Origin: a virus | Lineage: Duplodnaviria; Heunggongvirae; Uroviricota; Caudoviricetes | DNA length: 64,000 nt | Virus record (IMG/VR): IMGVR_UViG_3300029733_000185 | Reading direction: 5' to 3' (one strand) | In this document: positions 1 to 64,000 of the stretch, one piece after another | Layout: each line of letters begins with the position of its first letter | How positions within the stretch are numbered: position 1 is the stretch's first letter | Notes under the pieces: model-generated | Databases searched by the model: none | Seen by the model: only the letters and a program-made list of their open reading frames with translations | What the model was told of the DNA's origin: nothing | Position numbers and translations under genes: made by a program

Positions 1-113
1 CCAAAGTTGTTTTGGATTGCCAGAATTGCTGGTAATAAAATCTTGTTCCAGACTTAGAAGTCGATTCGTTTTGCTTAAAATTGACGTGTTAAAACTCTGA
101 TTATTATTCATTT
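1..113 (-). CDS. partial CDS (N-terminal 37 aa, continues past window start)
   Basis: ATG at 113 preceded by AGGAGAG RBS; reading frame open to position 1. Confidence 0.35.
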
Positions 114-144
114 ATTTACTCTCCTCTTGCCATTGATTTTGCCT

Positions 145-696
145 TTATGATTGAATTTGAACATTGCCCAAGCCATCAATAATGGCTACAGTTTTGATAT
201 CGAAATCGTCTGACAATTGGAACTTATCGAGTCCATTTTCTGATGGAAAAACCAATGCCGTAGGAATCTTTGATTGCATTCCACCATAGTTTGTTTCGAT
301 CATTCTGGACTGAATATGCTCATCGTTTTCAGGGATATAGAACACAGAAAGATCTTCTGCATGATCGTTTTTCACACCGTAAAAGTATGCAATGCTCGGA
401 TATTTTGGCTGAAAATTACACCAGTTAAAGCGATCACTTAGATTTACGAACAGCCAAATCGCCTTGTCTAAAGTAGGCGTAAGGTGTGAATAACTGTAAC
501 CTTTTGTTGATGTCAAATACTTTTTCGTTGAGTCAAAATAAGCATCTCGACGAATGGAAAGCGTGCGTAAAACATTCTGTGCAGTTTGAGCATCGACATG
601 ATTGACATCGAACATTCGTTCTAATTGCTCTGTGCGCACAATTGATGCAGCGTCAACTAGGGACGCTGCACGTTGATAGATTTCATTAAACTTCAT
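145..696 (-). CDS. hypothetical protein in conjugation module
   Basis: 183-aa ORF, GGAGG RBS 8 nt upstream of ATG; no recognisable motif. Confidence 0.55.
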   Translation of the reverse strand: MKFNEIYQRAASLVDAASIVRTEQLERMFDVNHVDAQTAQNVLRTLSIRRDAYFDSTKKYLTSTKGYSYSHLTPTLDKAIWLFVNLSDRFNWCNFQPKYPSIAYFYGVKNDHAEDLSVFYIPENDEHIQSRMIETNYGGMQSKIPTALVFPSENGLDKFQLSDDFDIKTVAIIDGLGNVQIQS

Positions 697-810
697 AAAT
701 TTACCTCCTGTTGTCTATTAAAAACAAGTTCCTAATTTACAGATAACACAGGCATAATTCTCTTCTTATTCTCCTTCCCTTGTACCTGAAAATTATCTGA
801 AAATTATAAA

Positions 811-3342
811 TTATGCTGCCAAATCAGCAGCGGAAATTTCTTCACCGTTTTGAATTTTTTTCAACAATGCACGATCCGTCGTTACCAAAAGCGTTTCATA
901 TTTTGATGCTTTATAGTCAATGGCAAACGTGTTTGAATTTGATTTGACAAGAATCTGTCCGCGACCGAATGCCATGATTGTGTCCTTTTCGCCATCAGAT
1001 AGATCGAAAATTCTTTGAATTGTGTCAGCCTCTTTCTTCTCCAATCGAAGCAGCAGCTTGATTTTGGAGTTGTTAATGATTGATTCGCCGTATGCGCCAT
1101 TATCAAGTGCAAAGAAATCCTTGATGTCCTGCGTTGCCGCGATAGCTGCACCACCATATCCACGGATTGTTTTGAAGATTTTCTTGATGAATTTTGCTGT
1201 TAATTCATTCTCGCTGATTAGCTTCCAAGCCTCATCAATGGCAATAATCTTCTTTTGCGTTTTGTCTTCACGAACCTTGTCCCAGATGTATTCCAAAGCC
1301 ACATACATTCCGACGGGTTTTAATTCATCGCTCAAATCCGTCACGTCCATAACGATGTATTTGTTGTCCAAATCCACATTTGTTTGTCCGTTAAAGACTG
1401 ATGCAGAGCCATGCACGTACCGATTAAGGATGTTTGCAAGTCTGGTTGTCCGCTCGTTTTTGATCAGCTCATTGTAGAGATCTTCAAGAATGGGCATCTC
1501 TTTAAACACCGGATATCTGGTTTCTTTTCCGTCAATCATACGCGTCTCATAGTGATCCAAAAGGCTCTTATTATCCTTTGTAATCCCTTTTAAGGCATAC
1601 GTGTTAATGATGGCCTCGTCCAAAAGCTGACGCTCTTCAAGGGACATATCTGACAAAATCAGAGAGAAGAATGTGGATAAGTTTTCAATCTTTTGATTAA
1701 GCAATACAACCGGGCGGCGGCGTCCTCTGAACATATAAGCGCTCAAATCATCATTCTCTTCAATTATCTCATCAGCCTCTTCGAAGTTAATTGTTGGACG
1801 AATTTCCATAACATTAATTGTGTTAACAGAACCGCTGGAAATGTTGATGTATGATCCTCCAAGTGCAACAGTTGAGGAAAGAAACTCTTCTCCCTTTTCC
1901 GGAATAATTGAGAAGACCTGTACACCTTTTAATCTGTATCGCATACAAATTGTTTGAAGTGTAAATGTCTTACCTGCACCGCAAGTGCCAAGAAGCACCA
2001 TATTTGCATTTGCATATTTCTTTGTATTGAAATTATCAGAAACAACCATGGAGTTGTTGTCTTGGCTAATGCCAAGTAGTATGCCGTCATCATCAGATAC
2101 CTCAAAGGAAGTAAATGGATAGATGGAAGCAAACCCGGTTGTTGTCATATTACGCTTTGCTTTTTTCCAAAGTTTTTCAGGTAATGTACCGGCGATCATC
2201 GTCGATTGCAAGCACTCTTCAACACGATACGGCATCTCCATAGCGGCAATATCGATTGTGCTTAACTTCTCACGAAGCTGCCCCTGCTTGTACAACAAAA
2301 CATCCGGATTTTCGTCAGAAATAGTAATCAGCGTACCGACGTAGAAAAACTCCTCTCCCCCGCTCAAAGCGTTCTTTATGAAATTTGAAGCTTGAATTGA
2401 GTTCACAAGTTCGTCTTTGTTGTCTCCTTCAGCGTTGCTATGGTTGAGTCGAGCAGTGTTGATGCGAGCCTTTTGCCGAACTCTAGACTTCATTGTCGTA
2501 GTTGGCTTTTTTTCAACGAATACATCAACATCTACACCCTCACAGAAATTGAACAGGAAGTCCATCCAGGCGCCGGAAACATACTCCGGGTAATCGGATC
2601 CTGGAATAAGTAAAAACGTGTAATAAACACCGTCTACGACCGCATAATCGCGATGAATTTCGATATCTTTTGGCGAGCAAATATCGTTGTAATATCCTTT
2701 TGCCTCTACCATTTTTTCTTCGTCGTTATTGTAATACTTAAGAACACCGGGTTTACTTTCGTGAATACGATACCACATTTCTCCCAGGTCTCCGTTGCGA
2801 TTAGCAATGCGATAAACGGTCTCTACGACCCATTCCGCCTCGTTTTCGTGGCGAACTGTTTCGTTACCGCATCCACGCAGATACTGCGTTGCTGTCTGTC
2901 TGGCACGACGTAGATAGTCAACAATATCGTATTCATTATTAACCGGCATGTTTTCAGTCTCAGTAAACTCGAGAATTAAGTAGAAATGTCTTTCAATTCC
3001 CTCTCTGTTCCCCAAGTTGCGGACCAGGTTAACATACTCTTTTTGATACTCTCCGATATACTTGTTGTCCGCTTCATTTTGGAACTCCTTTTGTAGATTT
3101 GCGATGTAATGATCTACATTAGCGCGTCTTGATGTCACCTTAATGCGAAAGCGCACAGGAAGGATCTTTGAGTATGCGGCAAAAGCGCGAATGATTTTTC
3201 TCTTTTCATCGACGCTTTTGTACGAGAAGTTGATCGGGTCGATTTCGAGAATGGTCAAATATCTATTGTCTGTTGTAACGATTACTTCATCGAGCATCTT
3301 ATAAATATTGATGAAGTCATTTGTTGCTGTAATGATAAACAC
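811..3342 (-). CDS. VirB4/TrsE/TcpF-like conjugative T4SS ATPase
   Basis: 843 aa; Walker A GTCGAGKT and Walker B-like DEAWKL; size and position typical of Tn916 Orf16/TcpF family. Confidence 0.85.
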   Translation of the reverse strand: MFIITATNDFINIYKMLDEVIVTTDNRYLTILEIDPINFSYKSVDEKRKIIRAFAAYSKILPVRFRIKVTSRRANVDHYIANLQKEFQNEADNKYIGEYQKEYVNLVRNLGNREGIERHFYLILEFTETENMPVNNEYDIVDYLRRARQTATQYLRGCGNETVRHENEAEWVVETVYRIANRNGDLGEMWYRIHESKPGVLKYYNNDEEKMVEAKGYYNDICSPKDIEIHRDYAVVDGVYYTFLLIPGSDYPEYVSGAWMDFLFNFCEGVDVDVFVEKKPTTTMKSRVRQKARINTARLNHSNAEGDNKDELVNSIQASNFIKNALSGGEEFFYVGTLITISDENPDVLLYKQGQLREKLSTIDIAAMEMPYRVEECLQSTMIAGTLPEKLWKKAKRNMTTTGFASIYPFTSFEVSDDDGILLGISQDNNSMVVSDNFNTKKYANANMVLLGTCGAGKTFTLQTICMRYRLKGVQVFSIIPEKGEEFLSSTVALGGSYINISSGSVNTINVMEIRPTINFEEADEIIEENDDLSAYMFRGRRRPVVLLNQKIENLSTFFSLILSDMSLEERQLLDEAIINTYALKGITKDNKSLLDHYETRMIDGKETRYPVFKEMPILEDLYNELIKNERTTRLANILNRYVHGSASVFNGQTNVDLDNKYIVMDVTDLSDELKPVGMYVALEYIWDKVREDKTQKKIIAIDEAWKLISENELTAKFIKKIFKTIRGYGGAAIAATQDIKDFFALDNGAYGESIINNSKIKLLLRLEKKEADTIQRIFDLSDGEKDTIMAFGRGQILVKSNSNTFAIDYKASKYETLLVTTDRALLKKIQNGEEISAADLAA

Positions 3343-3347
3343 CCCCT

Positions 3348-3386
3348 ACTAAAAAAGGCAGCACGCGCAAAAGCTCGTACTGCCGA
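3348..3386 (-). terminator. hairpin + U-tract immediately upstream of VirB4 RBS
   Basis: GGCAG..CTGCC stem (3357-3384), U-run, then AGGGGGTG RBS. Confidence 0.5.
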
Positions 3387-3422
3387 ATCAGGATAACCTT
3401 TTGCGAATTTAACCTATGGGCG

Positions 3423-3608
3423 TCAATGAATTGCGCCTTGAACAACGAAATTAGCAATTGTCAGTGCGAGCATTACAACAAACGCAATACCAATCCAACG
3501 TGTACGCTTGTCTTGCCAAAATTCTTTAAACTTCTCTTTGGTAAATCCGTTTTCGCCATTTTGACGAGTGTTGTTCTTGTCTTTGTCATCAATTTTCATA
3601 ATCATACC
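3423..3608 (-). CDS. small membrane protein (conjugation-associated, unknown)
   Basis: single C-terminal TM helix; start chosen at MIMKIDD with AGAGAGG RBS. Confidence 0.45.
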   Translation of the reverse strand, partial: GMIMKIDDKDKNNTRQNGENGFTKEKFKEFWQDKRTRWIGIAFVVMLALTIANFVVQGAIH

Positions 3609-3612
3609 TCTC

Positions 3613-3996
3613 TTATTCTTGATTTGTTTGTTTTGTTTGTTGAGCATCAGAAAGTACATGTCTCATGCTGGCTTCGAGTTCGTCTTCGTCAATGAAGAGC
3701 TCTTCTCGTTTGTATTCTTTTGGCTGCGACTTAAAGTGCAACCATAGAAGCACATATTCTGTAACTGAGCACTTATGAATTCCAAAGAACCCAAAAAATG
3801 CAGCCGGGCCTCCGAAAAGGATAATCAAGACGATTCTCGCCTTGACAGAGATCGGCAAAAAGCCAAAAATCAATACGAAAATCGCAAAGAAAATAACGGC
3901 TTCGACTACGTTGCGCATGCTGCGACCCGAGCCGGTGATCATATTATCTTCGTAATTTTTAGGAATAAAATATCCGTCTTCCATATGTTCCATCAC
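3613..3996 (-). CDS. TcpE/Orf17-like two-TM membrane protein (VirB3 analogue)
   Basis: 127 aa, two hydrophobic helices, lies immediately upstream of VirB4-like gene as in Tn916/pCW3. Confidence 0.5.
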   Translation of the reverse strand: MMEHMEDGYFIPKNYEDNMITGSGRSMRNVVEAVIFFAIFVLIFGFLPISVKARIVLIILFGGPAAFFGFFGIHKCSVTEYVLLWLHFKSQPKEYKREELFIDEDELEASMRHVLSDAQQTKQTNQE

Positions 3997-4003
3997 TCCT
4001 TTG

Positions 4004-4045
4004 AAAAAAAAATAAAAAGAGAACTATCAGATGATAGTTCTCCTT
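4004..4045 (-). terminator. intrinsic terminator-like hairpin
   Basis: perfect stem GAGAACTATCA/TGATAGTTCTC plus long U-run; lies between TGTTATAAT motif (4209-4222) and gene start 3996. Confidence 0.6.
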
Positions 4046-4290
4046 AAATTGCACATTTGCCTATCTGTGCATCTATTCAGTTCATATTTTCAAAAAAAAT
4101 CCAAGAAAAGATATAACTTACGCATATCCATCACTCCGATGGATTCTTTGAGTGTGATTCAATTTACGTAGGCATTCTTTTTAAGGACTTCTTTGATTTC
4201 ATCTTCTCAATAATTATAACATAGTCAAAAAAACAGGTCAATAACACCGAAGCATTATTGACCTGGTAATATCGGGAAATTCAGGAAATA

Positions 4291-7200
4291 TTATCCATTA
4301 CCCCAAGAAAGAATTTGCAGGGTTCCGTCCTCTCTGCCGATCCGGTAGCACTCTGAGTGTCCGCCTGGTGTGAAAATATCAATGCGTCCACGATTGTTGC
4401 CTGTGGGGGCAATATCAAAATCACTACCGCCTCTGTCTGCCACTGTATACACGGTTGTCTTATTGCCAATCTTGACGCTAATTTTTGTCCCTAAAGGTAG
4501 CCAGTTGCAAGCAATGTAATGCGGATCCGACATACCATTTCGTATCTTTTTACCACTGGCCGTCGTTCCGGTTCCGCCCGTTCCGTTGCAAATAGCACAA
4601 GCGCAATAGTGTGTTGCGGTAATCTTGTATGATGTTCCGGGAGAATAAGTGCGGCCTTTGTAAGTGTGTTTTACAGTTGTAGTAAAGAGTTTTGATGGGT
4701 CTTTGTACGAACCATTCACCAAATAGCCAAAATGCAAGTGAGGACCAGTTGAGTTACCTGTATTACCAGAGTACCCGATAAGTTGCCCCCTTGTAACCTT
4801 TTGGCCTTTTTTTGCAATTCTTTTGGATAGATGGCAATATTGTGTCGTTACATTTCCGCTTCGAATATAAATATGTTCACCGAAGCTTCTATATGCCTGA
4901 CCATTTGGCGCTTTCAAGCCGTTTCCTGCAGAACCGCCTGATGTTGTATATGTTGACTCAGCAACAACGCCATCAGCTGCAGCAAACACCTTTGTGCCCA
5001 CGGGAACGGCAAAATCAACGCCATTATGGTTTGCGTAACCGTAGAATCCGGTTGTAATCTTATGGCTCTTTGTAGGCCATCCAAGCACACCAGACGTGCT
5101 ATATGTATCAATGCTTGAGGACATGGACTCCAATTGCTCTTGATACGCAGTATTGTAAGCATCAACAAATGACTGATAGTCAGGTTGCGCATATCCGGTT
5201 ACAGAGTACAAATGATAATAGTGTGATAAAGTCTTATCGATAGGCGTTACGGTTCCGGTTTTGGCATCAATTCGCACATTTGTCACGGTAAAGTTTGATC
5301 CGCGAATATTTCTCGTTACGGACCAATCTTTGTAGTCTTTATAATCCGTCAGATTTGCTTTGAATGGCTCATCGTCATAATTATAAATAGCCACATTGAT
5401 TGTTTTGTTTGTCAAATTAACACCTGTTACAATGCCAACCTGATATGCCCAGTTGTGATTGCTATATTTGGCAAAGGCTGCGTCGTAATTTTTATTATTC
5501 TTTTGCCCGAACAGAGACGCCATTGCGATGTTTGGATAATTCTTAAGTTTTTCTCCAAGCTCATTTCCCTGTTCTCCAGCTGTCCAATAGAATGCCGCAT
5601 TCATAAACAGCATATCGCCTTGCTTGATGTGCGTACTACTGTTTTTGTTAAATGCGTTTTTCCAACCTTCTTTATACGGCTTTGATTCTTTAATCAATGC
5701 ATGGTAACTGTTTTTTACTTTGGCCTGGACTGCCTTATCTTTGGAGAGATTGTGTCTGTAATATTCATAATACTCCTCTCCGGCAATCATCTTGAAATTC
5801 TGATTTGTTTTTCCGTTCTTTGTGCTATACTGTCCAGGAAACAGATACTCTCTCAGCTTTACTTTAGAATTGGATAAAGCCTTTTGGTAGATGCACGTTA
5901 CAAATAAACCATCTTCGCCTTTGGCCAACTCGCCTTTTGTAAAGGTCTCTTCGTTGTATTTAATTACATTTCCGGCAGAGTCTTTTGTGGCATAAATGCT
6001 CTTTACGCTGCCATTCATCATGTTTTCGAACATATCGTCAGTGACGAATACGCCCTTTCGGTTAGATAGCGTCGGATTACCGACATAGCTTTTTGCCATA
6101 ACTGCTACATAACGTCGTGCAGTTGCTTCGGTCAGGTTTCCGGTAAGAAGTCCATCGCCTTCTAATTGACTCAATAAACTCTCGCCGCCACAAAGCTGTA
6201 TATAAACCGTGTGTGCTGGTGTCATTTTACAATACGGATCGTATTTCTCATCGCCTTTTTCATATTCGGGCGTGTTTGTTGCTGCTTCTATAATGGCATC
6301 AGAAATAAGAGTTTTTCCGGCCACTTCTTCCATTTCTTTATCAGTCAAGTCGAAGATCTTTTGAACAAAGCGAGAACTCGTGGTACCGTCAGCATTCTTC
6401 AGCTGCTCATTTTTATTATCGTCGTTTGCAAATACCGATACATTAACAATAATGCGTTTAATGGAGTGGTAATTCGTATCTCCCTCTGTCGTATCGCTCA
6501 AATATGCTTTGTCAATATTGGAAATCAAATTTCTGCCAACATTTATCTTGTCGCTTCCCACTTGGTAGGAATAATCATACATTTTATCTGCCACGTCCGA
6601 CTGATGCATGTAGTAATAAAGCGCAGATGTGTCTGTAAGACCCCAACTGGCCATATTGGCATCCACGCTTTCAAGATCGGATTCCATTTTTGCAAAATTA
6701 TCTGCAACTTGAGTCATATTGAATCTTGACGCCGTGCTATTCCCAACCTTGCTCACGACCCTGCCGACATCGATAAAAACAGATTTTCCACCTGTTTTTA
6801 TGTATCGCTTTACAGCATCTAATCCCTCAGTGAATACAGACACAACGCCATTTTCTTCAATCAGCTTCTCGCGGTATTTAACAAACGCGTTAATAATCTC
6901 TGAGTAGGTGTAGTCATATGTTGAAGATCCGCTTCCGGAATAAGCGTTTTTATAAACGACTTCTACACAGTTGTTGTCAGGATCTACATAACGAAATACT
7001 GCATCGTTTAAATTCGCTCCCGTATAGCCGTCCATGTCTACTCCAATACTAAACTCTCCACCGTCATCAATTTGATAGGCGTATCCGGATCCACCGAAGT
7101 GTTCTTCGTCATAATATGAATTACACAGAGTGTCAAAATTTGGAATAACCTTGCTATTGCCTAAATCTTTCTTCATGTGATTAACAGTGCTCCAGGCTGC

Positions 7201-7986
7201 ATCGGATACAGCATCGTCTATGGCTACTGTTGCCTGCTTTAAGGTCCAATCAGAATAGCTTTTGTTAATATTATTCCAAATCATCGCCGGAGTGCTTAAA
7301 AATAGCACAATCATAGCACAAAGAAGAAATAAAATCGGCAAAACGATTCTAAGAATTGCAGGTATAATGCGAACTCCGTCTTTAACAGCGCCTGCATAGT
7401 CGTCTGCCATGGCTTTCGCAGCAACCTTACCGGCACCAATAGCAACATCCTTTATGTCTCCGGCTGTATTTTCAATGTCGCTTTTACCATTATCTTGATA
7501 GAGATGTGCAGTGTCTTGAGCAGCTCCGCGTGCAGCATTGGCAATCCCGACTGCATCTGCAGCACCACCAGCACCACCGGAACCACCTGAGCCCGCGTCA
7601 CCACTCTTTGCATTTTCTGCCGCTTTTCGATTGTCTTTTTGCTGCTCGTTTTTAGAGTCTGATGCATTGGACGGATTTGAATCTTGTGACTTATTTTGAT
7701 TGTCAAAAGGTTGCCTGGTTGGGTCTCCGTTTGGTTGGCGATTTTTATCACTGTTGTTTTGTGTACTTCCGGAGAACGCACTTGAAGCTGACTTCATTTT
7801 ATCAGCTGCGCCTTTGAGATCCGGTCCAGTGGCGTTAGCCGATGGGGACGGCATACTCCCCACCGGCTGATTTGTAGATTGTTTGTCTTGTTTGCTGTCA
7901 GCGGAATAGGAATTGTTTTGTTCTATTCCTGTTTCATTGCCAAGATTAGTGCTTTGCTGATTGGTTTCAAATTCTTCGTTTGCCAA
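4291..7986 (-). CDS. conjugation-associated peptidoglycan hydrolase: M23 peptidase + C-terminal 3D domain
   Basis: 1231 aa; TTG start with GGGAGG RBS; N-terminal low-complexity region then TM; M23 motif GNTGNSTGPHLHFG; C-terminal IACNWLPLGTKI...VADRGG...IDIF matches 3D (MltA-like) domain. Confidence 0.8.
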   Translation of the reverse strand: MANEEFETNQQSTNLGNETGIEQNNSYSADSKQDKQSTNQPVGSMPSPSANATGPDLKGAADKMKSASSAFSGSTQNNSDKNRQPNGDPTRQPFDNQNKSQDSNPSNASDSKNEQQKDNRKAAENAKSGDAGSGGSGGAGGAADAVGIANAARGAAQDTAHLYQDNGKSDIENTAGDIKDVAIGAGKVAAKAMADDYAGAVKDGVRIIPAILRIVLPILFLLCAMIVLFLSTPAMIWNNINKSYSDWTLKQATVAIDDAVSDAAWSTVNHMKKDLGNSKVIPNFDTLCNSYYDEEHFGGSGYAYQIDDGGEFSIGVDMDGYTGANLNDAVFRYVDPDNNCVEVVYKNAYSGSGSSTYDYTYSEIINAFVKYREKLIEENGVVSVFTEGLDAVKRYIKTGGKSVFIDVGRVVSKVGNSTASRFNMTQVADNFAKMESDLESVDANMASWGLTDTSALYYYMHQSDVADKMYDYSYQVGSDKINVGRNLISNIDKAYLSDTTEGDTNYHSIKRIIVNVSVFANDDNKNEQLKNADGTTSSRFVQKIFDLTDKEMEEVAGKTLISDAIIEAATNTPEYEKGDEKYDPYCKMTPAHTVYIQLCGGESLLSQLEGDGLLTGNLTEATARRYVAVMAKSYVGNPTLSNRKGVFVTDDMFENMMNGSVKSIYATKDSAGNVIKYNEETFTKGELAKGEDGLFVTCIYQKALSNSKVKLREYLFPGQYSTKNGKTNQNFKMIAGEEYYEYYRHNLSKDKAVQAKVKNSYHALIKESKPYKEGWKNAFNKNSSTHIKQGDMLFMNAAFYWTAGEQGNELGEKLKNYPNIAMASLFGQKNNKNYDAAFAKYSNHNWAYQVGIVTGVNLTNKTINVAIYNYDDEPFKANLTDYKDYKDWSVTRNIRGSNFTVTNVRIDAKTGTVTPIDKTLSHYYHLYSVTGYAQPDYQSFVDAYNTAYQEQLESMSSSIDTYSTSGVLGWPTKSHKITTGFYGYANHNGVDFAVPVGTKVFAAADGVVAESTYTTSGGSAGNGLKAPNGQAYRSFGEHIYIRSGNVTTQYCHLSKRIAKKGQKVTRGQLIGYSGNTGNSTGPHLHFGYLVNGSYKDPSKLFTTTVKHTYKGRTYSPGTSYKITATHYCACAICNGTGGTGTTASGKKIRNGMSDPHYIACNWLPLGTKISVKIGNKTTVYTVADRGGSDFDIAPTGNNRGRIDIFTPGGHSECYRIGREDGTLQILSWGNG

Positions 7987-8022
7987 TTCCTAAACCTCCC
8001 TTCTTCTGCCTAGTTTGGCTTA

Positions 8023-9831
8023 TTACTCATTTTCTTCGTATTGTCCTCTTGACGAGAATCCAGGATCAACAAACTTTGAACCTTTGCGATTCAAGTCGTC
8101 TGCTGTCATGCTACGGAATGAGTAAGAGCCAACAGCTCCTGCAGAATTGTAAGCCGTATTCATACTAGTGAGCACAACACCATTTTCTTTCGCATAAGTC
8201 GTTGCAGCCTTTGTTGCGTCCGCTGCAGTATTCCCTGTAAATGTAAATGTTCCGACGTTTGGATTATCGCCCTTTTGTAAACCACCGTGTGTTCTATTGT
8301 AGTTAACAGCCACAGCTTCTGGTGAGATTGCACCTGATGCACGATGACCGTCCACTTTCGCAATAACTGGTCTACCACTATTGAAGCCAACAACCGCATT
8401 TCCCTTTTTGAGTGTCTTTTGTACATCACTCATAACGCCGGATGCTTGAGCTGGCGTGATGCGTCCATTGTTAGACAGAGCATCCATAACCTGAGATGCA
8501 TCGATAGAGCCATCTTTGTCTGTTTCGTAGTTTGGAAGTCCGGCCAGGGAACCATCCATATTGCGGTCAAATTTATTTTTGTCGAGCATGCCAAGTGTAT
8601 TTTCTCCAAGTTTAACCCCTTGTTTAATTGGTGCATCTGCATTAATTGTGTTGTTTTTCTTGCCTGCAACCGGCGTGTCTGAAGCACCAGAAATGCCACT
8701 TAAAGGATTTGCATTTGAACCTGATGGCGTTTCGCCAGTTGAAGCTCCACCAGATGCTGATTTACCAGCACCGCCGCCTCTATTGAATGGGGCAGTAACA
8801 AGGCTATGCAGACCTTTTCCAGTAAGTAGCTTTGAGCCAGTCTCTAAACTCTTCATTACGCCAAGACTGCTCATCAGGAAACTTCTGTTTTGGATCGGAT
8901 TAACCTTAAACACGATTTGTGCCAATAGCTGATCTAACCGTTGAGCCATCTTGCTGATAGCAATAAGAGAAATCAGAGACAAGATTTTTGTACCAGCATC
9001 TGTTGACAAGTCGCCTGTAGAGCGTCCCCATGCAGAAAAGCAGTTGCTGAACGCAAGCAGACACAACTTATAACCAACAAGGTTGAATATGATGGTTAAT
9101 ACATTTGAAATCATCAAATTGAACCAGTTTTTGAAAATTTGGATGCTTTTTTCAGATACGATAGTCGCTGACGCAAGTGGTGCGCTCAGCACCAATAAGT
9201 TGATCGTGAAATACCGTTCTGCATTTTCAGCAACCAGCTTGAATAAGTTGATTGTTGCCGCTATAACGCAGATCAAAAATAGAAGCACTCCGAACAAAGC
9301 TTCAATCGACTTAAATGTGCCATTTGTAGAAATGACAAAATTAGAAAAAGAACCAAGAGTTCCATCTGTCAACTTATTTAACAAGTCAGTTCCGCTCACT
9401 TTTGATAGCGGGAGTTGAAGATTAAGCACCTTGTTAAAGAAAGATTGAGCAAATGGAAAAATATAGTCTGTGATTGCGGTTGCTAACCAGTAGTTACAAA
9501 AAATAGCAATAATAAACTTACCAACCAATGCATAAGGGTTCGGAATATCGTCATTTAATCTTCCGCTATACACGCGCAATAGGCCGAAAATTAAAAGCAA
9601 AATAGAAATAGATAAACCAGCCGTTGTAATGATAGTGTTGAGCTGATTCAGAAATGTTGCCCCGAACATAGACACAAACATATTGGTAGAAAAGTTAAAT
9701 GGTTTCATAAAAAATTCGCCCATTGTGTTTAACAGTGAGAGAACAAGCTGCAGCAGACCAGACAACAATGCCCAGATTACATCGCTAAGTATGCTTGTGA
9801 TTAGACTACTTCCAACCATTTGTGTATTCAC
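8023..9831 (-). CDS. VirB6/TrbL/TcpH-like polytopic membrane protein
   Basis: 602 aa, multiple N-terminal TM helices, Gly/Ser-rich soluble C-terminus; true start may be the ATG at 9819 (GGAGG RBS). Confidence 0.6.
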   Translation of the reverse strand: MNTQMVGSSLITSILSDVIWALLSGLLQLVLSLLNTMGEFFMKPFNFSTNMFVSMFGATFLNQLNTIITTAGLSISILLLIFGLLRVYSGRLNDDIPNPYALVGKFIIAIFCNYWLATAITDYIFPFAQSFFNKVLNLQLPLSKVSGTDLLNKLTDGTLGSFSNFVISTNGTFKSIEALFGVLLFLICVIAATINLFKLVAENAERYFTINLLVLSAPLASATIVSEKSIQIFKNWFNLMISNVLTIIFNLVGYKLCLLAFSNCFSAWGRSTGDLSTDAGTKILSLISLIAISKMAQRLDQLLAQIVFKVNPIQNRSFLMSSLGVMKSLETGSKLLTGKGLHSLVTAPFNRGGGAGKSASGGASTGETPSGSNANPLSGISGASDTPVAGKKNNTINADAPIKQGVKLGENTLGMLDKNKFDRNMDGSLAGLPNYETDKDGSIDASQVMDALSNNGRITPAQASGVMSDVQKTLKKGNAVVGFNSGRPVIAKVDGHRASGAISPEAVAVNYNRTHGGLQKGDNPNVGTFTFTGNTAADATKAATTYAKENGVVLTSMNTAYNSAGAVGSYSFRSMTADDLNRKGSKFVDPGFSSRGQYEENE

Positions 9832-9840
9832 CTCCGTTTC

Positions 9841-9876
9841 TAAAAAATAAGGGGCTTAAATGAATTAAGCCCCTTG
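9841..9876 (-). terminator. intrinsic terminator after pilin gene
   Basis: AAGGGGCTTAA..TTAAGCCCCTT stem plus U-run; directly precedes VirB6 RBS. Confidence 0.65.
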
Positions 9877-9897
9877 ATGAATTAACTCTTTAATGGT

Positions 9898-10314
9898 TTA
9901 GAATAATTGAGCAAAACTCATAATGTCTGCTGCTTTAGCCGCACCGAAATCGTATTGTGTTCCGGCGAACAAGCTGACACCATATGTCAAGATAGAGCCA
10001 AGCAGGAAAAACACGACAAAGCATCCAACAGCGCGTTTAGCCCAGCTAATGCCTTCATCTGCAGACTTGGAAGACTTGCCAATCATGATCGTCACGATTG
10101 AGATACCAAGCACCAGAACACAAAGTGGTGTAAACACTGTGTTTAGCAATGTACCAAGGCTCTTGATGACATTCAAAATTGCATCGCTTAAGCCGGTAGC
10201 TGCAAACGCTTGAACTGCCATTGCACTTGTTACAGCAAAAGCAGCCATAGCGGAGATGCAATTGCTTAGCTTTTTGCTGTTTTGGTTTTGACGCGTATTC
10301 TTTTTTGTCAACAT
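9898..10314 (-). CDS. VirB2/TrbC-like T4SS pilin candidate
   Basis: 138 aa; basic N-terminus, signal-like helix ending AVQAFAA, second hydrophobic helix; followed by intrinsic terminator. Confidence 0.5.
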   Translation of the reverse strand: MLTKKNTRQNQNSKKLSNCISAMAAFAVTSAMAVQAFAATGLSDAILNVIKSLGTLLNTVFTPLCVLVLGISIVTIMIGKSSKSADEGISWAKRAVGCFVVFFLLGSILTYGVSLFAGTQYDFGAAKAADIMSFAQLF

Positions 10315-10401
10315 AATACGTAATCCCCCTTTCGTAGTGTTTTGTAAGTATTTTGTTGATTATTATGAAGCGGATATATTCCGCATCTTTGCTTATTTAG
10401 T

Positions 10402-10818
10402 TTACCCATCTTTGAACAAGCCACTGCTGAAACCGCCAATACTCGGATCTTTGGCATTTGAATAGGTATAGGAGTGATTTGGCACAGCCTGACCGACAAA
10501 CTGAATGATAGCTCCGGATAAGTTGAAAATTACAAATACAGCAATAATTGTTGTTATAAATTTCAAAGCACCGGATACGACCTTTTGATCTCGACTTACC
10601 ATCACTTGAATAAGTGAGAATCCTGTCGCAAGCACACATAGTGAATTAAACCAAGGAGAGATTTGGCCAATAATGTTTTTTACTGCAGCCATACCTGCGG
10701 CTTGTGTTACTGACGGTGCTTTGGCAGCGTATGCCATGCTCGGGAAACAAAGGAAAATTCCAAGGAACATCAGAGAAAAGATTGTTCCTAAGAGAATATT
10801 TTTCGATTTTTGTGTCAC
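10402..10818 (-). CDS. VirB2/TrbC-like T4SS pilin candidate (paralogue)
   Basis: 138 aa, same architecture (signal helix ending SMAYAA, second TM); tandem with previous gene. Confidence 0.5.
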   Translation of the reverse strand: MTQKSKNILLGTIFSLMFLGIFLCFPSMAYAAKAPSVTQAAGMAAVKNIIGQISPWFNSLCVLATGFSLIQVMVSRDQKVVSGALKFITTIIAVFVIFNLSGAIIQFVGQAVPNHSYTYSNAKDPSIGGFSSGLFKDG

Positions 10819-10838
10819 AAATTCATCACCCCTTTCTA

Positions 10839-10884
10839 AGAAAAAAAGCGGGAAGGCACATCTGATAACTGTACCACTCCCGCC
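10839..10884 (-). terminator. intrinsic terminator between SpoVG-like and pilin genes
   Basis: GCGGGAG..CTCCCGC stem plus U7. Confidence 0.55.
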
Positions 10885-10909
10885 GTGTTGTTCGATTTCT
10901 TAATTTTTA

Positions 10910-11302
10910 TTACGCAGCCTGCGGAATCGTAGAGATGCGCTCATCTGTATCTTTTTGACAAGCAATCTTGTACGCTTGCATAATACCCCGATTCAATTCT
11001 TTTGAAGCTTCAGGGCTATTTGGAAAAGCAACGCTTACAAATACGTCTTTACCATTACGCTTGCTCAGTCTCTTTGATGGATATACAATCGTAATTCTAC
11101 CAAATCGCTGAAGAATACAAATGTCATTGATTACAATGTGTCCATAAGTCACCTTCGCAAATGCCTTCAGCTCCTTCCCATTAAACAAACGAATGTCTAC
11201 CTGATACGGAATGCACATATTACCATGTGAGTCTTTCTTGAGAAGGTCGCTTACATTGATCATCATTTCCGGTGAACTGTATTCGTTTTTGTGTTCCGGC
11301 AT
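10910..11302 (-). CDS. SpoVG-family protein
   Basis: start at MPEHK with AAGGAGGA RBS; core VDIRLFNGKELKAFAKVTYGHIVINDICILQ...IVYPSKRLSKRNGKDVFVSVAFP parallels SpoVG consensus. Confidence 0.6.
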   Translation of the reverse strand: MPEHKNEYSSPEMMINVSDLLKKDSHGNMCIPYQVDIRLFNGKELKAFAKVTYGHIVINDICILQRFGRITIVYPSKRLSKRNGKDVFVSVAFPNSPEASKELNRGIMQAYKIACQKDTDERISTIPQAA

Positions 11303-11365
11303 CGAAATCCTCCTTTCATCGTATTGGATTGTTTTAAGTGTCTCGTGTATTTTTGTTCTGTGAAC

Positions 11366-11425
11366 ACAAGACACAAAAAATAAAAAGAAGGAGAACGCAT
11401 TTCGTGCCAGTTATGGCAGCTGCAT
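11366..11425 (-). promoter_or_regulatory. structured leader (terminator-like hairpin + U-tract, then second 10-bp hairpin) upstream of SpoVG-like gene
   Basis: GGAGAAUGCAGCUGCCAUAACUGGCACGAAAUGCGUUCUCC followed by UUCUUUUUAUUUUUU, then GUGUCUUGUG..CACGAGACAC. Confidence 0.5.
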
Positions 11426-11440
11426 TCTCCTTGTTAAAAT

Positions 11441-11452
11441 AATTATAACACT
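11441..11452 (-). promoter_or_regulatory. extended -10 promoter (TGTTATAAT)
   Basis: TRTGnTATAAT motif on minus strand. Confidence 0.5.
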
Positions 11453-11482
11453 TTTGTGAATTTCGGACAAATTTTATTAGTG

Positions 11483-11516
11483 AACAGAAAAAAAGGCGAC
11501 AGATTTCTCTGTCACC
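11483..11516 (-). terminator. intrinsic terminator after vWA gene
   Basis: GGTGACAG..CTGTCGCC stem flanked by T/A runs (bidirectional). Confidence 0.6.
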
Positions 11517-11523
11517 TTTTTTG

Positions 11524-13734
11524 TTATAAAAGTTTTTTGATTTTCGCCAGCAAAATTCTCGCTATTTCTGTCGGCAGTTTTTGTAGATCTCGGCCATCTA
11601 CAAGTTCTTTGCCATAAATGGCTTGCAGATTATAAAAATCGTCGCCAATAGCGATAGGAATAATTGCAATATGTGATTTTTTACATATTTTATTCAAATA
11701 TTCCATATCGTGGACCATTTGTGTATGACCGTAACCGGTGCCATTCGGACGCCCATCTGACAATACGAATAAAAACTTTTGTGTTTCTGGCCGCTTAACT
11801 AGCTTAGAAATGCCAAAACGAAGTCCATAGCCATCATGATTACAAGCATTATGTGCTTTCATAGACACAAGTTTTGAAGCATTGATGTTGTTCTTGATGT
11901 CATCCATCTTCAGATACTCGTTAATCATAACACTTCCGTACTCACAGTGACCGTAAACTCCAAATGGAATTTTAAGCTCTCTGCAAAACGCTTCCAGACA
12001 CATTGCTGCTAGTCTTGCTGCTTTCTCACGATCTCCGTCCATACTGCCAGATTCATCAACCATGATTTCGACAGCACACAGCGGACGTTTTGTCGGTGCA
12101 GTGATATCCATAAATACTCTCTCTGAACCGGACGCATACGCATTGACATCCAACATAATGCCCTCATCTTGTTCATAGTAGATATTCCCTTTTCGACGTT
12201 CCTTGAGAACTTTAAGGACTTTTTTGGCCAACGTTTTCGCAATTGCCTTCTCTTTTGATGTGAAAATTGCATTATAAGCATTTACATCAGTCTCAAAATC
12301 TCTGCGAATACTGTGTGACAGATTTGCTACTCTGCCATCTTTGATAAATCTACCGAATTCCTGGTTTTCATATTGTCGATTTAGATCTTTCAGGTTTTGT
12401 TCGGCAAAGATCTTATTCAAAACTGATTCAGAAGATTTGTTTGCTTCGTTTTCGGCTTTTGCAAAAATATCCTGCAGTGCTTTGCTGAAAGCAGGATCAA
12501 TAGGCGCTTGTTTGCTTTTATCTGTTTCTTCATTCTGTTGGCTCTGGCCGTCTGCCTTCTGATTTTTATTTTCAGAACTTTTTTGTTGCTTGTTTTGGGA
12601 ACCAACGGCATTTTTGCCATTAGTATCATTTTCACCAGATTCATCATTTGGAGAGCCAGCAGAAGCGTTTTCAGCGCCGTTTTCTTTGTTTTGCGAGTCC
12701 GTGCTAGACTGTTCAACTTTACTGCCTTCCGAGTCATTCTGAGAGCCTTCAGAGCCACTCTGATTGTCCTTGCTTGAATTGTCAGAAGAAGATTGGCTTG
12801 ACTGAGCACTCTGTCTCTGATTGGCTTGACCAACCATTGTAGAACGCGATTGTCCTTGTCCATCCTCTTGCTCATTCATCTCACTCTGGTCATCAGAGAT
12901 TGCATTGTCATCTGCAAATTGAGACAGCATATTGAGTGCCTGTTGGATTCTATCAGCTTGTTCAAAGTACTCACTAAAATACTTCCACAAGATCTGCATA
13001 ATTTTTCCAACAACGTGAAGACGATCCTCATAATTTGGCATCGACTCCACAGCAAACAAAGGCTGCGTATCCTTTAATTCCGGATACAACTTCAGACTTT
13101 CATCCGCAAAGCAACCTCTTGCCTGGCAAAGAAGCAAATTAAGCAATGCATTAATATCTTTGCTTTGAGGCGTTTCTGCTGAAATATGTTGCCGTAGACG
13201 TTCTGTCAAAGCATCAACATAGCAAGCAAATCCAGGGTACTTTTGTACAGCAAGGTACTCAATTACCGGGTCCTCAACAATGTTCGCAATTTTAAAAAAT
13301 AGCTTATCAAATAACTCTTTCGAAATTCCGTAAGCCTTCTCTACTTCATCGGTTTGCTGAAAGCCGTCAAAATATTCACCATATGGGAATACTTTTTTCT
13401 CCTGCAACTCTGCAGCTCTGGCAAAATTCGTATGCAGTCCATGACCAAAAACCTCGTGAGTCAGCTTACCAAGCGCAAGTTTTTTTCGCTCCACAAAGTT
13501 CAGACCTTTATCCAGCACAGAGTCCAAATTGATGTAGCACTCTTTGTCGGAAATCCAGGCAATCTTTCCGTCAGGGGCAAAATCTGTACGAATCGGTACA
13601 GACTTGAAACTATAATAGTTTAAACTGGAATTGGCCAGCCCTTGTAGGACTGACCGAAAACCAGATGCCTCAACTATTTCCTTGAGAGAAGTGTTTTCTT
13701 TCACAAACTCTCGAAGTTGTTTTTTATCCATCAT
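11524..13734 (-). CDS. vWA-domain protein with N-terminal HExxH zincin-like motif and Q/S/N-rich linker
   Basis: 736 aa; HEVFGHGLH near N-terminus; about 200-aa low-complexity acidic/polar region; C-terminal MIDAS DESGSMDGD; 6 nt downstream of the AAA ATPase gene. Confidence 0.7.
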   Translation of the reverse strand: MMDKKQLREFVKENTSLKEIVEASGFRSVLQGLANSSLNYYSFKSVPIRTDFAPDGKIAWISDKECYINLDSVLDKGLNFVERKKLALGKLTHEVFGHGLHTNFARAAELQEKKVFPYGEYFDGFQQTDEVEKAYGISKELFDKLFFKIANIVEDPVIEYLAVQKYPGFACYVDALTERLRQHISAETPQSKDINALLNLLLCQARGCFADESLKLYPELKDTQPLFAVESMPNYEDRLHVVGKIMQILWKYFSEYFEQADRIQQALNMLSQFADDNAISDDQSEMNEQEDGQGQSRSTMVGQANQRQSAQSSQSSSDNSSKDNQSGSEGSQNDSEGSKVEQSSTDSQNKENGAENASAGSPNDESGENDTNGKNAVGSQNKQQKSSENKNQKADGQSQQNEETDKSKQAPIDPAFSKALQDIFAKAENEANKSSESVLNKIFAEQNLKDLNRQYENQEFGRFIKDGRVANLSHSIRRDFETDVNAYNAIFTSKEKAIAKTLAKKVLKVLKERRKGNIYYEQDEGIMLDVNAYASGSERVFMDITAPTKRPLCAVEIMVDESGSMDGDREKAARLAAMCLEAFCRELKIPFGVYGHCEYGSVMINEYLKMDDIKNNINASKLVSMKAHNACNHDGYGLRFGISKLVKRPETQKFLFVLSDGRPNGTGYGHTQMVHDMEYLNKICKKSHIAIIPIAIGDDFYNLQAIYGKELVDGRDLQKLPTEIARILLAKIKKLL

Positions 13735-13740
13735 TTCTCC

Positions 13741-15282
13741 TTAATTGAGACCCAAAATAGAGTCAAGTTTATCGCTGATAATTTCAGCATAACCATCCTC
13801 CAAAGAGGTCTTGTTTTCAATTGTCAGGGCAGCAGACTGTCGTAAAGTCCCACCATTAAACTGGTAATCATTGATACAATCAATTGCCCCACGAATATCA
13901 GCAATGCCCTGCGTAATGCTTTGATCGCGGATGATTTCCTGCAACTCGCCAATGGCGTGAATGACCTTGGCCACATCTTCCCTATCGCCCTGATATCCAG
14001 TAACAGACATCACACGGTCAATCTGTTCAGAAACTGTCGGTGCATCGATCTTCTTGACATAAGCGACACGGGACAGCAGGGACAGGTTAAAGGGATTGCA
14101 TCCTTCGTAATCCACATTCGTTGTAAAAATGAATGTGGTGTTCGGATGAATGGGCACCTGCGCACCATTCGGCAAGATCAAAGTGCGATTGGAGTCCAAT
14201 ACACAATTTAAAAAGCCAAGCGTACCGGCGTTGATAATCAGTGAGGGCTCCTGGATTTCAATTATCCAGCCGTAACGACAAGCCAATACCAGTTCCGTTA
14301 AGGAATACTGAATCTCATCGTTATCGATGCCAGTCACATCAACATCCTTTTTCCAAAGGCTTTTAACTGCGCGCTGAAAGAACTTAACAAGTGCTCCGTT
14401 AGAAGCAATTTTGTTAGGCTTACCACGCAGATCACTTTCGTTTGTCATTGCAGAACAACAAATGAAAGTATACGGGATTCCGGTCATCTTGCTGAAATAT
14501 TTACCCATTTCAGACTTACCAGTTCCGGCAGGTCCATAAAAGAAGAAAGCAGGTGCCTTCCCCATCTTTTGGATGCCATTATACAGACGAGACACAAACA
14601 GTTTATCGTTGTTTGTAGGAACATAACCTTCGACAAGCTGATTGGAAGCAATACGCTCCTTCTCAAACTTGTTGTAGGAATTTTCCTGTCTGATAGTCCA
14701 ATCTCGTTCGTTAAATGTGGGTACTGAATTGACAGTTTGCTTCGCATCCATCGGAAACACCTTTGCGGAGATGCCAAGACCGCTCACAGCATGCGGATAC
14801 GGAACTCCATTGGCACACAAAGTCACAAGAGGCGTTAAGTTGTTCAAAAACGCCGGCAAAATCGGGCCGCTTAATGAGAACGGACGCCAAGGAACTATCC
14901 TGGAATTGCCATCTTCAAGATTAACAATCCTTTGCTCAATTTTTTCCTTGTCGCGTGCAGATGAAGCTTCCGTCATACAAGACGCAATGACAATAAACAT
15001 TGCATCAACTGCTGACTCGCCACTAACAGTCCGTCTATCAAAATAGACTTCCCCATGATACCAACATCCGGCAACCACCCGAGACTTATAGGTGTACTGA
15101 AGTTCGACGGCCACAGCGCCTTGGTCAGATTCAGCAATAATAACACTAAGTTTTTTATCGCTGATCAAATTGAAAAAGTAATTAATCAATTTGGCAATAT
15201 TGTTTGCCCCATCGATGTTATTAGGAACCTCATTTGCTGCAGTCAATGCCGTTCGATTCCATTTCGTTCTGTTGCTTGCCAT
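13741..15282 (-). CDS. AAA_5 (MoxR/CbbQ/McrB-like) ATPase with unknown N-terminal domain
   Basis: start MASNRTKW with AAGGAGG RBS; Walker A GPAGTGKSE; C-terminal AAA lid-like region. Confidence 0.7.
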   Translation of the reverse strand: MASNRTKWNRTALTAANEVPNNIDGANNIAKLINYFFNLISDKKLSVIIAESDQGAVAVELQYTYKSRVVAGCWYHGEVYFDRRTVSGESAVDAMFIVIASCMTEASSARDKEKIEQRIVNLEDGNSRIVPWRPFSLSGPILPAFLNNLTPLVTLCANGVPYPHAVSGLGISAKVFPMDAKQTVNSVPTFNERDWTIRQENSYNKFEKERIASNQLVEGYVPTNNDKLFVSRLYNGIQKMGKAPAFFFYGPAGTGKSEMGKYFSKMTGIPYTFICCSAMTNESDLRGKPNKIASNGALVKFFQRAVKSLWKKDVDVTGIDNDEIQYSLTELVLACRYGWIIEIQEPSLIINAGTLGFLNCVLDSNRTLILPNGAQVPIHPNTTFIFTTNVDYEGCNPFNLSLLSRVAYVKKIDAPTVSEQIDRVMSVTGYQGDREDVAKVIHAIGELQEIIRDQSITQGIADIRGAIDCINDYQFNGGTLRQSAALTIENKTSLEDGYAEIISDKLDSILGLN

Positions 15283-15305
15283 AATAAATTTCCTCCTTAA
15301 TAAAA

Positions 15306-15345
15306 AAAGAGCCATCAGCAAAGAACTGACGACTCTTTTTATTTT
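15306..15345 (-). promoter_or_regulatory. terminator-like hairpin + U7 immediately upstream of AAA-ATPase RBS
   Basis: imperfect stem AGAGUCGUCAG..CUGAUGGCUCU then UUUUUUU then AAGGAGG. Confidence 0.5.
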
Positions 15346-15407
15346 TTAATGTTTATTTTTTTATAACTATAACTTCTGTGCAAATGCGCAGAATATAATT
15401 AACACCA

Positions 15408-15421
15408 TAATTATAACACAA
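15408..15421 (-). promoter_or_regulatory. extended -10 promoter (TGTGTTATAATT)
   Basis: motif on minus strand between SSB terminator and ATPase leader hairpin. Confidence 0.5.
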
Positions 15422-15430
15422 AACGAAATC

Positions 15431-15462
15431 AAAACAAAAAAAGAGACGCATAAGCGTCTCTT
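15431..15462 (-). terminator. intrinsic terminator after ssb
   Basis: AGAGACGC..GCGTCTCT perfect stem with flanking T/A runs. Confidence 0.7.
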
Positions 15463-15473
15463 TTTGTTACAGT

Positions 15474-15884
15474 TTAGAAGGGCAGATCGTCGTCCTCGTC
15501 CACCTCTTCACCAACATCTTCGGATGCAGGCTCAGGCTTAGCAGCGGGCTTGGAAGTACCACCGCCGTTCTGACCACCAAACGCAGTCAAACCGTTGACC
15601 AGCACACGGAAGTTCCGGCGCTGATGGCCCTCTTTGTCCGTAAATTCACTGAAATCAGGAGTACCGGTTACAGTGACTGACATGCCCTTTTTCAACCAAC
15701 CCAGAGCACCGCTCTGCATACAGTCGAAGAAGTTTGCCTTTTCCTTGTTATAGGTCTGACAGGCGACCGTATAAGTCACAAACTCCTTGCCGGACTTACT
15801 GGTGCGAACTTCTGCGTCTGCCACCAGTCTGCCTGTGATCATAATACTTGCAAGATCTCTGCCTCGATTTTCTTTATTTGCCAT
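15474..15884 (-). CDS. ssb: single-stranded DNA-binding protein
   Basis: OB-fold-like core, Gly-rich linker, acidic tail ending DDDLPF; start MANKENRG with AAAGGAGA RBS. Confidence 0.85.
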   Translation of the reverse strand: MANKENRGRDLASIMITGRLVADAEVRTSKSGKEFVTYTVACQTYNKEKANFFDCMQSGALGWLKKGMSVTVTGTPDFSEFTDKEGHQRRNFRVLVNGLTAFGGQNGGGTSKPAAKPEPASEDVGEEVDEDDDLPF

Positions 15885-15914
15885 AATTATTCTCCTTTCT
15901 GGCAATTCAATATA

Positions 15915-16364
15915 TTAAGAAACACCTAAATAATAATCCCTGTCATATTTCGGTGCAAACTCAAATTTTTTAAACTTTTCATTCAGTTTTTCAAATGAGT
16001 TAAATCGCACTTTGTTGTTTGGGAAATTCAAGGTGTATTCTTCTGTCAGGGGTAGATACAAGAACATGTATTTGTTTTTAATACCTTCGTTGTCCTTGTA
16101 TTTGATGCGTTGAACAATCTGATATGGATCTTCATGCTCAACGACTTTTGCCTTCAGCTGCTTGTCACGATATGTCAGCACGATCTTTGCCAACACAACA
16201 TCGTACTGTGATGGTGCATCTTTCAGCATAATGTCATCCTTATAGGACAAGACAACATACCGATCAAAGCCATCAGATAAACACTGACTAACATAAGAAT
16301 CAAGCAGAGGCCAATATTGCTCTCTCAATTCTTCGATTGGTTTGGTGAATTTTCTTAATGCCAT
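15915..16364 (-). CDS. hypothetical protein
   Basis: start MALRKF with AGGAGATAAA RBS; no motif recognised. Confidence 0.5.
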   Translation of the reverse strand: MALRKFTKPIEELREQYWPLLDSYVSQCLSDGFDRYVVLSYKDDIMLKDAPSQYDVVLAKIVLTYRDKQLKAKVVEHEDPYQIVQRIKYKDNEGIKNKYMFLYLPLTEEYTLNFPNNKVRFNSFEKLNEKFKKFEFAPKYDRDYYLGVS

Positions 16365-16485
16365 TTTATCTCCTACAATAATATGAAAAGACGGACACCA
16401 CAAGGATGACCGTCTTAAAAGCAATTTATTTTTTGTTATAACTTATAACGTCATAATTATAACACATTTTTGTAAACGAGACAAA

Positions 16486-16911
16486 TTATGCAACATTTAA
16501 GTGTTTATTGGGCAGGCTTTCCAGCCAATCAACAAAGTCCCTATCGTACACATACCGAATGTTGTCAAGCATAAAAGCACCGGGTATAACATCCATAATT
16601 TTCTCGGCCTTAGGTCTCCCTACGCTGAAAATGTCCATAATATCCTCAACCGTGTACATTGCAGGGCGTATTTTAATGACTTTTGTGTCAACGCCCTCCC
16701 CCAAGTGCGAATAGTACATTGCTTCACTTACCAGATAGCCATTTGTAAAGTAATCACTCGCCAGAATATAGCGACGGGAATTGATGTAAAAATAATCATA
16801 TTTTTTCATTTTACAATAGGCTTGAGAATATGTGCAGCCTTCGATTCTTTGAATATCAACAGCACTGATTACATACATTTGGAATTTGCCATCATTTCTT
16901 TTAATACGCAT
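16486..16911 (-). CDS. hypothetical protein, possible HTH/excisionase-like DNA-binding protein
   Basis: 141 aa; segment YTVEDIMDIFSVGRPKAEKIMDVIP resembles a short HTH. Confidence 0.45.
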   Translation of the reverse strand: MRIKRNDGKFQMYVISAVDIQRIEGCTYSQAYCKMKKYDYFYINSRRYILASDYFTNGYLVSEAMYYSHLGEGVDTKVIKIRPAMYTVEDIMDIFSVGRPKAEKIMDVIPGAFMLDNIRYVYDRDFVDWLESLPNKHLNVA

Positions 16912-16980
16912 AACTTATCTCTCCTTGATTTTTTTTTGCAAAACAAAGGAAGCCTCAAATGAGACTTCTTTATTTAATTT

Positions 16981-17253
16981 TTAAGCGTCCTTTAGAAAAC
17001 GATTGGCGGTATCACCAACCATAACTACGCAATTGATTTTACCAAACAAATCGCGAGAATTGCGAATGGACGAAATGTCCCCGTTATAGGCAAATCGTGC
17101 GCAGTCTAAAAGAATTTGATCGGTAATTCTGGCTTTATCAATAACAACAGGCAGATGTGTCTGTGTATGAAAATAGATAAATTTGCCATCGTCTTTATAA
17201 GACCTATTAATTCCGATCAGATAACTATCCAGCTTTAAGCTGTTTGTGATCAT
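16981..17253 (-). CDS. hypothetical protein
   Basis: start MITNSLKL with AAGGGGGAA RBS; overlaps primase 3' end by 29 nt. Confidence 0.4.
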   Translation of the reverse strand: MITNSLKLDSYLIGINRSYKDDGKFIYFHTQTHLPVVIDKARITDQILLDCARFAYNGDISSIRNSRDLFGKINCVVMVGDTANRFLKDA

Positions 17254-18274
17254 TTGTTTCCCCCTTTTGTTCAACGACATACTTGAGCTCGTCGTTGATG
17301 TCTTTCCCGTGTTCGGCACGTACATCAACAATTTTTCCATCCCAATGCATATCACTCAACATCTTCTTTGTGTGCGTTCTTGCATTTTCTCCGGCCTTGT
17401 CATTATCCAAGGCAAGATAAATGGTTTCGATAGACGGGTCCTTTTCCAGCCAATACTTGATGCACTTGTATTTTGAGCACCCGGTAAGTGCCAGGTAGTT
17501 GAATTTGGCGAAATCATCACCATTTAGATCAAACAAGGACATATACGCCATTGCGTCAATCACAGCTTCCGTAACAACCATTTTATTTGAATGATTGTTA
17601 ATGTAGAAGGCATGATCTACATCGCTGCCGGTCACACCGTAAGTAATACGCTCGTTCCAGTTGGTATCTCGAACACAACCAAATACAGGAACACCGTCTT
17701 CATTGTAAGACACATATATGCACTTACCGGTAAGGTCCTGATACATATAATTGTTATCAATAAAGTAGTCGTAAACATGCGGTGTAATCTTTCGAAACCC
17801 TACCAGATATGCAAACAGCCGTTTATAACCGGTGTGCGGATCATCGCAAGGATGACGCAGAGGCAGTTTAAACTCTCTGCTAACATTACGCAATGAACTT
17901 TGTCTTTTGGATTTTGCAGCAGCGGCAAATTCATTCCGATCTGGAATGCCTGCCAAAAAGCGATTTCCGTAATCGATTAAGATCTTTACCGCCTGACTGA
18001 AATCCACGTCTTCCGTATTCATGATAAAATCGATGATGCTTCCGTGCGGATTTCTACCCTTACCTGAGTTACGCCAAAAGCAATTGGCTTGCAGGTCAAT
18101 TACAAGGGACGACATGTCATTCGAGTCCGGAGCTGCAAACTCAATCTTGGGTGTTACATAAGAACGCCCAACTTGCTTCCACTCCGTAATCCCGACCATA
18201 TCCTCGGCGTATGTCTGGATAGACACATTCTGCTTGAGATATTCGATGTCTTCTTTGTTATCCTTGAACTGCAT
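17225..18274 (-). CDS. conjugative-element primase (Toprim domain, DnaG-like)
   Basis: 349 aa; C-terminal Toprim signature ALDNDKAGE; N-terminal domain as in DUF3991-Toprim primases of Gram-positive conjugative elements. Confidence 0.7.
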   Translation of the reverse strand: MQFKDNKEDIEYLKQNVSIQTYAEDMVGITEWKQVGRSYVTPKIEFAAPDSNDMSSLVIDLQANCFWRNSGKGRNPHGSIIDFIMNTEDVDFSQAVKILIDYGNRFLAGIPDRNEFAAAAKSKRQSSLRNVSREFKLPLRHPCDDPHTGYKRLFAYLVGFRKITPHVYDYFIDNNYMYQDLTGKCIYVSYNEDGVPVFGCVRDTNWNERITYGVTGSDVDHAFYINNHSNKMVVTEAVIDAMAYMSLFDLNGDDFAKFNYLALTGCSKYKCIKYWLEKDPSIETIYLALDNDKAGENARTHTKKMLSDMHWDGKIVDVRAEHGKDINDELKYVVEQKGETNDHKQLKAG

Positions 18275-18312
18275 AAGCTCATTTCCTCCTTTCTTAATTT
18301 TCGAACGCTTTC

Positions 18313-19248
18313 TTAAATGGAGCGCATTCTCTTGATTGTGTCAAGAATAGTCGCTCGATCATCAGGTGTCGGGTCATCAAGATAACGACACAGCGTTGCA
18401 ATCAGCTCATTCAGGGTCAAATCATCGCTGACCAAGTTGTTCTTGTAGTCTCTGCCTTTCATTTTCTTAACGAAAGTGATGAAGCCAGGGTTGTCGATAA
18501 CATCGATAACATTTTGCCCTCTAAACGAGCCATAAGGAAAGTTTGCCATCAGACACTTCTCAAGGTGTTTTTCGTCATCAGACAAAATAACATTCGTTGT
18601 GTCGGGCTCGCTTTCATCATCCTCTACCACAGGCGGAAACAGATGTTCCGGCTGTGCCTCATCGATTACAGGTACTTCTTGAACTTCCTCTTCTTTGGAT
18701 TTTTTTGTTTTCTTCTTTCTCGAAGTTTTTGGTTTTGCATCATCAGTTACATCAGAATCAGCTTTTACCGCACTCCGACGGTCAATGAGAGGCCCGTCAA
18801 CGGGCTTTTCTCCCTCATCAAACATCTGCTCCTCCCGAATGGAAAACCCTGCAGAACCCAAGCAGCGGGCCTTTGCAATGGTCTCACATCTTTCCAAAGC
18901 AGACGGGTCAGAGTCCTGGCAAGCACTTGCCTGCCCTGTCGCTACGGGAAACGTCATCTGATTTTCTGTTCCGGGGAACAATACCTCCGTCAAAGTGGCC
19001 TTCTGAATAATCATGTTGTTACTGAACTTTTGCAGTTCCGTTGTCAATGACATGACTTTCTTTGTTTCCTCTACATAGAGATTAAACCACAGCTGACGCG
19101 CCCAGGCCGGAAGATACTTTACCTTTTTGGTAATTTCCCGGCCAAACTCGTCTGTCACGATTTGGGTGCCTGTCTCGAGATAGTCAACCGGGTTGAAATC
19201 AGAGACTTTTCTTGTCAGCACCAATTGTTCCGTCTTCTTTTTTGCCAT
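18313..19248 (-). CDS. hypothetical protein (acidic central region)
   Basis: 311 aa, Lys/Glu-rich central linker; no motif recognised. Confidence 0.55.
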   Translation of the reverse strand: MAKKKTEQLVLTRKVSDFNPVDYLETGTQIVTDEFGREITKKVKYLPAWARQLWFNLYVEETKKVMSLTTELQKFSNNMIIQKATLTEVLFPGTENQMTFPVATGQASACQDSDPSALERCETIAKARCLGSAGFSIREEQMFDEGEKPVDGPLIDRRSAVKADSDVTDDAKPKTSRKKKTKKSKEEEVQEVPVIDEAQPEHLFPPVVEDDESEPDTTNVILSDDEKHLEKCLMANFPYGSFRGQNVIDVIDNPGFITFVKKMKGRDYKNNLVSDDLTLNELIATLCRYLDDPTPDDRATILDTIKRMRSI

Positions 19249-19389
19249 ATTTGTTTCTCCTTACTAAAAAAATAAATCATATACAAAATAAAAAAACCGG
19301 CCCTTCAAATGCAAAAAAATAACATAAGAAGAGTCGGTGACTCAATTTCATATATAACTTTATATTTAAGTTATACCACAGCAAAACAG

Positions 19390-20220
19390 TTATGTCAAGC
19401 GCGCAATTTTGCGTTTAATATGCTTTTTTGTTTTGTTTACTTCACCAATCATAATTGGAGAAGAAACGATACAATTAGTATGCTTGCCAACAAACTTATT
19501 GCCGCCTACGAAGCAGTATTGACACATTCCCTTGCAAGTATTTGGCAAACCCATATCAAAAACATCAATGTTTGCATCCTTTGAAACACCACAGTGACAC
19601 AGAATACTGCGCATAAGCTTTACAACTGAATTTTTTGTGCCTTTCGCGTAAACTGTAATTTGATATTTTTGTGCTATTTCTTGCATTTTAGAAAGCATTT
19701 TTGTTTTTGCGCCCATATCAACAACAGCAGAATACAGGCAAGCATGTATCGGTTGCTCAAAAGGTTCAACAAATTCAACGATGCACGCCCTAACCGCACC
19801 GGATAGCTTTTGACACAAACTATCGAATTTCTTGAGATGATATTTCTCGCTATATTCATTATTGATGATAATCGGAGAATACTTCCAGACGACACGGTGC
19901 GGATATTTCTTACCCAGTAATACCAGATCTTCTAAAACTTGTTTCTTATTAAGCCCCGGTTCCACATCTGCCTTATATGGCGTCAACGTAACCATCGCTA
20001 CAGATTGATATCCAAGCCTATCCAGATACTCAAAATCTTCAAAGAGATTATGCGGATCTTTAGTTTGAAAAACAACCAATTCAAAATTTTTGGGACTCAA
20101 TTCGTAGATATTGTTTAATTTCTCTGTTTCAACCGCAAAATAGCCATCGTCAAACCTTTTTTGCAACCAGCCGTTGTAAAAACGAACTAAATCAGTATTG
20201 TTACTTATATTTAAAATCAT
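19390..20220 (-). CDS. hypothetical protein with C-terminal CX3CX2C cysteine cluster (possible Fe-S)
   Basis: start MILNISNN with GAGGT RBS; motif CKGMCQYC near C-terminus. Confidence 0.5.
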   Translation of the reverse strand: MILNISNNTDLVRFYNGWLQKRFDDGYFAVETEKLNNIYELSPKNFELVVFQTKDPHNLFEDFEYLDRLGYQSVAMVTLTPYKADVEPGLNKKQVLEDLVLLGKKYPHRVVWKYSPIIINNEYSEKYHLKKFDSLCQKLSGAVRACIVEFVEPFEQPIHACLYSAVVDMGAKTKMLSKMQEIAQKYQITVYAKGTKNSVVKLMRSILCHCGVSKDANIDVFDMGLPNTCKGMCQYCFVGGNKFVGKHTNCIVSSPIMIGEVNKTKKHIKRKIARLT

Positions 20221-20396
20221 AAACAACCTCAAAATGAACTGGGACAAAGACATTGCCCTGTCCCAGGAAAACAGGAACGCATTCATAGATAAATAGTGTG
20301 TAGACAGATAACTTATGGTTGCCACTTTAAGAACATAATCTCTTTCATAGCTGACAATCCCCGCTGTGGCAAAACGGTTCTTTATGAATGCCTCGG

Positions 20397-20795
20397 TTAA
20401 TAAGCAACAGCCGAATATTGCTCATTGCCGACCTGATAGTGAACATACAATCGGTACTTCCCCGCAATATCAATAACGGGCTTTTTCTCGATTGAAAGAC
20501 TCGTTCCGGTTCCAGTCGCGGTCCAGTCACGCTTTGTAACGTAAGTTGTACCCTCTTTCTTCTGCAAATACATATTAATTGTAATTTTGCATCTCGATTT
20601 GGCGCTGACGCTTGCGAAACATGTGGCGGTAATGCCGGATTTATCTAACGACTCAGCGTGTGAGCTGATGTGTACAAAGCGCTGTTCAATGTCTGAATTA
20701 TCAACAGCTCCAGATTCTCCGGCGTATGCCGTTAGATTTACCACGCTTGTTAACATAATGAACAATGCAACTAAAAAAGAAACGATTTTTTTCAC
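20397..20795 (-). CDS. small secreted protein
   Basis: 132 aa; signal peptide MKKIVSFLVALFIMLTSVVNLTAYA. Confidence 0.5.
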   Translation of the reverse strand: MKKIVSFLVALFIMLTSVVNLTAYAGESGAVDNSDIEQRFVHISSHAESLDKSGITATCFASVSAKSRCKITINMYLQKKEGTTYVTKRDWTATGTGTSLSIEKKPVIDIAGKYRLYVHYQVGNEQYSAVAY

Positions 20796-20850
20796 TTCAA
20801 ATCCTCCGTTTTCATAATATAATATCTGTTATTTTGTAATGATTGTGAAA

Positions 20851-21498
20851 TTATTGAACACCATCAGCAATCTTGCACATTATATTCTGATCTATATGAG
20901 CGCTAACTGTACCGGTAATAATGTAGATATAATCATTTTTATACTCTACAATTCGCATAGTTTGTGGTTGCGTTGTGCTTTCTAAAACAATACGTGACCC
21001 TGTGTTCTCAATTTCTTTATATCCTTCTAAATCAATAGAAACATTTACTCTTTTACGGCATTTTTCAACCTGGAACCATTCATCGTTATCATAAACATAA
21101 TGTCTGCTGATCATTGACGACGTGTTTGTTTTATGGTCGCATACAAATCCATTGGGCGCATATTCTATCTGAATTTCGCCAACACTGTCGCCTTTTGTAT
21201 CTGAACTAAAAATTAGAATGTTTGACAAGGTGCTGCGCGTAATAAGATTTTTGCCTTCAGGAACGAACGCGATACAAGAAACAAACGCTCCTACAATTAG
21301 GATGATAGCAATTGCAATAGCAACGATGCGTTTTGTAACAAAATGTTTTTTTACACTATTTGGCTTTGTTTGGTTGAAAATAGCCTTATGCAAATGTTCA
21401 TATGTTCCATATGGAATTGGCTTTTCTGATTGTTTTTGGTGCTTAACTTCATCATATTGTGCGATGATTGCAGACTTCCGAACATCTTCATCTTTCAA
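20851..21498 (-). CDS. membrane-anchored anti-sigma-factor candidate
   Basis: 215 aa; cytoplasmic N-terminus, single TM (IVAIAIAIILIVGAFVSCIAFV), extracytoplasmic domain; start overlaps stop of sigma gene by 4 nt. Confidence 0.5.
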   Translation of the reverse strand: MKDEDVRKSAIIAQYDEVKHQKQSEKPIPYGTYEHLHKAIFNQTKPNSVKKHFVTKRIVAIAIAIILIVGAFVSCIAFVPEGKNLITRSTLSNILIFSSDTKGDSVGEIQIEYAPNGFVCDHKTNTSSMISRHYVYDNDEWFQVEKCRKRVNVSIDLEGYKEIENTGSRIVLESTTQPQTMRIVEYKNDYIYIITGTVSAHIDQNIMCKIADGVQ

Positions 21499-22010
21499 TG
21501 CTTTAACTCCTCTCTCATATTCTTTTTTGCAATTTGTAATCTTTTGCGTACATAACTACTCTTCAGTCCATACATCGCTCCGATTTCTTTACTTGTATAA
21601 CCGTAAATGTAAGACAGATATACGAAAACGCGATCTAATTCCGGTAAGCGTTTGATAATATCACTTAGTTCGCCACCATTCTCGTTTGGCATTTCCGCAA
21701 TCTCTGCACATACATCCAGTGAGATATTTTGGCTACTTTGTCTACTTACTCGATGATAGTATGTAATTGCGAACCCGTTTGCAACAGTCGCTACATAATT
21801 TTTGGTTGATTCCGACTCAACAGATTCCAGGGCGTCAATATGTTTGATAAGATACAGAAATATATCTTGCAGACAATCCTCGACATCTTCCCTGCCATTA
21901 ATTCGTCGCGTAACCACCGAGTAGATCAGACGCATGTATTTGTTGTATAAAGCGTCGAACAATTGTTCGTTTGTGCTCTCAACTTTGTTTTTGTCCACTA
22001 TATCACCCAA
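21495..22010 (-). CDS. sigma-70 family (ECF-like) RNA polymerase sigma factor
   Basis: 171 aa; region-2-like DIFLYLIKH and region-4 HTH YGYTSKEIGAMYGLKSSYVRKRL. Confidence 0.7.
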   Translation of the reverse strand: MGDIVDKNKVESTNEQLFDALYNKYMRLIYSVVTRRINGREDVEDCLQDIFLYLIKHIDALESVESESTKNYVATVANGFAITYYHRVSRQSSQNISLDVCAEIAEMPNENGGELSDIIKRLPELDRVFVYLSYIYGYTSKEIGAMYGLKSSYVRKRLQIAKKNMREELKH

Positions 22011-22030
22011 CTATTAATACCCCAATTTTT

Positions 22031-22071
22031 AGAAAAAAGAAAAAAGTCAGCATCCAAAATGGACGCTGACT
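22031..22071 (-). terminator. intrinsic terminator after helicase gene
   Basis: GTCAGC..GCTGAC stem plus U-run. Confidence 0.65.
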
Positions 22072-22078
22072 TCTATTA

Positions 22079-24247
22079 TCATGCACAAAACTCTTTTCTT
22101 ATTCTCTGCATTAGCAATCCATTCCTTTTGGATGTACGATTGTTTGCAATAGTTTTAGAAATTTGTTCAGGATCACCGACAAGATACATTTTCTTTCTCG
22201 CTCTTGTTACTGCAGTGTAAAACAAATTACGTCGTAGCATGCTTTGATTTTCCTGCGACACCGGCATAATCACAGTCTGAAATTCACTACCCTGTGATTT
22301 ATGTACAGTAATACAATACGCAAGCCCAATTCCAAGATCGATGGCATCATCCACAGTGAAATGCTCCTCACCCGTTTCAAAATCACACACCAAAGTGTTG
22401 TTGCGCGATTCCGTTACGATTCCAATATCTCCATTTCGAACCGTCTTTGTGTTCTTAGAACAAATCACTTTGTCTCCGCGCTTGAAGACAAATCCGTTTG
22501 CTCGAAAGCAACCGGCAGAATTTCCGGGATTTAATTTGTCTTGAACGATCTTATTCAGCTGATTCGTGGCCAACTCTCCCTTAATGCGCATTGGGCAGAT
22601 ACACTGAACCTCTAAAATGTTGCCTACCTTGCGAACTTCCATTTGGTAAATACCAGCGACCAGCTTGGCAATTTTTTCCGTTTCTGTCTCTTGAACAATG
22701 AAGAAGTCTTCACCGGTACTTAAATTCTGACGTCCGTGAAGAATGCGATCAGCATTCATTATAATATTAGAGTCTTTAGCCTGTCTGTAAATAAATTTTA
22801 ATTTCACAACGGGCACACAGTAGGACTCAATCATATCTGAAAGTACATTACCGGAGCCGACGCTTTCCAGCTGGTTTGGGTCTCCAATAAAGTACAGACG
22901 ACAGGACGGTTTGAGCTTCTGCAGCAGTCTATAAATAATGCTAATGTCGCACATGGATGTTTCATCAATAAACACAGCGTCTGCATCTATTTTTTCATCA
23001 TCCATATAAACATCGACAGCTTCAGTGTCCTCATCTTCAATTCCAAGGTGCAGCAGTGAGTGTAATGTTGAAGCCTCTCTTGATGTAGCTTCTGACATTC
23101 GTCTTGCCGCACGACCAGTAGGAGCTGCAAGAACAATCTTTGAACGGCCCAAATGTTCCAGTGTCTGAATTGTTGCGTTCAACACCGTTGTTTTACCTGT
23201 ACCGGCAGAGCCCGTAATAATGGCTACTGGGTTATTCACAACTGTTTCAACGGCAAGCCTTTGGCTATCTGCCAGTTTGAACGCCGAATTGGAATCGAAA
23301 AGGTCGAGTTCAGCCTGGATTTTTTCCAGACTGATTTTCTTAAAATTGCTTACAAGTTTGCGATGCAGTTCTTCGGCAATGAACTTCTCACAATCGTAAT
23401 AAAAAGCATCGTAGATCCTCAATTCATCTTTGCCTTTTTCGGCCTTGATCTTATGCTTCTTATTAAGTAAGTTCATATATCCTTTTATACACGCAGCGTC
23501 CACTAAGTAAGCATCGTCTACCACGCCATCATTGAGTGTCGCAATTGACTTTTCAAGCAGCACGTGCGCATTCACATAGGTGTGACCCCTTGAGAGCAGC
23601 TGTTGCAGCGTATACTCGACGCCATAAAACATTCTATCGTCAAGATTGAGCAACTCCGGTTTATCTGATTGCATCTGCAGCACAATCGAATTACATACTC
23701 TAAAGGGTAAATTGATTCCGGCTGTATAAATGGCCGCAAATGGATTGGAAAAGAACTCACATTCGTCAAAAGCCGAAGCGATCTTGTGAATTTTGGCCTT
23801 TTTAATTACGCCAAAACCTGCAAGTCGTTTAATAAATGCACCTTTACCATCCGCTGTTTGTTGTTTGTTGGCTATCTCGACGATTTCTGCTGCGTGAGAA
23901 GCGGAGTATCTTTGCATTATCCCTAAATCAGAAAAAACGCCATAATCTGCCCCGTATTCAGCCAGGATTTTTAACGCTTTAATTTTTCCAATTCCTGGAA
24001 ATGTGCGCGCATAAGAAACGAACACATCGTCTTGTGCCAATCTCTCATACGTCCAAGACAACACATTGAAGCCCTTACGATCCTCTGTGTATGACCCAAT
24101 AGCGTTAATTGCTACGCCCTGCGTATCTGGTAAATCACCGAATAGATACACGCGCTCTTTTAACTTAAGCGTTGTTCCGATAACCACATTTTTTCTTTTA
24201 TTGATGTATTCAATCAAGAATGTGGCAGAAACCTCTTTAGACCCCAC
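22079..24247 (-). CDS. RecD/TraA-like SF1 DNA helicase
   Basis: 722 aa; Walker A ITGSAGTGKTT, Walker B FIDETSM, C-terminal TVHKSQGSEF motif. Confidence 0.8.
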   Translation of the reverse strand: MGSKEVSATFLIEYINKRKNVVIGTTLKLKERVYLFGDLPDTQGVAINAIGSYTEDRKGFNVLSWTYERLAQDDVFVSYARTFPGIGKIKALKILAEYGADYGVFSDLGIMQRYSASHAAEIVEIANKQQTADGKGAFIKRLAGFGVIKKAKIHKIASAFDECEFFSNPFAAIYTAGINLPFRVCNSIVLQMQSDKPELLNLDDRMFYGVEYTLQQLLSRGHTYVNAHVLLEKSIATLNDGVVDDAYLVDAACIKGYMNLLNKKHKIKAEKGKDELRIYDAFYYDCEKFIAEELHRKLVSNFKKISLEKIQAELDLFDSNSAFKLADSQRLAVETVVNNPVAIITGSAGTGKTTVLNATIQTLEHLGRSKIVLAAPTGRAARRMSEATSREASTLHSLLHLGIEDEDTEAVDVYMDDEKIDADAVFIDETSMCDISIIYRLLQKLKPSCRLYFIGDPNQLESVGSGNVLSDMIESYCVPVVKLKFIYRQAKDSNIIMNADRILHGRQNLSTGEDFFIVQETETEKIAKLVAGIYQMEVRKVGNILEVQCICPMRIKGELATNQLNKIVQDKLNPGNSAGCFRANGFVFKRGDKVICSKNTKTVRNGDIGIVTESRNNTLVCDFETGEEHFTVDDAIDLGIGLAYCITVHKSQGSEFQTVIMPVSQENQSMLRRNLFYTAVTRARKKMYLVGDPEQISKTIANNRTSKRNGLLMQRIRKEFCA

Positions 24248-24285
24248 AGCAACCTCCTTTCTTTGATGTTAAAACAAAAAACAGA

Positions 24286-24507
24286 TTATGCCATGAGTTC
24301 TCGGCTCATGCGCTCGACAATTTCCTGATACTGATAGTTATCAGCAATATTACAGTCGTGATTTTCCAGAAACTCATCTGCGACCTCTGCAGGGTCAATC
24401 TGATCCGCAACAGTATCGTCAGCATACTCCTCAATGGCGCGAACTGCGTCCTCTATTGCGAAATTCTTGCGTACCTTGTAGAAAATATCAAGTTCTTCGT
24501 TATTCAT
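24286..24507 (-). CDS. small acidic hypothetical protein
   Basis: 73 aa; AGGAGG RBS. Confidence 0.4.
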   Translation of the reverse strand: MNNEELDIFYKVRKNFAIEDAVRAIEEYADDTVADQIDPAEVADEFLENHDCNIADNYQYQEIVERMSRELMA

Positions 24508-24663
24508 AAAAATTTCCTCCTAAAAAAAATTAAGTTTATACTTTAATGACAAAAAAGCAGCCACCCCATCAAAGAGATAACTGCAAGAAATAAGTATAAC
24601 ACTATAATTATATCACGATTTTACCAAAAGAAAAAACGGCGCAACAATGCGCGCCGTTTTAAG

Positions 24664-25350
24664 CTATTTTTCGTCAAAGCAAGAGACATCATGCAAATCC
24701 TGGATATATTGTTTTGCCTCAGGAGAAATCTGATCAACATCAACCGGGAGAACAGAAATTAACGATGCGTTATTAAACACAACCGGACCGCTGTGACGAA
24801 AATGGAACATGGCTACACACGGCTGACCTTCGACGTATTTCATCGTGGCGTCTCGCGTCTTTTTGCTTAATGACCGCCATTTAAAATCGTAAGCAAACTG
24901 CAAATCAATTTTGTCGTTTGCGTTTTCACTGTCATTTTCCAACACAGTTTTTGTGAGCAGCACACACTCGTCTGGTACAGAGAGATTTGTGATTTTGAAT
25001 CGATAAATTCTGCTGTTTGTAATTCCGTATCCGATATGAGAACGTTTAGAGCCTAGACAAATCATTTCCGCATAGGCAATCTCGCTCTTTTTCATCGCCA
25101 AATGCAATGTTGCGAACTGCCAGATGCAATAAGCAACAGCAACGCCAAATAAAATCAAATAGTAATAGTTTTTGGTCGTTACCGAAATTACAATCCCCGA
25201 AATAGTGAGCAGGAAGGCACCACCCAAGTGCAACCAGCACCGCAATGCCAGACGTCCGTCAAAATCGTTTTTATTGTATTTCCCATGTAAGTTTTCAAAC
25301 TGAGATTGAATCGATTGCGTCTCTGAGGCGTTTTCTTTTTTACTGTGCAT
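24664..25350 (-). CDS. membrane protein, unknown
   Basis: 228 aa; two TM helices. Confidence 0.5.
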   Translation of the reverse strand: MHSKKENASETQSIQSQFENLHGKYNKNDFDGRLALRCWLHLGGAFLLTISGIVISVTTKNYYYLILFGVAVAYCIWQFATLHLAMKKSEIAYAEMICLGSKRSHIGYGITNSRIYRFKITNLSVPDECVLLTKTVLENDSENANDKIDLQFAYDFKWRSLSKKTRDATMKYVEGQPCVAMFHFRHSGPVVFNNASLISVLPVDVDQISPEAKQYIQDLHDVSCFDEK

Positions 25351-26194
25351 CTTGTGCCCCCTTACTCAACGGTGTAACACTCAACTCTCCGTTAATTCCT
25401 GTTTGATTGTAGATCAACCGATTGGTTGTAGAATATGCAACGGCATTCATATTGTCGTTTGTTCCGGTCAAATAGATAACGAATTGTTCCAAGATGGATT
25501 CGTCTTGTAAACTTACAGAACTTCTTACCGCACTTGTTTCTGTTTCATTATCTTCTCCATCTACATGATGATGCAGAATGTCGTCGATTTTTGCTGTAAC
25601 TTTGCCGTTTTCATCATAAGAAGTCAGCGACTTCTTGTTCATTGTAAGCACAACTAAATTATTCGGATCAATAGCACCAGAATCCACAAAAAAGGCATCT
25701 GTGAATTCCTGCTTATCTTTGATATTCAGCGCTTTAAATGCGTTATTCACGCCAACTGCAATATCGTATTTCCCTGTGAACACATCTCGACATCCGGTCG
25801 TGTAATATACGGTATAAGTGTAAGTGCCATCTTTATTGATGTCAAATGTTGTTACGGTTAAAGCTTCGTTTGTGTATGAATACGTGTTGAACTTATTGAG
25901 CGGCTTATGGTATTCTACCTTGATTTGACCGTAATCTGTATCACAATACATGCCATCGGATTTAATATAATAAAGATTTCCGTCCTTATCTTTTGTGGTG
26001 TATTCTTGACCAGGCTTTGCCGTCACCGTTGTATAAGTATCGTAGTCAATTTTGATGCTTTTATTATTGTTTGTCTTAATGAATAACGTTCCGAGGATCG
26101 CTACAATTAAAACACCAACGACAATGCCAATGATTACGACATTCTTATTGCCATTGTATTTGTTGCTTCGCTGTGATTGCTTGTCATTCGCCAT
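25340..26194 (-). CDS. N-terminally anchored extracytoplasmic protein, unknown
   Basis: 284 aa; single TM after basic N-terminus. Confidence 0.5.
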   Translation of the reverse strand: MANDKQSQRSNKYNGNKNVVIIGIVVGVLIVAILGTLFIKTNNNKSIKIDYDTYTTVTAKPGQEYTTKDKDGNLYYIKSDGMYCDTDYGQIKVEYHKPLNKFNTYSYTNEALTVTTFDINKDGTYTYTVYYTTGCRDVFTGKYDIAVGVNNAFKALNIKDKQEFTDAFFVDSGAIDPNNLVVLTMNKKSLTSYDENGKVTAKIDDILHHHVDGEDNETETSAVRSSVSLQDESILEQFVIYLTGTNDNMNAVAYSTTNRLIYNQTGINGELSVTPLSKGAQDAQ

Positions 26195-26212
26195 AAATAC
26201 CTCCCCCTTTTC

Positions 26213-26806
26213 TTAGAAAAACGAATTTTCAAATTTAACGGTAGCAATATCACCAAGATAGTGTACGGCGGACACGAAGTCTTGATTCTGAGATTGCTTG
26301 AAGTAGATCAAGAAATAAAAAGCACTATCATCAGCATTTTGAATTTTACCATTATAATATTCTGTTCCGCCTTTGAAGTAATGCTCATTATAATTACAAC
26401 TGACTGCATACAAGTTGTTCGTGTTGATTTTTTTTGGATTCAAACCCGCTTTCTTAATTGTATCTTCGCCAACCGCTTGTATTGCTTCTTGTCCGCGTTT
26501 AACAACATATTTACCCGTAAATTGATAGGTTGCGTCATTACCAACCAAAACATAGTCGCCTTGTTCTGTGAGAGACAAGATAAATCCATCACCATTGTAT
26601 TCACGATACAGTTTAGTTTGCTCAACCATTGGCTCACTTGAAGCGTCCAACTGCCCAACCGATACTTGCTTGTCTGATTTCGACGATAAATGCGACTCAC
26701 CGAATGATACGGCAAAAATTGCCAGGAAAACCAAGAGCACAATGATAACAACCGAAAGCGCCTTGCTTCCCTTTGATTTTTCTTCTGCAAATTTTGTCTT
26801 TTTCAA
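26213..26806 (-). CDS. N-terminally anchored extracytoplasmic protein, unknown
   Basis: 197 aa; single TM. Confidence 0.5.
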   Translation of the reverse strand: MKKTKFAEEKSKGSKALSVVIIVLLVFLAIFAVSFGESHLSSKSDKQVSVGQLDASSEPMVEQTKLYREYNGDGFILSLTEQGDYVLVGNDATYQFTGKYVVKRGQEAIQAVGEDTIKKAGLNPKKINTNNLYAVSCNYNEHYFKGGTEYYNGKIQNADDSAFYFLIYFKQSQNQDFVSAVHYLGDIATVKFENSFF

Positions 26807-26808
26807 AA

Positions 26809-28968
26809 CTACTCCTTCTTTCTATATTTGGTAGGCGGGAAGCTGGTCGTGTAATTGGGATACTTTCCGCTGTAATCTACATGAATGATAATAGAATACT
26901 CTTTTCCGGTTTTAGATTTACACTTGTTGAGTTGGACCTCGCCTTTTTTTAACAATGACTTGGCGGTAGATGCTGTGATTTTACGCCCAAACCTTGCAAA
27001 AAACTTATCCTCTTTGTAAATGTAAAACTCACAATCTTTATTTGAACATTGGAAAGACCTGTTGCGTTCGACTACATCACACCCACAACGAGGACATTTC
27101 CCCACAACTTTCGCATCATCCTGATTAACCGTAATTTGCACATTGGCAATACGCGAGAAAATCGCATCAAGTTCTTTTTTCATCTCACGCTTATTTTCGT
27201 CGAGCGTGTATGTACGATTGCCAATCGCAACAATCGTTTTGTTCATCTCAATGTTCTTTTCTTTGTAAAGGTTAATGCCAAAGGCATCCAGTAGTTGAAT
27301 GAGCGCCACGCCCTTTTCCTGGATAGAATAGCTTCTACCTTTGAGCGCAATATATCCATATTTTTGTGCGTTCTTGACTATCAACGCCGTTGTTGACTCG
27401 GTGCCAAGTGTAGCGCCCTCTTTTAGGAGTTTGTAATACTCCTCGTCGTCTTCTTTGTTTAATGTTTTAATCTCATCCGCATACGGGTTCTTTAAGAAAT
27501 CCAACAATGCAGGTGGCGTGATTTTTGGAGGCGGTGTGCTCTCTCGTTCGGCCACAGAGAAGGACATGTTTACCTTTTCACCGACAGAAAATGCCGGTAG
27601 CGGGTCTTTAATACTTCTCGGTTCAAATTCCATAAAGCCTTTATCAAGTAATTCATTACCGACAACATGAAATTGATATTCCCCTGCTTTTATATATAGA
27701 TGCGTTTCTCTAATCTTCGCGTTGTGAGAGAAATTACTCAGGGTTCGATTAAAAATTAACGCATAAGCCTTTTGCTCGTCCTCGTCCATTGCATCCAACT
27801 CTTCTTTTGTTGGAATTTGTTTGGTGATTGTCAGAGCGGTATGTCCCCCTACGCACTTGCTGTCATCAAAGACACTTTTCTTTTCGTGAAATTGCAGGTC
27901 ATAACCAGACGCAACGAGTTTAGCGATTATGAATTCCATCGCACGAATTTCTTTTGTGCTTAAGTATTCAACCGATGTTCTCGGATATGTTAAAAATCCA
28001 CGCTCATACAGCTTCTGAATCGTTTGCAAACCTTGGTCAAGTGTGTACCCGTATTTCTTAAAGAAATCGCTCTGAAAGGACGACAGACAGTATAGACGCT
28101 TTGGAGTTAAAGACTTCTCCTTTGTTTCTATCTTCTCAACAACTTTATCTGCAGCCGCCAGTTGTGTACATATTTTTTCAACAATTGTCTTCTGGTCCTC
28201 TGGCATAGAGATGGCTGGTTTTGATGTTGTAATCTTGACCTTCCAGTCACCTTTTTTAAGAAGCGCATCTATGCCATAACTTTTGGTTGATTTAAAGTTC
28301 TGGATGGCTAAATCTCTGTCATAAACACACTTTACAATTGGGACTAAAACACGACCAGCCGGAAAATTCATTCCTGCTTTTTTAGTCAGAAATCTTGAAA
28401 TGTTAATTCCCCAAGCAAAATCAAACTGTTGGCGAGCCATTGCTTGGTAGTACATACCAGTGTATTTCTTATCATCTTCTGCATTATAATAAGCTTCAGC
28501 GACCACATCTGGGACCATCGAATTGCACCAAAGTCTCTTTACGGGTTTGGCATATCCGAAATATGACAAAATTTCCCTGACAATCAATTCCCCTTCATTG
28601 TCCGGATCACCATAATGTATCACTTGCCCAATGTCTTTACGCTTTAATAGCTTCTCAATAATAGCAAATTGTGTTTTGCTCCAGTCATCGTCGCTGACTG
28701 TTTGTTCAAACTGATCTGGCACAAACGGCAAGCAATCATAATTTCGTGGACTTGCAGGCAAGCCTAGATATTCTTCAATGGTTTTGAGTCTTAAAATATG
28801 CCCACACGCATATGTTACAATCACATTGTCCGACTCAAAATAGCCAGCCTTACTCTTCGGCGGCTTGTATTTCTTTCCAGGCTCAACAAATTTAAAATTC
28901 TCTTTATAAAGTCCTTTTACAAGCGCTTTGGCAGCTTTTGTCTTTTCGGCAATTACTAATGTTTTGAT
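26809..28968 (-). CDS. topB: DNA topoisomerase III (type IA) with C-terminal zinc ribbon
   Basis: type IA active-site region LTYPRTSV, Toprim N-terminus, C-terminal CPRCGC...C...C. The ORF track starts at GTG 28824, but the Toprim N-terminus (KTLVIAEK...) continues in frame upstream to an AGGAGG RBS at 28976-28981, implying a non-ATG (ATC) start near 28968. Confidence 0.75.
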   Translation of the reverse strand: MKTLVIAEKTKAAKALVKGLYKENFKFVEPGKKYKPPKSKAGYFESDNVIVTYACGHILRLKTIEEYLGLPASPRNYDCLPFVPDQFEQTVSDDDWSKTQFAIIEKLLKRKDIGQVIHYGDPDNEGELIVREILSYFGYAKPVKRLWCNSMVPDVVAEAYYNAEDDKKYTGMYYQAMARQQFDFAWGINISRFLTKKAGMNFPAGRVLVPIVKCVYDRDLAIQNFKSTKSYGIDALLKKGDWKVKITTSKPAISMPEDQKTIVEKICTQLAAADKVVEKIETKEKSLTPKRLYCLSSFQSDFFKKYGYTLDQGLQTIQKLYERGFLTYPRTSVEYLSTKEIRAMEFIIAKLVASGYDLQFHEKKSVFDDSKCVGGHTALTITKQIPTKEELDAMDEDEQKAYALIFNRTLSNFSHNAKIRETHLYIKAGEYQFHVVGNELLDKGFMEFEPRSIKDPLPAFSVGEKVNMSFSVAERESTPPPKITPPALLDFLKNPYADEIKTLNKEDDEEYYKLLKEGATLGTESTTALIVKNAQKYGYIALKGRSYSIQEKGVALIQLLDAFGINLYKEKNIEMNKTIVAIGNRTYTLDENKREMKKELDAIFSRIANVQITVNQDDAKVVGKCPRCGCDVVERNRSFQCSNKDCEFYIYKEDKFFARFGRKITASTAKSLLKKGEVQLNKCKSKTGKEYSIIIHVDYSGKYPNYTTSFPPTKYRKKE

Positions 28969-29057
28969 ACTAAAACCTCCTATACGGAAAAAGAGAGGAC
29001 AAAAGTCCTCTCTTCCTAAATTAAATTACATTATAATTATGCCATACTTGCTTAAAA

Positions 29058-29633
29058 TTAAGAAATCGACATTTGGTAATAAGATCTGGTGCTCATTTCT
29101 TCCAATGAATATCCATCCATACCATCGGATACACCCATGAAGATGCGATTTTCAATGTTCTTTCCAGTCTCATCTTTAAGATTGGACAACTGCAAATAAA
29201 CGACATGTGTCGTGTCTTTTGCCAATTGCGCGTCTACCATGGAATCCACTGCTTCTTTAACTGTTTTGATGTCGCTATAAGACAGTCCATCTGTGGATTT
29301 GTTCTCTTTATACAGCTTGGCAATGTCGTCACCCGTGTATACTGCATACACCCCTGTTACCTTATTAGTTGAATAGGTTGCGTCATCTGCATATGCAACT
29401 GAGCCATCATCGGAAAAAGTAAGATAAATGTCAGATCCTTCTGTGCCCTTTTGTGGCTTCATCACAAATGATTTGTTACTAAGCAGGGTTTGCTGCTTTT
29501 CCGGTGTACCATGCACGCCTCCGGTCACGCCGTAATAAATACCGCCAGCTACAGATGCAAGGACGATTGCAACAACTAAAATAATTGAAACGATTTTCTT
29601 CTGAGTTAATTTCAAAACAAACCTCCGGCTCAT
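29058..29633 (-). CDS. N-terminally anchored extracytoplasmic protein, unknown
   Basis: 191 aa; single TM; GGAGG RBS. Confidence 0.5.
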   Translation of the reverse strand: MSRRFVLKLTQKKIVSIILVVAIVLASVAGGIYYGVTGGVHGTPEKQQTLLSNKSFVMKPQKGTEGSDIYLTFSDDGSVAYADDATYSTNKVTGVYAVYTGDDIAKLYKENKSTDGLSYSDIKTVKEAVDSMVDAQLAKDTTHVVYLQLSNLKDETGKNIENRIFMGVSDGMDGYSLEEMSTRSYYQMSIS

Positions 29634-29641
29634 GAAAAAAT

Positions 29642-29717
29642 TGGTGGAAGCAGAGGGACTCGAACCCTCGACCTTCTGCTTGCAAAGCAGATGCTCTCCC
29701 AGTTGAGCTATGCCCCC
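29642..29717 (-). tRNA. tRNA-Ala(TGC)
   Basis: cloverleaf on minus strand; G3:U70 pair; anticodon loop CTTTGCAAG; CCA encoded. Confidence 0.8.
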
Positions 29718-29737
29718 AAATGAGAATCTTACCGAAA

Positions 29738-29813
29738 TGGTGGGAATAGTAGGTCTCGAACCTACGACCTCCTGCTTGTAAGGCAGGCGCTCTCCCAGCT
29801 GAGCTATATTCCC
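29738..29813 (-). tRNA. tRNA-Val(TAC)
   Basis: anticodon loop CCTTACAAG; T-loop TTCGAGA. Confidence 0.75.
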
Positions 29814-29816
29814 AAA

Positions 29817-29892
29817 TGGTGCCGGATCTCGGACTTGAACCGAACACCTCTGCGTTACGAAGGCAGCGCTCTACCAGATGAGCTAATCCAGC
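29817..29892 (-). tRNA. tRNA-Thr(CGT)
   Basis: anticodon loop TTCGTAA; C31-C39 mismatch. Confidence 0.6.
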
Positions 29893-29900
29893 GAAATGAG

Positions 29901-29976
29901 TGGTGCCACAGGCTGGAGTCGAACCAGCGACGCTCGGTTCTTCAGACCGACGCTCTACCTGCTGAGCTACCGTGGC
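29901..29976 (-). tRNA. tRNA-Phe(GAA)
   Basis: anticodon loop CTGAAGA. Confidence 0.8.
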
Positions 29977-29979
29977 ATA

Positions 29980-30055
29980 TGGTGCGAAATGCAGGACTTG
30001 AACCTACAACCTACGGCTTATCGAGCCGTTGCTCTGCCAATTGAGCTAATTTCGC
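29980..30055 (-). tRNA. tRNA-Ile(GAT)
   Basis: anticodon loop CTCGATAA. Confidence 0.75.
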
Positions 30056-30056
30056 A

Positions 30057-30132
30057 TGGTGATCGCAGTGGGATTCGAACCCACGATACAGGTTAGAAAG
30101 ACCTGCGGCTTAGACCGCTTGCCGATGCGACC
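30057..30132 (-). tRNA. tRNA-Glu(TTC)
   Basis: Glu-type D-loop AAGCGGTCTAAG; anticodon loop CTTTCTA with unusual U37. Confidence 0.55.
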
Positions 30133-30137
30133 GAAAA

Positions 30138-30214
30138 TGGTGAACGCACTGAGATTCGAACTCAGACTCTGCGGTTAGAGAGACCGCCATGTTAGCCTAT
30201 TACACTATGCGTCC
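30138..30214 (-). tRNA. tRNA-Glu(CTC)-like, isotype uncertain
   Basis: D-stem GTGT/ACAT; anticodon loop CTCTCTA (CTC with U37; alternative register would give TCT). Confidence 0.45.
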
Positions 30215-30217
30215 AAA

Positions 30218-30293
30218 TGGAGCAGGTGATCAGATTCGAACTGATGAATAATGGGTTTGCAGCCCACACCGTTAGCCTCTTCGGCACACCCGC
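30218..30293 (-). tRNA. tRNA-Cys(GCA)
   Basis: anticodon loop CTGCAAA; discriminator U73. Confidence 0.75.
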
Positions 30294-30300
30294 AAAAATA

Positions 30301-30376
30301 TGGCTCCCACGGCCAGACTTGAACTGACAACTTCCTGATTAACAGTCAGGCGCTCTACCGATTGAACTACGTGGGA
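30301..30376 (-). tRNA. tRNA-Asn(GTT)
   Basis: anticodon loop CTGTTAA; discriminator G73. Confidence 0.75.
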
Positions 30377-30380
30377 ATGT

Positions 30381-30457
30381 TGGCAGGGGCGGAGCGACTT
30401 GAACACTCGTGCCATGGTTTTGGAGACCAGGCGATTTCCTGTTATCTTTACGCCCCT
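30381..30457 (-). tRNA. tRNA-Trp(CCA), atypical D-arm
   Basis: acceptor AGGGGCG/CGCCCCT, anticodon loop CTCCAAA as in Bacillus tRNA-Trp; D-arm has an extra nucleotide. Confidence 0.55.
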
Positions 30458-30464
30458 GTATGTT

Positions 30465-30539
30465 TGGGTGGAATCCCGGGAGTCGAACCCAGATTACTTG
30501 TACCACAAACAAGCGTGCTACCGTTACACCAGAAACCAC
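30465..30539 (-). tRNA. tRNA-His(GTG)-like, possibly degenerate
   Basis: G-1:C73 feature and anticodon loop TTGTGGT, but two U-U mismatches in acceptor stem. Confidence 0.45.
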
Positions 30540-30617
30540 AAATGAGAAAGCGTATGTTTTGATTTTGCAACTATAATATAGAGCTGGGCTAAACATACAA
30601 AACAACTTCTACCCTTA

Positions 30618-30712
30618 TGGTGGTCGGAGATGAGGGAATCGAACCCACTCGAATGCCTAAGCACACCAGTTTTACAGACTGGGGTATCTACCTTAATACT
30701 TTAACCTCCGAT
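30618..30712 (-). tRNA. tRNA-Tyr(GTA)-like, long variable arm, irregular acceptor
   Basis: anticodon loop CTGTAAA, discriminator A73, long variable arm; A1-C72 mismatch. Confidence 0.45.
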
Positions 30713-30771
30713 TTATTAAATTGTCGCAGAATACCACGCCTGAACAACGGTTCAGACGTGGATAAATACAA

Positions 30772-32115
30772 CTATGCCGCGTTGTAAATTGTTTTTGCGT
30801 ATTTAAATGGTTGTAATTGCTTAACGCTTACAATTTTTTTGAATTCGTTATTTTTGATAGACACGTAAGTACCGCGGTTTTGTGTGCCAACCACTTCAAA
30901 TGTTCTGTTACGCCAAAGCACCGTATCATGTGGTTGGTACGGATATCGTTGTCTTCTGATAGATACTCTACCTTTGGAAATCTTTTGCTGTCTGTATGGA
31001 TGCAAGTTCTCACCATTCAGGTTTTTGTTACGAGTTGTTCTACCGCTAAATAATTCTTTACCGGTAGCCTTTTGACCCGTCCTTGCATCCACATATTTGG
31101 CATCGTGAAACTTTGCAAGACAACGATTATTTTTACGTTTCTCTTGCCAGAACACCGGTTCACACCGGTGCTTTGGCTGTTTGTCGCCGACACAATACGC
31201 ATCGTTGTAATGCGTTTTGTCTAACTGCAAATCTATCCGTTTGGATTTTGTCAAATAGCCAAAAGTCTCTACAACCGGAATCGTGTATTCATCACGCAGC
31301 TGTGTGATCAGCATTCGTCTGACCGTAGACATAAATGTCTCCGGTTTGAAAGACTTTTGCTTTGGTTGCAGACCATACAAAATCTGCCCCTTTTGATGAT
31401 TACGTGACGTATGACACTTGCTACACAGCGTTAATGTATTTGCAGGCGTATTTGAATGATCGTTTTTCCAATATCCGATATGATGCATGCGAAGCACTGC
31501 ACCATCTCGGAAAGCATTTTTACCACAGATCTGGCAAGTGTATCCGTCTCTGTAGAAAGTGTGCTCACGCAAATTTCGGAAGTCGTACATCTCGCCCTTT
31601 TGATATCCCTCACCGGAGATATCCGGGGTCTTTAATGCTTGAATATCGAAATTTGCGGTCTCTACATAGATCTTTGTAATCGGCAGAAGGCGCATCAACT
31701 TTCGAATGACCTTTTTGTGGCTGTCCAGCTTATGCTGAATGCTGGGTGCCAACCATTGGTCCGGTCTTCTGCGATTATCAAATCTTGGCTTGCGATGTCT
31801 CAAACGATTGCGACGCTTGCGACGATACGCTCGCCGGTCGTCTAATCGTTTGGACTGGTTTTCTAAAAGTTTTAATTCACCGGAAAACAACTCTTTGTTA
31901 TCAGTACAAGCAGAAATGCCAATATGCTGATAACCAGCATCGATTTTCAGATTAATGTCTTGTGTATTGTTTTCCGTCTCATAAAGCCATTGGATTGTAA
32001 ACGGATTGCCACTTACGACTTGAGCTTTATTGCTCTTCAACAGTTTGCGTACATAGCCACATCTTTCTGTTGGCATCAGTGGCTGGCCGTTTACATCTAA
32101 GACATACACCATCAT
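30772..32115 (-). CDS. iscB: IscB RNA-guided nuclease (PLMP, split RuvC, bridge helix, HNH, TI domains)
   Basis: 447 aa; N-terminus MVYVLDVNGQPLMPTERCGYVRKLLK (PLMP domain); RuvC-I LKIDAGYQHIGIS; Arg-rich bridge helix RRAYRRKRRNRLRHRK; HNH CQICG..HHI..N..CSKCH; RuvC-III HYNDAYCVG. Confidence 0.9.
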   Translation of the reverse strand: MMVYVLDVNGQPLMPTERCGYVRKLLKSNKAQVVSGNPFTIQWLYETENNTQDINLKIDAGYQHIGISACTDNKELFSGELKLLENQSKRLDDRRAYRRKRRNRLRHRKPRFDNRRRPDQWLAPSIQHKLDSHKKVIRKLMRLLPITKIYVETANFDIQALKTPDISGEGYQKGEMYDFRNLREHTFYRDGYTCQICGKNAFRDGAVLRMHHIGYWKNDHSNTPANTLTLCSKCHTSRNHQKGQILYGLQPKQKSFKPETFMSTVRRMLITQLRDEYTIPVVETFGYLTKSKRIDLQLDKTHYNDAYCVGDKQPKHRCEPVFWQEKRKNNRCLAKFHDAKYVDARTGQKATGKELFSGRTTRNKNLNGENLHPYRQQKISKGRVSIRRQRYPYQPHDTVLWRNRTFEVVGTQNRGTYVSIKNNEFKKIVSVKQLQPFKYAKTIYNAA

Positions 32116-32474
32116 AAGATATGGCTCCTTTCAATAAATTTGGTCTGGAATGACCAGCGCACAGACGGAGCCAAAGGCCCGGTCTGTGGTAAACCCACAT
32201 CGTCAATGTTATGAATTGTTTGTTGTGTACTGCACGTCTCCGACCCCATCAGAGATTTTTAACAACACACCGTAGTGCAAGGGGCTTGTGGAGCACCCCT
32301 TGGTACCTATTTGGCAGCCGAAGCTGCCATTAAAACATAACGTAGCACTCGAAGTGCTTAGACTAATCAACTATGGGCTTGTGATTTCTTACAAGCCCCA
32401 ACTGACTGTTTCACGGTTAGTCTGGGGTAATTGACAGTCAGGACCGCTACCGTTACGGAATATCGACGCATATA
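32116..32474 (-). ncRNA. omega-RNA of IscB (scaffold plus 5' guide region)
   Basis: about 360 nt non-coding region immediately upstream of iscB on the same strand; several stable stem-loops (GGGCTTGTGATTTCTTACAAGCCC, AAGGGGCTTGTGGAGCACCCCTT, CTGACTGT..ACAGTCAG). Confidence 0.65.
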
Positions 32475-32564
32475 CTGGTGCTGATAGTGGGAGTCGAACC
32501 CACACGGTGTTGCCACCATCGGGGCTTAAACCCGATGCGTGCTGCCAATTTCGCCATATCAGCA
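32475..32564 (-). tRNA. tRNA-Leu(TAA)
   Basis: 90 nt incl. CCA; anticodon loop TTTAAGC, long variable arm. Confidence 0.75.
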
Positions 32565-32629
32565 CATATAAATAGCCACACCTGATAGCCATACACACCA
32601 TTCAGTGTGGCTTTTTGCATTTATCGTTA

Positions 32630-33124
32630 TTATTTGGTAATCCGATCCGCAATTGTACTGGCCACAAAGGAATTTGGCTTGGTTTCAACATCGTAGCCGC
32701 AAGAGCGGATCCAACTTACCAACCCTGGGATAAGATCCTTTGTTTTCCCGTTAACCGAATTGCCCGCATCAATATGAATTGACAATGGATATTCTGCAAA
32801 CATCTCTCTATATATTGCATTACCCTCAAACATGTCTACCAGTTCCCCAGCCAAAGTTAACCTGGCAGCAGTTTCAGTTTGCAATTTGAGTTTTACATTT
32901 TGGATTAAGTCCTCACGAGAAACTTCGTAAAAGAAGATACCTCCATGTCCATGGGCAACAACCGCAATAACAGATACCATTTTTGTATTATTGAAATTTT
33001 GACTATCTGTGCCGACGATGATACTGATTTGATCTGTTTGTGCTTTATTACGCCGGTAATAAGCCAAGATAGCATCTGGAATTTCTGTAAGCTGTATTGA
33101 ATTCCCTGAACCGGTACAAAACAT
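32630..33124 (-). CDS. hypothetical protein embedded in tRNA array (possible RNase H-like fold)
   Basis: 164 aa, AAGGAGGG RBS; no secure motif; weak resemblance to YkuK/DUF458-like proteins. Confidence 0.45.
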   Translation of the reverse strand: MFCTGSGNSIQLTEIPDAILAYYRRNKAQTDQISIIVGTDSQNFNNTKMVSVIAVVAHGHGGIFFYEVSREDLIQNVKLKLQTETAARLTLAGELVDMFEGNAIYREMFAEYPLSIHIDAGNSVNGKTKDLIPGLVSWIRSCGYDVETKPNSFVASTIADRITK

Positions 33125-33148
33125 TGGACATACCCTCCTTGTAATTTT

Positions 33149-33236
33149 TGGCGGCGATGGAAGGATTCGAACCTTCGAGCCTTTTACAGCTAACGCGTTA
33201 GCAGTGCGCCGGTTTCAACCACTCACCCACATCGCC
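33149..33236 (-). tRNA. tRNA-Ser(GCT)
   Basis: 88 nt, long variable arm, anticodon loop CTGCTAA. Confidence 0.65.
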
Positions 33237-33240
33237 AAAA

Positions 33241-33316
33241 TGGTGCGCCGTTTGGGGTTCGAACCCAAGACCTCCAGATTAAGAGTCTGTTGCTCTACCG
33301 ACTGAGCTAACGGCGC
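33241..33316 (-). tRNA. tRNA-Lys(CTT)
   Basis: anticodon loop CTCTTAA. Confidence 0.7.
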
Positions 33317-33320
33317 ATAA

Positions 33321-33397
33321 TGGTCTGGACAACAGGATTCGAACCTGCGGTCTCCGGATCCCAAATCCGGCGCTTTACCAAACTAAGCTACGTCCAG
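33321..33397 (-). tRNA. tRNA-Pro(TGG)
   Basis: anticodon loop TTTGGGA. Confidence 0.75.
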
Positions 33398-33484
33398 ATA
33401 ACCAAATACATGCAGACAGATCAGATTTGCCGTGAAATATGTGCTCGACCACAGCAAGAATTCGATCTGATTTTGTCTGCATAT

Positions 33485-33559
33485 TGGCACCGCCTGCAGG
33501 ATTTGAACCCGCATTACAAGGTCCGTAGCCCTGTGTTCTGTCCTTTGAACTAAAGCGGT
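33485..33559 (-). tRNA. tRNA-Arg(ACG)
   Basis: anticodon loop CTACGGA. Confidence 0.75.
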
Positions 33560-33564
33560 GTATA

Positions 33565-33641
33565 TGGTGCCCCTACGAAGATTTGAACTCCGAATTGGGG
33601 ATTAGAAGTCCCCTGTTTTATCCAGATTAGACTATGGGGGC
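33565..33641 (-). tRNA. tRNA-Arg(TCT)
   Basis: anticodon loop CTTCTAA. Confidence 0.75.
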
Positions 33642-33644
33642 ATA

Positions 33645-33719
33645 TGGAAGCGATGCCGGGGATCGAACCCAGAATGCAAGAGTCAAAGTCTCGTGTTTTG
33701 CCGATTAGACTACATCGCC
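33645..33719 (-). tRNA. tRNA-Gln(TTG)
   Basis: anticodon loop CTTTGAC. Confidence 0.7.
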
Positions 33720-33838
33720 ATATAAGAGCAGGTTTTTCATTGACTGGGACACACACCAAAAATCTGGTGGAGGTGCGCAACGCTTCTCGTACTGCTATCT
33801 CGGCAATACCGAACGAGGCGAGTCCGGAACTCGCAAAT

Positions 33839-33924
33839 TGGTACTGGATAAGGGACTTGAACCCTTACGATCTAAATCAACGGATTTTGAATCCGTCGCG
33901 TCTGCCAAATTCCGCCAATCCAGT
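33839..33924 (-). tRNA. tRNA-Leu(CAA)
   Basis: 86 nt, long variable arm, anticodon loop TTCAAAA. Confidence 0.75.
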
Positions 33925-33939
33925 ATTTACATGAAAAAG

Positions 33940-34026
33940 TGGCGGGGCGTCAGGGACTCGAACCCTGAAGGCTGTTACACCCAACGGTTTTCAAGACCGC
34001 ACGACTACCAATTATCACAACGCCCC
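33940..34026 (-). tRNA. tRNA-Ser(TGA)
   Basis: 87 nt, long variable arm, anticodon loop CTTGAAA. Confidence 0.6.
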
Positions 34027-34120
34027 ACATATGCGGCAGACCGATATCGATCTGTTATAAGAACATTGGGAGAGGTGAATCACCCCTCTTATGCAGGAAC
34101 TCCTAAGTTACCTTGTTACA

Positions 34121-34197
34121 TGGCGACTCCGACCAGGCTCGAACTGGCAACCTCCAGCGTGACAGGCTGGCGCTCTACTCTTTTGAACTACGGAGCC
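34121..34197 (-). tRNA. tRNA-Asp(GTC)
   Basis: anticodon loop CTGTCAC. Confidence 0.8.
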
Positions 34198-34200
34198 ATA

Positions 34201-34286
34201 TGGTGCTCGATAAGAGATTCGAACTCTTACATCTTTCGATACCAGATCCTAAATCTGGCGCGTCTGCCAAATTCCGCCAATCGAGC
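34201..34286 (-). tRNA. tRNA-Leu(TAG)
   Basis: 86 nt, long variable arm, anticodon loop TTTAGGA. Confidence 0.75.
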
Positions 34287-34299
34287 AAATGAATAATAA

Positions 34300-34375
34300 T
34301 GGTGCGCCGTCAGAGAATTGAACTCTGGACCTTTAGATTATGAGTCTACTGCTCTAACCACTAAGCTAACGGCAC
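34300..34375 (-). tRNA. tRNA-Met or tRNA-Ile2 (CAT), elongator type
   Basis: anticodon loop CTCATAA; no initiator features. Confidence 0.65.
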
Positions 34376-34388
34376 AAACAACACAAAA

Positions 34389-34464
34389 TGGTGCGCGCAC
34401 GGGGACTCGAACCCCGGACCAATGGATTAAAAGCCCACTGCTCTACCAACTGAGCTATGCGCAC
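34389..34464 (-). tRNA. tRNA-Lys(TTT)
   Basis: anticodon loop CTTTTAA. Confidence 0.75.
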
Positions 34465-34477
34465 ATATTGGTTACAT

Positions 34478-34494
34478 CTATTAATACCACAAAT
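34478..34494 (-). promoter_or_regulatory. extended -10 promoter (TGTGGTATTAATA) driving tRNA sub-operon
   Basis: same TRTGnTATTAAT motif recurs at 22011-22026, 35941-35956, 38032-38046, 61755-61772. Confidence 0.45.
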
Positions 34495-34581
34495 TACAAA
34501 AAAACAAAAAAATGACCGGCTCAACAACGAAAGTTTTGATCGCGTTGAAACCGGCCAAGGTGCAATGAAAAAAATCCAAAG

Positions 34582-34658
34582 TGGAGCAGATAAGGGGATT
34601 TGAACCCCCACCACCGGTTTGGAAGACCGGGATGCTGACCATTGAACACCATATCTGC
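34582..34658 (-). tRNA. tRNA-Gly(TCC)
   Basis: anticodon loop CTTCCAA. Confidence 0.8.
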
Positions 34659-34663
34659 ATAAG

Positions 34664-34739
34664 TGGTGCTGGATATCTGACTCGAACAGATTACCTTCGG
34701 GTTACAAAGCCGACGTTCTACCAGGTGAACTAATCCAGC
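34664..34739 (-). tRNA. tRNA-Thr(TGT)
   Basis: anticodon loop TTTGTAA; C31-C39 mismatch as in the other Thr gene. Confidence 0.65.
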
Positions 34740-34768
34740 ATTTATGCGCCTTTGAAGGCGCTTGGATT

Positions 34769-35086
34769 TCAGGGCAAAATACACTCCAAAAAATGATGCA
34801 AATCAGGCATCGGAATGTATTCCCGCCGCACCTCAGCAATGTCCTTGCCGTCGCGATCATGCGGCAAGGCGTTATATTCTTTGACATAATTTTGCACAAG
34901 AGTATTGAGCAATTCTTGCTTCTTTTCTACCAGCTGCTTGCACTGGCGCAGAGACTCAACCGCAGAGACAATCTCATTTTCCTTTTCTCTGCGAACGTTT
35001 TCTCTGTCCTGTAAAGCGTTCTCAGCTGTTTTTAGCTGCTCTTCAGTGTCATATAGTTCTTTAGTCAATTCTGAAAAATATTTCAT
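34769..35086 (-). CDS. coiled-coil hypothetical protein
   Basis: 105 aa, heptad-rich, charged. Confidence 0.45.
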   Translation of the reverse strand: MKYFSELTKELYDTEEQLKTAENALQDRENVRREKENEIVSAVESLRQCKQLVEKKQELLNTLVQNYVKEYNALPHDRDGKDIAEVRREYIPMPDLHHFLECILP

Positions 35087-35253
35087 ATTTGTACCTCTCT
35101 TAAAAATAATTCAAACCTTTGAGTATTACGATAGCAGTTATCAGTAAAATGATAATCCTACTTAGCCATAAAACCCACTGTCTACTCGAAACACGCAGTG
35201 CATAAACGCACACAGATGTTGTTAGCGTAATGGCTATAAGCCAAATGAGACGA

Positions 35254-35409
35254 TTAGTCTCCAAACCACATCGTGCACCACTTCAAGATGCCCTCAACGT
35301 CTGGATCTACATGCTCTTTATTCTTGCAGGCGTTAACGATTAAATCAAACGCCTTTGCCTTATCGGCTGGCTTCATTTCAGTCAATGTTTCAAAATCTTT
35401 TTCAATCAA
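35254..35409 (-). CDS. small protein candidate (51 aa, TTG start) not in ORF track
   Basis: GAGGT RBS 8 nt upstream of TTG; balanced composition; coordinates +/-1. Confidence 0.25.
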   Translation of the reverse strand: MIEKDFETLTEMKPADKAKAFDLIVNACKNKEHVDPDVEGILKWCTMWFGD

Positions 35410-35462
35410 TGTTTATTACCTCTTTTGACAAATATTGTTGCACATTTGCCCGTGCCAGGCTT

Positions 35463-35538
35463 TGGGCCCGGGAGTGGGATTCGAACCCACGACTGTTGGC
35501 GTATGAGGCCAACCTGCTAACCGCTGCATTATCCCGGT
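35463..35538 (-). tRNA. tRNA-Met(CAT)-like, A1-G72 mismatch
   Basis: anticodon loop CTCATAC, T-loop TTCGAAT; mismatched first acceptor pair; not initiator-like (no GGG/CCC anticodon stem). Confidence 0.5.
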
Positions 35539-35562
35539 ATATAAGCCGCAGAAGCGGCTGTA

Positions 35563-35925
35563 TTAAAGTTTTCTATCCATATTGAGTTCTCTATCGATCT
35601 CTTGCTTAATCGTTACCATACGAGACAGAGTGTCGTATCGTAATTTAACGGCACTGACAATCTTGTCGATAACATAAATTTTATCAATGGCGTCTTCCTT
35701 TCTTTGTTTGTCACCGTCTCTTGCACAAAGACGCTTTTGAACAGTCGCAAGCGCAGACAGTTGCATCAAAAAGGAATACTGGTTTGTAGTCGTTGAGAGA
35801 TAAGTCGCAACCAACGACAAATCGTCCGGACTTTCTACCCCGAAGGGAACGTCATACACAAAGTCTTTTTCAAGTTCTTCCAAAAGACGTTCAGGGGCCA
35901 ATTCAAGATATTCTCTGCAGTTCAA
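35563..35925 (-). CDS. hypothetical protein
   Basis: 120 aa; TTG start 7 nt after GAGGTGG RBS. Confidence 0.5.
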   Translation of the reverse strand: MNCREYLELAPERLLEELEKDFVYDVPFGVESPDDLSLVATYLSTTTNQYSFLMQLSALATVQKRLCARDGDKQRKEDAIDKIYVIDKIVSAVKLRYDTLSRMVTIKQEIDRELNMDRKL

Positions 35926-35967
35926 TTAACCACCTCACATCTATTAATACCACACATTTCAAAAATA

Positions 35968-36537
35968 CTAAAAAATTAAGGAAAAAAGACAAAAAAGAAT
36001 AAGACTTAATGTACCAAAACGCAAGAAATGCCGGACTATCCAAAGCCACTGCACTTTTCCAATCCACCCAGCAATTGAATACGCACCACTACTCGTTCCC
36101 TTACGCGAATTACAAGTTCGACAAGCTGCAGCTAAATTCTTTTCGCAGTTGATGTTTTCAATCCCGGCCCTTTTAAGCAACCATTGTTTAAATTTGCTGC
36201 TTTTTACAGGCGCAATGGGAACAATATGATCTACTGTTACTTGGGCTTTTGGCAAAAGACGTCCACAGTACGCACAGAAGTAATGTCCGTCTATGCCTTT
36301 ATTGCATGAAAAAAAGGTTCGTCTATAAGATGAACCTCTTGTGAATGCTTGATTAACTAAACTATATCGCAAATGATGGCGCTTACAGTATTTTTCAACC
36401 TGTCGCTCCATCGACTCATCAAGCCCGTCAATAGATGTACATCTTTTTTGTTCATTTAAGAAGGGCTTAAACTCGTGTAAATCATTTCTGACGTATCTTT
36501 TCGTTGACCAGATGTCAACCACATAACTGTCTCCCAT
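35968..36537 (-). CDS. HNH endonuclease
   Basis: 189 aa; CAYCG...DHIVP...N..C..CNSRKG motif. Confidence 0.65.
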   Translation of the reverse strand: MGDSYVVDIWSTKRYVRNDLHEFKPFLNEQKRCTSIDGLDESMERQVEKYCKRHHLRYSLVNQAFTRGSSYRRTFFSCNKGIDGHYFCAYCGRLLPKAQVTVDHIVPIAPVKSSKFKQWLLKRAGIENINCEKNLAAACRTCNSRKGTSSGAYSIAGWIGKVQWLWIVRHFLRFGTLSLILFCLFSLIF

Positions 36538-36540
36538 AGA

Positions 36541-36771
36541 TTAACTCAAGAAAAACAAGCCCTGCATATATGCTGTCGCTTTCGTACCGGTAACGGATGT
36601 AATAGAATCACGCAATGCACGAATGATCTCGTTAAGCCACTGCACGAACAGATCAATACCAACTTTACAGAAGTCGATAATATACTGCCACATATCAGTT
36701 GCAGAAACGCCAATAATGAGACCTGCAAGCACCAAAACAATAATTGCAAAGAGCCACGGATGTTTTCCCAC
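36541..36771 (-). CDS. small membrane protein
   Basis: 76 aa; GTG start after AAGGGGG RBS; one TM. Confidence 0.45.
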   Translation of the reverse strand: MGKHPWLFAIIVLVLAGLIIGVSATDMWQYIIDFCKVGIDLFVQWLNEIIRALRDSITSVTGTKATAYMQGLFFLS

Positions 36772-36841
36772 GAGACTGCCCCCTTTCGTTAAATTTGTTA
36801 CAAAATAATTATAACATACTCAACGAAATGAACAAAATTGA

Positions 36842-37120
36842 TTATGCTTCAGGCTCGTCTTTAAGCAACTCTTCCGCTACCTCTTCAGGCTTAAACTTGT
36901 CTTCATCATCAGCTAAAAGTGAATTAAGCAAATTACAGAATTCGCCCACACTCACAGAAGAATCTTTATTCATTTGATACCTCTCCACATCGTCCTCTGT
37001 GATGACGTTTTTATTTAAAATTTCACTAACCTCAGCGTGCAAATTCTCACTGTTTGTCATGTCAAAGACTGCATCATCGAGTACCGGCACACCGGAATTG
37101 TTTTCTGCCATTACAACCAA
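36842..37120 (-). CDS. small acidic hypothetical protein
   Basis: 92 aa. Confidence 0.4.
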   Translation of the reverse strand: MVVMAENNSGVPVLDDAVFDMTNSENLHAEVSEILNKNVITEDDVERYQMNKDSSVSVGEFCNLLNSLLADDEDKFKPEEVAEELLKDEPEA

Positions 37121-37205
37121 CCTTTACTATAGAATTCGGTCAAAAACCGTTATTAAAATTATACCATTTTTGCATTTGTGAGTGAAGTTTTGTTCAATGT
37201 GAAAC

Positions 37206-37937
37206 TTACAGCTTCTTGAAGCCTGCCGTTACATCACAAAAAACCTTTCCAACGATCTTCTCCTTGACAACATAATGATTGGCCCAGTAGCGAGAATCCA
37301 AGCTGTTGTTTCGGTTATCGCCCATGCAGAAGTAGCAATCAGCCTTCACATAGTAGTCGTTGTCCTTCTTTTCACAATAGGTTTCCAGAAAACCAGGCTC
37401 TCCGCCGTCCAACATTTTGTCTGCATCATACTGCTTAACCGTCTCTACATCACCGACACAATAGATACCAATGTAGCACTGACCGCTAATCCAATTCCCC
37501 TCTTTGTCTTTTTCACCGTCAACAATCCGAACTTTATCCCCGGCTTTGGGTACATAGTAAGGACCACAAGTGCTGGAATGATCGTTTACAACATAGGACT
37601 CTGTTTTTGCCTTTCCATTCACATATAAAGTCCCGTTAATTTCAGAAATGACTTCCCCGGGCATACCAACTACACGCTTGGTGAACTTTTTCTTTTCATT
37701 GTCCGGATAACGAAAAATGATAATATCATTGCGCTTTACATTCTTGTCGCCGGAATAGGCGATACGATTTGCAATCAGGCGATCACCGACCTTAATAGTC
37801 GGATCCATCGATCCAGACGGAACGCTTACATTGGCCAGAAAACAGCCAAACAAAATAGCGGTCAATACAATCGTAGTAACAAACACACGAATAACGGAAC
37901 CATTTTCGTTAATTTTCTGAATGAATTTTTCTTTCAT
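37206..37937 (-). CDS. signal peptidase I
   Basis: 243 aa; N-terminal TM; box B SGSMDPT (Ser), box D KRVVGMPGE (Lys), box E GDNRNNSLDSR. Confidence 0.8.
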   Translation of the reverse strand: MKEKFIQKINENGSVIRVFVTTIVLTAILFGCFLANVSVPSGSMDPTIKVGDRLIANRIAYSGDKNVKRNDIIIFRYPDNEKKKFTKRVVGMPGEVISEINGTLYVNGKAKTESYVVNDHSSTCGPYYVPKAGDKVRIVDGEKDKEGNWISGQCYIGIYCVGDVETVKQYDADKMLDGGEPGFLETYCEKKDNDYYVKADCYFCMGDNRNNSLDSRYWANHYVVKEKIVGKVFCDVTAGFKKL

Positions 37938-38071
37938 AGCCTTTTGTTAAATACTCGTTTGCGCTGTTTTTTGATTAGAAAATACAGCGAAAAAAGATAT
38001 TTTTTAACCTCGATTCTCTAATGTTTTTTCTAATTATTAATACCTCAAAAACAAAAAAAGACAAAAAATCT

Positions 38072-38386
38072 TTAAGAAACATCAAAAAAAATATACTCAT
38101 CTGGGTAGCAATAGCCATCTTCATACGCCTTTTGTTCTGCAAAGTCTTTAATTTCTTTTTTGGAATATTCAGCATATTTTTGCTCTTCTTTGAGCGCTTG
38201 TTCATATCTTACTGACTCGGTGTTATAGTTTTTAGATAGGCTAACCAGTTTTGGTAGTCCGGACGCAATGGAAACCAGCGCAAAAATCAAAGAACACAAC
38301 GCTCCAATCCACATAATCCGGATTGCATAGTCAAGCGGTGTCTTTTTCTTTGTCTGTGATAAATGTTGAATATTATTCTTTCTCAT
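38072..38386 (-). CDS. small membrane protein
   Basis: 104 aa, one TM. Confidence 0.45.
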   Translation of the reverse strand: MRKNNIQHLSQTKKKTPLDYAIRIMWIGALCSLIFALVSIASGLPKLVSLSKNYNTESVRYEQALKEEQKYAEYSKKEIKDFAEQKAYEDGYCYPDEYIFFDVS

Positions 38387-38430
38387 AGCATAAAAAAAAG
38401 GAGCGCCAAAATGACGCTCCTCAACCCTTC

Positions 38431-39351
38431 TTACTTCTTAATCGTCTCCACAACACCTTCCGCTAAACCAGCCATACCCTGAATTTCGGAAGGAATAATA
38501 ATTTTTGTCGCCTGGCCATCTGCTGCTTTTGCAAATGCTTCCAAGGCTTTAAGTTTCAGCACCGCATCGTTTGCATTTGCTTCGTTTAACAGACGAATTG
38601 CATCTGCAGATGCCTTTTGCACGGTCTCGATTGCAGCAGCCTCACCTTCAGCTTCTCTGATCTTCGCCTCTTTAACAGCCTCTGCATGAAGAATAGCGGA
38701 CTGTTTGTCAGCCTCCGCCTCCAAAATCTTTGATTCTTTGTGTCCTTCTGCAACCAAAATCTTACTTTGTTTTTCGCCTTCTGCGCGAAGAATAGACTCA
38801 CGACGCTCACGTTCTGCCTTCATCTGCTTTTCCATCGCGTTTTGAATTTCTCTTGGTGGAATAATGTTCTTAAGCTCTACGCGGTTCACCTTGATTCCCC
38901 AGGCATCAGTAGCCTCATCCAAGATAACTCTGATTTTAGCATTGATTGTGTCTCTGGATGTTAAGGTGTTATCCAGTTCCAACTCGCCGATGATGTTTCT
39001 CAATGTCGTAGCTGACAGATTCTCAATAGCAACAATCGGATTTTCTACGCCGTAGGTGTACAGTTTCGGATCGGTGATTTGATAAAATACCACTGTGTCA
39101 ATCTGAATGGTTACGTTATCCTTTGTGATGACAGCCTGTGGTTCAAAATCCACTACCTGCTCTTTCAAAGAGATTTTCTTAGCAACCCGTTCGATAAACG
39201 GAATCTTAATGTGCAACCCAGTCTGCCAGGTTGTACTGTATACACCCAGCCGTTCAATCACATAAGCAAACGACTGTGGGACAATTCGAATGTTTTTAGC
39301 AATAGCAATGGCAATCAACGCCACCACAACAATAGTAATAGCAATTTTCAT
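38431..39351 (-). CDS. SPFH/Band-7 (stomatin/flotillin-like) membrane protein
   Basis: 306 aa; N-terminal TM; SPFH core and E/A/K-rich coiled-coil tail. Confidence 0.8.
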   Translation of the reverse strand: MKIAITIVVVALIAIAIAKNIRIVPQSFAYVIERLGVYSTTWQTGLHIKIPFIERVAKKISLKEQVVDFEPQAVITKDNVTIQIDTVVFYQITDPKLYTYGVENPIVAIENLSATTLRNIIGELELDNTLTSRDTINAKIRVILDEATDAWGIKVNRVELKNIIPPREIQNAMEKQMKAERERRESILRAEGEKQSKILVAEGHKESKILEAEADKQSAILHAEAVKEAKIREAEGEAAAIETVQKASADAIRLLNEANANDAVLKLKALEAFAKAADGQATKIIIPSEIQGMAGLAEGVVETIKK

Positions 39352-39355
39352 GTTT

Positions 39356-39793
39356 TTACTCCTTCTCAGTAATTTTAATGACAGCCTTAACGCCTTCTAT
39401 TGATACGACCTCAATAGGCGTCCCGGCCCTGATGTATTTGACCTCCGGATCTTCCGGTTTCGCACTCCAGATCTCTCCCAGAACTTTAATTTGTCCTATT
39501 CCATCGTTTGCAACAATGTCTTCAGACACAATACCGGATTCTCCGATGATACGATTTGCGTTTAGGTTTTGCGTTCGCTTCTTAATGGATTTCGCTATTG
39601 GTGGGTATATGAACGCCAAACAAAGACCTGATACAGCCACAAACAAAATGATTTGTACCGATGACTGTATGCCACACCAACTGGCAATTAATGCTACAGC
39701 CGCTCCAACACAAAACCAAATGCTGATTAGCTGAACAGTGACAATTTCGATTAGCAACGAAAACAGCAAAACGCATAACCAAACCTTGTCCAA
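39356..39793 (-). CDS. NfeD-like membrane protein (partner of SPFH protein)
   Basis: 145 aa; N-terminal TM helices plus C-terminal OB-like domain; immediately upstream of SPFH gene. Confidence 0.7.
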   Translation of the reverse strand: MDKVWLCVLLFSLLIEIVTVQLISIWFCVGAAVALIASWCGIQSSVQIILFVAVSGLCLAFIYPPIAKSIKKRTQNLNANRIIGESGIVSEDIVANDGIGQIKVLGEIWSAKPEDPEVKYIRAGTPIEVVSIEGVKAVIKITEKE

Positions 39794-39889
39794 AACTTAC
39801 ATCACTCCTATAAAGAAATAAATCTCCCGCACGCATTGGTGCGATACTAAAAATATACCACACTTTTGCATACGAGAGAAATTTTTGGA

Positions 39890-41242
39890 TTATTTTGTTT
39901 TTACACTCTTCGTTGAAGACCAAACGCTATAATAGTTTTTTCCTCCAGCCTTCTTGTACGATCTAACACGCACATAGTATTTTTTCTTTGCTGAAAGACC
40001 GGTTACTTTCCCGGAAACAGTTGAGCAACCACTGTATGTTTTTGTCTTTGCATCTTTGAAATCGCTGCGTAGTGCATACTGAAGTTGATAGCCCGTAACC
40101 TGCACTGCCTTCTTTGCCCATTTTGCTGTAAAGCCCTTACTTGCAGCGGTCACAGAACTTAAAGATGTTCCAATCGGATTAATGACAAATGTTGTTGATT
40201 TTGTACCGCTATATGGCGACTTAAATGTAACCTTGACTGTGTAAGTCCCAACATTCATTCTGCCCGACGGCATCGTTACTTTATAATATGAAGATGATAC
40301 GGTATTGCCGAAGTTGTCCTTAACCGATACGGATGGATTCTTTGTTTTGCCACTATAGCCGAATACCGTCTGGCTAAGCATAATTTTATCCGCACGTGGC
40401 AGCACCTTAAATGTACAGTTAATGTCGCTGGTCTTCTTAGTCGTTTTGTGATCGTTACCGGTATATTTCGCATATGGCCGCTTAAAGCTTACTGTTGCTA
40501 AATAGTTGCCAACTTTAGTTCTTCCCGCAGAATATTTTATCGTGTAGTAATTTGAACTCACGACAGCCCCTCTGTTGTCCTTAACAACGACTTTTGGCGT
40601 TTTTGCTTTTCCGTCATAAACATATTGTGTCGTTGAGCAATAGGCTTGTGCAATTTTACCGTAGCTCTTGACGTAATCACAGCCAGCCGCCGCACAAGTC
40701 TCATTGATACTTCGTCCGTCAGAGGACTCATTGTACATAAAAACATGCTGATGAGCTGCAATGTTTAATGTGTGTTGAACAGTAGACGCCTTGGGTTCAA
40801 CCTTGTAATCATACACAGAACTGATGCAGTAAACATAGTAGTTCTTGGCTGCCGAAAGTTCATAACTTAGATACGCAGCGCAGTTAGCACCATTACTTGA
40901 GATATTGGAGCCAATCGCTTCTGAAGCAGGCTGTCCATTCTTTTCTTCAAAGATTACCAAGGACAAAGTTCTGTTCGTGTTTGTTGTTGAAAGGCGAAGA
41001 CTGTACCACCCGGATTTAGCGGGTTTAAATTTAAACCACTTTTCCGAGTCCGTGAAGTAATTGCCCTTTCTGTCATTGCCACGGCACATAATATAGCTGT
41101 ATGTAGCCGGAGCCTTGATTTCGATTGCCGTGTCTGCAGCGTTCTCATGTGGAAAAATAACTCCGGCAAATGCCGGTGTTGTACTCAAAAGCACACAAAG
41201 AACAGCGAACATTGCAACAATCGTCTGTACTTGTTTTCGCAT
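39890..41242 (-). CDS. secreted protein with two tandem ~50-aa beta repeats and Fn3-like C-terminus
   Basis: start MRKQVQ with AAGGGGGAT RBS; signal peptide ..TPAFA; internal repeats KVVVKDNRGAVVSSNYY / VSVKDNFGNTVSSSYY. Confidence 0.6.
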   Translation of the reverse strand: MRKQVQTIVAMFAVLCVLLSTTPAFAGVIFPHENAADTAIEIKAPATYSYIMCRGNDRKGNYFTDSEKWFKFKPAKSGWYSLRLSTTNTNRTLSLVIFEEKNGQPASEAIGSNISSNGANCAAYLSYELSAAKNYYVYCISSVYDYKVEPKASTVQHTLNIAAHQHVFMYNESSDGRSINETCAAAGCDYVKSYGKIAQAYCSTTQYVYDGKAKTPKVVVKDNRGAVVSSNYYTIKYSAGRTKVGNYLATVSFKRPYAKYTGNDHKTTKKTSDINCTFKVLPRADKIMLSQTVFGYSGKTKNPSVSVKDNFGNTVSSSYYKVTMPSGRMNVGTYTVKVTFKSPYSGTKSTTFVINPIGTSLSSVTAASKGFTAKWAKKAVQVTGYQLQYALRSDFKDAKTKTYSGCSTVSGKVTGLSAKKKYYVRVRSYKKAGGKNYYSVWSSTKSVKTK

Positions 41243-41256
41243 ATATATATCCCCCT

Positions 41257-41871
41257 TTACCAAACAAAGTTTTGTTCGTGTGACCAAAACCCGACTTGAT
41301 TGTTTTGTGCTTGTTGTTTAATAAGTTCGAAAGACAAGGCATATTTGACATTCGGCTCAATTTCCATTGTATTTGCGAACCCTTTTGCCAACAACATTGC
41401 GTTGAACATATGACTGCTCAACTCGTTAAGTGATGTTGTGTTCGTCGAATTGTCAAGCCACACATAAGCAAGCGTTCTGCCGTATTTGTCTGTTCGTCCT
41501 GCATCATATTCCAGATACACCGTCTTCCCCGGCGTCAGTACGGATTTCGTATAAGCCAAAGCTTCTCTCCCCTCAGCACAATTTTTTGATTCACTGTTGC
41601 TTACGGACTCCGGCGTGTTAACGCCAATGAGTCTAACCTTTTGCTCTTGGCCTGAAGTGTTACTGGTCACCAGTGTGTCTCCATCCACCACGCGCACAAC
41701 TGTAGCTTTTTCTGTTTGTGCAGAATTCTGTGATGTTTGCTGTGAAACAGTCGCGGTGACAGTGGTTGATTCCACAGGTTTGGATTCGTGTAAATTTCTA
41801 CACGCAAGACCAATTCCAACAATTAAAGCCACACATAGCAAAAATGTCAATACTCTTTTCAAGATAACCAC
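41257..41871 (-). CDS. secreted SNase-like (thermonuclease family) nuclease
   Basis: 204 aa; N-terminal TM/signal; VDGDT, RLIGVNTPE, DKYGRTLAYV motifs. Confidence 0.7.
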   Translation of the reverse strand: MVILKRVLTFLLCVALIVGIGLACRNLHESKPVESTTVTATVSQQTSQNSAQTEKATVVRVVDGDTLVTSNTSGQEQKVRLIGVNTPESVSNSESKNCAEGREALAYTKSVLTPGKTVYLEYDAGRTDKYGRTLAYVWLDNSTNTTSLNELSSHMFNAMLLAKGFANTMEIEPNVKYALSFELIKQQAQNNQVGFWSHEQNFVW

Positions 41872-41886
41872 ATCCTTCCGATATAG

Positions 41887-42477
41887 TTATACCATACTGA
41901 GCACCAGCGCGAAAAGAGTACCAATCGAAATAAACGGAACGAACGCCGCCATTTTTAGTTTTTCTTTCTTTCTGATTCGATAAATAAGCGCGTGCAGAAG
42001 ATACGAAACGCAGGTTCCGATTAGCATGTATGGCAAATATGTAAACCCTGTCACTAAAGACACAGCAGCGAATACCCAAATATCAGCGCCACCGATTGCA
42101 TTCTTGCCCTTGATTTTAATCATAGCCAAAGCCAGAATAAAGACAAAGACAATCAAACCCGTCAATCCGTGATTGATTAAATATTGCTTCCACGGGATCT
42201 CTGCAGCGTGAACGGAACGCAAATACGTATTTTCAGCTAAAGCACATAATACCACATTCACAATTGCAAGTGGATACAAACACCCCGTCTGCCAATATTC
42301 AAGCTGATGCTTCTTGATGTCAACAACTGATAAATATGTCAGATATCCTAAAAGTCCGAGAGTCAGAATGAAATAAATCACTCCAACCGCGCCGGTATGA
42401 AACATGACTGTCAAAATTAAATTCCTCCTATTTTTAGTTTCCCTGGTCAGCATACCCGCCAGTGTTTCCAGATACAT
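41887..42477 (-). CDS. A24-family prepilin peptidase-like membrane protein (TadV/CpaA-like)
   Basis: polytopic; candidate catalytic Asp in SVVDIKK and in AIGGADIW (GGGD-like); start uncertain (42477 or 42531). Confidence 0.5.
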   Translation of the reverse strand: MYLETLAGMLTRETKNRRNLILTVMFHTGAVGVIYFILTLGLLGYLTYLSVVDIKKHQLEYWQTGCLYPLAIVNVVLCALAENTYLRSVHAAEIPWKQYLINHGLTGLIVFVFILALAMIKIKGKNAIGGADIWVFAAVSLVTGFTYLPYMLIGTCVSYLLHALIYRIRKKEKLKMAAFVPFISIGTLFALVLSMV

Positions 42478-43030
42478 TATTGGAATCTTCTCCAACATTC
42501 TGTACAAATTCGTAACTGGAAGTAAAATCAATTTTTCCGGTTGAAATTTTTGTTGGCTTATCGGCCAATGCCAATTTAGTTGTGTATGAGATCTTTGCTG
42601 TTACAGTGAAGTCAACCTTAAAGCTGTGATCTGTTGAATCTTTTGTAACGGACTTGATGTTAATGTCATCAAGACTAATTGTGAACCCGTTGCCAACAAG
42701 CTGATTGTTCTCTTCATCCGTTTTAAAGTTCGGGTTCTTCTCGAGAAAATACAGATATTTGTTTTTAAGGGTTGTCCCCTGCTCTTCCAGCTTTGCCTCA
42801 AGATCGCCCTGATACGACCCGCTCTGGAAATCAGAGAGTGAGTCATATGTTTCTCTTTGCAGTGTCGTTTCTAACATTGTAAGAGAATGTTCAAATGCGC
42901 GCGTCACAGTATAATGCGTGTTAAGCATATATACAACTTGAATCATTGTAAATGCCACGAGAATGATCATAACGCAAATTGCGCTTCCGCCAATAATGGA
43001 TGCACGCTTGTTTTTTAGAGTAGATTGCAT
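42434..43030 (-). CDS. TadE/TadG-like N-terminally anchored protein
   Basis: 198 aa; basic N-terminus then TM; beta-rich remainder. Confidence 0.4.
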   Translation of the reverse strand: MQSTLKNKRASIIGGSAICVMIILVAFTMIQVVYMLNTHYTVTRAFEHSLTMLETTLQRETYDSLSDFQSGSYQGDLEAKLEEQGTTLKNKYLYFLEKNPNFKTDEENNQLVGNGFTISLDDINIKSVTKDSTDHSFKVDFTVTAKISYTTKLALADKPTKISTGKIDFTSSYEFVQNVGEDSNNVSGNTGGYADQGN

Positions 43031-43042
43031 AATACAGCCCCC

Positions 43043-43537
43043 TTACTCCGACTTGAAGTAAACTTCACCAACGCCGGAAGAAGTGGCCGACAGCGTTGTT
43101 TTTACGGCCTTGCCGCCCACATGGAACAAGACCACCTGTGCTGAAGTGTGTACAGTAAATTCATCACCCAGGTTCACACCATATTGCCCGGCTTTGGAGT
43201 CACTTGTTAGCAGTAAGTCATCATAATGATAATAACTTGTATTCTCAGACTCTGTGTGAAAGCGAATCTCCAGCGAACCCGTCTCAATCCGTTTTCCAAG
43301 CTGTTTTGCCGCAGTGTCATAAATTTCTTCGCTTTTTGCATTATCGATTTCGCCACACACCGACACAGTTCTGGCAACATTATTTGCCACGATGTTCATG
43401 GTGTAAATGGAGAACACGTTGATAGTTAATTCAATGAGAATAACCACCAAGATAACTGCAATCGAGAAGAAAATTATAAAATCCGTTGATTGAGCAAAAG
43501 CCCTTTTCTCTTTTAGCTTCTGCTTGATTTGTGTCAA
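43043..43537 (-). CDS. TadE/TadG-like N-terminally anchored protein
   Basis: 164 aa; same architecture. Confidence 0.4.
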   Translation of the reverse strand: MTQIKQKLKEKRAFAQSTDFIIFFSIAVILVVILIELTINVFSIYTMNIVANNVARTVSVCGEIDNAKSEEIYDTAAKQLGKRIETGSLEIRFHTESENTSYYHYDDLLLTSDSKAGQYGVNLGDEFTVHTSAQVVLFHVGGKAVKTTLSATSSGVGEVYFKSE

Positions 43538-43556
43538 TATAGTAAACCACCTCTTT

Positions 43557-44267
43557 CTAAGCTACTTGCAAACAAATATTTGTATCGGCATTGTCTGTGT
43601 CGTAGTAATAATCTGTAAAGAAAGTTGGGCTCTTTTTTTTGAACGCCTGAACAACTTTTTCAATACGCGTTCTCACTTGCTTTTCAGACAACCCGTATTT
43701 TACGCCGACGGCTTTATCTGATTTCACTTTATCCGGATCTGAAAACTTATATAACAGCAGCTCCCCATCATCAATAGCAGCCACATCATGCAGCAAAGTC
43801 TTATTCATTATTTCCTGTTCTGTTTCGTTATGGTCTTTGCTCTTTCGACCCAGCACATAGTTCTGAACGGTGACTGATTTCATCTCATCGCGTCGTTCTT
43901 TTGGAATGTTACCCGTCACTTTTAAAAAGCCGGATTTTTTTTCATTCTTAAATGCGATATCCAGGGCTTTATTTAAATAATTCAAAAACGGACCATCCGG
44001 CTCACGATAATTGCTCACACATTTCTGTATTGTTACAAAATATAGAGAATTAAAATCATCCACCGAACAGTATGGCAAATATGCATTCTTCATTGCTACT
44101 TGAATTTTGCTTTTCACTTTACACTGTCGATAACACACCGCAATCAACTCTTGTGAGGCTTTGCCGACTTCGTGATCACGAGCAGCCATCGCCGTCACGT
44201 CAACGCTTTTTGCGGACGTATATGCCTTTGTATTGACCACATTTGCCAAATTGTATCCGTTTACCAT
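43557..44267 (-). CDS. hypothetical protein, possible sigma-factor-like regulator
   Basis: 236 aa; C-terminal segment YGLSEKQVRTRIEKVVQAFKK resembles sigma region 4 HTH. Confidence 0.4.
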   Translation of the reverse strand: MVNGYNLANVVNTKAYTSAKSVDVTAMAARDHEVGKASQELIAVCYRQCKVKSKIQVAMKNAYLPYCSVDDFNSLYFVTIQKCVSNYREPDGPFLNYLNKALDIAFKNEKKSGFLKVTGNIPKERRDEMKSVTVQNYVLGRKSKDHNETEQEIMNKTLLHDVAAIDDGELLLYKFSDPDKVKSDKAVGVKYGLSEKQVRTRIEKVVQAFKKKSPTFFTDYYYDTDNADTNICLQVA

Positions 44268-44346
44268 AAAATTTTACCTACCTTTGAAAAAATAAAGGAG
44301 AACCGTGCAGACGGTCCTCCTGATTGACTACTTGTGAATATTACTG

Positions 44347-44706
44347 CTACTTTGCGTAACGCTCAATAGCTTCCTGGGTTGGCTCCAAGGTACCAACGAT
44401 GTATTTCCTCATTGCCTCCTCAAAATAATGCTTAAAGACAACATATTGATTGGAGTCGCATTTCATTAATATACAGTACGTTCTTTTCGCATAGCTTTTC
44501 TTTGTGACCTCTGAAATATCCAAAATATTGATATTTTTCAGCCTGTTGTCCTTCATCTTTGCGAACATAATCATTGGTTTTACATTTACTTCCTGATTAT
44601 CTTTCAAGCAGTAATAAATCGTTAGATTATGTGGTTTGGTATCTTGCAGTGACTTCGGCAGTTGTTTGCTCGGCCCCTTGCTTCTCATGGTTATTTTTTG
44701 TTTCAA
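44347..44706 (-). CDS. hypothetical protein
   Basis: 119 aa. Confidence 0.5.
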   Translation of the reverse strand: MKQKITMRSKGPSKQLPKSLQDTKPHNLTIYYCLKDNQEVNVKPMIMFAKMKDNRLKNINILDISEVTKKSYAKRTYCILMKCDSNQYVVFKHYFEEAMRKYIVGTLEPTQEAIERYAK

Positions 44707-45623
44707 GCTTTTCCCTCCTGTTTTTGTTTTGGTGCTTCGTTTGCACTATTTGTTGCATCAACTTTGGCGCTCTTTGCTGTCTTCCTAGTCTTGATCAACT
44801 GTACAATTGTGTTAATCAGGTTCCATGTGTAAGTTACGATAAAATAGAAACTAATCACGATTGGCGTATTAAACACAATCGTTGCAGTCAACGCCAAAAA
44901 TGCCGTGTTCAAAATTGGCTGCGTTAACATCATAGCCTTACCCGCTGGTTTGAGTTTCTTAAAGCTTAATCGCATTTTTTCAATGCTCTGCCACAACCCA
45001 ATAATGTATTGTAAAACATACAAAACCATAGCCAATGTGGGGATAGACATCAACTGAGGATTATCCTTTACCGGTGGCACCAAATAGGTTTTTAATGAGC
45101 CCAAAGAAAAAGAGTCTCTTAAATCATAAAGCTTTTGAATGTCCGCTTTAGACACTCCGCCCTTTTCAAAGTCCGACTCATACTTTTCCAGATCCTTTAA
45201 CACACGGATTTCCGTGTATGGTGTGGACTTCTCTTCTTTGTCCATATATATTTGTGTAATGGTAGTTGCCGTGTCCTTTTCAACCACATGAAAATTAGAA
45301 ATGGGCTTAAATGTTGTAACCATTACTGCCACAATAGCAAAGTCAATAATGATTAATGCCGCTTTGGATAGAAATGTTAAATATGGATTGTAATTGGATT
45401 CCTTGTAGTATTCGTAAATCTTATCAGAGAGCACATCTCTGTCCCCGCCTGCTTCTTTTTGAAGCTGTGCGATTTTTTCGTCTCTAACAGCCTTTTCTTC
45501 ACTTTGCTTTTTGCTGTATTTATTCAAGAATATACGAATGATTTTAGTCACCAAACAAAGACCGATGATAAAAGCGGGATAACAAGTAATGGGAATGCCT
45601 AAAAGCCGAACTGTGGCTAACAT
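44703..45623 (-). CDS. polytopic membrane protein, possibly YidC/Oxa1-like insertase
   Basis: 306 aa; first TM followed by K/E-rich amphipathic segment ending ESNYNPY, reminiscent of YidC C1 loop. Confidence 0.45.
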   Translation of the reverse strand: MLATVRLLGIPITCYPAFIIGLCLVTKIIRIFLNKYSKKQSEEKAVRDEKIAQLQKEAGGDRDVLSDKIYEYYKESNYNPYLTFLSKAALIIIDFAIVAVMVTTFKPISNFHVVEKDTATTITQIYMDKEEKSTPYTEIRVLKDLEKYESDFEKGGVSKADIQKLYDLRDSFSLGSLKTYLVPPVKDNPQLMSIPTLAMVLYVLQYIIGLWQSIEKMRLSFKKLKPAGKAMMLTQPILNTAFLALTATIVFNTPIVISFYFIVTYTWNLINTIVQLIKTRKTAKSAKVDATNSANEAPKQKQEGKA

Positions 45624-45821
45624 AAAAAACCTCCTGACAAAAGAAAAAAGGAATACTCGCGTACTCCTTTCAAAAATATTAAGTTAAATGAAAGCAGTCA
45701 CTGACCGCCATTGTTGACCTATGGATAATTATAACACAAAAAGAAAAACTTGCCAAACCACGTTCATTTTAAGCAGAATAAAACTTTTTGATTCCAAAGT
45801 TACTGAAAGGGAAAATTAATT

Positions 45822-45962
45822 ATGGGATTATTCAACAACAAAAATCCAAATGAAATTACATATGGATCTGGTAAAAAGCGTTTTACCGATGTAATTAAAA
45901 AGCAAATAAAGGCATCCTTTGCTGGTGCTTTTCCTTTATTTCTAAAAATATGTTATAATTAA
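45822..45962 (+). CDS. small protein candidate (46 aa)
   Basis: AAGGGA RBS; followed by plus-strand intrinsic terminator at 45983-46024. Confidence 0.3.
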   Translation: MGLFNNKNPNEITYGSGKKRFTDVIKKQIKASFAGAFPLFLKICYN

Positions 45963-45982
45963 ATTAATAAGTTAATGCAAAC

Positions 45983-46024
45983 GAGGCAGTTATTCGTGTA
46001 GGCGGGTATCTGCCTCTTTTTTGT
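45983..46024 (+). terminator. rho-independent terminator
   Basis: GAGGCAG..CTGCCTC stem followed by TTTTTTG. Confidence 0.6.
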
Positions 46025-46086
46025 TAATTCAAAAAATATAAAGATAAAAAGCCCTCGTTATTGCGAGGCGGAAAGGAAACAAAACA

Positions 46087-46395
46087 ATGAAAGAAAAATT
46101 CATGAATGCACATATTAGCGGTTTAAAATGTGATAACCCCAACTGCAATTGGGCGGACCCTTCGATCCAACTGAACGAATACCCTGATTGGGTTGGAAGA
46201 GGATGTCCACTTTGCGGCGAAGTTGTTCTTACAAATGAGGCTTGGCAAACAGTACAAAAAATCATTTGTATTGAAAACGCTGTGAATAGATTTTCAGGAT
46301 TGTTAAAGCCTTCATCAAAAAATGGGCAAGCTAAGGTCGGAGTAAGACTCACTCTTGATAAAAAAGGAAAAATTCATTTTAAAGGAGAAAAATAA
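46087..46395 (+). CDS. small zinc-ribbon protein (CxxC..CxxC)
   Basis: 102 aa; CDNPNC...CPLCG; RBS GGAAAGGAAA. Confidence 0.5.
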   Translation: MKEKFMNAHISGLKCDNPNCNWADPSIQLNEYPDWVGRGCPLCGEVVLTNEAWQTVQKIICIENAVNRFSGLLKPSSKNGQAKVGVRLTLDKKGKIHFKGEK

Positions 46396-46749
46396 AGATG
46401 GCAAGCCTTTGAAATATAAAGAATTTTGTAAAAACTTTATTTTAAATAAGAAAAAAGCACTCTTATAGGGTACTTTTTCTTTTTTTGCTAAAGATGGCAT
46501 TAATAAATAAGAATATTCAAAGAGGCGTGATTGTGATTAGTTTTAAATGTGGTCTGACAAAATTCTAATTTGTCACAATTGGCATATTTCACACGAAAAC
46601 AGGCATCGACCTATACGGCGACGATTAACGCTTAAATAGCAAAGTGGAGTATCTTGTTCTTCATTGGATCTCAACCGCCCTTCTTGAGGCATCTCCGTCA
46701 ATAATTATAACATAATTGTCAGTGTCTCTAAAATATAGTTTACATTACA

Positions 46750-46792
46750 AAGAAAGCCGCCGATGCAGATTGCAAAGGCGGCTTTTGTATTG
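46750..46792. terminator. bidirectional intrinsic terminator
   Basis: AAAGCCGCC..GGCGGCTTT hairpin flanked by T-runs on both strands. Confidence 0.55.
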
Positions 46793-46817
46793 ACAACACG
46801 GAATGCGTGTTCTAAAA
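46789..46817 (+). promoter_or_regulatory. sigma-A promoter (TTGACA-17-TAAAAT) with operator-like palindrome AACACGgaatgCGTGTT in spacer
   Basis: consensus -35, 17-nt spacer, -10; drives 46866..47051. Confidence 0.6.
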
Positions 46818-46865
46818 TGCTATTGGACGAAAGTCCCCAGAGACGCTCCGGAAAGGAGCGTTCGA

Positions 46866-47051
46866 ATGATTGACAATTCAACTTTGTTGCGGTTAGTTAA
46901 GGCCGTTATCGCCTTGCTGCTTGTAGCTAGTGGAGTTGTGTTCGTCGTACTCGGTGTGCTCAAAGTGTGCACAAAGAGAGAAAGCAAAGCCTTGCTTAGT
47001 CTCGGTTTGCTTTTCTTGGAGTGTGGGCTACAGGCGTACTTCGATGATTGA
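46866..47051 (+). CDS. small membrane protein
   Basis: start MIDNSTLL with AAGGAG RBS; single TM. Confidence 0.45.
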   Translation: MIDNSTLLRLVKAVIALLLVASGVVFVVLGVLKVCTKRESKALLSLGLLFLECGLQAYFDD

Positions 47052-47224
47052 CGTAGCATCCGACGCTTCATTGGAATCTTCTAACTCCCTAAATGGTTTA
47101 TAATTTCAAACAACAAAGGAGCGTCTCTGTGTATGAAAATTATAGCACATTTGCTTTCCACGGCAAAATATAATATACTGCAAAACAAACTAAAAAGGAC
47201 TGTCCTCTCGGACAGCCTTTTTTT

Positions 47225-47518
47225 CTACTTTAACGTTACGCCTCGTAATTCGTGATCCGGATATTTAGCCGTATCTTCGGTGTAGTTATTTGCAGTATAT
47301 TCTTCACTCCAACCGGACGCTTCCGGTTGAGTAGTTAAATCGACATCAGAGTCAGATTTATGTGCAAACAAAATGCCCAAAATAACGGATACGATACAGA
47401 TCACGATAATCACAACGACGATGATTTTATTCTTCCGTTTATCGCCTTTCGGCTGATCCACAACATCATCCGCGTCTGCGTCAATGATGCTGCGGTCTTT
47501 TTTCTCTTTTTGTTTCAT
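47225..47518 (-). CDS. small membrane protein
   Basis: start MKQKEKKD with GGAGGG RBS; acidic N-terminus, one TM. Confidence 0.45.
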   Translation of the reverse strand: MKQKEKKDRSIIDADADDVVDQPKGDKRKNKIIVVVIIVICIVSVILGILFAHKSDSDVDLTTQPEASGWSEEYTANNYTEDTAKYPDHELRGVTLK

Positions 47519-47561
47519 AATACCCTCCACAGGGGCGCTAAATGCGCCCCTGTCTTTGTTT

Positions 47562-50500
47562 TTACCACGGAGAAGTCTCACGTGTCTTGAAGTCGTCAAA
47601 CAGGCTTCCGTTGATCTTTACGGCGTTTGAATCACCAACATAGCTTAACATACCACTTGGCGTCCAGCAATCAGCAACACGAACCTGGATCTTGTAGTCC
47701 GTATCGTTTGGATACCATACCGGGACATGGTGCAGTGAACGTGCGCTGCTGTCCTCATCCTCATATTCCATAAACTTAAACCAATATGGGTTTTCGTTCG
47801 TGTTGGCACCAGTAGGACGCAATGATGCATAAGGTCCAAAATACTTTCTGTCAGTTGGAACCGATTTGAGTCCATACATCGCATACAACGCCGAGTATTT
47901 ACCATTGATTGTCTGGTAATTGTACTCTGGATAATATGCCAATGCAGATTGCGCGTTTACGCAACTATCATCTGGTAAAACAGGATCCGTCTTACGCTGT
48001 GGCGTTAAGTCCGCTGTTACTCGACTCTCAAGACTGTAACCGCTTTTGGTTTCCCAGTAATTCTCGTCGTTATTGTTTTCGACTTTTTTGCTTGGGTTCT
48101 GAGCACTGCCTGCACCGGTAGATGCCAGAGGTTTTAACAGATTCTCTTGGAAGCCAAGTCTTGCTGTGTAAGTATGCAGTTTAAACACTCCATTTTCGCA
48201 GGTGTATTCCTGCCATGAAGTCGTGTTCGCATACGGCTTGTCATTTGTCGGGTCTTTATAAGAATATCCATCTCCACCATTCAGGTTATAACCTTCATAA
48301 TTTGTGAAACTGGTATCGTCAAGATCGTTTAGCTGCACAAGGTTTTTGTCTTGCAGCCCTGAGTCGCAATACACAAACTGTCCATTCCCCTCGTCATTAT
48401 AACGTACCTGAACCCACGGTACGACACCATAGAACTTGTATCCCAATGATTCATAAGAGTCGTCAATTGAACTAACAGCAGGCGTTCTAACAGTATAATA
48501 AATCAGATTGTTCTTTGCAGCCGGTACTACAGCGGTTCTGGCGGCGTACTGACAGTTGTATCGACCAATCAATTTCTTATCGTATTTGACTTCCACATTT
48601 TCAATGGCTTCATACTGCCACTCTCCTGTGTTTAAATTATACAATTTGGCATACAGACCACCGGTCGCATTCAAAGCATTTTGATCGGTAAAGTTTTTCG
48701 TGCTGTGGTTATCCACTATAAAGGACGTTACAACATCCGTGCCATATGAATACTTTGCATTTGGATATTGGAATTTAACATCCACGGGCAGATACTTTTC
48801 ATTGACATAACAACCGACATTGTAAGTAGCACCTTTACTTCCGTCTGTCGGAACACCGCCAAACAAACCGATGTGCTTTTTTTCTGAATCTTTATGTCCT
48901 GGTGCTTCATAGCACAATTGATACTTTAAATTTGCTGTACCACTTGGTCCACACCCGAACCACATTGTTGATGGCTCTGAATAATACGCTGTCATAGAAT
49001 CCAAAAGCTCTTTCGGGAAGTAATAGCTAAATACAAACGGGAAATCTTCTTTGTTATAGTAAGAAGAAAGCTTTGTGTTTGCTTGTACTCCGCTTGAAAT
49101 AGCAAATCCCATATTTTCAATTTGCTCTTCTGGACTTAATGCAAAGACCTCTCCAAACTGCGCTGCCCAAGAGTTTTCATCGATCGTATCGCGATTTGTT
49201 TCCGGTCCGTACAGCATTTTCGCAAACTCTAATTCCGTCATAGTGTCGGAGCTAACATTTTTCTCTTTTACAGCACTGTCTGGGATTGCATACGGCAATA
49301 GATCCACCTGTCTCTTTAATGGGTCAATCGGATCCGTAGAGCCACCAGCGGCTTCATATGCTTCTTTTGACAGATAGGTGTTGACGACTATGCCAGCCGT
49401 ACACTCAACGTCAAATGAATGGTCTGCAGTAATATTTTCAAAGGTATAGCTACCACCACTCCAGTACTTATAAACGTCGCTGACTGTCTTTTCAGTGTCG
49501 AGTCCTTTATCAATCACAATCTTATTTACCATAAATCCGTCATTTGGCGTAAACTCAATGGTTTTTGTTTCGCCATACTGTATTTCGGTAATTGTATCTG
49601 TAATTGTGCCGTTTGTAATACTGGTAGTAATTGTAAACGCAGGCACACAAACCACCTCAATAGACTTATCACCTACAAGCATTTGCAATAAGTCAACACG
49701 ATATTCTTGCTTATTTGCATCCCAATTCCAAATCAACGGACGAGTTGGGGTAGCCTTGCCACCTTGTGTAACCTTCTTTCCGTCAATCAAGACGGTATCA
49801 ACACGATAGCCTGGATCTGGTTTGAACGTAACAATACCATATGCCTTTGCTTGACTATAGTTACCATAGCGCAATCCCGTTACCGTATCAGAAATCGTTC
49901 CGTGTTGAATGCTGGTCGTGATTTTACAAGTATTCAAATCCATTTCAGCAGTATAATGTTCAGTTCCCTCATATTGCAACAATGGAGCTCCTTGTATATC
50001 GCTTTTGAATTTAAATACCAGGTTTGCAGTTGCATTACCTACATTCCCATTATAATTGGTTGACGTTTTTCTGCCATACAAACCAAACAAACGACGCTCA
50101 TCTTCTTGAATCGAAGATTCAATACTTGACAATATCCGCACGCTCATTTTATAAGGGTGCGTGCTTACAGGATAACGAGAGTCAGAACCATCATTTTTTT
50201 CAATTTTATAACCAGTATAGAAAAAATTCGATTTTCCAAACCCTTCGTTTGTTCCAGCAGCGCCACCACACCAAGTATAGGAATAACCGTCATTGTCTTT
50301 TAATACATCTCCATTTTCAAGTGTAATAGGTGTCGTGTAATTTGGACGTGCATCCCACTGATTTAACCTTGTTAATGGAAGCTCAGTATCATCATTTGAC
50401 TCCCCAAGCGTATGAAGCGTATTGCCTAATGTAACCTTATTTCCTTTGTTTGCACCGGCTGTGACAACCGTATTCTGTAATTTGTTAATATTATCGACTT

Positions 50501-53500
50501 TTTGCTTTAACCGGTCAGATTGGAATTCGTATGCGCTTATACCAACAAAATCGCTTGGGCGAACACCGGTTTTAGTAAGCATTTCAAATGGATTTACAAC
50601 AATGTCTGGATTTTCTTTTAAGCTGTTTTTGATATTATACTTTGTTGCGGCATCAGTTGCGTATATATCAATCGTTGTTGTAGAACAAAGCACCTTCAGA
50701 ATAACAATAAATGAACCATCGCGAGGCAGATTGTGCAACTTAAAATCACTTAACATATTATATAACGCATCAGAAGATATAGTAGTATCCGAATTTCCAA
50801 AGTAAAAGACTTCTGAATTCTCGTAATCAATATCCTTACCCCGGTATGTCACATCATCCGGAGACTGCGGATAAAGAGACTTTAAAGCGGTATATTTAAT
50901 AAAAGCGTCATCGTCATCCTCGTGAATAGCGTTATATGCATTATCTGGTATATTTCCTAATGGATAATACTCCAAGGCGAAGCCATATGCGTTCAAGCCT
51001 TCCATACCTTGTTGTAATTGATTCACATAATCTTTATCATCAAAGCTTGTCACTGTACACGATTGACCGAGCGAAAGGTACTTGGCAGACTTCTTAACCG
51101 CAGTACCGTCTACGCTAATTGGCAAACCATTCGACGTTACTGCGTAGAATTCACCGTATACTGATGATGCATCCACGAAGTTCAGCAAAATATTATTTCC
51201 GTTTTTAAAAGGCATTTTAGACACATCAGACAAGCTTTCAAAGGCTGCACTGCTTTCTCGTCCTATTTCTGCCTTTAAATCAGAAACGGGTGTATAGCCA
51301 GACAAAGATTTTACAGTAGCGCTCAAATCTTCGTTGTCAGATTTTGAAAAATCGTCGCACAAAACATTGTAATACAAGTCTTCGCTTGATTTTACAGTTA
51401 CAGAAATCCGATATTTTTTAATCAACTTAAAGTTTGATTTAGCTTTGCTGAACGCAGTTGTGTAAAAGCTGATACCCTTTGTTAACAAGCCGGCATTGTC
51501 ATCAGAATTCAAATTCCAGCCGTTGGCAAATTCTGTGACCTGCATAGCATTGTTGGACTCTTTTTCAGCTTTATAATCATCATAGCTAACAGAAAAATCA
51601 AACTCCGACTTCGTTTTTTCATCACGATATTGATAAGTCTTATTGTAATTTAATACTCTTGGAAGATCAGCTGCCGTTGGCTTGGTGTCGCGGCCATTGA
51701 TTAACATTTCGACAGCATTTGCCGTATCTGCCATAAGATTTGTGTCTGCCGTCTTGCCGACATCTCTCAGATTCACAGAAGTGTAAGGAGTGAATTTTCC
51801 GGAATTATTTTTTGTATAAAATCGAATGGTTGGCTCTGCATTTTTAAAAAACGAAAGCCCATCGTAAGACTTCATATCAATGGCGTCAAAATACATTGTA
51901 ATGGTTTGTTCATGCAATTTATCTGACTTCAGATAATAATCGGCCTTTGCATATTTTCCTGTATATGTAACCTTTTGAGACGGCTCATCAAACCATACGG
52001 AGCTTTTTTTGTTTTCCCAAACATTGACTGCTTTCCCATTTTGAATAAATGAAAAATCAAAACGATAGTTGCCAGGTTCCTTAGGATAGTACGCATAATT
52101 AAAATACACAGAACCATCATTTCCTAAAGACATATCTTTACTAACATCGATTTCTTTATCCAATTCTACAGCCTGATATTCACCTGTTTCGTCCTGCTTA
52201 TACACACTCAGCGACAATTTCTCGATCGGCGAATTACCATCTTCATCCGGATTTAAATTCATGGAATTAAGATGCGTATGCACACGCAAATCCACATAAG
52301 CCGCACTGTACAAATCAACTTCTGTTAGATAATTTTTCCCGATAACCGATTTTTGACCTGTAACCTTCGCGCCTGCAAAAGCCTTCAAAGATGAAACAAC
52401 CGTCTTTTCCTCGACCGTCTCAAAAGGCTTACCAACCTGTGCGTCAGCGTTATTAACGGCATCGTATGAGTAATAACTTAGTTTAACAGATTGATAATCC
52501 TGAATATTCTTATCGTCTTGTCCCACTCTAAAATCATGATCAGGAAGAATCAAAAATTTATAAGAATCAGCATCACCTTTAAACTCGACCATTCCGTTTT
52601 CATCGGTCTTGTACACCTTTACGTCTGGATCAGAATTTGGCTCACCGCAAACAGAACAATACAAGTCAGAATATTTGTTGTAGACGTAAAATGTACTCGC
52701 ATGGTTGAATATATTGTTTTCATCTAACCAGTCCAGTACCTCACCACATGCCGGGCATTTGATTGCACCCAAAGAACAATGTTCACCGCAAACGCTACAC
52801 TCACGATAAGAACACCCAGCGCAAACCCATTTTAAATCTTCCGGGTTTTCTGATTTTGCAAAGTCATCAAACTTATCGTTTGAAAGTACCAAAATTGAAG
52901 CGTTTTGTGCGGGCTTGCGTGTGCCGTCTGAAGAATCATAAATAACCAACCGGTTAAATTGGTCTCCGACATAACACTCTGCATCATATTCTCTTACTTG
53001 TCCTGTATATCGTATGCCACCGCCGGTCACTTCATCTTGATAATAATATCGATCAGTTGTGTTGTCACGAATAACAAAGTAATAGTAATAACCGACTTGC
53101 AGTTCGCTACTTTCCAGTCTCACCTGTGCATAAGACGGATAAAGTACAGTAGAGCACTGCGTTGTGCCTGGTGCTTGTAAGGTGCCACACTCATAGCACT
53201 GCCATCTCTTTGCTTGATCTTTGCACAGCCACTTCGTGCTGTTTCCGATTTTTACTTCATAAAATGTTTTTACAATCAGATCTTCTGGCGCTACTTCTAC
53301 AGAAGAACTACATAGATTGATAGGCATCGCAGATAAAAAGCCGTCACTGCTCATTTGATATGGAGTCGTTTTGTGAATAATTTTGTTGCTTTTTTGTAAC
53401 GCTTCAACATTATTTCCTTCAACCCAGTGACCGCCCGGGCAATATACAAAGGATTTTGATTTACCAGTGTATTCATAGCCAGCAACACCATACTGCTTAC

Positions 53501-56500
53501 CAGTGCATCTCTCCGGGTATTGAGGATTATTGAGTGTGTTTGGCGTTGCGGTCGTCAATTTATCGGTTACATCCTTTACGTACTCCACATCATACATTGA
53601 ACCTTGACAAGTCAGCGTAGAGTTAGAATGGCCACAGGTAGAGCACTTCCAAGTCTTGGACGAAGCCGTTTGTTGCATATAGGTATTTGTGCATGTTTCT
53701 CCATCGCATTCAAAACCACTATTTGTAGTTCCGCACTTTGAACATTGCCATGCTTCCGGAACAACCCAAAACTCAGGGACACTTCCCTGGTCGTCGATAG
53801 ATTTACCGCAGTCTGGACAAATAGAAGCATTCTCTACGATACTACCGCATGAGCACTTCCAAGCATAGTCGTTTTGAGCCGTCAAATAATCAGTGAAATT
53901 TGAACCACACTTTTCATTGATGTTGTTGAACAATTCATCCGCATTGACCGGCAGCGAAGAAAGTGACTTGGATCGATACAAAAGCAGCTGAGAACCGGTT
54001 TTAAGCAGATTTAAAGCCCCAACAGCTTCGTCTCCGCGAGCAAACAAATTATACTCAATACCGCCTTCACCATCGCCCTTAGGCATATAATACAGATACA
54101 CATTCAGAGTGCCGTGCATTTCATCAACAGTAAAATCAGGCTCCGCTGCTACTTCTTTATGTTGGTAGTTACCAAACACATCTATGTAACCATAAGCACC
54201 AACATAATCGCATGTGCTTCCACCATATTCTACAGATTCTTTGAAATATGGAACGTTTTCTGTAGTCGTTGTTGTATTGCCGTCAGCGTCCGTCTGTTCA
54301 ACGGTATCTTCATAATAACCGCCTTTAAATGTAAACGCTTTAGCTGCGTCCCAATCCAGAACCTTCGATGACACAATAGCGTTGTCTTCATAGATAGAAG
54401 AACTATTGTAATCAAAGCTGTCTGTCAATGCCACATAGTTCAGAATGACTTTAGAATCACTGACCGGAGCAAATGTAACATGGATATCAGAAGCCTTCAA
54501 AGATGCAACATTCGTGTTGAAGGACATTTTATAGAACTGCTCACTGTTTTGTGGATAAAGTGTTCTGGAACCAACAGGGCTGCCGTCTTTATTTACTGCA
54601 CCATCGTCTACAACAATGCTCACAATCTTAAAGCCAGTTGATTTTGGAATCGAAACCGTAACTACCTTGCCCAATGAGTTATTGTCCGTTACATACATAT
54701 CTGTTTCCACAGAATTTTCGTATTCAGTTGAAGCTCCGGCCTGCCCGGAAGGCTTAATCGCCTTGTTGCTCCCCTCTTGAAGCGTCCAGTTATCTGATAC
54801 GCTTACCCATTTGGAGATTTTCTTTTGTGCCTCATCTGCAGCTTCTTTTGCATCAGCCGCAGCTGCCACCGCCTGATCATCACTTGGATCAATTGTTACA
54901 TCTTTATAATTGGACTCATAATAATTGATGGCATTTAGCAAATCATCAATTCCGGACAAAGAACCGGCTGCTGAAATATTGTTTTGCAGCTGCCACTGCG
55001 CATAATAGGTTACTTCACCTTCAGCAGGCGTCTTGATCGTCGTTACCTGATCTTTAGCATAATCATAGTTATCTGCCGTAGCGCCCCAGCCCTTGAATGT
55101 CCTGTTCAGATCTTCCAAATCGCCGTTCAGCCCGGCTATTGCAGCTGTGCCCGTACAATCATGCCCCTTTACTGAAGGCGCATTGATCGTCTGTCCAACG
55201 TTAGCAGTTGTTGAACTGATCGTTGCACCACACAGCGCACAAGCGAAGTTTACCGTAGACTGCAGCGTGAATGTGTACTTTGCATAATACACTGTCACTT
55301 TAGCACTTGGCATTGTAATGTCATTGCCGACAGTCAATGAAGCATTATCCGACTTATCATTCACCGTATAATCAGGATTTGTTCCCCAATAGCTGAATGC
55401 AATTTTATAATCACTCAGCGGATGACCTTTGTATTGCAAATTACTTAAATTGCTGGAGTCATTATGAGACTCGCCTGCAGGCACAGGACCCTGTGTTGAG
55501 CCTGGTGCACCACGCAGCAGCGCAATCTCATTTTCATCAATGGAACACTTAAATAAAACTTTGTTTTCATTCGTCAACTTGAGGGTGTACTTTGCATAAT
55601 ACTTTTGCGTGCTGCTTGGCACAGTTGTTTGAGAACCGGCCTTATGGTTGCTCAACACGCTCAAGCTATCGTTCAGTGTGCCGGTAGCCAGCTTATCATT
55701 TGCATTGCTGTCTTGCCCCCAACCTTGGAATGTGATTGAATAATCTCCAACATCAATGGTCTTGCCATTGTATGTAATCTTTCCACCGTTGACAGAGCAC
55801 ACATGTTTTGAACCGGTTGGGATAGTGTACTTTTCTCCGGCGTAATGTTCTCTGTCATTTTTACTGGTTGAAGTATCATACAGTTGTGCTCCGCACAAAC
55901 CGCAGTAATACACTGCTCTGCCCTTTGCGTTCTCTTTCTTATCCAGGCACATCCAGAATGTGGTATCGCCATAAATCTTTTTCTGACTTGGCGTCGGATT
56001 GGTCATTTTTGAGCCATTCTTTGACGCGCTCCAATGTTTATAGCTATAAGTATATTTGTAGTTGTTGTGCTTTTGAGGATGCGTCTTTTCTTGGTCGTTG
56101 AAGTAGCTTCCGGAAACTGTCTCACCATGTGCCACAGCAATCATCTTTAAGGTCGCTCCATCTTCAGAACATTTTAAATAAGCCTTATGTGCCACGGTCT
56201 TTAGATTAAACAGCACACGCACGGTATCATAACGACCACCACAGATATAGCCCTTAACACCGGCAGTTTTATCTTTGCCCTGGAAATACGTTGCTTTGTT
56301 ATAAATATCAGGTGCATTCATATGCCAAGCCAAATTGACAGACACATTGGACCGGCGGGATGTGTAGAATGTCAGCTTATTACCGCTCACTTCTACCTTC
56401 ATAAACGGTTCTGCAGGTTTTGTTTTCAGCTTAGCGGAGCTTACTGGAACATAGCCATAATAGCTGCTATCCTTTTTTTGCTTGTTACCAAAATACACGC

Positions 56501-57713
56501 AATAATATTTACCGTTTCTTGTCTTTCCAAGAATTGTAACTCCAGATTTCTGTCCATTTTTGGTAGTTACCAAGCCAGGGCGCACTGCGCTGTTCACATC
56601 ACAAATCACCTTAGACTGTGTAGTTGCTTGCGAATAGACTTTAACATCACCGGTAAAAGTGGTGGTAAATACTGAGCCATCACTGTTTCGAATAGGAAGC
56701 ACAATCTTATTTGGATCATACTTGCCATACTCAGTACCCAAAAACTTTTTGGAAACATAGTAAGTAGATTCATAACGCTTTTTGCTGTCATTCCATGCCA
56801 TCTGTGTATAATCATTACTACCCAGATCGCTGAAGTTACGCCATTGACTTCCACTCTTATACTGGAACTGCTGCCCATTCATCTGCATCTCGGCAGCTTC
56901 CAAAATTTCGTTATAGTAATCAGGACAATCTTTTACATTATTGAAATACTTATTCTTTACAGTGTAATAGAAGTCATGCCAATAATAACGATAAGAAGCG
57001 TCAATGCTCTTGCTGTAAGATCCTACGATATCCTGACTGCGCTCTTTATGCTTAGCATTAGCCTTATACGATTTAGAACGCACATCCGTCCACTTCGTAT
57101 CATTGCCAAAGCCAACACGCTTGCCCTCATCCAGCTCCCACAGAATACACTGTGTAGCAATAAAATACAGCTGCTCACGATAAAACTGATCACCGGAGTT
57201 AGTGGTGAATTGTTTAAAACCGTTGAGGAGGACATAATAAATTCTCCGCGCCCTCTTTTCTGGAAGTTTAATACCGTCACTTTTTGCAGCATTAATAAAA
57301 TCAGTAATCTTGTTTGGATCTACATTGATTGTCGTTACCGCACTGGCTCCGCTCTCATCACTGGTATAACCGTAAGATCTGGAAAGACGGAAAATCGGCA
57401 CTTCATCTTTTCCAGCATTCTTTTCACTGCCGGACAAATCTGATGAAACATACTTTCTCAGAAGATTGGTCGTACCAGCACCGGCTTTGTTCCCGGCAAT
57501 TTCTCTACTGTATTCCGGAATGCGAATTTTACCATTCTCATTCTTACCATAGTTGTAGTTCCAGGCAACTTTGTATTTCTTACCATTGGAAATGGTAATC
57601 TGCCCAGATGCTACGTTGGCAAATGCCTGAATGGCTCCGACCGGAAATGTTGTAAAGAACATTAGCAATGCCAAGAACACAGATAAAATTCTTTTTGGAA
57701 TAGATTTTTTCAT
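47562..57713 (-). CDS. giant secreted protein (3383 aa) with Listeria-Bacteroides-type repeats and multiple CxxC zinc-ribbon motifs
   Basis: signal peptide MKKSIPKRILSVFLALLMFFTTFPVGAIQAFA; repeats with FKGWG...YYAQW signature; at least 8 CxxC...CxxC clusters; no LPXTG. Confidence 0.85.
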   Translation of the reverse strand: MKKSIPKRILSVFLALLMFFTTFPVGAIQAFANVASGQITISNGKKYKVAWNYNYGKNENGKIRIPEYSREIAGNKAGAGTTNLLRKYVSSDLSGSEKNAGKDEVPIFRLSRSYGYTSDESGASAVTTINVDPNKITDFINAAKSDGIKLPEKRARRIYYVLLNGFKQFTTNSGDQFYREQLYFIATQCILWELDEGKRVGFGNDTKWTDVRSKSYKANAKHKERSQDIVGSYSKSIDASYRYYWHDFYYTVKNKYFNNVKDCPDYYNEILEAAEMQMNGQQFQYKSGSQWRNFSDLGSNDYTQMAWNDSKKRYESTYYVSKKFLGTEYGKYDPNKIVLPIRNSDGSVFTTTFTGDVKVYSQATTQSKVICDVNSAVRPGLVTTKNGQKSGVTILGKTRNGKYYCVYFGNKQKKDSSYYGYVPVSSAKLKTKPAEPFMKVEVSGNKLTFYTSRRSNVSVNLAWHMNAPDIYNKATYFQGKDKTAGVKGYICGGRYDTVRVLFNLKTVAHKAYLKCSEDGATLKMIAVAHGETVSGSYFNDQEKTHPQKHNNYKYTYSYKHWSASKNGSKMTNPTPSQKKIYGDTTFWMCLDKKENAKGRAVYYCGLCGAQLYDTSTSKNDREHYAGEKYTIPTGSKHVCSVNGGKITYNGKTIDVGDYSITFQGWGQDSNANDKLATGTLNDSLSVLSNHKAGSQTTVPSSTQKYYAKYTLKLTNENKVLFKCSIDENEIALLRGAPGSTQGPVPAGESHNDSSNLSNLQYKGHPLSDYKIAFSYWGTNPDYTVNDKSDNASLTVGNDITMPSAKVTVYYAKYTFTLQSTVNFACALCGATISSTTANVGQTINAPSVKGHDCTGTAAIAGLNGDLEDLNRTFKGWGATADNYDYAKDQVTTIKTPAEGEVTYYAQWQLQNNISAAGSLSGIDDLLNAINYYESNYKDVTIDPSDDQAVAAAADAKEAADEAQKKISKWVSVSDNWTLQEGSNKAIKPSGQAGASTEYENSVETDMYVTDNNSLGKVVTVSIPKSTGFKIVSIVVDDGAVNKDGSPVGSRTLYPQNSEQFYKMSFNTNVASLKASDIHVTFAPVSDSKVILNYVALTDSFDYNSSSIYEDNAIVSSKVLDWDAAKAFTFKGGYYEDTVEQTDADGNTTTTTENVPYFKESVEYGGSTCDYVGAYGYIDVFGNYQHKEVAAEPDFTVDEMHGTLNVYLYYMPKGDGEGGIEYNLFARGDEAVGALNLLKTGSQLLLYRSKSLSSLPVNADELFNNINEKCGSNFTDYLTAQNDYAWKCSCGSIVENASICPDCGKSIDDQGSVPEFWVVPEAWQCSKCGTTNSGFECDGETCTNTYMQQTASSKTWKCSTCGHSNSTLTCQGSMYDVEYVKDVTDKLTTATPNTLNNPQYPERCTGKQYGVAGYEYTGKSKSFVYCPGGHWVEGNNVEALQKSNKIIHKTTPYQMSSDGFLSAMPINLCSSSVEVAPEDLIVKTFYEVKIGNSTKWLCKDQAKRWQCYECGTLQAPGTTQCSTVLYPSYAQVRLESSELQVGYYYYFVIRDNTTDRYYYQDEVTGGGIRYTGQVREYDAECYVGDQFNRLVIYDSSDGTRKPAQNASILVLSNDKFDDFAKSENPEDLKWVCAGCSYRECSVCGEHCSLGAIKCPACGEVLDWLDENNIFNHASTFYVYNKYSDLYCSVCGEPNSDPDVKVYKTDENGMVEFKGDADSYKFLILPDHDFRVGQDDKNIQDYQSVKLSYYSYDAVNNADAQVGKPFETVEEKTVVSSLKAFAGAKVTGQKSVIGKNYLTEVDLYSAAYVDLRVHTHLNSMNLNPDEDGNSPIEKLSLSVYKQDETGEYQAVELDKEIDVSKDMSLGNDGSVYFNYAYYPKEPGNYRFDFSFIQNGKAVNVWENKKSSVWFDEPSQKVTYTGKYAKADYYLKSDKLHEQTITMYFDAIDMKSYDGLSFFKNAEPTIRFYTKNNSGKFTPYTSVNLRDVGKTADTNLMADTANAVEMLINGRDTKPTAADLPRVLNYNKTYQYRDEKTKSEFDFSVSYDDYKAEKESNNAMQVTEFANGWNLNSDDNAGLLTKGISFYTTAFSKAKSNFKLIKKYRISVTVKSSEDLYYNVLCDDFSKSDNEDLSATVKSLSGYTPVSDLKAEIGRESSAAFESLSDVSKMPFKNGNNILLNFVDASSVYGEFYAVTSNGLPISVDGTAVKKSAKYLSLGQSCTVTSFDDKDYVNQLQQGMEGLNAYGFALEYYPLGNIPDNAYNAIHEDDDDAFIKYTALKSLYPQSPDDVTYRGKDIDYENSEVFYFGNSDTTISSDALYNMLSDFKLHNLPRDGSFIVILKVLCSTTTIDIYATDAATKYNIKNSLKENPDIVVNPFEMLTKTGVRPSDFVGISAYEFQSDRLKQKVDNINKLQNTVVTAGANKGNKVTLGNTLHTLGESNDDTELPLTRLNQWDARPNYTTPITLENGDVLKDNDGYSYTWCGGAAGTNEGFGKSNFFYTGYKIEKNDGSDSRYPVSTHPYKMSVRILSSIESSIQEDERRLFGLYGRKTSTNYNGNVGNATANLVFKFKSDIQGAPLLQYEGTEHYTAEMDLNTCKITTSIQHGTISDTVTGLRYGNYSQAKAYGIVTFKPDPGYRVDTVLIDGKKVTQGGKATPTRPLIWNWDANKQEYRVDLLQMLVGDKSIEVVCVPAFTITTSITNGTITDTITEIQYGETKTIEFTPNDGFMVNKIVIDKGLDTEKTVSDVYKYWSGGSYTFENITADHSFDVECTAGIVVNTYLSKEAYEAAGGSTDPIDPLKRQVDLLPYAIPDSAVKEKNVSSDTMTELEFAKMLYGPETNRDTIDENSWAAQFGEVFALSPEEQIENMGFAISSGVQANTKLSSYYNKEDFPFVFSYYFPKELLDSMTAYYSEPSTMWFGCGPSGTANLKYQLCYEAPGHKDSEKKHIGLFGGVPTDGSKGATYNVGCYVNEKYLPVDVKFQYPNAKYSYGTDVVTSFIVDNHSTKNFTDQNALNATGGLYAKLYNLNTGEWQYEAIENVEVKYDKKLIGRYNCQYAARTAVVPAAKNNLIYYTVRTPAVSSIDDSYESLGYKFYGVVPWVQVRYNDEGNGQFVYCDSGLQDKNLVQLNDLDDTSFTNYEGYNLNGGDGYSYKDPTNDKPYANTTSWQEYTCENGVFKLHTYTARLGFQENLLKPLASTGAGSAQNPSKKVENNNDENYWETKSGYSLESRVTADLTPQRKTDPVLPDDSCVNAQSALAYYPEYNYQTINGKYSALYAMYGLKSVPTDRKYFGPYASLRPTGANTNENPYWFKFMEYEDEDSSARSLHHVPVWYPNDTDYKIQVRVADCWTPSGMLSYVGDSNAVKINGSLFDDFKTRETSPW

Positions 57714-57807
57714 TGGACTTCCCCCTTACGGATAAAAAATAGATTGAATGTGAAAAAAGAAAAGGAACACCCTTGGTGCTCCTTTCAAAAAAAAATTCAT
57801 ATATAGA

Positions 57808-57821
57808 GAATTATAACACAC
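57808..57821 (-). promoter_or_regulatory. extended -10 promoter upstream of giant gene
   Basis: TGTGTTATAATT on minus strand; followed by hairpin AAAGGAGCACC..GGTGTTCCTTTT plus U-run at 57740-57775. Confidence 0.5.
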
Positions 57822-58154
57822 TCTCCACAAAAAGGAAAACAGCGCAAGCATAATGCTTGCGCTGCAAGTTACTTAAAACAGCGTTGATTCTACATATGCA
57901 ACTCCGTGCTAATTAAGAAACACGCATTCAAACAATCTTAATACTTAATAAAAGCGCATCTCTGCAATGCATTTTTCAACCGCGGAAATTGATGCCGACC
58001 TTCTCTTTTCAAACATAAGCCTTTCTTTATACCCTTCTGTTGATAAGATATTTCTTTCACCTTTCCGAGGAGATAATTTGATTTTTTGATCAGTATATAC
58101 TCTCTTTTTGTTTACCATAATTACACCAAACATATTATTATTGTTAAGAAGAAA

Positions 58155-58946
58155 TTAGTTACTCTTTTTTTGCAAATGAAATGTCACGACATCACATAGT
58201 CGAAACTCAGATTGTCCTACGCTTTCAATTATACCAAAATCTAGAAATATACCAAGTGATGTTTCAGTAGTTGCCTTTGTGGTTGCTTTTGTCGTTGCTT
58301 TTGCATCATTATTTGTAGATAAGCTGCTTTCATCAAAGGTTTCCGCTGCTTCCACGGCCTCATCCGTTGAAAATGGTGACTGAACATATCCACGAGTAAT
58401 TATCCATCTTAACAATTTGCGATCGAACTCATTGAGTTTCTTGATACAAATATGATTCTCAAATAACAACAATATAATATCTATCACAAAAGCAGAGACA
58501 TTTAAAATTATTTTTTTGCTATCATCTTGAACATCTTGTAGAGCGAGTCTTAACACAACTGCTCTGGAAAATGCCGACAAACAGAACGAGGTTACATCGT
58601 TATCTGTATGGACCAGTCCACTTCCAACAACATATGCTCTGGCATATCGAGACTCTCCTGTCGTTGGTTGAGTGACAGAAATCGCATTTTTTAGTGCGGA
58701 TTTAATCACATTAGCGTTACTCTCTATTAGTTTATTGTTTTCTTCATTTTCATCATTTCTGAGATCCTGATAGATAAGCTCTACAATTTTTAGGACGTCA
58801 TCATTTGATGAGGCGCCTGCGGCTGTGGTATAACCGCTGAACTGCATTTGCCTGGCAATGCTTGCGCTTCGCTCGCGCCGAGCATCTTCAATTTGAATAT
58901 TTTTTAATCTGTTTTTATAAACTTCTCTTTCGTGTTTTTGTGCCAT
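58155..58946 (-). CDS. hypothetical protein
   Basis: start MAQKHERE with GGAGG RBS (ORF track extends to 59120 but would overlap upstream gene). Confidence 0.5.
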   Translation of the reverse strand: MAQKHEREVYKNRLKNIQIEDARRERSASIARQMQFSGYTTAAGASSNDDVLKIVELIYQDLRNDENEENNKLIESNANVIKSALKNAISVTQPTTGESRYARAYVVGSGLVHTDNDVTSFCLSAFSRAVVLRLALQDVQDDSKKIILNVSAFVIDIILLLFENHICIKKLNEFDRKLLRWIITRGYVQSPFSTDEAVEAAETFDESSLSTNNDAKATTKATTKATTETSLGIFLDFGIIESVGQSEFRLCDVVTFHLQKKSN

Positions 58947-58977
58947 AATACCTCCATTAAGATAGATAAGACTGCAT

Positions 58978-60486
58978 TTATTGGAATTTAGGATAAATAA
59001 CATCTCCTGAAGCTCCTTCGTTAGAGCATGTTGGAACATTGCCATCGTTAAATATTGCCTCTTTTTGACCGAGTAGCGCACAATATACATCCTGTTCCAT
59101 GTTGAAGGCCGTTGTATCAAGCAGCATTACACCACTAACTCTCTTTTCTTTAGTTAAGCGCTCTTTCGAAGTTAAACATTTATCCGAAATTTGAATGAGC
59201 CAAACCAACTTCGGTAATTCCATAGCAAGAACACAACTAGCATATGGATATGTATTAATATTTTTTCTCACGAATTCTTTATACGTGTTACTTGAAGCAA
59301 TTACAATCGAAATTTCAACCATCTCACAATCCAAGTCAAAGAATCCAATGTCGGCATTTTGTTCGCATAAATAAGATAGAGCGAATTGTTTAGCTGATAC
59401 ATAATTCAGCTTGATTTTTGAATATAATGGCGCTATAAAGCCACATATTTTTCCATAAGACACGTTTTTATCAGCATCCGATAAGTCAGAAATAGGTAAT
59501 TGTCCATATGCAAACTCTGAATCATCAAGAACAACAAGTGTATTAACTAGTGCTGATGTAAAAGCGACCCGAACCGGCTTTTCCTCTGAAACTTGCAAAT
59601 CTTGGTAAGCGACACACAATGGAGCAGAATCGTGTGTCAAACCATAGAACGCCATTCTTTGATATCCAACACAAAGTATTGCATGATTAAATTCCCCATC
59701 ATTCGTAAGAAGTATTACAGGAATTTTAGATTGGACGTAAGCAGACAATTCTTCAATCAAATCGAAATAAGAATAACAATCAGAAGCTGTCCACCTCAAA
59801 ACAGGCAAACAACCAGCACGTGTAAGCACTAAAGACATCTGTTTTTCGCTTATCCCATCGGTTACAGACAATGTGTTTTCAGGATCATCCATCACTTCTG
59901 CAAATCGCGTAGCTGCATAATCATGAAATTTTGGAAAATAATTCAAGATTCCCCAAAGAGAGTCGTGTCCGCAACACAAACCATATGGAAGTTGTTTTAT
60001 ACATGGGAAAGCATCTAACGTTAGTTCGTACCCCAAGTGATGAATTTTGCCCGGGTACGATATCACCGAATAATTATCATTCAGTAAAGCAGACGGATCA
60101 ATCGACACCCTTCCCAGCTTATACGGAGAATTTACTGGGAATAGCGTGCAAAATCCAAGAAATTTATAGTCATTTGGAAAGGAAGGCTCTTCTATTGATT
60201 TCGATTCTTGTTTTGAAAAAAATATAACACGGAGACAACGTTTGTCAATATTGGTGTATTTCATACCGTGCTTATAAACGCAACTCAAATATTCACGATC
60301 ATAATACGGGTATTCCATAACAACCAGGTCTGTTCTTTCTATTAATCCGGTCTGTCCGTTCATTCGGCATATCACTTCATCCGTGAAAAAAGAACGTATA
60401 ATTTGGTTGTCGATTATCTTGTCGTCTTGTAAAAAACCAAAGCTTGTTTCACCGCTGACATCAATACTTATGGTTTCTATCATCAT
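58978..60486 (-). CDS. hypothetical protein, possible Cys-peptidase-like fold
   Basis: 502 aa; conserved-looking Cys/His positions (NHAILCVGYQ); no secure assignment. Confidence 0.5.
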   Translation of the reverse strand: MMIETISIDVSGETSFGFLQDDKIIDNQIIRSFFTDEVICRMNGQTGLIERTDLVVMEYPYYDREYLSCVYKHGMKYTNIDKRCLRVIFFSKQESKSIEEPSFPNDYKFLGFCTLFPVNSPYKLGRVSIDPSALLNDNYSVISYPGKIHHLGYELTLDAFPCIKQLPYGLCCGHDSLWGILNYFPKFHDYAATRFAEVMDDPENTLSVTDGISEKQMSLVLTRAGCLPVLRWTASDCYSYFDLIEELSAYVQSKIPVILLTNDGEFNHAILCVGYQRMAFYGLTHDSAPLCVAYQDLQVSEEKPVRVAFTSALVNTLVVLDDSEFAYGQLPISDLSDADKNVSYGKICGFIAPLYSKIKLNYVSAKQFALSYLCEQNADIGFFDLDCEMVEISIVIASSNTYKEFVRKNINTYPYASCVLAMELPKLVWLIQISDKCLTSKERLTKEKRVSGVMLLDTTAFNMEQDVYCALLGQKEAIFNDGNVPTCSNEGASGDVIYPKFQ

Positions 60487-60997
60487 TTACTCCTCTTTTC
60501 TACCGACTTCTTGCCACAATGCGCTTGCTTCTAAAGAATCACGTCATTCTCTGTTCGGCAAACCTGCACATTGATGCCCATTTTCACTTCTCAGTTTCAT
60601 TTATAATATATGAGTAAATAGATTTTGTCAATATAAAAACTAAAATCATTTATAATTTTTTATATTTTTGACCTTCGAATATAAAATAATACCATTTATT
60701 TTAAGGTTCTAATGACATTGTAGCGCAAGCGCATTTGATATATAATATGGTATCTATCGCAGTGGGTTTGCCTGCGCATCATGCGTAAGAACAAGATTGA
60801 AGACCGAGCCTTGAATGTAAACACATTAATATTAATTAAGAAATGGGAGTTCCTAATGAAACTCCCATTTTTGCGTTGTGTTCAAATAACAACACAATAT
60901 CGATTTAACAATTTCAGCACCACAACACTTTGTTAAGCAGAGGTTATATTAAACATCAATAAGCCCCATGAACGCACCTCCTCAAGCAATAATATGT

Positions 60998-61291
60998 TTA
61001 ATAAAATCGAATATTACGCGCGCAATCTGCTGAAATTGATCGCTTACGTTCCTCTTCGCTAATCTGATTAAGATGCTTAATATAATTCTTATCAGAAAGA
61101 ATTGGGCCGGTACATCTCACCAAACTGCCGACATCAGGATTAGGCACGCTCGGCTTTTTCTTTGAATAGTTATCGTTCATTTTTTCACCTCTCATGGTTA
61201 TGCCCGCCATAACGAAAACGTTGCCAAGTACATATACAGGTGTGCCATTGATGGCAAGACTATTCACTACCAAACGCAGCGTATTGGTCAT
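60998..61291 (-). CDS. hypothetical protein
   Basis: 97 aa. Confidence 0.35.
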   Translation of the reverse strand: MTNTLRLVVNSLAINGTPVYVLGNVFVMAGITMRGEKMNDNYSKKKPSVPNPDVGSLVRCTGPILSDKNYIKHLNQISEEERKRSISADCARNIRFY

Positions 61292-61372
61292 CTTCGTTTG
61301 GCCACTTCAATTGACGGAGCAAACTATCTTTCAGCATCACTATCATGAATTTCTGCGTTGGAGATGGGATAA

Positions 61373-61645
61373 CTACAACGGAATGTGATTGCTTTCGTTG
61401 GAAATATTGGAGCAAAAGAATTGATATGCTGCTGATGCTGCTGATTCAATGTTTTTTGCCCACCCGTGACCACAATTGAGCAAAGCATTGTTTTCTTTTT
61501 TTAAAATGCACCAAAAGTAATGTTCAGTATTATTAAATGTTTCGCTTTCTAAATTAATTTGAATGGTATAAATATATATCACCTCACTCGAAAGAAGTAT
61601 GTACAATATGACAACTTTTACTTGATTGGCCATTTCCAATATCAA
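61373..61645 (-). CDS. hypothetical protein
   Basis: 90 aa; extended -10 promoter at 61755-61772. Confidence 0.35.
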   Translation of the reverse strand: MILEMANQVKVVILYILLSSEVIYIYTIQINLESETFNNTEHYFWCILKKENNALLNCGHGWAKNIESAASAAYQFFCSNISNESNHIPL

Positions 61646-61775
61646 AGTCTTTCATTGATTGAGCGTCTTGAAATGCTTGTGCATCAATTCTATCAATAGT
61701 ATCATACCAACTCATGTTATTTTATTTGTAACCTCTACTTTGCATTTATTCTTCAATATATTAATACCACACATG

Positions 61776-61818
61776 CAAAAAAGCAAAAAGCCTCCGAGCC
61801 AAAAGGACATCGGAGGGC
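61776..61818 (-). terminator. intrinsic terminator after SecB-like gene
   Basis: CCTCCG..CGGAGG stem plus U-run. Confidence 0.55.
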
Positions 61819-61856
61819 AAAATTGAATTTTCCATCAAGGTGAAGTCACACCACAA

Positions 61857-62309
61857 CTATTCGACATACGTGACTTCACAATTTTCTAATGTATTAGCAT
61901 GCAAATCCACCAGTGGCAAATAGTATGCCGGATATTTGCTTTGCCCTGTAATGGACGAAACAACTGGTCGCATATAAGATAGTAATGCAGCTGCTGTATC
62001 AATAGACAAAAAATGATTTAAAGTCTCCTTATCTACATCTTCCCATTCTACTGTGGTACACATTGTGAAATCAACACAAAAAGGAGACCCGTTTTTTGTA
62101 CCAATGACCCAACGCAGCGCAGCGAACGCCTGATGCTTCCTATTATTGATTTCCAATGATAATGAAAATGCGTTATTTAAGGTAACTTGTTTATCTGTAC
62201 ATTCAAAATTTTCGTTTTCTTTGAACACAAGCTCTTTAATGAACGGATTATGCATCGTCAACTTACTCTTAGCCATATTCATAGTTCCACCTTCTGTTAC
62301 TGAAATCAC
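61857..62309 (-). CDS. SecB-like chaperone-fold protein
   Basis: 150 aa; pattern IKELVFKENENFE...FAALRWVIGT...FCVDF..C..VEW...LNHFLSIDTAAALLSYMRPVVSS...PAYYLPLVDL parallels SecB fold. Confidence 0.45.
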   Translation of the reverse strand: MISVTEGGTMNMAKSKLTMHNPFIKELVFKENENFECTDKQVTLNNAFSLSLEINNRKHQAFAALRWVIGTKNGSPFCVDFTMCTTVEWEDVDKETLNHFLSIDTAAALLSYMRPVVSSITGQSKYPAYYLPLVDLHANTLENCEVTYVE

Positions 62310-62310
62310 G

Positions 62311-62862
62311 TTAAGTTTGCTTCATGGAATATTTTTTTGATTTGACATCAGCATCATATCCGCGCTTTTTATCAGGATATATTTGATGATTGGTATCAAT
62401 GAAAAGAGGAAAAATCACGCTATCATCAACTAAATAGAATACCAAACGAGCAGGTGCCTCACCACTTGCAAGTTGTACTTGATATATATTTTCGGCTGTT
62501 AATTCACGAACTCTCTCATCTCGAAACCCATAACCGCCTAAAATTTTCTTAACAAACTCAACCCGATTTTTGTCAATACTATGACAGTGTAGTGATCCAT
62601 CTCCCATAAACGCACTGAGACTTTTGTACTGCGATATATGTCTTAATTTTTCAAACCCACTGTCTAATACAAACACGCACTCTTCTGCATTCTTAAAATG
62701 GTTGTTAAAGCCTGATATGGTTATTGAGTGTTTTTGAAAATCTTTTAAGCTAATTGTCAGTCCGTTTGCACTTTTGGGAGACGGGTTGGCAATAAGTGAA
62801 GAATTATCCAAGTTGCCAGGACGAATTCGTCCATTTCCTTTGTTATTTTTATTCTTACTCAT
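62311..62862 (-). CDS. toxin candidate of Panacea-type TA module (unknown family)
   Basis: 183 aa; overlaps Panacea gene by 8 nt and SecB-like gene start by 1 nt. Confidence 0.45.
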   Translation of the reverse strand: MSKNKNNKGNGRIRPGNLDNSSLIANPSPKSANGLTISLKDFQKHSITISGFNNHFKNAEECVFVLDSGFEKLRHISQYKSLSAFMGDGSLHCHSIDKNRVEFVKKILGGYGFRDERVRELTAENIYQVQLASGEAPARLVFYLVDDSVIFPLFIDTNHQIYPDKKRGYDADVKSKKYSMKQT

Positions 62863-63412
62863 CTACAAGCTGATTGATATAGAAGCCACGAATAACATTC
62901 GGATCGATTTTTGCACTTGATGGAATATCATAATTGAGTCTTTTTCTTGCTTTGATCCACGGATCTTCACTGTGTGTTAAGCGTTCCAATTGGCCAGCAG
63001 TAAAGCTACCATAAGCATCCCAAACTTGATTTAAAACATCAAGCACGTCGCCGGGTAAAGAGATCTTCTGCTTGTAAAGTGGAATATCCTCCCACCCATA
63101 CTTTTTATATTTATAGTAGAGCTTTCTGCAAACGGGGCCATGAATCCACGCCTCAAACCCCTCGCGACAAATTTCGGTATCAATCTTATCGCAGTCTTCG
63201 TCCTCTGCATCTTCCAGCAATATAATGCACCAGCAGTAAGCATAATAACACAACTTTTGCAGTTTTTTATTCGACATGCTTTCTTTAGACAAAAACCAAT
63301 TAGCAATCTGAAAGATCAGATCCTGCGGTTCGTTATCGAACATAAGGGACGCAGTAGAATATCCACTCACCTTTGAGCAATCATAATTGTCATTAAATCC
63401 ACTTTGATTCAT
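62855..63412 (-). CDS. Panacea-domain (DUF4065, PanA/SocA-like) antitoxin
   Basis: KLQKLCYYAYCW...FEAWIHGPVCRKLYYKYKKYG matches Panacea core (KLQKLLYYAQGW...EAWxxGPV..VY..YK.YG). Confidence 0.7.
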   Translation of the reverse strand: MNQSGFNDNYDCSKVSGYSTASLMFDNEPQDLIFQIANWFLSKESMSNKKLQKLCYYAYCWCIILLEDAEDEDCDKIDTEICREGFEAWIHGPVCRKLYYKYKKYGWEDIPLYKQKISLPGDVLDVLNQVWDAYGSFTAGQLERLTHSEDPWIKARKRLNYDIPSSAKIDPNVIRGFYINQLVDE

Positions 63413-64000
63413 ATGTCACACCCCTCCGTATTCATAATATACCACACAAGACATATTAACTCAATAGCAAATTGCGCCTGTCATATTATTATATGGAAAT
63501 TATATCACACGCTACGAGCCGTAAAAATCAGACATTGACATCTCATATTTTTTAATCGTTGAAAGACAATGAAACTCTGTCTACAAATTAATACCGAAAA
63601 AAATATAAAACAAAAAGCCACACTTGGCACTCAGAATGATCTGCGCCCAGTTGTGGCAACCGATAAATATAAAGGGGTCGAATTGCTCCAACCCCTTAGG
63701 TATGAGTCCGCAAACACATACCCCGATTAATATAATTATACATCAAACAGGAAATAAAGACAAGACTTGTCAAAACAAGAGTGCAAAGCAAAAAAAAGCA
63801 GTGAAAGCGCCAACAACGACGCCTTCACTAGCTATTACTCCGCATATCCTATCCGGAGTTTTTGCCATGAGTTATCAAATTCAAATGGTGAAGTGCTTAT
63901 CGTAACACTCCGCCGAAAGCCTAACCGGTTTGAGCAATATGCTTGGTTAGGTCTGTTTTATTATATTATGCAGTTTTACTGTATTGATACACTTAAATGC

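What the first reader, a model, noticed from the sequence alone, without database searches (positions are those of the whole stretch)
11303..11456. Double-hairpin leader upstream of the SpoVG-like gene
A TGTTATAAT promoter at 11441-11452 is followed by a strong terminator-like hairpin with nested stem (11381-11421) and a 15-nt U-rich tract. A second 10-bp-stem hairpin (GUGUCUUGUG..CACGAGACAC, 11337-11373) comes next, then the AAGGAGGA RBS. The layout resembles a riboswitch or attenuator expression platform with alternative structures. SpoVG-family proteins are nucleic-acid-binding regulators, so autoregulation is possible.
Basis: seen in the sequence. Interest (0 to 1): 0.5.

Follow-up and report, generated by a model that had tools for sequence, protein, structure and literature searches.

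The report
Leader terminator hairpin before conjugation genes
A strong promoter is followed almost at once by a terminator-like RNA hairpin at the head of a conjugative element's DNA-transfer genes; it is a recurring, fairly ordinary gene-control device, not a riboswitch.

Summary
The promoter, both hairpins, the U-tract and the ribosome-binding site are all present on the minus strand, with small coordinate corrections. Hairpin 1 (11432-11388) plus a U-tract (11387-11375) looks like an intrinsic terminator. It starts about 3 nt after the predicted transcript start, so no upstream RNA can form a competing antiterminator or an aptamer. Rfam finds nothing.

The window is a conjugative element, probably from a Firmicute. 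The SpoVG-like gene heads its type IV secretion gene block. The same layout recurs across the window: the promoter word TGTTATAATTAT has 12 matches against 0.75 expected, and 7 of 11 promoter leaders hold a terminator-like hairpin against 0.3 in shuffles. Most gene junctions also carry terminators.

In nine diverged lineages of this rare SpoVG-like gene, a hairpin starts 1-6 nt after the predicted start. About six keep a U-tail. Hairpin 2 occurs only in the window's lineage.

Best reading: a promoter-proximal leader terminator that also caps the 5' end of read-through mRNA. It resembles the leader terminators of Gram-positive conjugation operons but lacks their antiterminator. Autoregulation by SpoVG is untested. 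The finding is a new member of a known kind, of modest interest.

The parts
11488..11522 (-). T0, the intrinsic terminator of the upstream VWA-domain gene (stop codon 11526-11524). Sequence: A6-GGUGACAGAG-AAAU-CUGUCGCC-U7. It looks bidirectional.
   Evidence: -20.7 kcal/mol, z = -7.3; it aligns only to the terminator part of the CsrC model. One search also flags it.
11442..11470 (-). SigmaA-type promoter: -35 TTGTCC, 17-nt spacer, extended -10 TGtTATAAT. It belongs to an element-wide promoter family, TGTTATAATTAT. The predicted start is A11435, give or take 1 nt.
   Evidence: 10 of 12 plus TG; 12 matches with up to 1 mismatch against 0.75 expected; 7 are exact copies, all on the minus strand and all intergenic. 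The start site is inferred, not mapped.
11388..11432 (-). Hairpin 1. It has an outer 12-bp stem (one G-U pair), an internal loop, an inner 5-bp stem and a UAAC loop. It begins at about +4 of the predicted transcript.
   Evidence: -23 to -24 kcal/mol, z about -6; a positional counterpart exists in all 9 lineages.
11375..11387 (-). U-rich tail (C-U5-A-U6) immediately 3' of hairpin 1. This is the expected release point, giving an RNA of roughly 55-60 nt.
   Evidence: tail score 3.17, comparable to the 3' terminators in the window. Termination itself is inferred.
11338..11374 (-). Hairpin 2: an 11-bp stem and a 15-nt loop, with no U-tail. It is specific to the window's lineage. In the read-through mRNA it brings the U-tract next to the ribosome-binding site.
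   Evidence: -16.6 kcal/mol, z = -3.7; within-lineage changes fall mostly in the loop, with one G-U to A-U change and one change that breaks a pair; absent in other lineages; mean P(unpaired) of the ribosome-binding site is 0.20.
11300..11316 (-). Ribosome-binding site AAAGGAGGA (11316-11308) and ATG start codon (11302-11300) of the SpoVG-like gene.
10910..11302 (-). SpoVG-like gene (130 aa). It is the first gene of the type IV secretion block; pilin-like, VirB6-like, M23 hydrolase and VirB4-like genes follow.
   Evidence: Pfam SpoVG. (fold). (conserved synteny).
10841..10884 (-). Intrinsic terminator directly after the SpoVG-like gene. The ribosome-binding site of the next gene follows with no promoter between them.
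   Evidence: -19.6 kcal/mol with a U7 tail. L019 and L021 have the same arrangement.

Best explanation
Hairpin 1 with its U-tract is a promoter-proximal intrinsic terminator. It is placed at the very 5' end of the transcript made from a strong, consensus-like sigmaA promoter. That promoter heads the type IV secretion (mating-channel) gene block of a conjugative element, probably from a Firmicute.

It is not a ligand-sensing switch, because nothing is transcribed before it that could compete with it. It is one copy of a design used throughout the element: consensus promoter, then leader terminator, then ribosome-binding site. Further terminators sit at most gene junctions.

The proposed working has four parts, all inferred:
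1. A large share of RNA polymerases starting at 11435 release a 55-60 nt RNA at 11375-11380. This keeps the costly transfer genes low.
2. The same hairpin, together with T0, stops transcription arriving from the upstream AAA/VWA genes.
3. Transcripts that read through keep hairpin 1 within 3 nt of their 5' end, where it should protect them from 5'-end-dependent decay.
4. Read-through is either a constitutive leak or is raised by an unidentified element-encoded antitermination function that would also carry polymerase across the downstream terminators.

Hairpin 2 is a lineage-specific accessory. Its only predicted effect is to juxtapose the U-tract and the ribosome-binding site and partly mask the latter.
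For: Anatomy of this leader:
- Searches show the promoter, the stable hairpin (z = -6) and the 13-nt U-rich tail. Searches show that only about 3 nt of RNA precede hairpin 1.

A recurring design in the window:
- The promoter word has 12 matches against 0.75 expected.
- 7 of 11 leaders behind such promoters hold a hairpin plus U-tail, against a mean of 0.32 (maximum 1) in shuffled leaders.
- Terminators directly precede ribosome-binding sites with no promoter at about 10.85, 9.85, 22.0 and 3.36 kb.

Context:
- The window carries VirB4-like, VirB6-like, pilin-like, M23 hydrolase, topoisomerase III and Toprim/DUF3991 genes.
- Among the lineages with enough flanking DNA, the downstream pilin-like/VirB6-like/M23 block is kept in six of seven (not L037) and the upstream AAA_5-VWA pair in six of seven (not L035/L036).

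Conservation across lineages:
- In 9 lineages with 31-49% protein identity, the leader sequence is not alignable. In every one, a hairpin still starts at +1 to +6 of the predicted transcript, with z from -3.1 to -6.7. About six have a usable U-tail.
- Relatives also have a promoter, terminator and ribosome-binding site in that order before their SSB genes.
- Close pairs differ in the loop or by pair-preserving changes. L021 and L022 differ only in the loop. L035 and L036 differ by U-G to U-A plus one loop change.

Literature:
- Terminator-rich Gram-positive conjugation operons with leader terminators are established. A terminator just upstream of the first gene is predicted in 339 of 423 plasmids (PMC13401043; also PMC8191782, PMC8955417, PMC11658703).
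- Protection of mRNA by 5'-terminal stem-loops is established knowledge (Emory 1992 and Hambraeus 2002, as listed in PMC3997798).
Against: - No transcript ends are available. The start site and the termination are predictions.
- Three of the nine lineages (L030, L029, L035) have a weak U-tail or none. Termination is therefore not the universally conserved property; the 5'-terminal hairpin is.
- At 45 nt, hairpin 1 is longer and more branched than a typical terminator.
- No antitermination factor was recognised in the 64-kb window. There is no NusG paralogue and no ConAn1/PF17362.
- A strong promoter followed by an efficient terminator with no relief mechanism would be wasteful. Some part of the model, either the leak or a factor, is therefore still missing.
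Confidence: 0.6

Rival explanations
1. Pure 5'-terminal mRNA stabiliser. The hairpin exists to cap the 5' end of the operon mRNA against RNase J1/RppH-type decay. Termination at the U-tract is negligible or incidental.
For: - The one property kept in all 9 lineages is a hairpin starting 0-5 nt from the predicted 5' end. This is the known requirement for such stabilisers (references in PMC3997798).
- Three lineages lack a good U-tail.
- Four of the five lineages with no separate GC-rich terminator after the upstream gene have good U-tails (L013 scores low only because its U5 run is counted inside the stem). Three of the five lineages that do have one have weak tails. This hints that the U-tail mainly serves to stop upstream transcription.
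Against: - The window's own tail (11 U in 13 nt, directly after a -23 kcal/mol hairpin) is as good as those of its 3' terminators.
- About 6 of 9 U-tails is far above what composition predicts.
- The other six leader hairpins in the window start at +17 to +157. They cannot be 5' caps, yet they have U-tails.
Confidence: 0.2
2. Autoregulation by the SpoVG-like protein. The first gene product binds its own leader, either RNA (hairpin 1 or hairpin 2) or DNA, and sets termination, stability or translation.
For: - SpoVG proteins bind RNA and DNA. Borrelia SpoVG binds the 5' end of its own mRNA with the highest affinity (PMC11086051, PMC4959528).
- The gene and a structured leader stay together in 9 lineages.
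- Hairpin 2 plus the U-tract-to-ribosome-binding-site pairing gives a plausible translational target in the window.
Against: - No shared sequence motif exists among the nine leaders.
- Hairpin 2 is lineage-specific.
- Masking of the ribosome-binding site is predicted only in the window and L037.
- The same leader layout precedes unrelated genes.
- Nothing here tests binding.
Confidence: 0.1
3. Riboswitch or classic alternative-structure attenuator. A ligand, tRNA, leader peptide or RNA-binding protein would choose between a terminator and an antiterminator fold.
For: A terminator-like hairpin sits in a 133-nt leader, and a second hairpin follows.
Against: - No Rfam family matches.
- Only about 3 nt precede the terminator, and +1..+36 folds only into the terminator's own inner stem.
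- Hairpin 2 is transcribed after the decision point and is not conserved.
- No consistent leader peptide exists. In the window the only candidate is MQLP, with an AUG 1-2 nt after the SD-like AAGGAG.
Confidence: 0.03
4. The 55-60 nt terminated RNA is itself the product, a small regulatory RNA. The operon would be read from it only by leak.
For: A strong promoter followed by a terminator gives a discrete short RNA. Weak, sub-threshold resemblances to sRNA and ctRNA models come from the terminators.
Against: - The RNA would be nothing but a terminator hairpin.
- Loop and arm sequences are not conserved between lineages, and in L013 the RNA would be only about 30 nt.
- No other promoter exists for the SpoVG-like gene between 11375 and 11302.
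Confidence: 0.04
5. A DNA-level element: an operator palindrome for a repressor, or an oriT inverted repeat overlapping the start site.
For: The inverted repeats lie at +4..+48 and +62..+98. In Inc18 plasmids oriT overlaps the tra promoter (own knowledge).
Against: - The arm spacing varies from 4 to more than 20 nt between lineages.
- G-U pairs, which are mismatches in DNA, occur in the stems.
- No conserved nic-like sequence lies beside the repeat.
- The first gene is not a relaxase.
Confidence: 0.03

Closest known systems
Leader terminators and attenuators preceding Gram-positive conjugation operons (cATT of pLS20 and predicted relatives; PMC13401043)
   Same: An intrinsic terminator lies between the main promoter and the first gene of a long, terminator-rich conjugation gene block. 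In those plasmids the terminator also sits 0-26 nt from the ribosome-binding site.
   Different: The pLS20 attenuator needs about 200 nt of upstream leader (SL-2 and ext-SL-3) that zips into an antiterminator. Here the terminator starts at about +4, so no antiterminator can form. The first gene is SpoVG-like, not conAn1. There are no experimental data for this element.
conAn bipartite processive antitermination (ConAn1 protein plus conAn2 RNA; PMC8191782) and canT of Tn916 (PMC11658703)
   Same: The conjugation genes are punctuated by many intrinsic terminators. A small protein gene of unknown role is the first gene after the leader.
   Different: - The SpoVG-like family does not match Pfam PF17362, even at E up to 5.
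- The spacer after the gene is 91 nt and is itself a terminator. It is not a 260-600 nt RNA element.
- No antitermination activity is shown.
5'-terminal stabilising stem-loops (ompA, papA, aprE leader; references in PMC3997798)
   Same: The hairpin begins 0-5 nt from the predicted 5' end in all nine lineages.
   Different: Those elements are not followed by U-tracts and do not terminate. Here the start site is predicted, not mapped, and no stability data exist.
Lambda PR'-tR' / Q arrangement (own knowledge)
   Same: A strong constitutive promoter is followed closely by a terminator. A short RNA is made unless polymerase is modified at the promoter.
   Different: - No Q homologue was found.
- The only faint Q-like hit is region 4 of an ECF-like sigma factor, at E = 0.0036 and below the cutoff.
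- No pause-inducing element is demonstrated.

Membership tests
Intrinsic (Rho-independent) terminator | Stable GC-containing stem-loop | tested here: met
   -23.8 kcal/mol, z = -6.1, 17 bp in two stacked stems.
Intrinsic (Rho-independent) terminator | U-rich tract immediately 3' of the stem | tested here: met
   C-U5-A-U6 at 11387-11375, tail score 3.17.
Intrinsic (Rho-independent) terminator | RNA 3' ends generated at the U-tract | not testable with these tools
   No transcript data are available. This needs Term-seq or in vitro transcription.
Riboswitch (any Rfam class) | Conserved ligand-binding aptamer upstream of the expression platform | tested here: not met
   no family reaches gathering score; only about 3 nt of RNA precede the terminator.
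Riboswitch / alternative-structure attenuator | Antiterminator fold that is mutually exclusive with the terminator and transcribed before it | tested here: not met
   the nascent +1..+36 RNA forms only the terminator's inner stem. Hairpin 2 lies downstream of the release point.
Zipper-type attenuator (cATT, pLS20 family) | A long imperfect stem-loop, preceded by a weak stem-loop whose 3' strand is complementary to the terminator's 5' strand | tested here: not met
   no leader RNA lies upstream of hairpin 1. Description of the family from PMC13401043.
conAn processive antitermination system | First gene encodes a ConAn1 protein (Pfam pXO2-34, PF17362) | tested here: not met
   all 9 family members match SpoVG only, and none matches PF17362 at E up to 5; the fold is SpoVG.
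conAn processive antitermination system | A 260-600 nt conAn2 RNA region downstream of the first gene | tested here: not met
   a 91-nt spacer (10909-10819) holds a terminator and a ribosome-binding site.
conAn processive antitermination system | Multiple intrinsic terminators inside the conjugation operon | tested here: met
   terminators at most junctions, in the window and in L013, L019 and L021.
5'-terminal stabilising stem-loop | Hairpin within about 5 nt of the mRNA 5' end | tested here: inconclusive
   met in 9 of 9 lineages, but only relative to a predicted start site (7 nt after the -10).
5'-terminal stabilising stem-loop | Lengthened mRNA half-life that depends on the hairpin | not testable with these tools
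   Needs rifampicin chase experiments with hairpin mutants.
Counter-transcript (ctRNA) driven attenuation (pT181 / pIP501 / pCF10 type) | Antisense RNA gene overlapping the leader | tested here: not met
   ctRNA_pT181 scores 22.5 bits against a gathering score of 56 (E = 2.7); the only plus-strand promoter-like site (11413-11440) points away from the leader.
SpoVG family (downstream gene) | Pfam PF04026 above gathering score, and the SpoVG fold | tested here: met
   34.4 bits against a cutoff of 29.6, with 9 of 9 relatives matching. PDB SpoVG at E = 3e-5; pLDDT 82.8 and TM 0.72 to 2ia9.

The most novel reading that the evidence does not exclude
The SpoVG-like protein and the 5' leader could form a previously unrecognised control module for type IV secretion operons in a family of gut Firmicute conjugative elements. 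The module would work by antitermination or autoregulation. The first gene product would bind the nascent leader or the elongating polymerase. It would then license read-through of hairpin 1 (a positive feedback) and of the five or more terminators inside the operon. Functionally this would parallel ConAn1/conAn2, but it would be built from an unrelated RNA/DNA-binding fold.
Probability: 0.1. Interest if true: 0.7.

Novelty: new member of a known kind. Interest (0 to 1): 0.3.

Why it matters
If the reading is right, this uncharacterised family of large gut conjugative elements keeps its transfer machinery silent by terminating transcription rather than, or in addition to, repressing initiation. 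Strong constitutive-looking promoters are each followed by a terminator, and further terminators lie between the genes. That is the logic recently shown for pLS20, pCF10 and Tn916, but here none of their known antitermination parts is present. The element must therefore either live on leaky read-through or carry an unknown antiterminator. The conserved SpoVG-like first gene is the obvious candidate to test.

The finding also warns against reading any promoter-proximal hairpin as a riboswitch. The comparative data show which part is conserved (a 5'-terminal hairpin) and which part is lineage-specific (hairpin 2).

Tried and rejected
- **Rfam.** The whole window at gathering score and 10800-11700 at E up to 10 gave only sub-threshold hits, all driven by terminators.
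- **Repeats of the hairpin arms elsewhere in the window.** None beyond chance.
- **Close relatives for covariation.** Seventeen sequences gave 12 haplotypes, but they are nearly invariant. The few changes are uninformative or mixed: one G-U to A-U, one A-U to G-U, one G-C break and one terminal A-U to U-U.
- **Formal covariation across the nine lineages.** Not attempted, because the leaders cannot be aligned as homologous columns. Only positional and structural conservation can be claimed.
- **Annotated relatives.**
  - Megablast and tblastn against plasmids and phages found no close relative.
  - Two scans of GTDB genomes found nothing.
  - Of six IMG/VR scans, two returned only the one near-identical 148-kb contig and four found nothing.
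  - The host therefore stays unidentified.
- **Start site inside the hairpin's 5' arm**, which would make promoter transcripts immune to the terminator. Rejected: the predicted start lies 0-5 nt upstream of the stem in all lineages.
- **Anti-SD/SD switch**, with the 3' arm of hairpin 1 or the U-tract masking the ribosome-binding site. Predicted only in the window and L037, so it is not conserved.
- **SD-like AAGGAG in the 5' arm as a special signal.** AAGG...CCUU stems are also common among ordinary 3' terminators of this element, so the resemblance is not specific.
- **Leader peptide.** No consistent small ORF across lineages.
- **conAn, zipper-type, ctRNA and Q-type membership.** The defining features were tested and not met (see the membership table).
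- **AlphaFold database fold search.** Unavailable.

Full report
**1. What is there**

All genes in the window run on the minus strand. Reading that strand, the region is laid out in this order:
- The stop codon of a 736-aa VWA-domain gene, at 11526-11524.
- That gene's own terminator, T0 (11522-11488; -20.7 kcal/mol, z = -7.3).
- A promoter: TTGTCC, 17 nt, TGtTATAAT (11470-11442; 10 of 12 plus TG).
- A predicted start at A11435.
- Hairpin 1 (11432-11388): a 12-bp outer stem with one G-U pair, an internal loop, a 5-bp inner stem and a UAAC loop. Energy is -23.8 kcal/mol, z = -6.1.
- A C-U5-A-U6 tail (11387-11375).
- Hairpin 2 (11374-11338): an 11-bp stem and a 15-nt loop, at -16.6 kcal/mol, z = -3.7.
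- A 21-nt spacer, then AAAGGAGGA (11316-11308) and the ATG at 11302.

The downstream 130-aa protein is a genuine but divergent SpoVG-family member. It matches Pfam at 34.4 bits against a cutoff of 29.6. All nine relatives match. PDB SpoVG matches at E = 3e-5. The predicted model has pLDDT 82.8 and matches SpoVG crystal structures with TM 0.72.

**2. Context**

The window is not a typical chromosomal stretch and not obviously a phage. Downstream of the SpoVG-like gene lie:
- two small pilin-like membrane proteins, with a weak TrbC/VirB2 match;
- a 602-aa polytopic VirB6-like protein;
- a 1231-aa M23 peptidase;
- a VirB4-type ATPase with TraG P-loop/AAA_10 domains.

Upstream lie AAA_5 and VWA proteins, an SSB, a Toprim/DUF3991 protein, a RecD-like helicase, topoisomerase III, and an ECF-like sigma factor. 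This is the gene content of a Gram-positive-type conjugative element.

Several features point to a Firmicute host, but this is an inference:
- a G+C content of 40.6%;
- AGGAGG ribosome-binding sites;
- TRTGnTATAAT promoters.

A near-identical 148-kb contig sits in IMG/VR. An identical protein variant occurs on contigs of up to 1.1 Mb.

**3. The layout is a house style of the element, not a SpoVG-specific device**

- The 12-mer TGTTATAATTAT has 12 matches with up to 1 mismatch, against 0.75 expected. Seven are exact, all on the minus strand and all in intergenic DNA.
- I took 11 such promoters that are followed by a recognisable ribosome-binding site and start codon. Seven of their leaders contain a single hairpin of -9 kcal/mol or better that is directly followed by at least 6 U in 8 nt.
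- These seven leader hairpins lie near 63.6, 57.8, 45.6, 24.55, 15.3, 11.4 and 4.0 kb.
- Dinucleotide-shuffled leaders gave a mean of 0.32 and never more than 1.
- Terminators also sit directly in front of ribosome-binding sites, with no promoter between, at about 10.85, 9.85, 22.0 and 3.36 kb.
- Relatives show the same habit. A promoter, terminator and ribosome-binding site precede the SSB genes of L013 and L021. Terminators lie at most junctions of their secretion gene blocks.

**4. No room for a riboswitch or a classical attenuator**

- Rfam finds nothing in the leader at gathering score. At E up to 10 there are only terminator-driven fragments of sRNA models.
- The predicted transcript has about 3 nt before hairpin 1.
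- Folding +1..+36 gives only the inner stem of hairpin 1.
- Hairpin 2 is made after the polymerase has passed the release point, so it cannot take part in the termination decision.

**5. Comparative evidence**

The SpoVG-like subfamily is rare. Only eight clusters score 1e-10 or better among 1.84 billion representative proteins.

Close relatives have about 98% protein identity. Their leaders are almost invariant, so they carry no useful covariation.

I recovered upstream DNA for eight further lineages with 31-49% protein identity. Where the contigs are long enough to judge, the gene block is largely kept. The downstream pilin-like, VirB6-like and M23 genes are present in six of seven lineages (not L037). 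The upstream AAA_5-VWA pair is also present in six of seven (not L035/L036).

The leaders cannot be aligned with each other, yet they share three features:
- Each has a good sigmaA-type promoter, although the promoter assignment in L037 is doubtful.
- In all nine lineages a hairpin starts at +1 to +6 of the predicted transcript. Energies run from -6.4 to -23.2 kcal/mol and z-scores from -3.1 to -6.7.
- A usable U-tail follows in the window, L033, L037, L021/L022 and L019. In L013 the U5 run partly pairs with an A-tract. The tail is weak or absent in L030, L029 and L035.

Hairpin 2 has no counterpart in any other lineage.

Two close pairs give small but consistent hints of RNA-level constraint:
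- L021 and L022 differ only in the loop.
- L035 and L036 differ by U-G to U-A plus one loop base.

There is also a weak pattern in the U-tails:
- Lineages without a separate GC-rich terminator after the upstream gene (L021/L022, L033, L037, L013) nearly all keep a good tail. L013 is the partial exception, because its U5 run pairs with the A-tract.
- Three of the five lineages with a separate terminator have let the tail decay.

**6. Interpretation**

The conserved core is a hairpin at the extreme 5' end of the operon transcript. In most lineages, and very clearly in the window, it also has the form of an intrinsic terminator. I therefore read hairpin 1 as a promoter-proximal leader terminator with three roles:
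- It aborts part of the transcripts after 55-60 nt.
- It helps insulate the secretion genes from upstream transcription.
- It stays on the read-through mRNA as a protective 5' cap.

Each of these steps is inferred from anatomy and precedent, not shown. The precedents are these:
- Gram-positive conjugation operons are known to be full of terminators. Many carry a terminator just before the first gene (339 of 423 plasmids predicted; PMC13401043).
- Read-through in those systems is supplied by conAn (PMC8191782) or canT (PMC11658703).
- Insulation by terminators is shown for Tn916 (PMC11658703).
- 5'-terminal stem-loops stabilise mRNA in E. coli and B. subtilis (references in PMC3997798).

How read-through happens here is open. 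I found no NusG paralogue, no ConAn1 (PF17362), and no conAn2-sized RNA region. The choice is therefore between constitutive leak and an unrecognised factor.

**7. Hairpin 2**

Hairpin 2 is real but lineage-specific. Within the lineage, the loop varies (indels and substitutions). The stem shows one strengthening change and one disruptive change.

In the predicted fold of the read-through leader, hairpin 2 clamps the U-tract next to the ribosome-binding site, whose mean unpaired probability falls to 0.20. Most other lineages show 0.5-0.9.

A modest translational damping role is possible but speculative. Hairpin 2 has no U-tail and is not repeated elsewhere in the window.

**8. SpoVG autoregulation**

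This is plausible by precedent only. SpoVG proteins bind RNA and DNA (PMC4959528). Borrelia SpoVG prefers the 5' end of its own mRNA in vitro (PMC11086051).

Two observations weigh against it:
- The nine leaders share no sequence motif.
- The same layout stands before unrelated genes.

The most novel reading still allowed is that the SpoVG-like first gene is the missing antitermination or licensing factor of this element family. I give that about 10%.

**9. Verdict**

It is an attenuator-like leader terminator, not a riboswitch, not a double-hairpin switch, and not specific to SpoVG. The finding is a new member of a known kind. It is of modest interest, mainly as an entry point to how an uncharacterised, terminator-rich conjugative element family controls its transfer genes.

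Noticed in passing
window 29645-35538 (minus strand): There are 27 tRNA genes in two dense arrays on what otherwise looks like a conjugative element. That is an unusually large tRNA complement for such an element.
   Followed up: no
window 30772-32435 (minus strand): A HEARO RNA (32189-32435; 129 bits against a gathering score of 83) lies directly upstream of a 447-aa RRXRR+HNH ORF (30772-32115). This is an IscB-type RNA-guided nuclease locus embedded between the tRNA arrays.
   Followed up: no
window 4210-4221, 11439-11450, 15407-15418, 16453-16464, 24604-24615, 36805-36816, 45725-45736, 46701-46712, 57807-57818 (minus strand): An element-wide promoter family, TGTTATAATTAT, has 12 matches with up to 1 mismatch against 0.75 expected. 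The two bases after the -10 (TA) are also kept in the relatives' promoters.
   Followed up: partly
window ~63616-63660, 57758-57785, 45645-45672, 24556-24584, 15305-15340, 4010-4050 (minus strand): Six further leader hairpins with U-tails lie between a consensus promoter and the first ribosome-binding site. Several have AAGGAG...CUCCUU-type stems.
   Followed up: partly
window 24590-24615; L013 ~4908-4925; L033 ~3893-3905; SSB leaders L013 785-860 and L021 184-250: Tandem -10-like elements (TATAATTATAAT, TGATATAATTATAGTGTTATACTTAT, and up to four TATAAT copies) lie in the initially transcribed region. They could cause sigma-dependent promoter-proximal pausing, or they could simply reflect AT-richness.
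   Followed up: no
window 21495-22010 (minus strand): The element encodes an ECF-like sigma factor with regions 2 and 4. There is also a faint, sub-threshold hit to Phage_antitermQ (E = 0.0036, 17.6 bits against a cutoff of 26) over region 4.
   Followed up: no
window 47562-57713 (minus strand): A single 3383-aa ORF sits behind a consensus promoter and a leader terminator. It was not characterised.
   Followed up: no
window 11413-11440 (plus strand): A promoter-like site (ATGGCA, 16 nt, TAAAAT, with TG; 9 of 12) lies inside hairpin 1 on the opposite strand and points toward the bidirectional-looking T0. It could give an antisense RNA of about 80 nt over the promoter region, but it is probably chance.
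   Followed up: no
L030 1249-1692: The called start of the closest diverged homologue (P0003, 147 aa) is probably wrong. The N-terminal 24 residues are translated from the leader hairpin region. A strong ribosome-binding site (GGAAAGGAGG) precedes an internal ATG at 1321 that aligns with the other family members.
   Followed up: partly
window 45800-47240: Two consensus promoters (-10 ends at 47139 and 46704) are not followed by a clear ORF of 40 aa or more with a ribosome-binding site within 400 nt. A plus-strand copy of the promoter word lies at 45951-45962. The region may hold small genes, RNAs or oppositely oriented genes.
   Followed up: no
window 37206-45623 and 61857-63412: There is accessory cargo unusual for a transfer region:
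- S26 signal peptidase;
- an SPFH/NfeD pair;
- staphylococcal-nuclease homologue;
- A24 prepilin peptidase plus DUF4320 (Tad-like);
- YidC-like and SecB-like proteins;
- a SocA/Panacea antitoxin domain.
   Followed up: no
L001/L012 (IMGVR_UViG_3300029365_000474): A near-identical 148-kb contig is filed as viral in IMG/VR although this part encodes a type IV secretion system. The same protein variant also occurs on contigs of up to 1.1 Mb. The element may therefore be integrated, or part of a very large replicon.
   Followed up: no

What the first reader, a model, noticed from the sequence alone, without database searches (positions are those of the whole stretch)
11524..15282. AAA_5 (MoxR-like) ATPase plus vWA protein with HExxH motif, embedded in the conjugation module
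The two genes are adjacent with a 6-nt gap. The 513-aa ATPase (Walker A GPAGTGKSE) has a roughly 250-aa N-terminal domain of unknown type. The 736-aa partner has an N-terminal HEVFGHGLH zincin-like motif, a roughly 200-aa Q/S/N/E-rich disordered linker and a C-terminal vWA MIDAS motif (DESGSMDGD). Comparative genomics has proposed MoxR-vWA pairs that carry effector domains as NTP-dependent conflict systems. This pair lies between the pilin/SpoVG-like genes and ssb, on an element also packed with nucleases. It could be a defence or anti-defence system, or a novel T4SS accessory chaperone. The SpoVG-like gene directly downstream may belong to the same unit.
Basis: partly seen in the sequence, partly recalled or inferred. 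Interest (0 to 1): 0.65.

Follow-up and report, generated by a model that had tools for sequence, protein, structure and literature searches.

The report
CobS/CobT-like ATPase–adaptor pair on conjugative element
This is a two-gene ATP-driven motor plus adaptor module, already seen unexplained in T4-like phages and in conjugative plasmids such as SXT and pCAR1; here it is a conserved backbone part of a large gut conjugative element, so it is a new member of a known but functionally unsolved kind.

Summary
Both genes are real, on the minus strand: ATPase 13741-15282 (513 aa) and vWA protein 11524-13734 (736 aa), 6 nt apart. Terminator-like hairpins on both sides suggest a two-gene operon.

The partner is CobT/NorD-type (profile to solved CobT, E 4e-25). 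It has a zincin-like N-domain, a 133-residue disordered linker, a helical segment and a vWA domain with an intact MIDAS.

The motif here is HEVFGH, which is HExxxH, not HExxH. 135 of 162 relatives carry canonical HExxH. H, E, H and a second motif N-I-x-E-D-x-x-I-E are invariant or nearly so. The same architecture and motifs occur in pCAR1 ORF103 and in a cyanophage "CobT".

SSB-ATPase-vWA-SpoVG-pilins-VirB6-like-M23-VirB4 is colinear in five divergent elements. Distant pairs stay beside SSB, topoisomerase III, YqaJ or RecD-like genes.

It has no VMAP, no PADLOC match and no CobN in the window.

Best reading: an ATP-driven remodeller, probably also a protease, of mobile elements; its client is unknown. 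It is a new member of a known, uncharacterised kind. Interest is moderate.

The parts
13741..15282 (-). Gene for a 513-aa MoxR/CobS-class AAA+ ATPase. ATG at 15282; the TTG at 15321 lies inside a leader hairpin and is unlikely to be used.
14638..15282 (-). ATPase N-terminal region (residues 1-215): a folded alpha/beta domain (about 1-156) plus a disordered stretch. No family assigned; fast-evolving.
   Evidence: AF2 model. No Pfam, NCBIfam or PHROG hit. 8-30% identity to homologues whose AAA+ module is 60-76% identical. Against L014: 21 nonsynonymous codon changes here, none in the AAA+ module.
13744..14637 (-). AAA+ module (residues 216-513). Walker A GPAGTGKS is at 14512-14535. A non-canonical Walker B, IIEIQE, is at 14248-14265. 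It also holds sensor 1 (TTN), a putative Arg finger R405 and sensor 2 R464.
   Evidence: Invariant columns G250, G253, G255, K256, E342, Q344, E345, N389, R405 and R464 in 33 sequences. Coordinates. Strand 340-344 in the AF2 model.
11524..13734 (-). Gene for the 736-aa CobT/NorD-type adaptor (735 aa if it starts at ATG 13731).
   Evidence: ORF. RBS spacing. PHROG 1576 at 1.3e-18 and CobT PHROG 17276 at 1.1e-8. Family profile against solved CobT 4e-25 and NorD 5e-14. Full-length Foldseek matches to phage CobT-like and VWFA proteins.
12901..13734 (-). Zincin-like N-domain (residues 1-278). HEVFGH is at 13441-13458 and NIVEDPVIE at 13258-13284.
   Evidence: AF2 pLDDT about 90. Topology is helices, a 3-stranded sheet, then a helix carrying the motif. 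H93, E94, H98, N151 and D155 are invariant and E154 is at least 90% conserved in 54 sequences. N 149/150, E 143/150, D 149/150 and E 122/150 in representatives. The domain profile finds 538 representative clusters.
12502..12900 (-). Disordered S/Q/N/E/G/D-rich linker (residues 279-411).
   Evidence: pLDDT below 50. Composition and net acidity: 24 D+E against 12 K+R. 11-48% identity among all but one near-identical homologue, with variable length.
12088..12501 (-). Helical pre-vWA segment (residues 412-549), the candidate 'shaft' that would enter the ATPase pore.
   Evidence: AF2 helices 414-516. The profile aligns this region and the vWA domain to CobT residues 223-613. The shaft role is inferred from the CobST structures (bioRxiv 10.64898/2026.07.21.739949).
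11527..12087 (-). vWA domain (residues 550-736) with a MIDAS motif. DESGS is at 12043-12057; D660 is also conserved.
15302..15465 (-). Intergenic leader. It holds a terminator-like hairpin after ssb (15465-15438), an extended -10 TGTTATAAT (15418-15410), and a second hairpin with a T-run (15335-15302) just before the RBS.
   Evidence: first hairpin. Sequence read. Comparable hairpins between ssb and the ATPase gene occur in L002 and L003. These are consensus-level signals only.
11488..11522 (-). Bidirectional terminator-like hairpin immediately after the vWA stop codon.
   Evidence: Sequence read. One search lists the + strand version. Sub-threshold Rfam matches to a terminator stem on both strands at 11489-11522. 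Equivalent hairpins with T-runs follow the vWA gene in L001, L002 and L003.
15474..15905 (-). ssb, the most recurrent neighbour of the pair. It is context, not part of the operon.
   Evidence: Pfam SSB 3.2e-12. An SSB gene lies within 10 kb of the pair in the window, L002, L003, L004, L006, L012, L017 and L019.
10910..11374 (-). SpoVG-like gene. Its likely true start is ATG 11302, behind RBS AAAGGAGG. A promoter-like site, TTGTCC-17-TATAAT, lies at 11470-11442. It is a neighbour and probably a separate transcription unit.
   Evidence: Pfam SpoVG 35.7 bits. Promoter-like site. Sequence read. Present downstream of the pair in L001, L002, L003, L012 and L014, but not in L004, L006, L007 or L010.

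Best explanation
The two genes appear to form a bicistronic operon for a CobS/CobT-type machine. The ATPase is a MoxR-class AAA+ motor. The adaptor has four parts in order: a zincin-like N-domain with its metal and catalytic motif intact, a disordered acidic linker, a helical 'shaft', and a vWA domain with a MIDAS site.

What is shown:
- the folds and the conserved motifs;
- the fixed gene order;
- membership of a family shared by tailed phages ('viral cobST'), MOBH-type conjugative plasmids and ICEs, and large gut conjugative elements.

What is inferred from the solved CobS-CobT-CobN and NorQ-NorD complexes:
- the ATPase forms a hexameric ring;
- the adaptor's N-domain docks on the ATPase lid;
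- the shaft enters the ring pore on nucleotide binding;
- a client protein is held between the MIDAS face and the N-domain, and ATP hydrolysis remodels it.

The H-E-H and N-x-x-E-D-x-x-I-E residues are invariant here but lost in the true chelatase CobT. The N-domain therefore most likely also cleaves the client, which would make the pair a split AAA+ metalloprotease.

The client is unknown. The recurrent neighbours are SSB, YqaJ/RecT-type recombination genes, topoisomerase III, RecD-like helicase and primase. They point to a cytoplasmic role in DNA processing or in establishing the element, not to cobalt insertion or envelope assembly.
For: ATPase fold and class.

Adaptor:
- The family profile hits solved CobT at 4e-25 over the linker, middle segment and vWA domain, and NorD at 5e-14.
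- Full-length structural matches to more than 25 phage CobT-like proteins. These include the split N-terminal ORF of HHTV-2 on its own.

Catalytic-type residues:
- They are invariant in 54 sequences at 17-42% identity and in 150 representatives.
- The same motifs and architecture occur in pCAR1 ORF103 (HECSH, NILEDIRIE) and in the 741-aa protein beside CobS in cyanophage MED4-213 (HEVGH, NVTEDIRIE).
- The solved CobT N-domain has no HExxH (sequence printed).

Mechanistic template: CobT_N is an M48C-like domain that binds the CobS lid, the shaft enters the ring, and CobN is clamped between CobT_N and the vWA domain.

Operon structure: a 6-nt gap with an RBS, and flanking hairpins conserved in L001-L003.

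Synteny and neighbours. pCAR1 has ssb, recT and exo nearby. In MED4-213 the pair lies between gp46/47 and the clamp loader.

Both proteins lack hydrophobic segments: maximum 19-residue hydropathy 1.35 and 1.16.
Against: - No experiment exists for any member of the mobile-element family, so protease activity and the client are inference.
- This clade has HExxxH spacing. That needs a distorted helix turn to bind zinc. DPP III does this, but that comparison rests on memory only.
- Walker B has Gln where Asp is usual, so ATPase competence is not assured.
- In the close family the pair sits directly upstream of the pilin and T4SS genes, which would also fit a transfer-apparatus role.
Confidence: 0.6

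Rival explanations
1. Establishment or anti-defence effector. After entry into a recipient, the machine captures a host protein through the MIDAS site or the variable ATPase N-domain and unfolds or cleaves it. Candidate targets are a defence factor, host SSB, a RecA-pathway protein or a nucleoid protein. This would allow the incoming DNA to survive.
For: - The family is confined to mobile elements: phages, plasmids, ICEs and megaplasmid-like contigs.
- It sits next to ssb, a typical early or leading-region gene (leading-region literature listed).
- The ATPase N-domain evolves much faster than the motor: 8-30% against 60-76% identity, and 21 against 0 nonsynonymous changes between near-identical elements. 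This is what a host-facing interface would show.
Against: - oriT and the relaxase were not located in the window, so a leading-region position is not shown.
- No match to known anti-defence or defence models.
- The nonsynonymous/synonymous codon ratio in the N-domain (21/29) shows relaxed constraint, not demonstrated positive selection.
- The adaptor, including its MIDAS and zincin sites, is conserved rather than diversifying.
Confidence: 0.17
2. Dedicated assembly chaperone of the conjugative apparatus. The pair would mature, load or process pilins or T4SS subunits, in the way a MoxR-vWA pair is needed for tail development in Acidianus two-tailed virus.
For: - Strict colinearity ATPase-vWA-SpoVG-pilinA-pilinB-VirB6-like-M23-orf127-VirB4 in five divergent elements.
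- Iyer et al. proposed a virion-assembly chaperone/protease role for the phage version and cite the ATV precedent (PMC7824862).
- The vWA profile also hits a vWA-bearing minor pilin at 5e-10.
Against: - In more distant families the pair is not next to pilin or T4SS genes. It lies beside SSB, topoisomerase III, YqaJ and helicase genes.
- In pCAR1 and cyanophage MED4-213 it lies among replication and recombination genes, not morphogenesis genes.
- Neither protein has a hydrophobic segment that could be a signal peptide or membrane span.
- A terminator-like hairpin separates the pair from the SpoVG and pilin genes.
Confidence: 0.12
3. A defence system of the vWA-MoxR conflict type, carried as cargo. 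It would be NTP-dependent and abortive, protecting the host or the element against phages.
For: That paper notes that a metallopeptidase is occasionally found in the effector position fused to the vWA component.
Against: - No VMAP-like third component. The flanking genes are SSB and SpoVG or other unrelated ORFs.
- No PADLOC match for the vWA protein, and only short P-loop matches for the ATPase.
- It holds a fixed position in the backbone, and its AAA+ module is as conserved as VirB4 (60-76% against 57-65% identity). This is unlike variable defence cargo.
- The same module is found in many lytic T4-like cyanophages, where cobST is reported as part of the core genome (PMC8651126).
Confidence: 0.06
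4. Genuine cobaltochelatase subunits CobS and CobT. They would hijack a host CobN to raise cobalamin supply, as proposed for viral cobST.
For: PHROG annotations and sequence similarity to CobS and CobT. The hypothesis is stated in PMC8651126.
Against: - No NCBIfam CobS or CobT match at E up to 0.01, and no Pfam CobT N-domain hit.
- No CobN hit among the 30 larger window ORFs scanned with Pfam.
- The conserved HExxH-type site is absent from the real CobT N-domain and has no role in chelation.
- The elements come from gut samples, where the aerobic CobN route is not expected. This last point rests on general knowledge and was not tested here.
Confidence: 0.03

Closest known systems
Phage 'cobS/cobT' pair, i.e. 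a MoxR ATPase plus a metallopeptidase-vWA cochaperone. It occurs in T4-like cyanophages and group 2.2 jumbo phages, and in haloarchaeal, Gordonia and Thermus tailed viruses (PMC7824862; PMC8651126).
   Same: - Adjacent AAA_5 ATPase and an adaptor of about 600-850 aa with the same four parts: zincin-like N-domain, acidic linker, middle segment and vWA/MIDAS domain.
- Both motifs are present in the cyanophage MED4-213 protein (HEVGH, NVTEDIRIE, DWSGS).
- Full-length Foldseek matches and PHROG hits.
- Function is experimentally unknown in both.
   Different: - The host element here is a T4SS-bearing conjugative element, not a virion producer; no phage structural hits were found in the window.
- Gene order is ATPase then adaptor. 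In MED4-213 it is adaptor then ATPase.
- The ATPase carries an extra N-terminal region of about 200 residues; phage CobS is about 320-370 aa.
- The motif has a one-residue insertion (HExxGH).
- Sequence identity is too low for BLAST to connect them.
MoxR-like ATPase and vWA protein of MOBH-type conjugative elements: pCAR1 ORF101 and ORF103, conserved in R478, Rts1, SXT and R391 (PMC2642839); CobS and vWA of pAQU1 (PMC4036041).
   Same: - A backbone gene pair of conjugative elements, near ssb, recT and exo.
- pCAR1 ORF103 has HECSH, NILEDIRIE, YPG, an acidic Q/E/G-rich linker and DKSGS. It scores against the N-domain profile at 17.5 bits.
- No assigned function.
   Different: - Proteobacterial MPF_F elements, against a Gram-positive-style element with an M23 hydrolase and sortase or S26 neighbours.
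- pCAR1 has a DUF3150 gene between the two genes.
- Its ATPase is short (322 aa), without the long N-domain.
- The relationship is detectable only through the motifs and a weak profile score.
Aerobic cobaltochelatase CobS-CobT(-CobN), solved structures 9uj*/9uk* (bioRxiv 10.64898/2026.07.21.739949).
   Same: - Closest solved relatives of the adaptor by sequence, and among the closest for the ATPase.
- The same domain order: an M48C-like N-domain, a disordered linker of about 90 residues, a shaft, and a vWA domain with MIDAS.
- A likely shared way of assembling with the AAA+ ring.
   Different: - The real CobT N-domain lacks HExxH, whereas here it is invariant.
- No CobN is encoded in the window.
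- No Pfam CobT N-domain hit or NCBIfam CobS/CobT hit.
- A biological role in cobalt insertion is very unlikely.
NorQ-NorD and CbbQ-CbbO (MoxR-vWA metalloenzyme activases), and eukaryotic Midasin/Rea1.
   Same: - A shared logic: a ring motor, and a MIDAS adaptor that grips a client.
   Different: - Those act on defined housekeeping clients (cNOR, Rubisco, pre-60S particles) and sit next to their client genes.
- None of these client genes was seen in the mobile-element contexts examined.
- Whether their adaptors carry a zincin motif was not checked here.
vWA-MoxR-VMAP ternary conflict systems (Kaur, Burroughs, Iyer, Aravind 2020, PMC7159879).
   Same: A MoxR ATPase coupled to a vWA protein. That paper reports a metallopeptidase as a rare effector fused to the vWA component.
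   Different: - No VMAP component.
- No variable effector repertoire.
- A conserved backbone position on mobile elements, not a place in chromosomal defence contexts.

Membership tests
Mobile-element CobS/CobT-like module (MoxR ATPase + zincin-vWA adaptor) | Adjacent genes for an AAA_5/MoxR-class ATPase and a vWA protein | tested here: met
   The gap is 6 nt, on the same strand. The same pairing is seen in all 11 other neighbourhoods examined.
Mobile-element CobS/CobT-like module (MoxR ATPase + zincin-vWA adaptor) | ATPase with a MoxR/CbbQ/NorQ/CobS-type AAA+ fold | tested here: met
   [not shown]
Mobile-element CobS/CobT-like module (MoxR ATPase + zincin-vWA adaptor) | C-terminal vWA domain with an intact MIDAS (DxSxS ... 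D) | tested here: met
   [not shown]
Mobile-element CobS/CobT-like module (MoxR ATPase + zincin-vWA adaptor) | N-terminal domain with HExxH plus a downstream N-x-x-E-D-x-x-I-E helix | tested here: met
   Both motifs are present and invariant. In this clade the first motif has one extra residue, HExxGH: 26 of 162 sequences, against 135 with HExxH. The zincin fold itself was not confirmed by a direct structural match.
Mobile-element CobS/CobT-like module (MoxR ATPase + zincin-vWA adaptor) | Whole-protein structural similarity to phage CobT-like proteins | tested here: met
   Foldseek against BFVD: 27 hits at E 1e-7 or better. Nearly all have 720-930 aligned columns, to targets of about 530-860 aa named CobT, cobalamin biosynthesis or VWFA.
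Bona fide aerobic cobaltochelatase CobST | Match to the curated CobS/CobT family models and to the CobT N-domain model | tested here: not met
   The only NCBIfam hit is a weak sub-threshold GvpN match for the ATPase, and none for the adaptor. No Pfam CobT N-domain hit at E up to 10.
Bona fide aerobic cobaltochelatase CobST | A CobN partner is available | tested here: inconclusive
   No CobN-type Pfam hit in any of the 30 larger window ORFs scanned. The host genome is unknown.
Bona fide aerobic cobaltochelatase CobST | N-domain is a non-catalytic M48C-like docking domain without HExxH | tested here: not met
   Solved CobT residues 15-225 contain no HExxH. The window protein and its family keep H-E-H invariant.
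vWA-MoxR-VMAP ternary conflict systems | A third conserved component (VMAP) encoded with the pair | tested here: not met
   The flanking genes are SSB and SpoVG-like in the close family, and unrelated ORFs elsewhere. Caveat: no VMAP profile was available, so absence is judged from neighbours and Pfam only.
vWA-MoxR-VMAP ternary conflict systems | Variable effector domains at the vWA N-terminus across related systems | tested here: not met
   The same N-domain is found in all 162 family sequences analysed and in 538 representative clusters.
Catalogued anti-phage defence systems (PADLOC) | Significant full-length match to a defence protein model | tested here: not met
   The adaptor and the SpoVG-like protein have no hits. 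The ATPase matches SspC, DolB and IetA only over about 35-70 residues around the P-loop.
   No such hit at E up to 10 for four N-domains and three full-length relatives.
NorQ/NorD or CbbQ/CbbO housekeeping activases | Genomic linkage to the client enzyme genes (nor, cbb) | tested here: not met
   None occurs in any neighbourhood. All contexts hold mobile-element DNA-processing or transfer genes.

The most novel reading that the evidence does not exclude
The CobS/CobT-like pair shared by T4-like phages, MOBH conjugative elements and these gut megaplasmid-like elements is a split AAA+ metalloprotease. Mobile elements use it to destroy or remodel a specific host (recipient) protein during entry and establishment. 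The hypervariable ATPase N-domain would be the specificity determinant, locked in an arms race with the host. That would make it a widespread takeover or anti-defence module that has been annotated as cobalamin biosynthesis.
Probability: 0.15. Interest if true: 0.75.

Novelty: new member of a known kind. Interest (0 to 1): 0.38.

Why it matters
Pairs of this family are very common on mobile elements. A tblastn with the pCAR1 ATPase alone found 868 phage records. They are reported as conserved in SXT/R391, R478 (IncH), Rts1 (IncT) and pCAR1 (IncP-7), and a CobS-vWA pair is listed in pAQU1. Yet they are usually annotated as cobalamin or porphyrin biosynthesis, or as generic AAA and VWA proteins, and no function has been shown.

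This locus adds three useful points:
1. The zincin-type residues lost in the true chelatase are invariant in the mobile-element family. That argues for a proteolytic or metal-dependent activity and against chelation.
2. Across very different elements the constant companions are SSB, recombination and topoisomerase genes. That narrows where to look for the client.
3. The ATPase N-domain evolves much faster than the motor. That marks a candidate specificity interface.

If a tractable homologue (in SXT, IncC or pCAR1) gave a phenotype, the result would carry over to many phages and resistance plasmids.

Tried and rejected
- Megablast of 10900-15950 against the plasmid and phage collections found nothing.
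- tblastn with either protein reached only the vWA or AAA+ parts of a few records. One was an E. faecium plasmid protein that fuses the AAA and vWA parts and sits in a metabolic context. It was not informative.
- PADLOC returned only short P-loop matches, so membership of a known defence system was rejected.
- Pfam at E up to 10, PHROGs and PDB sequence searches on the N-domain alone gave nothing meaningful.
- hhalign of the N-domain profile against the real CobT N-domain placed NIVEDPVIE opposite DAVEQARVE but was not significant.
- An Rfam scan of 9800-16600, which would have detected a cobalamin riboswitch, found only sub-threshold terminator-like matches.
- PHROG scans of further window ORFs found nucleases but no capsid, portal or terminase, although IMG/VR lists the same element as a viral contig.
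- The Hodor megaplasmid preprint was read as a possible identity for the element. It has no occurrence of tRNA, vWA, von Willebrand, AAA, SpoVG or cobaltochelatase. Its GC content (45-47%) differs from the window (about 40%), so no identity is claimed.
- The TTG start at 15321 was rejected because it lies inside a leader hairpin and the ATG at 15282 has a strong RBS.

Full report
**Observation.** The window holds two adjacent minus-strand ORFs: 13741-15282 (513 aa from the ATG) and 11524-13734 (736 aa).
- The ATG at 15282 follows a strong RBS (AAGGAGG). The upstream TTG at 15321 lies in the loop of a leader hairpin, so the 513-aa reading is right.
- The ATPase stop and the first ATG of the second gene are 6 nt apart. 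RBS spacing favours the second ATG at 13731.
- Walker A GPAGTGKSE (residue 250), HEVFGHGLH (93) and DESGSMDGD (560) are present as described.
- Three details need correcting. The motif is H-E-V-F-G-H, which is HExxxH and not HExxH. The disordered linker is about 133 residues (279-411) and is followed by a structured helical segment. Pfam alone sees the vWA domain only weakly (CobT_C, 22 bits).

**The ATPase.**
- Pfam AAA_5 matches residues 246-405, and PHROG 249, annotated 'porphyrin biosynthesis' (CobS), matches at 8.8e-13.
- A 33-sequence family profile hits Midasin (4e-44 summed over its AAA modules), CbbQ and CobS in the PDB.
- Walker A, sensor 1, a putative arginine finger and sensor 2 are invariant.
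- Walker B is unusual. It reads I-I-E-I-Q-E, with Gln344 at the end of the strand where Asp normally sits. E342, Q344 and E345 are invariant.
- The first ~156 residues fold as an alpha/beta domain with no detectable family.
- That N-terminal region evolves much faster than the motor. Identity is 8-30% where the AAA+ module is 60-76% identical. Between the window and a near-identical copy there are 21 nonsynonymous codon changes in 200 codons, against none in 298.

**The adaptor.**
- The AlphaFold model gives four regions: a confident N-domain (1-278, pLDDT about 90), a disordered linker (279-411), helices (414-516) and a vWA domain (550-736).
- The N-domain runs helices, a three-stranded sheet, then a long helix that carries the motif.
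- A 54-sequence profile hits solved CobT at E 4e-25 across the linker, middle segment and vWA domain, and NorD at 5e-14.
- Against predicted viral structures, about 27 phage proteins named CobT, 'cobalamin biosynthesis' or VWFA align over essentially full length. The separately encoded N-terminal half of the split cobT of HHTV-2 also matches on its own.

**The motif.**
- In 15 homologues at 20-93% identity, H93, E94, H98, N151, E154, D155 and E159 are invariant.
- The N-domain profile finds 538 representative clusters among 1.84 billion proteins. Nearly all are 600-900 aa.
- Of 162 family sequences, 135 have canonical HExxH. 26, the window's clade, have HExxxH through a one-residue insertion.
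- In 150 representatives the second motif is almost fixed: N 149, E 143, D 149 and E 122 of 150.
- In a 54-sequence alignment with 21% mean column identity, the only invariant columns are the start Met, H93, E94, H98, N151 and D155, plus six in the vWA domain: the MIDAS residues D560, S562, S564 and D660, with M565 and G661.
- The HExxGH spacing recalls the zinc motif of family M49 peptidases. That is a recollection, not a test made here.

**Relation to known modules.**
- pCAR1 ORF103, annotated NorD, has the same architecture. It carries HECSH, NILEDIRIE, YPG, an acidic low-complexity linker and DKSGS, and it scores against the N-domain profile.
- pCAR1 ORF101 and ORF103 are reported as conserved in R478, Rts1, SXT and R391 (PMC2642839). 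pAQU1 lists a CobS and a vWA protein (PMC4036041).
- tblastn with the pCAR1 ATPase finds 868 phage records, mostly cyanophage CobS.
- In cyanophage MED4-213 the 741-aa protein beside CobS has HEVGH, NVTEDIRIE and DWSGS.
- Iyer et al. described this pair in group 2.2 jumbo phages as a MoxR ATPase with a metallopeptidase-vWA cochaperone (PMC7824862).
- The recent CobSTN structures show that true CobT has the same domain order. An M48C-like N-domain binds the CobS lid. A disordered linker of about 90 residues follows. A shaft enters the CobS ring. CobN is clamped between the N-domain and the vWA/MIDAS domain.
- The solved CobT N-domain has no HExxH but keeps DAVEQARVE where the mobile-element family has N-I-x-E-D-x-R-I-E. 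hhalign pairs these two segments, without significance.

**Context.**
- All listed window ORFs of at least 120 aa that were assigned a function lie on the minus strand.
- Around the pair are VirB4, a 1231-aa M23 protein, a 602-aa putative membrane protein taken here as VirB6-like, two pilin-like genes, SpoVG-like, SSB, Toprim/DUF3991, DUF1848, a RecD-like helicase and topoisomerase III.
- The order SSB-ATPase-adaptor-SpoVG-pilinA-pilinB-VirB6-like-M23-orf127-VirB4 is colinear in L001, L002, L003, L012 and L014. Protein identities are about 26-66% in the first four, which are divergent. L014 is a near-identical copy at 94-100%.
- L014 is an IMG/VR contig of 147.8 kb and is essentially the same element. 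L012 is binned in a Gastranaerophilaceae MAG.
- More distant pairs are L004, L006, L007, L017, L018, L019 and the R. albus plasmid pRUMAL01. They keep the ATPase-then-adaptor order and lie beside SSB, topoisomerase III, YqaJ exonuclease, RecD-like helicase, primase-like genes, sortase or the coupling protein.
- pCAR1 has ssb, recT and exo nearby. In MED4-213 the pair lies between gp46/47 and the clamp loader.
- The constant association is therefore with DNA-processing and recombination genes of mobile elements. Adjacency to the T4SS holds only in the close family.

**Transcription signals (consensus level only).**
- A 12-bp hairpin with a T-run follows ssb. An extended -10 and a second hairpin with a T-run lie in the leader.
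- A bidirectional hairpin with a T-run follows the adaptor stop. A promoter-like site precedes the SpoVG-like gene, whose likely start is ATG 11302.
- Equivalent hairpins flank the pair in L001-L003.
- Rfam finds no riboswitch.
- The pair therefore looks like its own bicistronic unit, and the SpoVG-like gene like a separate one.

**Interpretation.**
- The molecular identity is secure. It is a CobS/CobT-type pair of a MoxR-class motor and a vWA adaptor, of the mobile-element subtype that keeps an intact zincin-type site.
- The working model is taken from the CobST(N) and NorQD structures: a hexameric ring, the N-domain docked on the lid, the shaft in the pore, and a client held between the MIDAS face and the N-domain.
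- Cleavage of the client is inferred. The site is invariant here but lost in the chelatase, and that is the only evidence for it.
- Chelation is very unlikely. There is no CobN in the window, no curated CobS/CobT match, and no role in chelation for a conserved catalytic-type site.
- Membership of the vWA-MoxR-VMAP conflict systems fails, because there is no VMAP and the architecture is fixed. PADLOC gives nothing.
- Three questions stay open. The client may be an element protein or a host protein. The role may be replication and recombination, establishment and anti-defence, or T4SS assembly. The fast-evolving ATPase N-domain keeps a host-interface reading alive.

**Verdict.** The general interpretation, a mobile-element-linked MoxR-vWA pair with a conserved peptidase-like motif, holds. 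The specific link to the published conflict systems does not. The pair belongs to a family already noted in phages and conjugative plasmids, so this is a new member of a known, functionally unsolved kind and of moderate interest.

Noticed in passing
window 29642-35538 (-): An array of 27 tRNA genes in two blocks (29642-30710 and 32476-35538), with anticodons for 19 of the 20 amino acids (none for Trp). An RRXRR+HNH ORF (30772-32115) splits the blocks. The array lies inside the same one-directional gene array as the T4SS and DNA-processing genes. This is unusual for a conjugative element.
   Followed up: partly
window 47562-57713 (-): A 3383-aa ORF with no Pfam match at E 1e-3 or better.
   Followed up: no
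window 14638-15282 (-); L014 8453-9991: The ATPase N-terminal ~200 residues evolve far faster than the AAA+ module. Identity is 8-30% against 60-76% across homologues. Against the near-identical IMG/VR copy there are 29 synonymous and 21 nonsynonymous codon changes here, against 20 and 0 in the AAA+ module. This may be a specificity interface or a recombination patch.
   Followed up: partly
window 14248-14265 (-): Non-canonical Walker B, I-I-E-I-Q-E, with Gln at the usual Asp position. E342, Q344 and E345 are invariant in 33 family members.
   Followed up: partly
L014 (IMG/VR UViG_3300029365_000474, 147,778 bp): Essentially the same element as the window: protein identities of 94-100% over 22 kb. 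It is catalogued as a viral contig, yet the window carries VirB4 and T4SS-type genes and gave no capsid, portal or terminase hit among the ORFs scanned. This resembles how the 'Hodor' gut megaplasmids were first found in a huge-phage collection (PMC12934698). Any relationship to Hodors was not established.
   Followed up: partly
L012 (JBJEGN010000049.1, 44 kb): A syntenic relative of the whole RecD-to-VirB4 block is binned in a 'Candidatus Gastranaerophilaceae' MAG. This hints at a non-Firmicutes host, but plasmid binning is unreliable.
   Followed up: no
window 15302-15335 (-): A 10-bp hairpin with a 7-T run lies inside the 5' leader. It sits between a promoter-like extended -10 (15418-15410) and the RBS of the ATPase gene, and could be an attenuator. 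L002 and L003 show a promoter followed by a hairpin and T-run ahead of the SpoVG-like gene.
   Followed up: partly
window 37206-37937, 38431-39351, 41887-42531, 44703-45623 (-): The element encodes its own signal peptidase S26, an SPFH/Band-7 protein, a prepilin peptidase (A24) and YidC. S26 and sortase genes also recur near distant ATPase-adaptor pairs.
   Followed up: no
P0099; L009 10417-12645 (E. faecium p114-2): Single-polypeptide versions exist. P0099 continues from the AAA+ module into a DESGSM vWA segment. A 742-aa E. faecium plasmid 'AAA family ATPase' fuses the AAA and vWA parts, has no HExxH and does not match the zincin-domain profile, and sits in a metabolic gene context.
   Followed up: partly
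window 9898-10314 and 10402-10818 (-): Two tandem 138-aa genes for small pilin-like proteins with a hydrophobic central segment. One has a weak TrbC/VirB2 match (E 0.008), and its L001 homologue has a faint T4SS_pilin hit. Both are conserved in all close relatives.
   Followed up: partly

What the first reader, a model, noticed from the sequence alone, without database searches (positions are those of the whole stretch)
15300..15425. Recurrent terminator-like hairpin plus U-tract sitting directly on the 5' side of ribosome-binding sites
At nine or more gene starts a GC-rich, often one-mismatch hairpin followed by a run of U lies 0-25 nt upstream of the RBS. Examples are 3348-3386 (VirB4), 4004-4045, 9841-9876 (VirB6), 10839-10884 (pilin), 11366-11425 (SpoVG-like), 15306-15345 (AAA ATPase), 16385-16415, 45640-45680 (YidC-like), 57740-57775 (giant gene) and 63672-63700 (Panacea gene). 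In several cases (4213, 11441, 15410, 16455, 45725, 57810, 63730) a strong extended -10 promoter lies upstream of the hairpin, and a separate terminator for the previous gene already exists, for example after ssb at 15431-15462. The hairpins therefore sit inside 5' leaders. This pattern is expected for element-wide conditional termination (processive antitermination or attenuation), or for 5' stabiliser stem-loops that set operon stoichiometry.
Basis: seen in the sequence. Interest (0 to 1): 0.65.

Follow-up and report, generated by a model that had tools for sequence, protein, structure and literature searches.

The report
Terminator hairpins gating genes of a conjugative element
A large gut conjugative element puts a full-strength transcription stop signal just before the ribosome-binding site of many genes, often right after a strong promoter, so these genes can be made only by read-through; relatives keep this layout, which varies a theme known from pLS20 and Tn916.

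Summary
On the coding (-) strand I count about 28 terminator hairpins with U-tracts in 64 kb. Under strict criteria, 23 lie on the sense strand and 8 on the antisense strand.

They fall into three positional types:
- Six end a gene and are followed by a near-consensus extended -10 promoter (T1).
- Nine lie downstream of such a promoter, in the 5' leader. One of these is on the + strand.
- Eight lie between co-directional genes, with no room for a promoter before the RBS.

Nine relatives at 45-66% protein identity keep the same layout at orthologous gaps.

None of the eight leaders folded has a competing antiterminator fold. Leader terminators look as strong as gene-end terminators. Read-through is therefore obligatory for essential T4SS genes.

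Leader hairpins form two sequence classes. One carries repeated AGU(C/U)AU, at the RNA 5' end and again in the terminator 5' arm. The other carries AAGGAGA...UCUCCUU. This points to trans-acting control, but no ConAn1, NusG/LoaP or Q homologue is present in the window.

The SpoVG leader hairpin behaves more like a 5'-terminal stem-loop.

Verdict: a new variant of terminator/antitermination control in Gram-positive-type conjugative elements. The mechanism is unproven.

The parts
15438..15465 (-). T1: terminator of ssb (12 bp stem, dG -16.6), 8 nt after the stop codon
   Evidence: Relatives have a terminator at the same place but with unrelated sequence.
15409..15418 (-). Extended -10 promoter motif TGTTATAATT of the AAA_5 ATPase unit
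   Evidence: TGnTATAAT is conserved at the same position in L001, L002, L003, L006 and L007.
15297..15340 (-). Leader terminator of the AAA_5 unit, the site of the finding. Stem of 16 bp with 3 G.U pairs, dG -20.8, U7 tract, then AAGGAGG and ATG at 15282.
   Evidence: (pair probability 0.84, no competing fold). Orthologous hairpins keep GUCAU...AUGRCGGCU.
16456..16484 (-). Promoter TTGTCT-17-TATAAT with TG, followed by the palindrome GTTATAAGTTATAAC (16435-16449)
16388..16416 (-). Leader terminator (class I, GGUCAU arm), 23 nt before ATG 16364
   Evidence: Substitutions in close relatives fall at unpaired positions.
24633..24660 (-). T1 after gene 24664-25350
24557..24615 (-). Promoter TGATATAATT (24606-24615) plus leader terminator 24584-24557 (class I, GCAGUUAU arm, 4 G.U pairs), 49 nt before ATG 24507.
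11489..11522 (-). T1 after the VWA-like gene
   Evidence: A U.G to C-G change in relatives keeps the pair.
11376..11470 (-). Promoter 11470-11442, then hairpin 11432-11388 (class II, AAGGAGA...UCUCCUU) starting about +2 to +4 of the RNA, then a U-tract. This is the SpoVG-like gene leader.
   Evidence: A hairpin at the same 5'-terminal position occurs in all eight lineages, without a U-tract in L002, L006 and L007.
10838..10884 (-). Intercistronic terminator between the SpoVG-like gene and gene 10402-10818. It lies 28 nt before the start, with no room for a promoter.
   Evidence: Present in L001, L002, L005, L006, L007 and L009.
9840..9875 (-). Intercistronic terminator between the pilin-like and VirB6-like genes (AAGGGGCUU...AAGCCCCUU), 29 nt before ATG 9819
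   Evidence: The GGGGCUU hairpin is conserved in 9 lineages, 7-26 nt before GGAGGUG.
4234..4265 (-). T1 after the M23 peptidase gene; it overlaps the -35 of the next promoter
4002..4241 (-). PrgI unit. Promoter 4241-4213. About 170 nt of leader holding a hairpin/uORF region (4148-4095, uORF MRKLYLFLDFF). Leader terminator 4050-4011 (class II) with a U9 tract, 26 nt before the start.
   Evidence: The class II hairpin AAGGAGAG..CUCUCCUU lies at the same place in 8 lineages.
3351..3384 (-). Intercistronic terminator between the 58-aa gene and the VirB4-like ATPase
45637..45756 (-). YidC-like unit. Promoter 45756-45728, small hairpin 45709-45693, and leader terminator 45671-45646 (class II) 22 nt before ATG 45623.
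57750..57865 (-). Giant-gene unit. T1 57865-57839, promoter motif 57818-57809, and leader terminator 57786-57760 (class II) 46 nt before ATG 57713.
63608..63833 (-). T1 63833-63797, promoter 63763-63735, then tandem terminators 63697-63672 and 63657-63617. No RBS follows within 200 nt.
45951..46024 (+). The only + strand unit. TGTTATAATT (45951-45960), then terminator 45983-46016 with a GCAGUUAU arm and U6, upstream of the 102-aa Zn-ribbon-like ORF 46087-46395.
44287..44321 (-). Intercistronic terminator (AGGAGG...CUCCU), 28 nt before ATG 44267
38390..38422 (-). Intercistronic terminator after the SPFH gene, 11 nt before ORF start 38386
22034..22073 (-). Intercistronic terminator between the RecD-like helicase and the ECF-type sigma factor gene
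   Evidence: A C to U change in L011 keeps a G.U pair.
19288..19338 (-). Intercistronic terminator between the DUF1848 gene and gene 18313-19248
16941..16968 (-). Weak intercistronic terminator (8 bp, dG -9.8), 37 nt before ATG 16911

Best explanation
The hairpin-plus-U-tract elements are genuine Rho-independent terminators on the sense RNA of a one-strand gene array in a large conjugative element with a Gram-positive-type T4SS.

They come in three positional types:
- T1 terminators close a unit.
- Leader terminators sit after a strong sigma-A promoter with an extended -10.
- Intercistronic terminators sit just before the next RBS.

The RBS-proximal ones are default-on gates. Most polymerases stop before the RBS is made, and the downstream gene is expressed only by read-through.

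I propose that the intercistronic ones are constitutive partial terminators. They would set stoichiometry, for example pilin-like and SpoVG-like proteins above VirB6-like and M23 proteins.

I propose that the leader ones are opened by a trans-acting, sequence-specific factor. The leaders contain no cis RNA switch. Leader hairpins, unlike T1 hairpins, keep their sequence across lineages, either as AGU(C/U)AU repeats or as AAGGAGA...UCUCCUU.

What is shown: the structures, their positions, their conservation, the absence of a competing fold, and the logical need for read-through.

What is inferred: that they terminate efficiently, that read-through is regulated, and that a factor binds the motifs.

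Approximate likelihoods: about 0.7 for real terminators acting as attenuators, and about 0.4 for the full statement including trans-acting control of the leader class.
For: - Canonical terminator anatomy, with excess over shuffles and a sense-strand bias.
- 10-13% of stem pairs are G.U, which pair only in the sense RNA.
- In relatives at 93-96% identity, the substitutions seen inside hairpins fall in loops or unpaired positions or keep pairing through wobble: A-U to G.U, G-C to G.U, U.G to C-G. I saw no pair-breaking change.
- The same positional layout occurs in lineages at 45-66% identity, where T1 sequences are unrelated.
- The hairpin-to-start distance is steadier (28-41 nt) than the stop-to-hairpin distance (22-70 nt) for the pilin/VirB6 site.
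- There is no room for a promoter between hairpin and RBS.
- Leader terminators are about as stable as T1 terminators: the means computed from the values are about -17 against about -19 kcal/mol.
- The terminator hairpin has pair probability 0.84-1.0, and its 5' arm is unpaired before the 3' arm is made, in all eight leaders.
- Subclade L005/L009/L017 has tandem leader terminators.
- AGU(C/U)A(U/A) occurs 37 times in 23 DNA-processing-side leaders against 8.8 +/- 2.9 expected, but once in 14 T4SS-side leaders.
- Over all family noncoding sense strand the motif count is 57 against 37.8 +/- 6, while its reverse complement is not enriched at 30 against 31.5.
- The U of AGUYAU is kept although its partner is G in 10 of 19 hairpins.
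- Precedent: terminator-rich conjugation operons with antitermination in pLS20 (PMC8191782, PMC13401043) and Tn916 (PMC11658703).
Against: - There are no 3'-end or expression data, so termination efficiency and promoter activity are predictions.
- No known antiterminator family reaches threshold among the 60 window proteins scanned. The window is only part of an element found on contigs of 130-357 kb.
- The units I labelled class I were chosen partly with knowledge of the motif. The unbiased enrichment is modest, with z about 3.
- The SpoVG leader hairpin lacks a U-tract in three lineages.
- The promoter-then-terminator frequency in the family (33 of 53) was not cleanly separated from an imperfect, related control set (9 of 23).
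- The hexamer motif could act at the DNA level.
Confidence: 0.4

Rival explanations
1. Constitutive leaky terminators only. The hairpins are fixed attenuators and insulators. They damp strong promoters, block spurious sense and antisense transcription in AT-rich DNA, and set protein stoichiometry. No dedicated regulator is involved, and read-through depends only on host RNAP, NusA and NusG.
For: - No antiterminator gene was found.
- Many hairpins have an A-tract upstream, which makes them bidirectional.
- The pLS20 work proposes that terminators limit spurious transcription (PMC8191782).
- The intercistronic sites follow genes likely to be needed in excess, namely the pilin-like and SpoVG-like genes.
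Against: - A strong consensus promoter followed by one or two full-strength terminators is an odd way to reach a low constitutive level.
- Tandem leader terminators occur in L005, L009 and L017.
- Leader hairpins keep their sequence while T1 hairpins do not.
- The hexamer is repeated at the RNA 5' end and in the 5' arm.
Confidence: 0.25
2. Processive antitermination of the conAn, canT or Q kind. A cis RNA or a protein loaded near each promoter makes RNAP resistant to all downstream terminators of that unit.
For: - The unit from promoter 11470 to T1 4265 must pass three terminators (11432, 10884, 9875) to express the VirB6-like and M23 genes.
- There are precedents in Gram-positive conjugative elements (PMC8191782, PMC11658703).
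- A second -10-like hexamer lies 11 nt (relatives) or 14 nt (three window promoters) downstream of the -10. This position resembles sigma-dependent pause elements used by lambda Q (the lambda comparison is from my own knowledge).
Against: - No PF17362 or NusG-like family was found in the window, and Q gave only a sub-threshold hit (PF06530, 17.6 bits against a cut-off of 26, inside sigma region 4).
- No conserved long leader RNA exists; leaders are 50-200 nt, AT-rich and unstructured apart from the terminator.
- If antitermination were processive, the T1 terminators and the many internal promoters would be redundant.
- The second hexamer is not consistent among window promoters.
Confidence: 0.13
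3. The hairpins act mainly on RNA fate rather than on termination. They would be 5' stem-loops that protect the downstream cistron from 5'-3' decay after processing, protect the upstream cistron from 3' exonucleases, or insulate the RBS from its upstream context.
For: - The SpoVG leader hairpin starts 8-11 nt after the -10 in all eight lineages and has no U-tract in L002, L006 and L007.
- Hairpins are anchored to the RBS rather than to the upstream stop.
- RBS-proximal hairpins are the sequence-conserved ones.
- 5' stem-loops and SD-like stabilisers are established in Bacillus, for example ermC, aprE, SP82 and cryIIIA STAB-SD (from my own knowledge).
Against: - Nearly all hairpins carry a U-tract of 5-9 U, conserved across lineages, which a stabiliser does not need.
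- Most leader hairpins lie 20-170 nt from the predicted 5' end.
- The SD-like arm is sequestered in the stem.
Confidence: 0.12
4. The hairpins are ordinary terminators of the upstream genes, in tandem in some gaps. The promoter-like sequences between them are fortuitous or irrelevant.
For: - Eight of the sites do lie directly after a gene with no promoter in between.
- The promoter scan as a whole is not enriched over shuffles.
Against: - The promoter motif is near-consensus, recurs 9 times exactly, and is conserved at orthologous positions in relatives with -35 and TG elements.
- Even if the promoters were inactive, the downstream genes would still need read-through, because no other promoter fits before the RBS.
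Confidence: 0.05
5. The inverted repeats and the AGTYAT or TATAAGTTATA motifs are DNA operators for an element repressor. A candidate is the conserved 141-aa protein 16486-16911, which looks to me like a two-HTH protein. On this view the RNA hairpin is incidental.
For: - A palindrome TATAA-G-TTATA lies at about +1 of many promoters in L005, L009 and L017 and at 16435-16449 in the window.
Against: - Half-site spacing in the hairpins varies from 3 to more than 20 nt.
- G.U pairs and wobble-preserving changes argue for RNA pairing.
- The motif is enriched on the sense strand only.
- U-tracts are conserved.
Confidence: 0.05

Closest known systems
pLS20 conjugation operon: many internal intrinsic terminators bypassed by the bipartite conAn system (ConAn1 protein, Pfam PF17362, plus conAn2 RNA) (PMC8191782)
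   Same: Both are Gram-positive-type conjugation genes punctuated by intrinsic terminators that must be read through. In both, terminators are thought to limit spurious transcription and allow differential expression.
   Different: pLS20 has one regulated promoter and one antitermination module at the operon start. This element has many near-identical promoters, each with its own leader terminator and a T1 closing the previous unit. No PF17362 protein is present in the window.
pLS20 cATT zipper-type attenuator: terminator Ter_up28 just upstream of the first conjugation gene, controlled by an antiterminator fold in a 456-nt leader (PMC13401043)
   Same: Both have an intrinsic terminator in the 5' leader directly upstream of the first gene of a conjugation unit.
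   Different: Here the leaders are 50-200 nt. Seven of eight have no alternative pairing for the terminator 5' arm. The feature is repeated at nine units rather than one.
Tn916 terminators T1-T3 and the cis-acting antiterminator RNA canT (PMC11658703)
   Same: Both have efficient terminators inside or in front of conjugation genes that insulate the element. Expression requires antitermination.
   Different: canT is a single cis RNA acting processively from one promoter. No comparable conserved RNA was seen here, and the terminators follow the element's own promoters.
Lambda late control: pR' promoter, tR' terminator and Q (from my own knowledge)
   Same: Both have a constitutive strong promoter immediately followed by a terminator, so that only a short RNA is made until a factor acts. 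In several promoters here a -10-like hexamer lies in the initially transcribed region.
   Different: No Q homologue was found. There are many promoters instead of one, and the hexamer is not consistent in the window.
HutP, TRAP and BglG/LicT-type sequence-specific control of a single leader terminator by an RNA-binding protein (from my own knowledge)
   Same: Both have a short motif repeated in the leader that overlaps the terminator's 5' arm. Binding there would prevent hairpin formation.
   Different: No such protein reached threshold among the 60 window proteins scanned. The motif (AGUYAU) is different. There is no RAT-like alternative hairpin, and the motif recurs in many units of a mobile element rather than in one metabolic operon.
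5'-terminal stabiliser stem-loops and SD-like stabilisers of Bacillus mRNAs, such as ermC, aprE, SP82 and cryIIIA STAB-SD (from my own knowledge)
   Same: The SpoVG leader hairpin sits at about +2 to +4 of the RNA in all lineages. Class II arms contain AAGGAG.
   Different: Most hairpins are not 5'-terminal, carry conserved U-tracts, and sequester the SD-like sequence in the stem.

Membership tests
Rho-independent (intrinsic) terminator | G+C-containing stem-loop immediately followed by a U-rich tract on the transcribed strand | tested here: met
   28 sense-strand sites have 8-17 bp stems, dG from -9.8 to -23.2 and 4-7 U in the first 8 nt. There is an excess over shuffles.
Rho-independent (intrinsic) terminator | RNA 3' ends are generated at the U-tract in vivo or in vitro | not testable with these tools
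   No transcriptome or biochemical data are available.
conAn bipartite processive antitermination (pLS20 type) | ConAn1 protein (Pfam pXO2-34, PF17362) encoded at the start of the conjugation operon | tested here: not met
   No PF17362 hit among 60 window proteins at E <= 0.01. The window covers only part of the element.
conAn bipartite processive antitermination (pLS20 type) | Large cis RNA element (conAn2) downstream of conAn1 | not testable with these tools
   No model is available, and the published conAn2 sequences are poorly conserved (PMC8191782).
conAn bipartite processive antitermination (pLS20 type) | Multiple intrinsic terminators inside the conjugation gene cluster | tested here: met
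   Terminators 11432, 10884, 9875, 4265, 4050 and 3384 lie within the T4SS genes.
Zipper-type leader attenuator (cATT, pLS20 family) | Leader terminator whose formation is prevented by extension of a long imperfect stem using complementary flanking segments | tested here: not met
   In seven of eight leaders the terminator's 5' arm has no alternative partner, and the hairpin has pair probability 0.84-1.0. The PrgI leader, which has 5'-to-U-tract pairing and a uORF hairpin, is inconclusive.
Tn916 canT-type cis RNA antitermination | Cis-acting RNA upstream of the terminators that confers processive read-through | not testable with these tools
   No sequence model is available. No conserved structured leader RNA was seen across relatives.
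Lambda Q-type antitermination | Q protein | tested here: not met
   The only hit is PF06530 at E = 0.0036, 17.6 bits against a cut-off of 26, inside region 4 of the ECF-type sigma factor 21495-22010.
Lambda Q-type antitermination | -10-like pause element in the initially transcribed region of a promoter followed by a terminator | tested here: inconclusive
   A second hexamer lies at an 11-nt offset in most promoters of L005, L009 and L017, and at a 14-nt offset in window promoters 15418, 16464 and 24615, but not in the others.
NusG paralogue (LoaP/RfaH) antitermination | NusG/KOW-domain protein encoded in the element | tested here: not met
   No such Pfam family reached threshold in the 60 window proteins scanned.
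Known riboswitch, T-box or ribosomal leader families (Rfam) | Match to a curated covariance model | tested here: not met
   At gathering scores only tRNAs and HEARO matched. Below threshold only terminator-like fragments matched: CsrC 28 bits against 61, and RsaJ 26 against 100.
5'-terminal mRNA stabiliser stem-loop | Stable hairpin within a few nucleotides of the transcript's 5' end | tested here: inconclusive
   Met for the SpoVG leader: the hairpin starts 8-11 nt after the -10 in eight lineages, with the TSS inferred, not mapped. Not met for the other leaders, where the distance is 20-170 nt.
HutP/TRAP-like protein-mediated leader control | Short RNA motif repeated in the leader and overlapping the terminator | tested here: met
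   AGU(C/U)A(U/A) occurs 37 times against 8.8 +/- 2.9 expected in 23 leaders. Copies lie at the RNA 5' end and in terminator 5' arms.
HutP/TRAP-like protein-mediated leader control | Cognate RNA-binding protein (HutP, TRAP, or CAT/PRD family) | tested here: not met
   No such Pfam family reached threshold in the 60 window proteins scanned. A SpoVG-like protein (10910-11302) is present, but its role is unknown.

The most novel reading that the evidence does not exclude
The element family runs a regulon of default-off transcription units. Each strong sigma-A promoter is followed by one or two full-strength terminators. Two dedicated factors would open them by recognising the terminator's own 5' arm: AGU(C/U)AU repeats for the DNA-processing genes, and AAGGAGA for the T4SS and surface genes. 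Candidates include the conserved SpoVG-like protein, the 102-aa Zn-ribbon-like protein, or, for the SD-like class, the 30S subunit itself. This would be a multi-operon, sequence-addressed antitermination switch for conjugation, distinct from conAn, canT, Q and N.
Probability: 0.25. Interest if true: 0.75.

Novelty: new variant of a known kind. Interest (0 to 1): 0.55.

Why it matters
If the leader terminators are gates, transfer and DNA-processing functions of a very large, uncultured human-gut conjugative element are held off after initiation, not at the promoter, and at about nine separate units.

This extends the recent picture from pLS20 and Tn916, where terminators plus antitermination control Gram-positive conjugation. 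The architecture here is different: it is modular, with many promoters.

It also yields concrete, testable RNA motifs, AGUYAU and AAGGAGA...UCUCCUU.

A practical consequence is that annotation pipelines placing operon boundaries at every predicted terminator would mis-segment such elements.

Tried and rejected
- Near-identity searches of 11000-17000 against plasmid and phage collections found nothing.
- The first genome scan with the single protein found nothing.
- The closest catalogued plasmids by VirB4, from Subdoligranulum and Vescimonas at 38-40% identity, are organised too differently to compare leaders.
- Known RNA families: none matched.
- Known antiterminators or RNA-binding regulators: none found.
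- A cis antiterminator, riboswitch-like fold was rejected for seven or eight leaders.
- The idea that leader terminators are deliberately weak was rejected. Their dG, stem length, G.U content and U-tracts resemble those of T1.
- Control for the frequency of a terminator following a promoter: the control loci turned out to be mutually related and perhaps similar elements (9 of 23 against 33 of 53), so I do not use it as a significance test.
- A regular-expression test for strand specificity of GTYAT...ATRAC hairpins was uninformative because many are bidirectional: 25 sense, 18 antisense, null 4.7.
- A MAFFT alignment of class I hairpins was too loop-variable for a clean covariance model, so none was built.
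- The SD-like arm acting as the real RBS of PrgI in L007 was rejected. A separate GGAGGUGG follows, with an AUC start.
- A literature search for SpoVG in conjugative regulation found nothing relevant.
- A search for Term-seq work on such leaders in conjugative elements found none.
Full report
**Context.** Nearly all genes in the window lie on the - strand, and GC skew is negative across almost all of it. Pfam identifies a Gram-positive-type conjugation and DNA-processing cluster:
- PrgI-like 3613-3984
- VirB4-like ATPase 811-3342
- M23 peptidase 4291-7986
- SpoVG-like 10910-11302
- AAA_5 ATPase 13741-15282
- SSB 15474-15884
- Toprim primase-like 17225-18274
- ECF-type sigma 21495-22010
- RecD-like helicase 22079-24247
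- topoisomerase 26809-28824
- YidC-like 44703-45623
- a 3383-aa ORF 47562-57713
- a Panacea-domain protein 62855-63412

There is no near-identical plasmid or phage record. Relatives at 94-96% identity sit on human-gut metagenome contigs of 130-357 kb.

- ssb stop
- a 12-bp terminator, 15465-15438
- TGTGTTATAATT, 15420-15409
- about 70 nt of AT-rich leader
- AAAAAGAGUCGUCAG-UUCUU-UGCUGAUGGCUCUUUUU followed by U/A
- AAGGAGG and ATG at 15282

My own scan with ViennaRNA energies, together with the tool's consensus scan, gives about 28 sense-strand terminators. With strict criteria (dG <= -12, hairpin <= 46 nt, at least 6 U in 9) there are 23 on the sense strand and 8 on the antisense strand. All but one of the sense ones are intergenic. 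The consensus scans show 1.6- to 2.3-fold more terminator-like sites than dinucleotide shuffles.

**Three positional types.**
- T1: directly after a stop codon and followed by a promoter. Sites 63833, 57865, 24660, 15465, 11522 and 4265.
- Leader terminators: downstream of an extended -10 promoter and upstream of the RBS. Sites 63697 plus 63657, 57786, 45671, 24584, 16416, 15340, 11432 and 4050. There is also one unit on the + strand, with promoter 45951-45960 and terminator 45983-46016 before ORF 46087-46395.
- Intercistronic terminators: in short gaps between co-directional genes, with 11-59 nt to the next start and no promoter-like sequence. Sites 44321, 38422, 22073, 19338, 16968, 10884, 9875 and 3384.

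**Promoters.** The motif TGTTATAATT occurs 9 times exactly. At up to one mismatch there are 27 matches against 10.7 +/- 3.3 expected. Several copies have TTGnCn at 17 bp. Of about 15 intergenic copies, nine are followed by a terminator before the next start codon. Six are not: 36816, 37166, 46712, 47147, 58236 and 63507.

**Conservation.**
- I fetched loci encoding AAA_5 homologues: L001 and L011-L015 at 93-96% identity, and L002, L003, L005, L006, L007, L009, L017 and L033 at 45-66%.
- Gene order is conserved: SSB, AAA_5, VWA-like, SpoVG-like, x, pilin-like, VirB6-like, M23, PrgI-like, small gene, VirB4.
- At the orthologous gaps the same elements recur.
- SSB is followed by T1, then TGnTATAAT, then a leader terminator 20-29 nt before the AAA_5 start, in five divergent lineages.
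- M23 is followed by a promoter, then the hairpin AAGGAGAG...CUCUCCUU, then a U-tract and GGAGGUG, in eight lineages.
- The pilin-like gene is followed by GGGGCUU...AAGCCCC, then a U-tract and GGAGGUG, in nine lineages.
- The SpoVG-like gene is followed by a terminator and then an RBS in six of the loci.
- T1 hairpins share structure but not sequence.
- For the pilin/VirB6 site, the stop-to-hairpin distance varies from 22 to 70 nt but the hairpin-to-start distance only from 28 to 41 nt. The hairpins are therefore anchored to the downstream RBS.

**RNA-level support.**
- 10-13% of stem pairs are G.U, in all three types.
- In the 93-96% relatives, the substitutions seen inside hairpins are of two kinds. 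Some lie in loops or at unpaired positions. The others keep pairing by wobble: A-U to G.U twice in the 4148-4095 hairpin, G-C to G.U in 22073, and U.G to C-G in 11522. I saw none that breaks a pair.
- This argues for selection on sense-strand RNA pairing.

**What they are not.**
- Rfam finds only tRNAs and a HEARO RNA above threshold, and only terminator-like fragments below it.
- I folded each of eight leaders from the inferred start to the U-tract. The terminator hairpin has pair probability 0.84-1.0, and its 5' arm is unpaired in the partial transcript. There is therefore no riboswitch-, T-box- or zipper-like alternative.
- The PrgI leader is the possible exception. It holds a second hairpin region and a small uORF (see the side observations).
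- Leader terminators are not weaker than T1. The means computed from the values are about -17 against about -19 kcal/mol, and U-tracts are similar.
- No ConAn1 (PF17362), NusG/KOW, HutP/TRAP-type or CAT/PRD family reaches threshold among the 60 window proteins scanned against Pfam, and Q gives only a sub-threshold hit. Re-scanning 15 of them against PHROGs or NCBIfam added nothing.

**Logical consequence.** No promoter fits between hairpin and RBS. Genes such as the VirB6-like, M23, PrgI, VirB4 and AAA_5 genes can therefore be expressed only by read-through of one to three canonical terminators. This holds whether or not the predicted promoters are active. Termination at these sites must be incomplete or conditional.

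**Sequence classes.**
- Leader hairpins fall into two families.
- Class II has a 5' arm AAGGAGA and a 3' arm UCUCCUU. It precedes the SpoVG-like, PrgI-like, YidC-like and giant genes.
- Class I has (A/C)AGU(C/U)AU in the 5' arm. It precedes the AAA_5 gene, gene 15915-16364, gene 24286-24507, the + strand Zn-ribbon gene, and many DNA-processing genes in relatives.
- In my reading of the hairpin lists, 21 of 43 promoter-preceded terminators carry GU(C/U)AU, against 9 of 71 others.
- The hexamer AGU(C/U)A(U/A) occurs 37 times in 23 class-I-side leaders, against 8.8 +/- 2.9 expected (maximum 19 in 2000 shuffles). It occurs once in 14 T4SS-side leaders.
- Typically one copy lies at about +2 to +14 of the RNA and one lies in each terminator's 5' arm.
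- Without pre-selection of leaders, the sense strand of all family noncoding DNA holds 57 copies against 37.8 +/- 6. The reverse complement is not enriched, at 30 against 31.5.
- The U at position 3 of the hexamer is kept although its partner is G in 10 of 19 hairpins. AGCYAU appears only once.
- Subclade L005/L009/L017 has two leader terminators in tandem, one of each hexamer variant.
- A conserved, strand-specific arm sequence, repeated upstream, is what one expects for a trans-acting RNA-binding factor that competes with hairpin formation, as HutP does (from my own knowledge). This is an inference; no protein has been identified.

**The SpoVG leader is different.** Its hairpin begins 8-11 nt after the -10 in every lineage, which is at about +2 to +4 of the RNA. 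In L002, L006 and L007 it is a 6-7 bp stem without a U-tract. That fits a 5'-terminal stem-loop. A stabiliser role is known for ermC and aprE leaders in Bacillus (from my own knowledge). A terminator is the poorer fit here.

**Comparison with known systems.**
- pLS20 has many terminators inside its conjugation operon, bypassed by ConAn1 and conAn2 (PMC8191782). It also has a leader terminator just upstream of the first gene, controlled by a zipper-type antiterminator fold in a 456-nt leader (PMC13401043).
- Tn916 has terminators T1-T3 and a cis antiterminator RNA, canT (PMC11658703).
- The present element shares the principle: terminators that must be read through in a Gram-positive-type conjugation cluster.
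- It differs in architecture. It has many units, each made of T1, a strong promoter, one or more leader terminators and an RBS. Its leaders are short and have no switch. Its terminator arms are sequence-conserved. No recognisable ConAn1 is present.
- I therefore rate it a new variant of a known kind.

**Limits.** Everything about function is prediction. The window is a fraction of the element. The class-I unit set was chosen partly with knowledge of the motif. My control for the frequency of a terminator following a promoter was not independent.

**Side observations.**
- PrgI-like genes in five relatives seem to start at AUA, AUC or AUU.
- A uORF, MRKLYLFL(D/G)FF, in the PrgI leader stays in frame in three haplotypes despite indels in T runs.
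- The window holds 26 tRNA genes and an IscB/HEARO pair.

Noticed in passing
window 29645-30538 and 32479-35538 (- strand); 30772-32115 and 32189-32435: 26 tRNA genes lie in two arrays. Between them sits an IscB-like RRXRR/HNH protein (447 aa) with its HEARO/omega RNA (129 bits). All of this is embedded in a conjugative element whose close relatives lie on gut contigs of 130-357 kb. A sub-threshold tRNA-Sec-like match lies at 30626-30709.
   Followed up: partly
L002:15105-15170, L005:19700-19760, L006:20838-20900, L007:20925-20990, L033:20220-20290: PrgI-like genes of relatives appear to start at AUA, AUC or AUU, 5-7 nt after GGAGGUG. The conserved N-terminal motif IPxNYEDN lies upstream of the AUG chosen by gene callers. 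The window copy starts at an AUG.
   Followed up: partly
window 4090-4150 (- strand): The PrgI leader holds a small uORF, MRKLYLFLDFF. Its SD (GGAG) lies in the loop of hairpin AUCCAUC/GAUGGAU. That hairpin shares its arm with an outer terminator-like hairpin (4148-4095). The uORF stays open in three haplotypes despite indels in T runs (L001...LGFF; L011: four-residue extension). This looks like a classical ribosome-mediated attenuator upstream of the main leader terminator.
   Followed up: partly
window 16435-16449 (- strand); L005:1068-1078, L017:3928-3938 and 8889-8899: The palindrome TATAA-G-TTATA (window: GTTATAAGTTATAAC) lies just downstream of the -10. It equals a second -10-like hexamer at an 11-nt offset in most promoters of the L005/L009/L017 subclade, and at a 14-nt offset in window promoters 15418, 16464 and 24615. 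It could be an operator, a tandem promoter or a sigma-dependent pause element.
   Followed up: partly
window 46087-46395 (+ strand): This is the only convincing + strand gene in the window. It encodes a 102-aa protein with a CX4C...CX2C Zn-ribbon-like motif and no Pfam hit. It is preceded by the same promoter-terminator-RBS module, and is a possible regulator.
   Followed up: partly
window 57945-58118 and 60998-61180 (- strand): Two small basic proteins (pI about 10) share a C-terminal ...R(K)RS(A)SISA...C.A..(M/I)RFY. They match no family. The first lies directly upstream of the giant gene's T1-promoter-terminator module.
   Followed up: no
window 47562-57713 (- strand): A 3383-aa ORF with a signal-peptide-like N-terminus and no Pfam match at E <= 0.01.
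   Followed up: no
window 61857-63412 (- strand): Three adjacent genes: a Panacea (SocA-like antitoxin) domain protein, an unknown 183-aa protein and a SecB-like protein. The arrangement resembles a toxin-antitoxin-chaperone module.
   Followed up: no
L033 (JBJEGN010000049.1): The only hit in the species-genome collection, at 60% AAA_5 identity and with the same hairpin layout, is a contig binned as Candidatus Gastranaerophilaceae. The nearest catalogued plasmids by VirB4 are from Oscillospiraceae. The host of this element family is therefore uncertain.
   Followed up: no
window 20851-22010 (- strand): An ECF-type sigma factor is followed by a 215-aa protein with a predicted membrane segment; its counterpart in L001 has a weak DUF4367 hit. 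The pair is conserved in L001 and L006 and sits directly behind the RecD terminator 22073. It may be a sigma/anti-sigma pair driving another promoter class.
   Followed up: no
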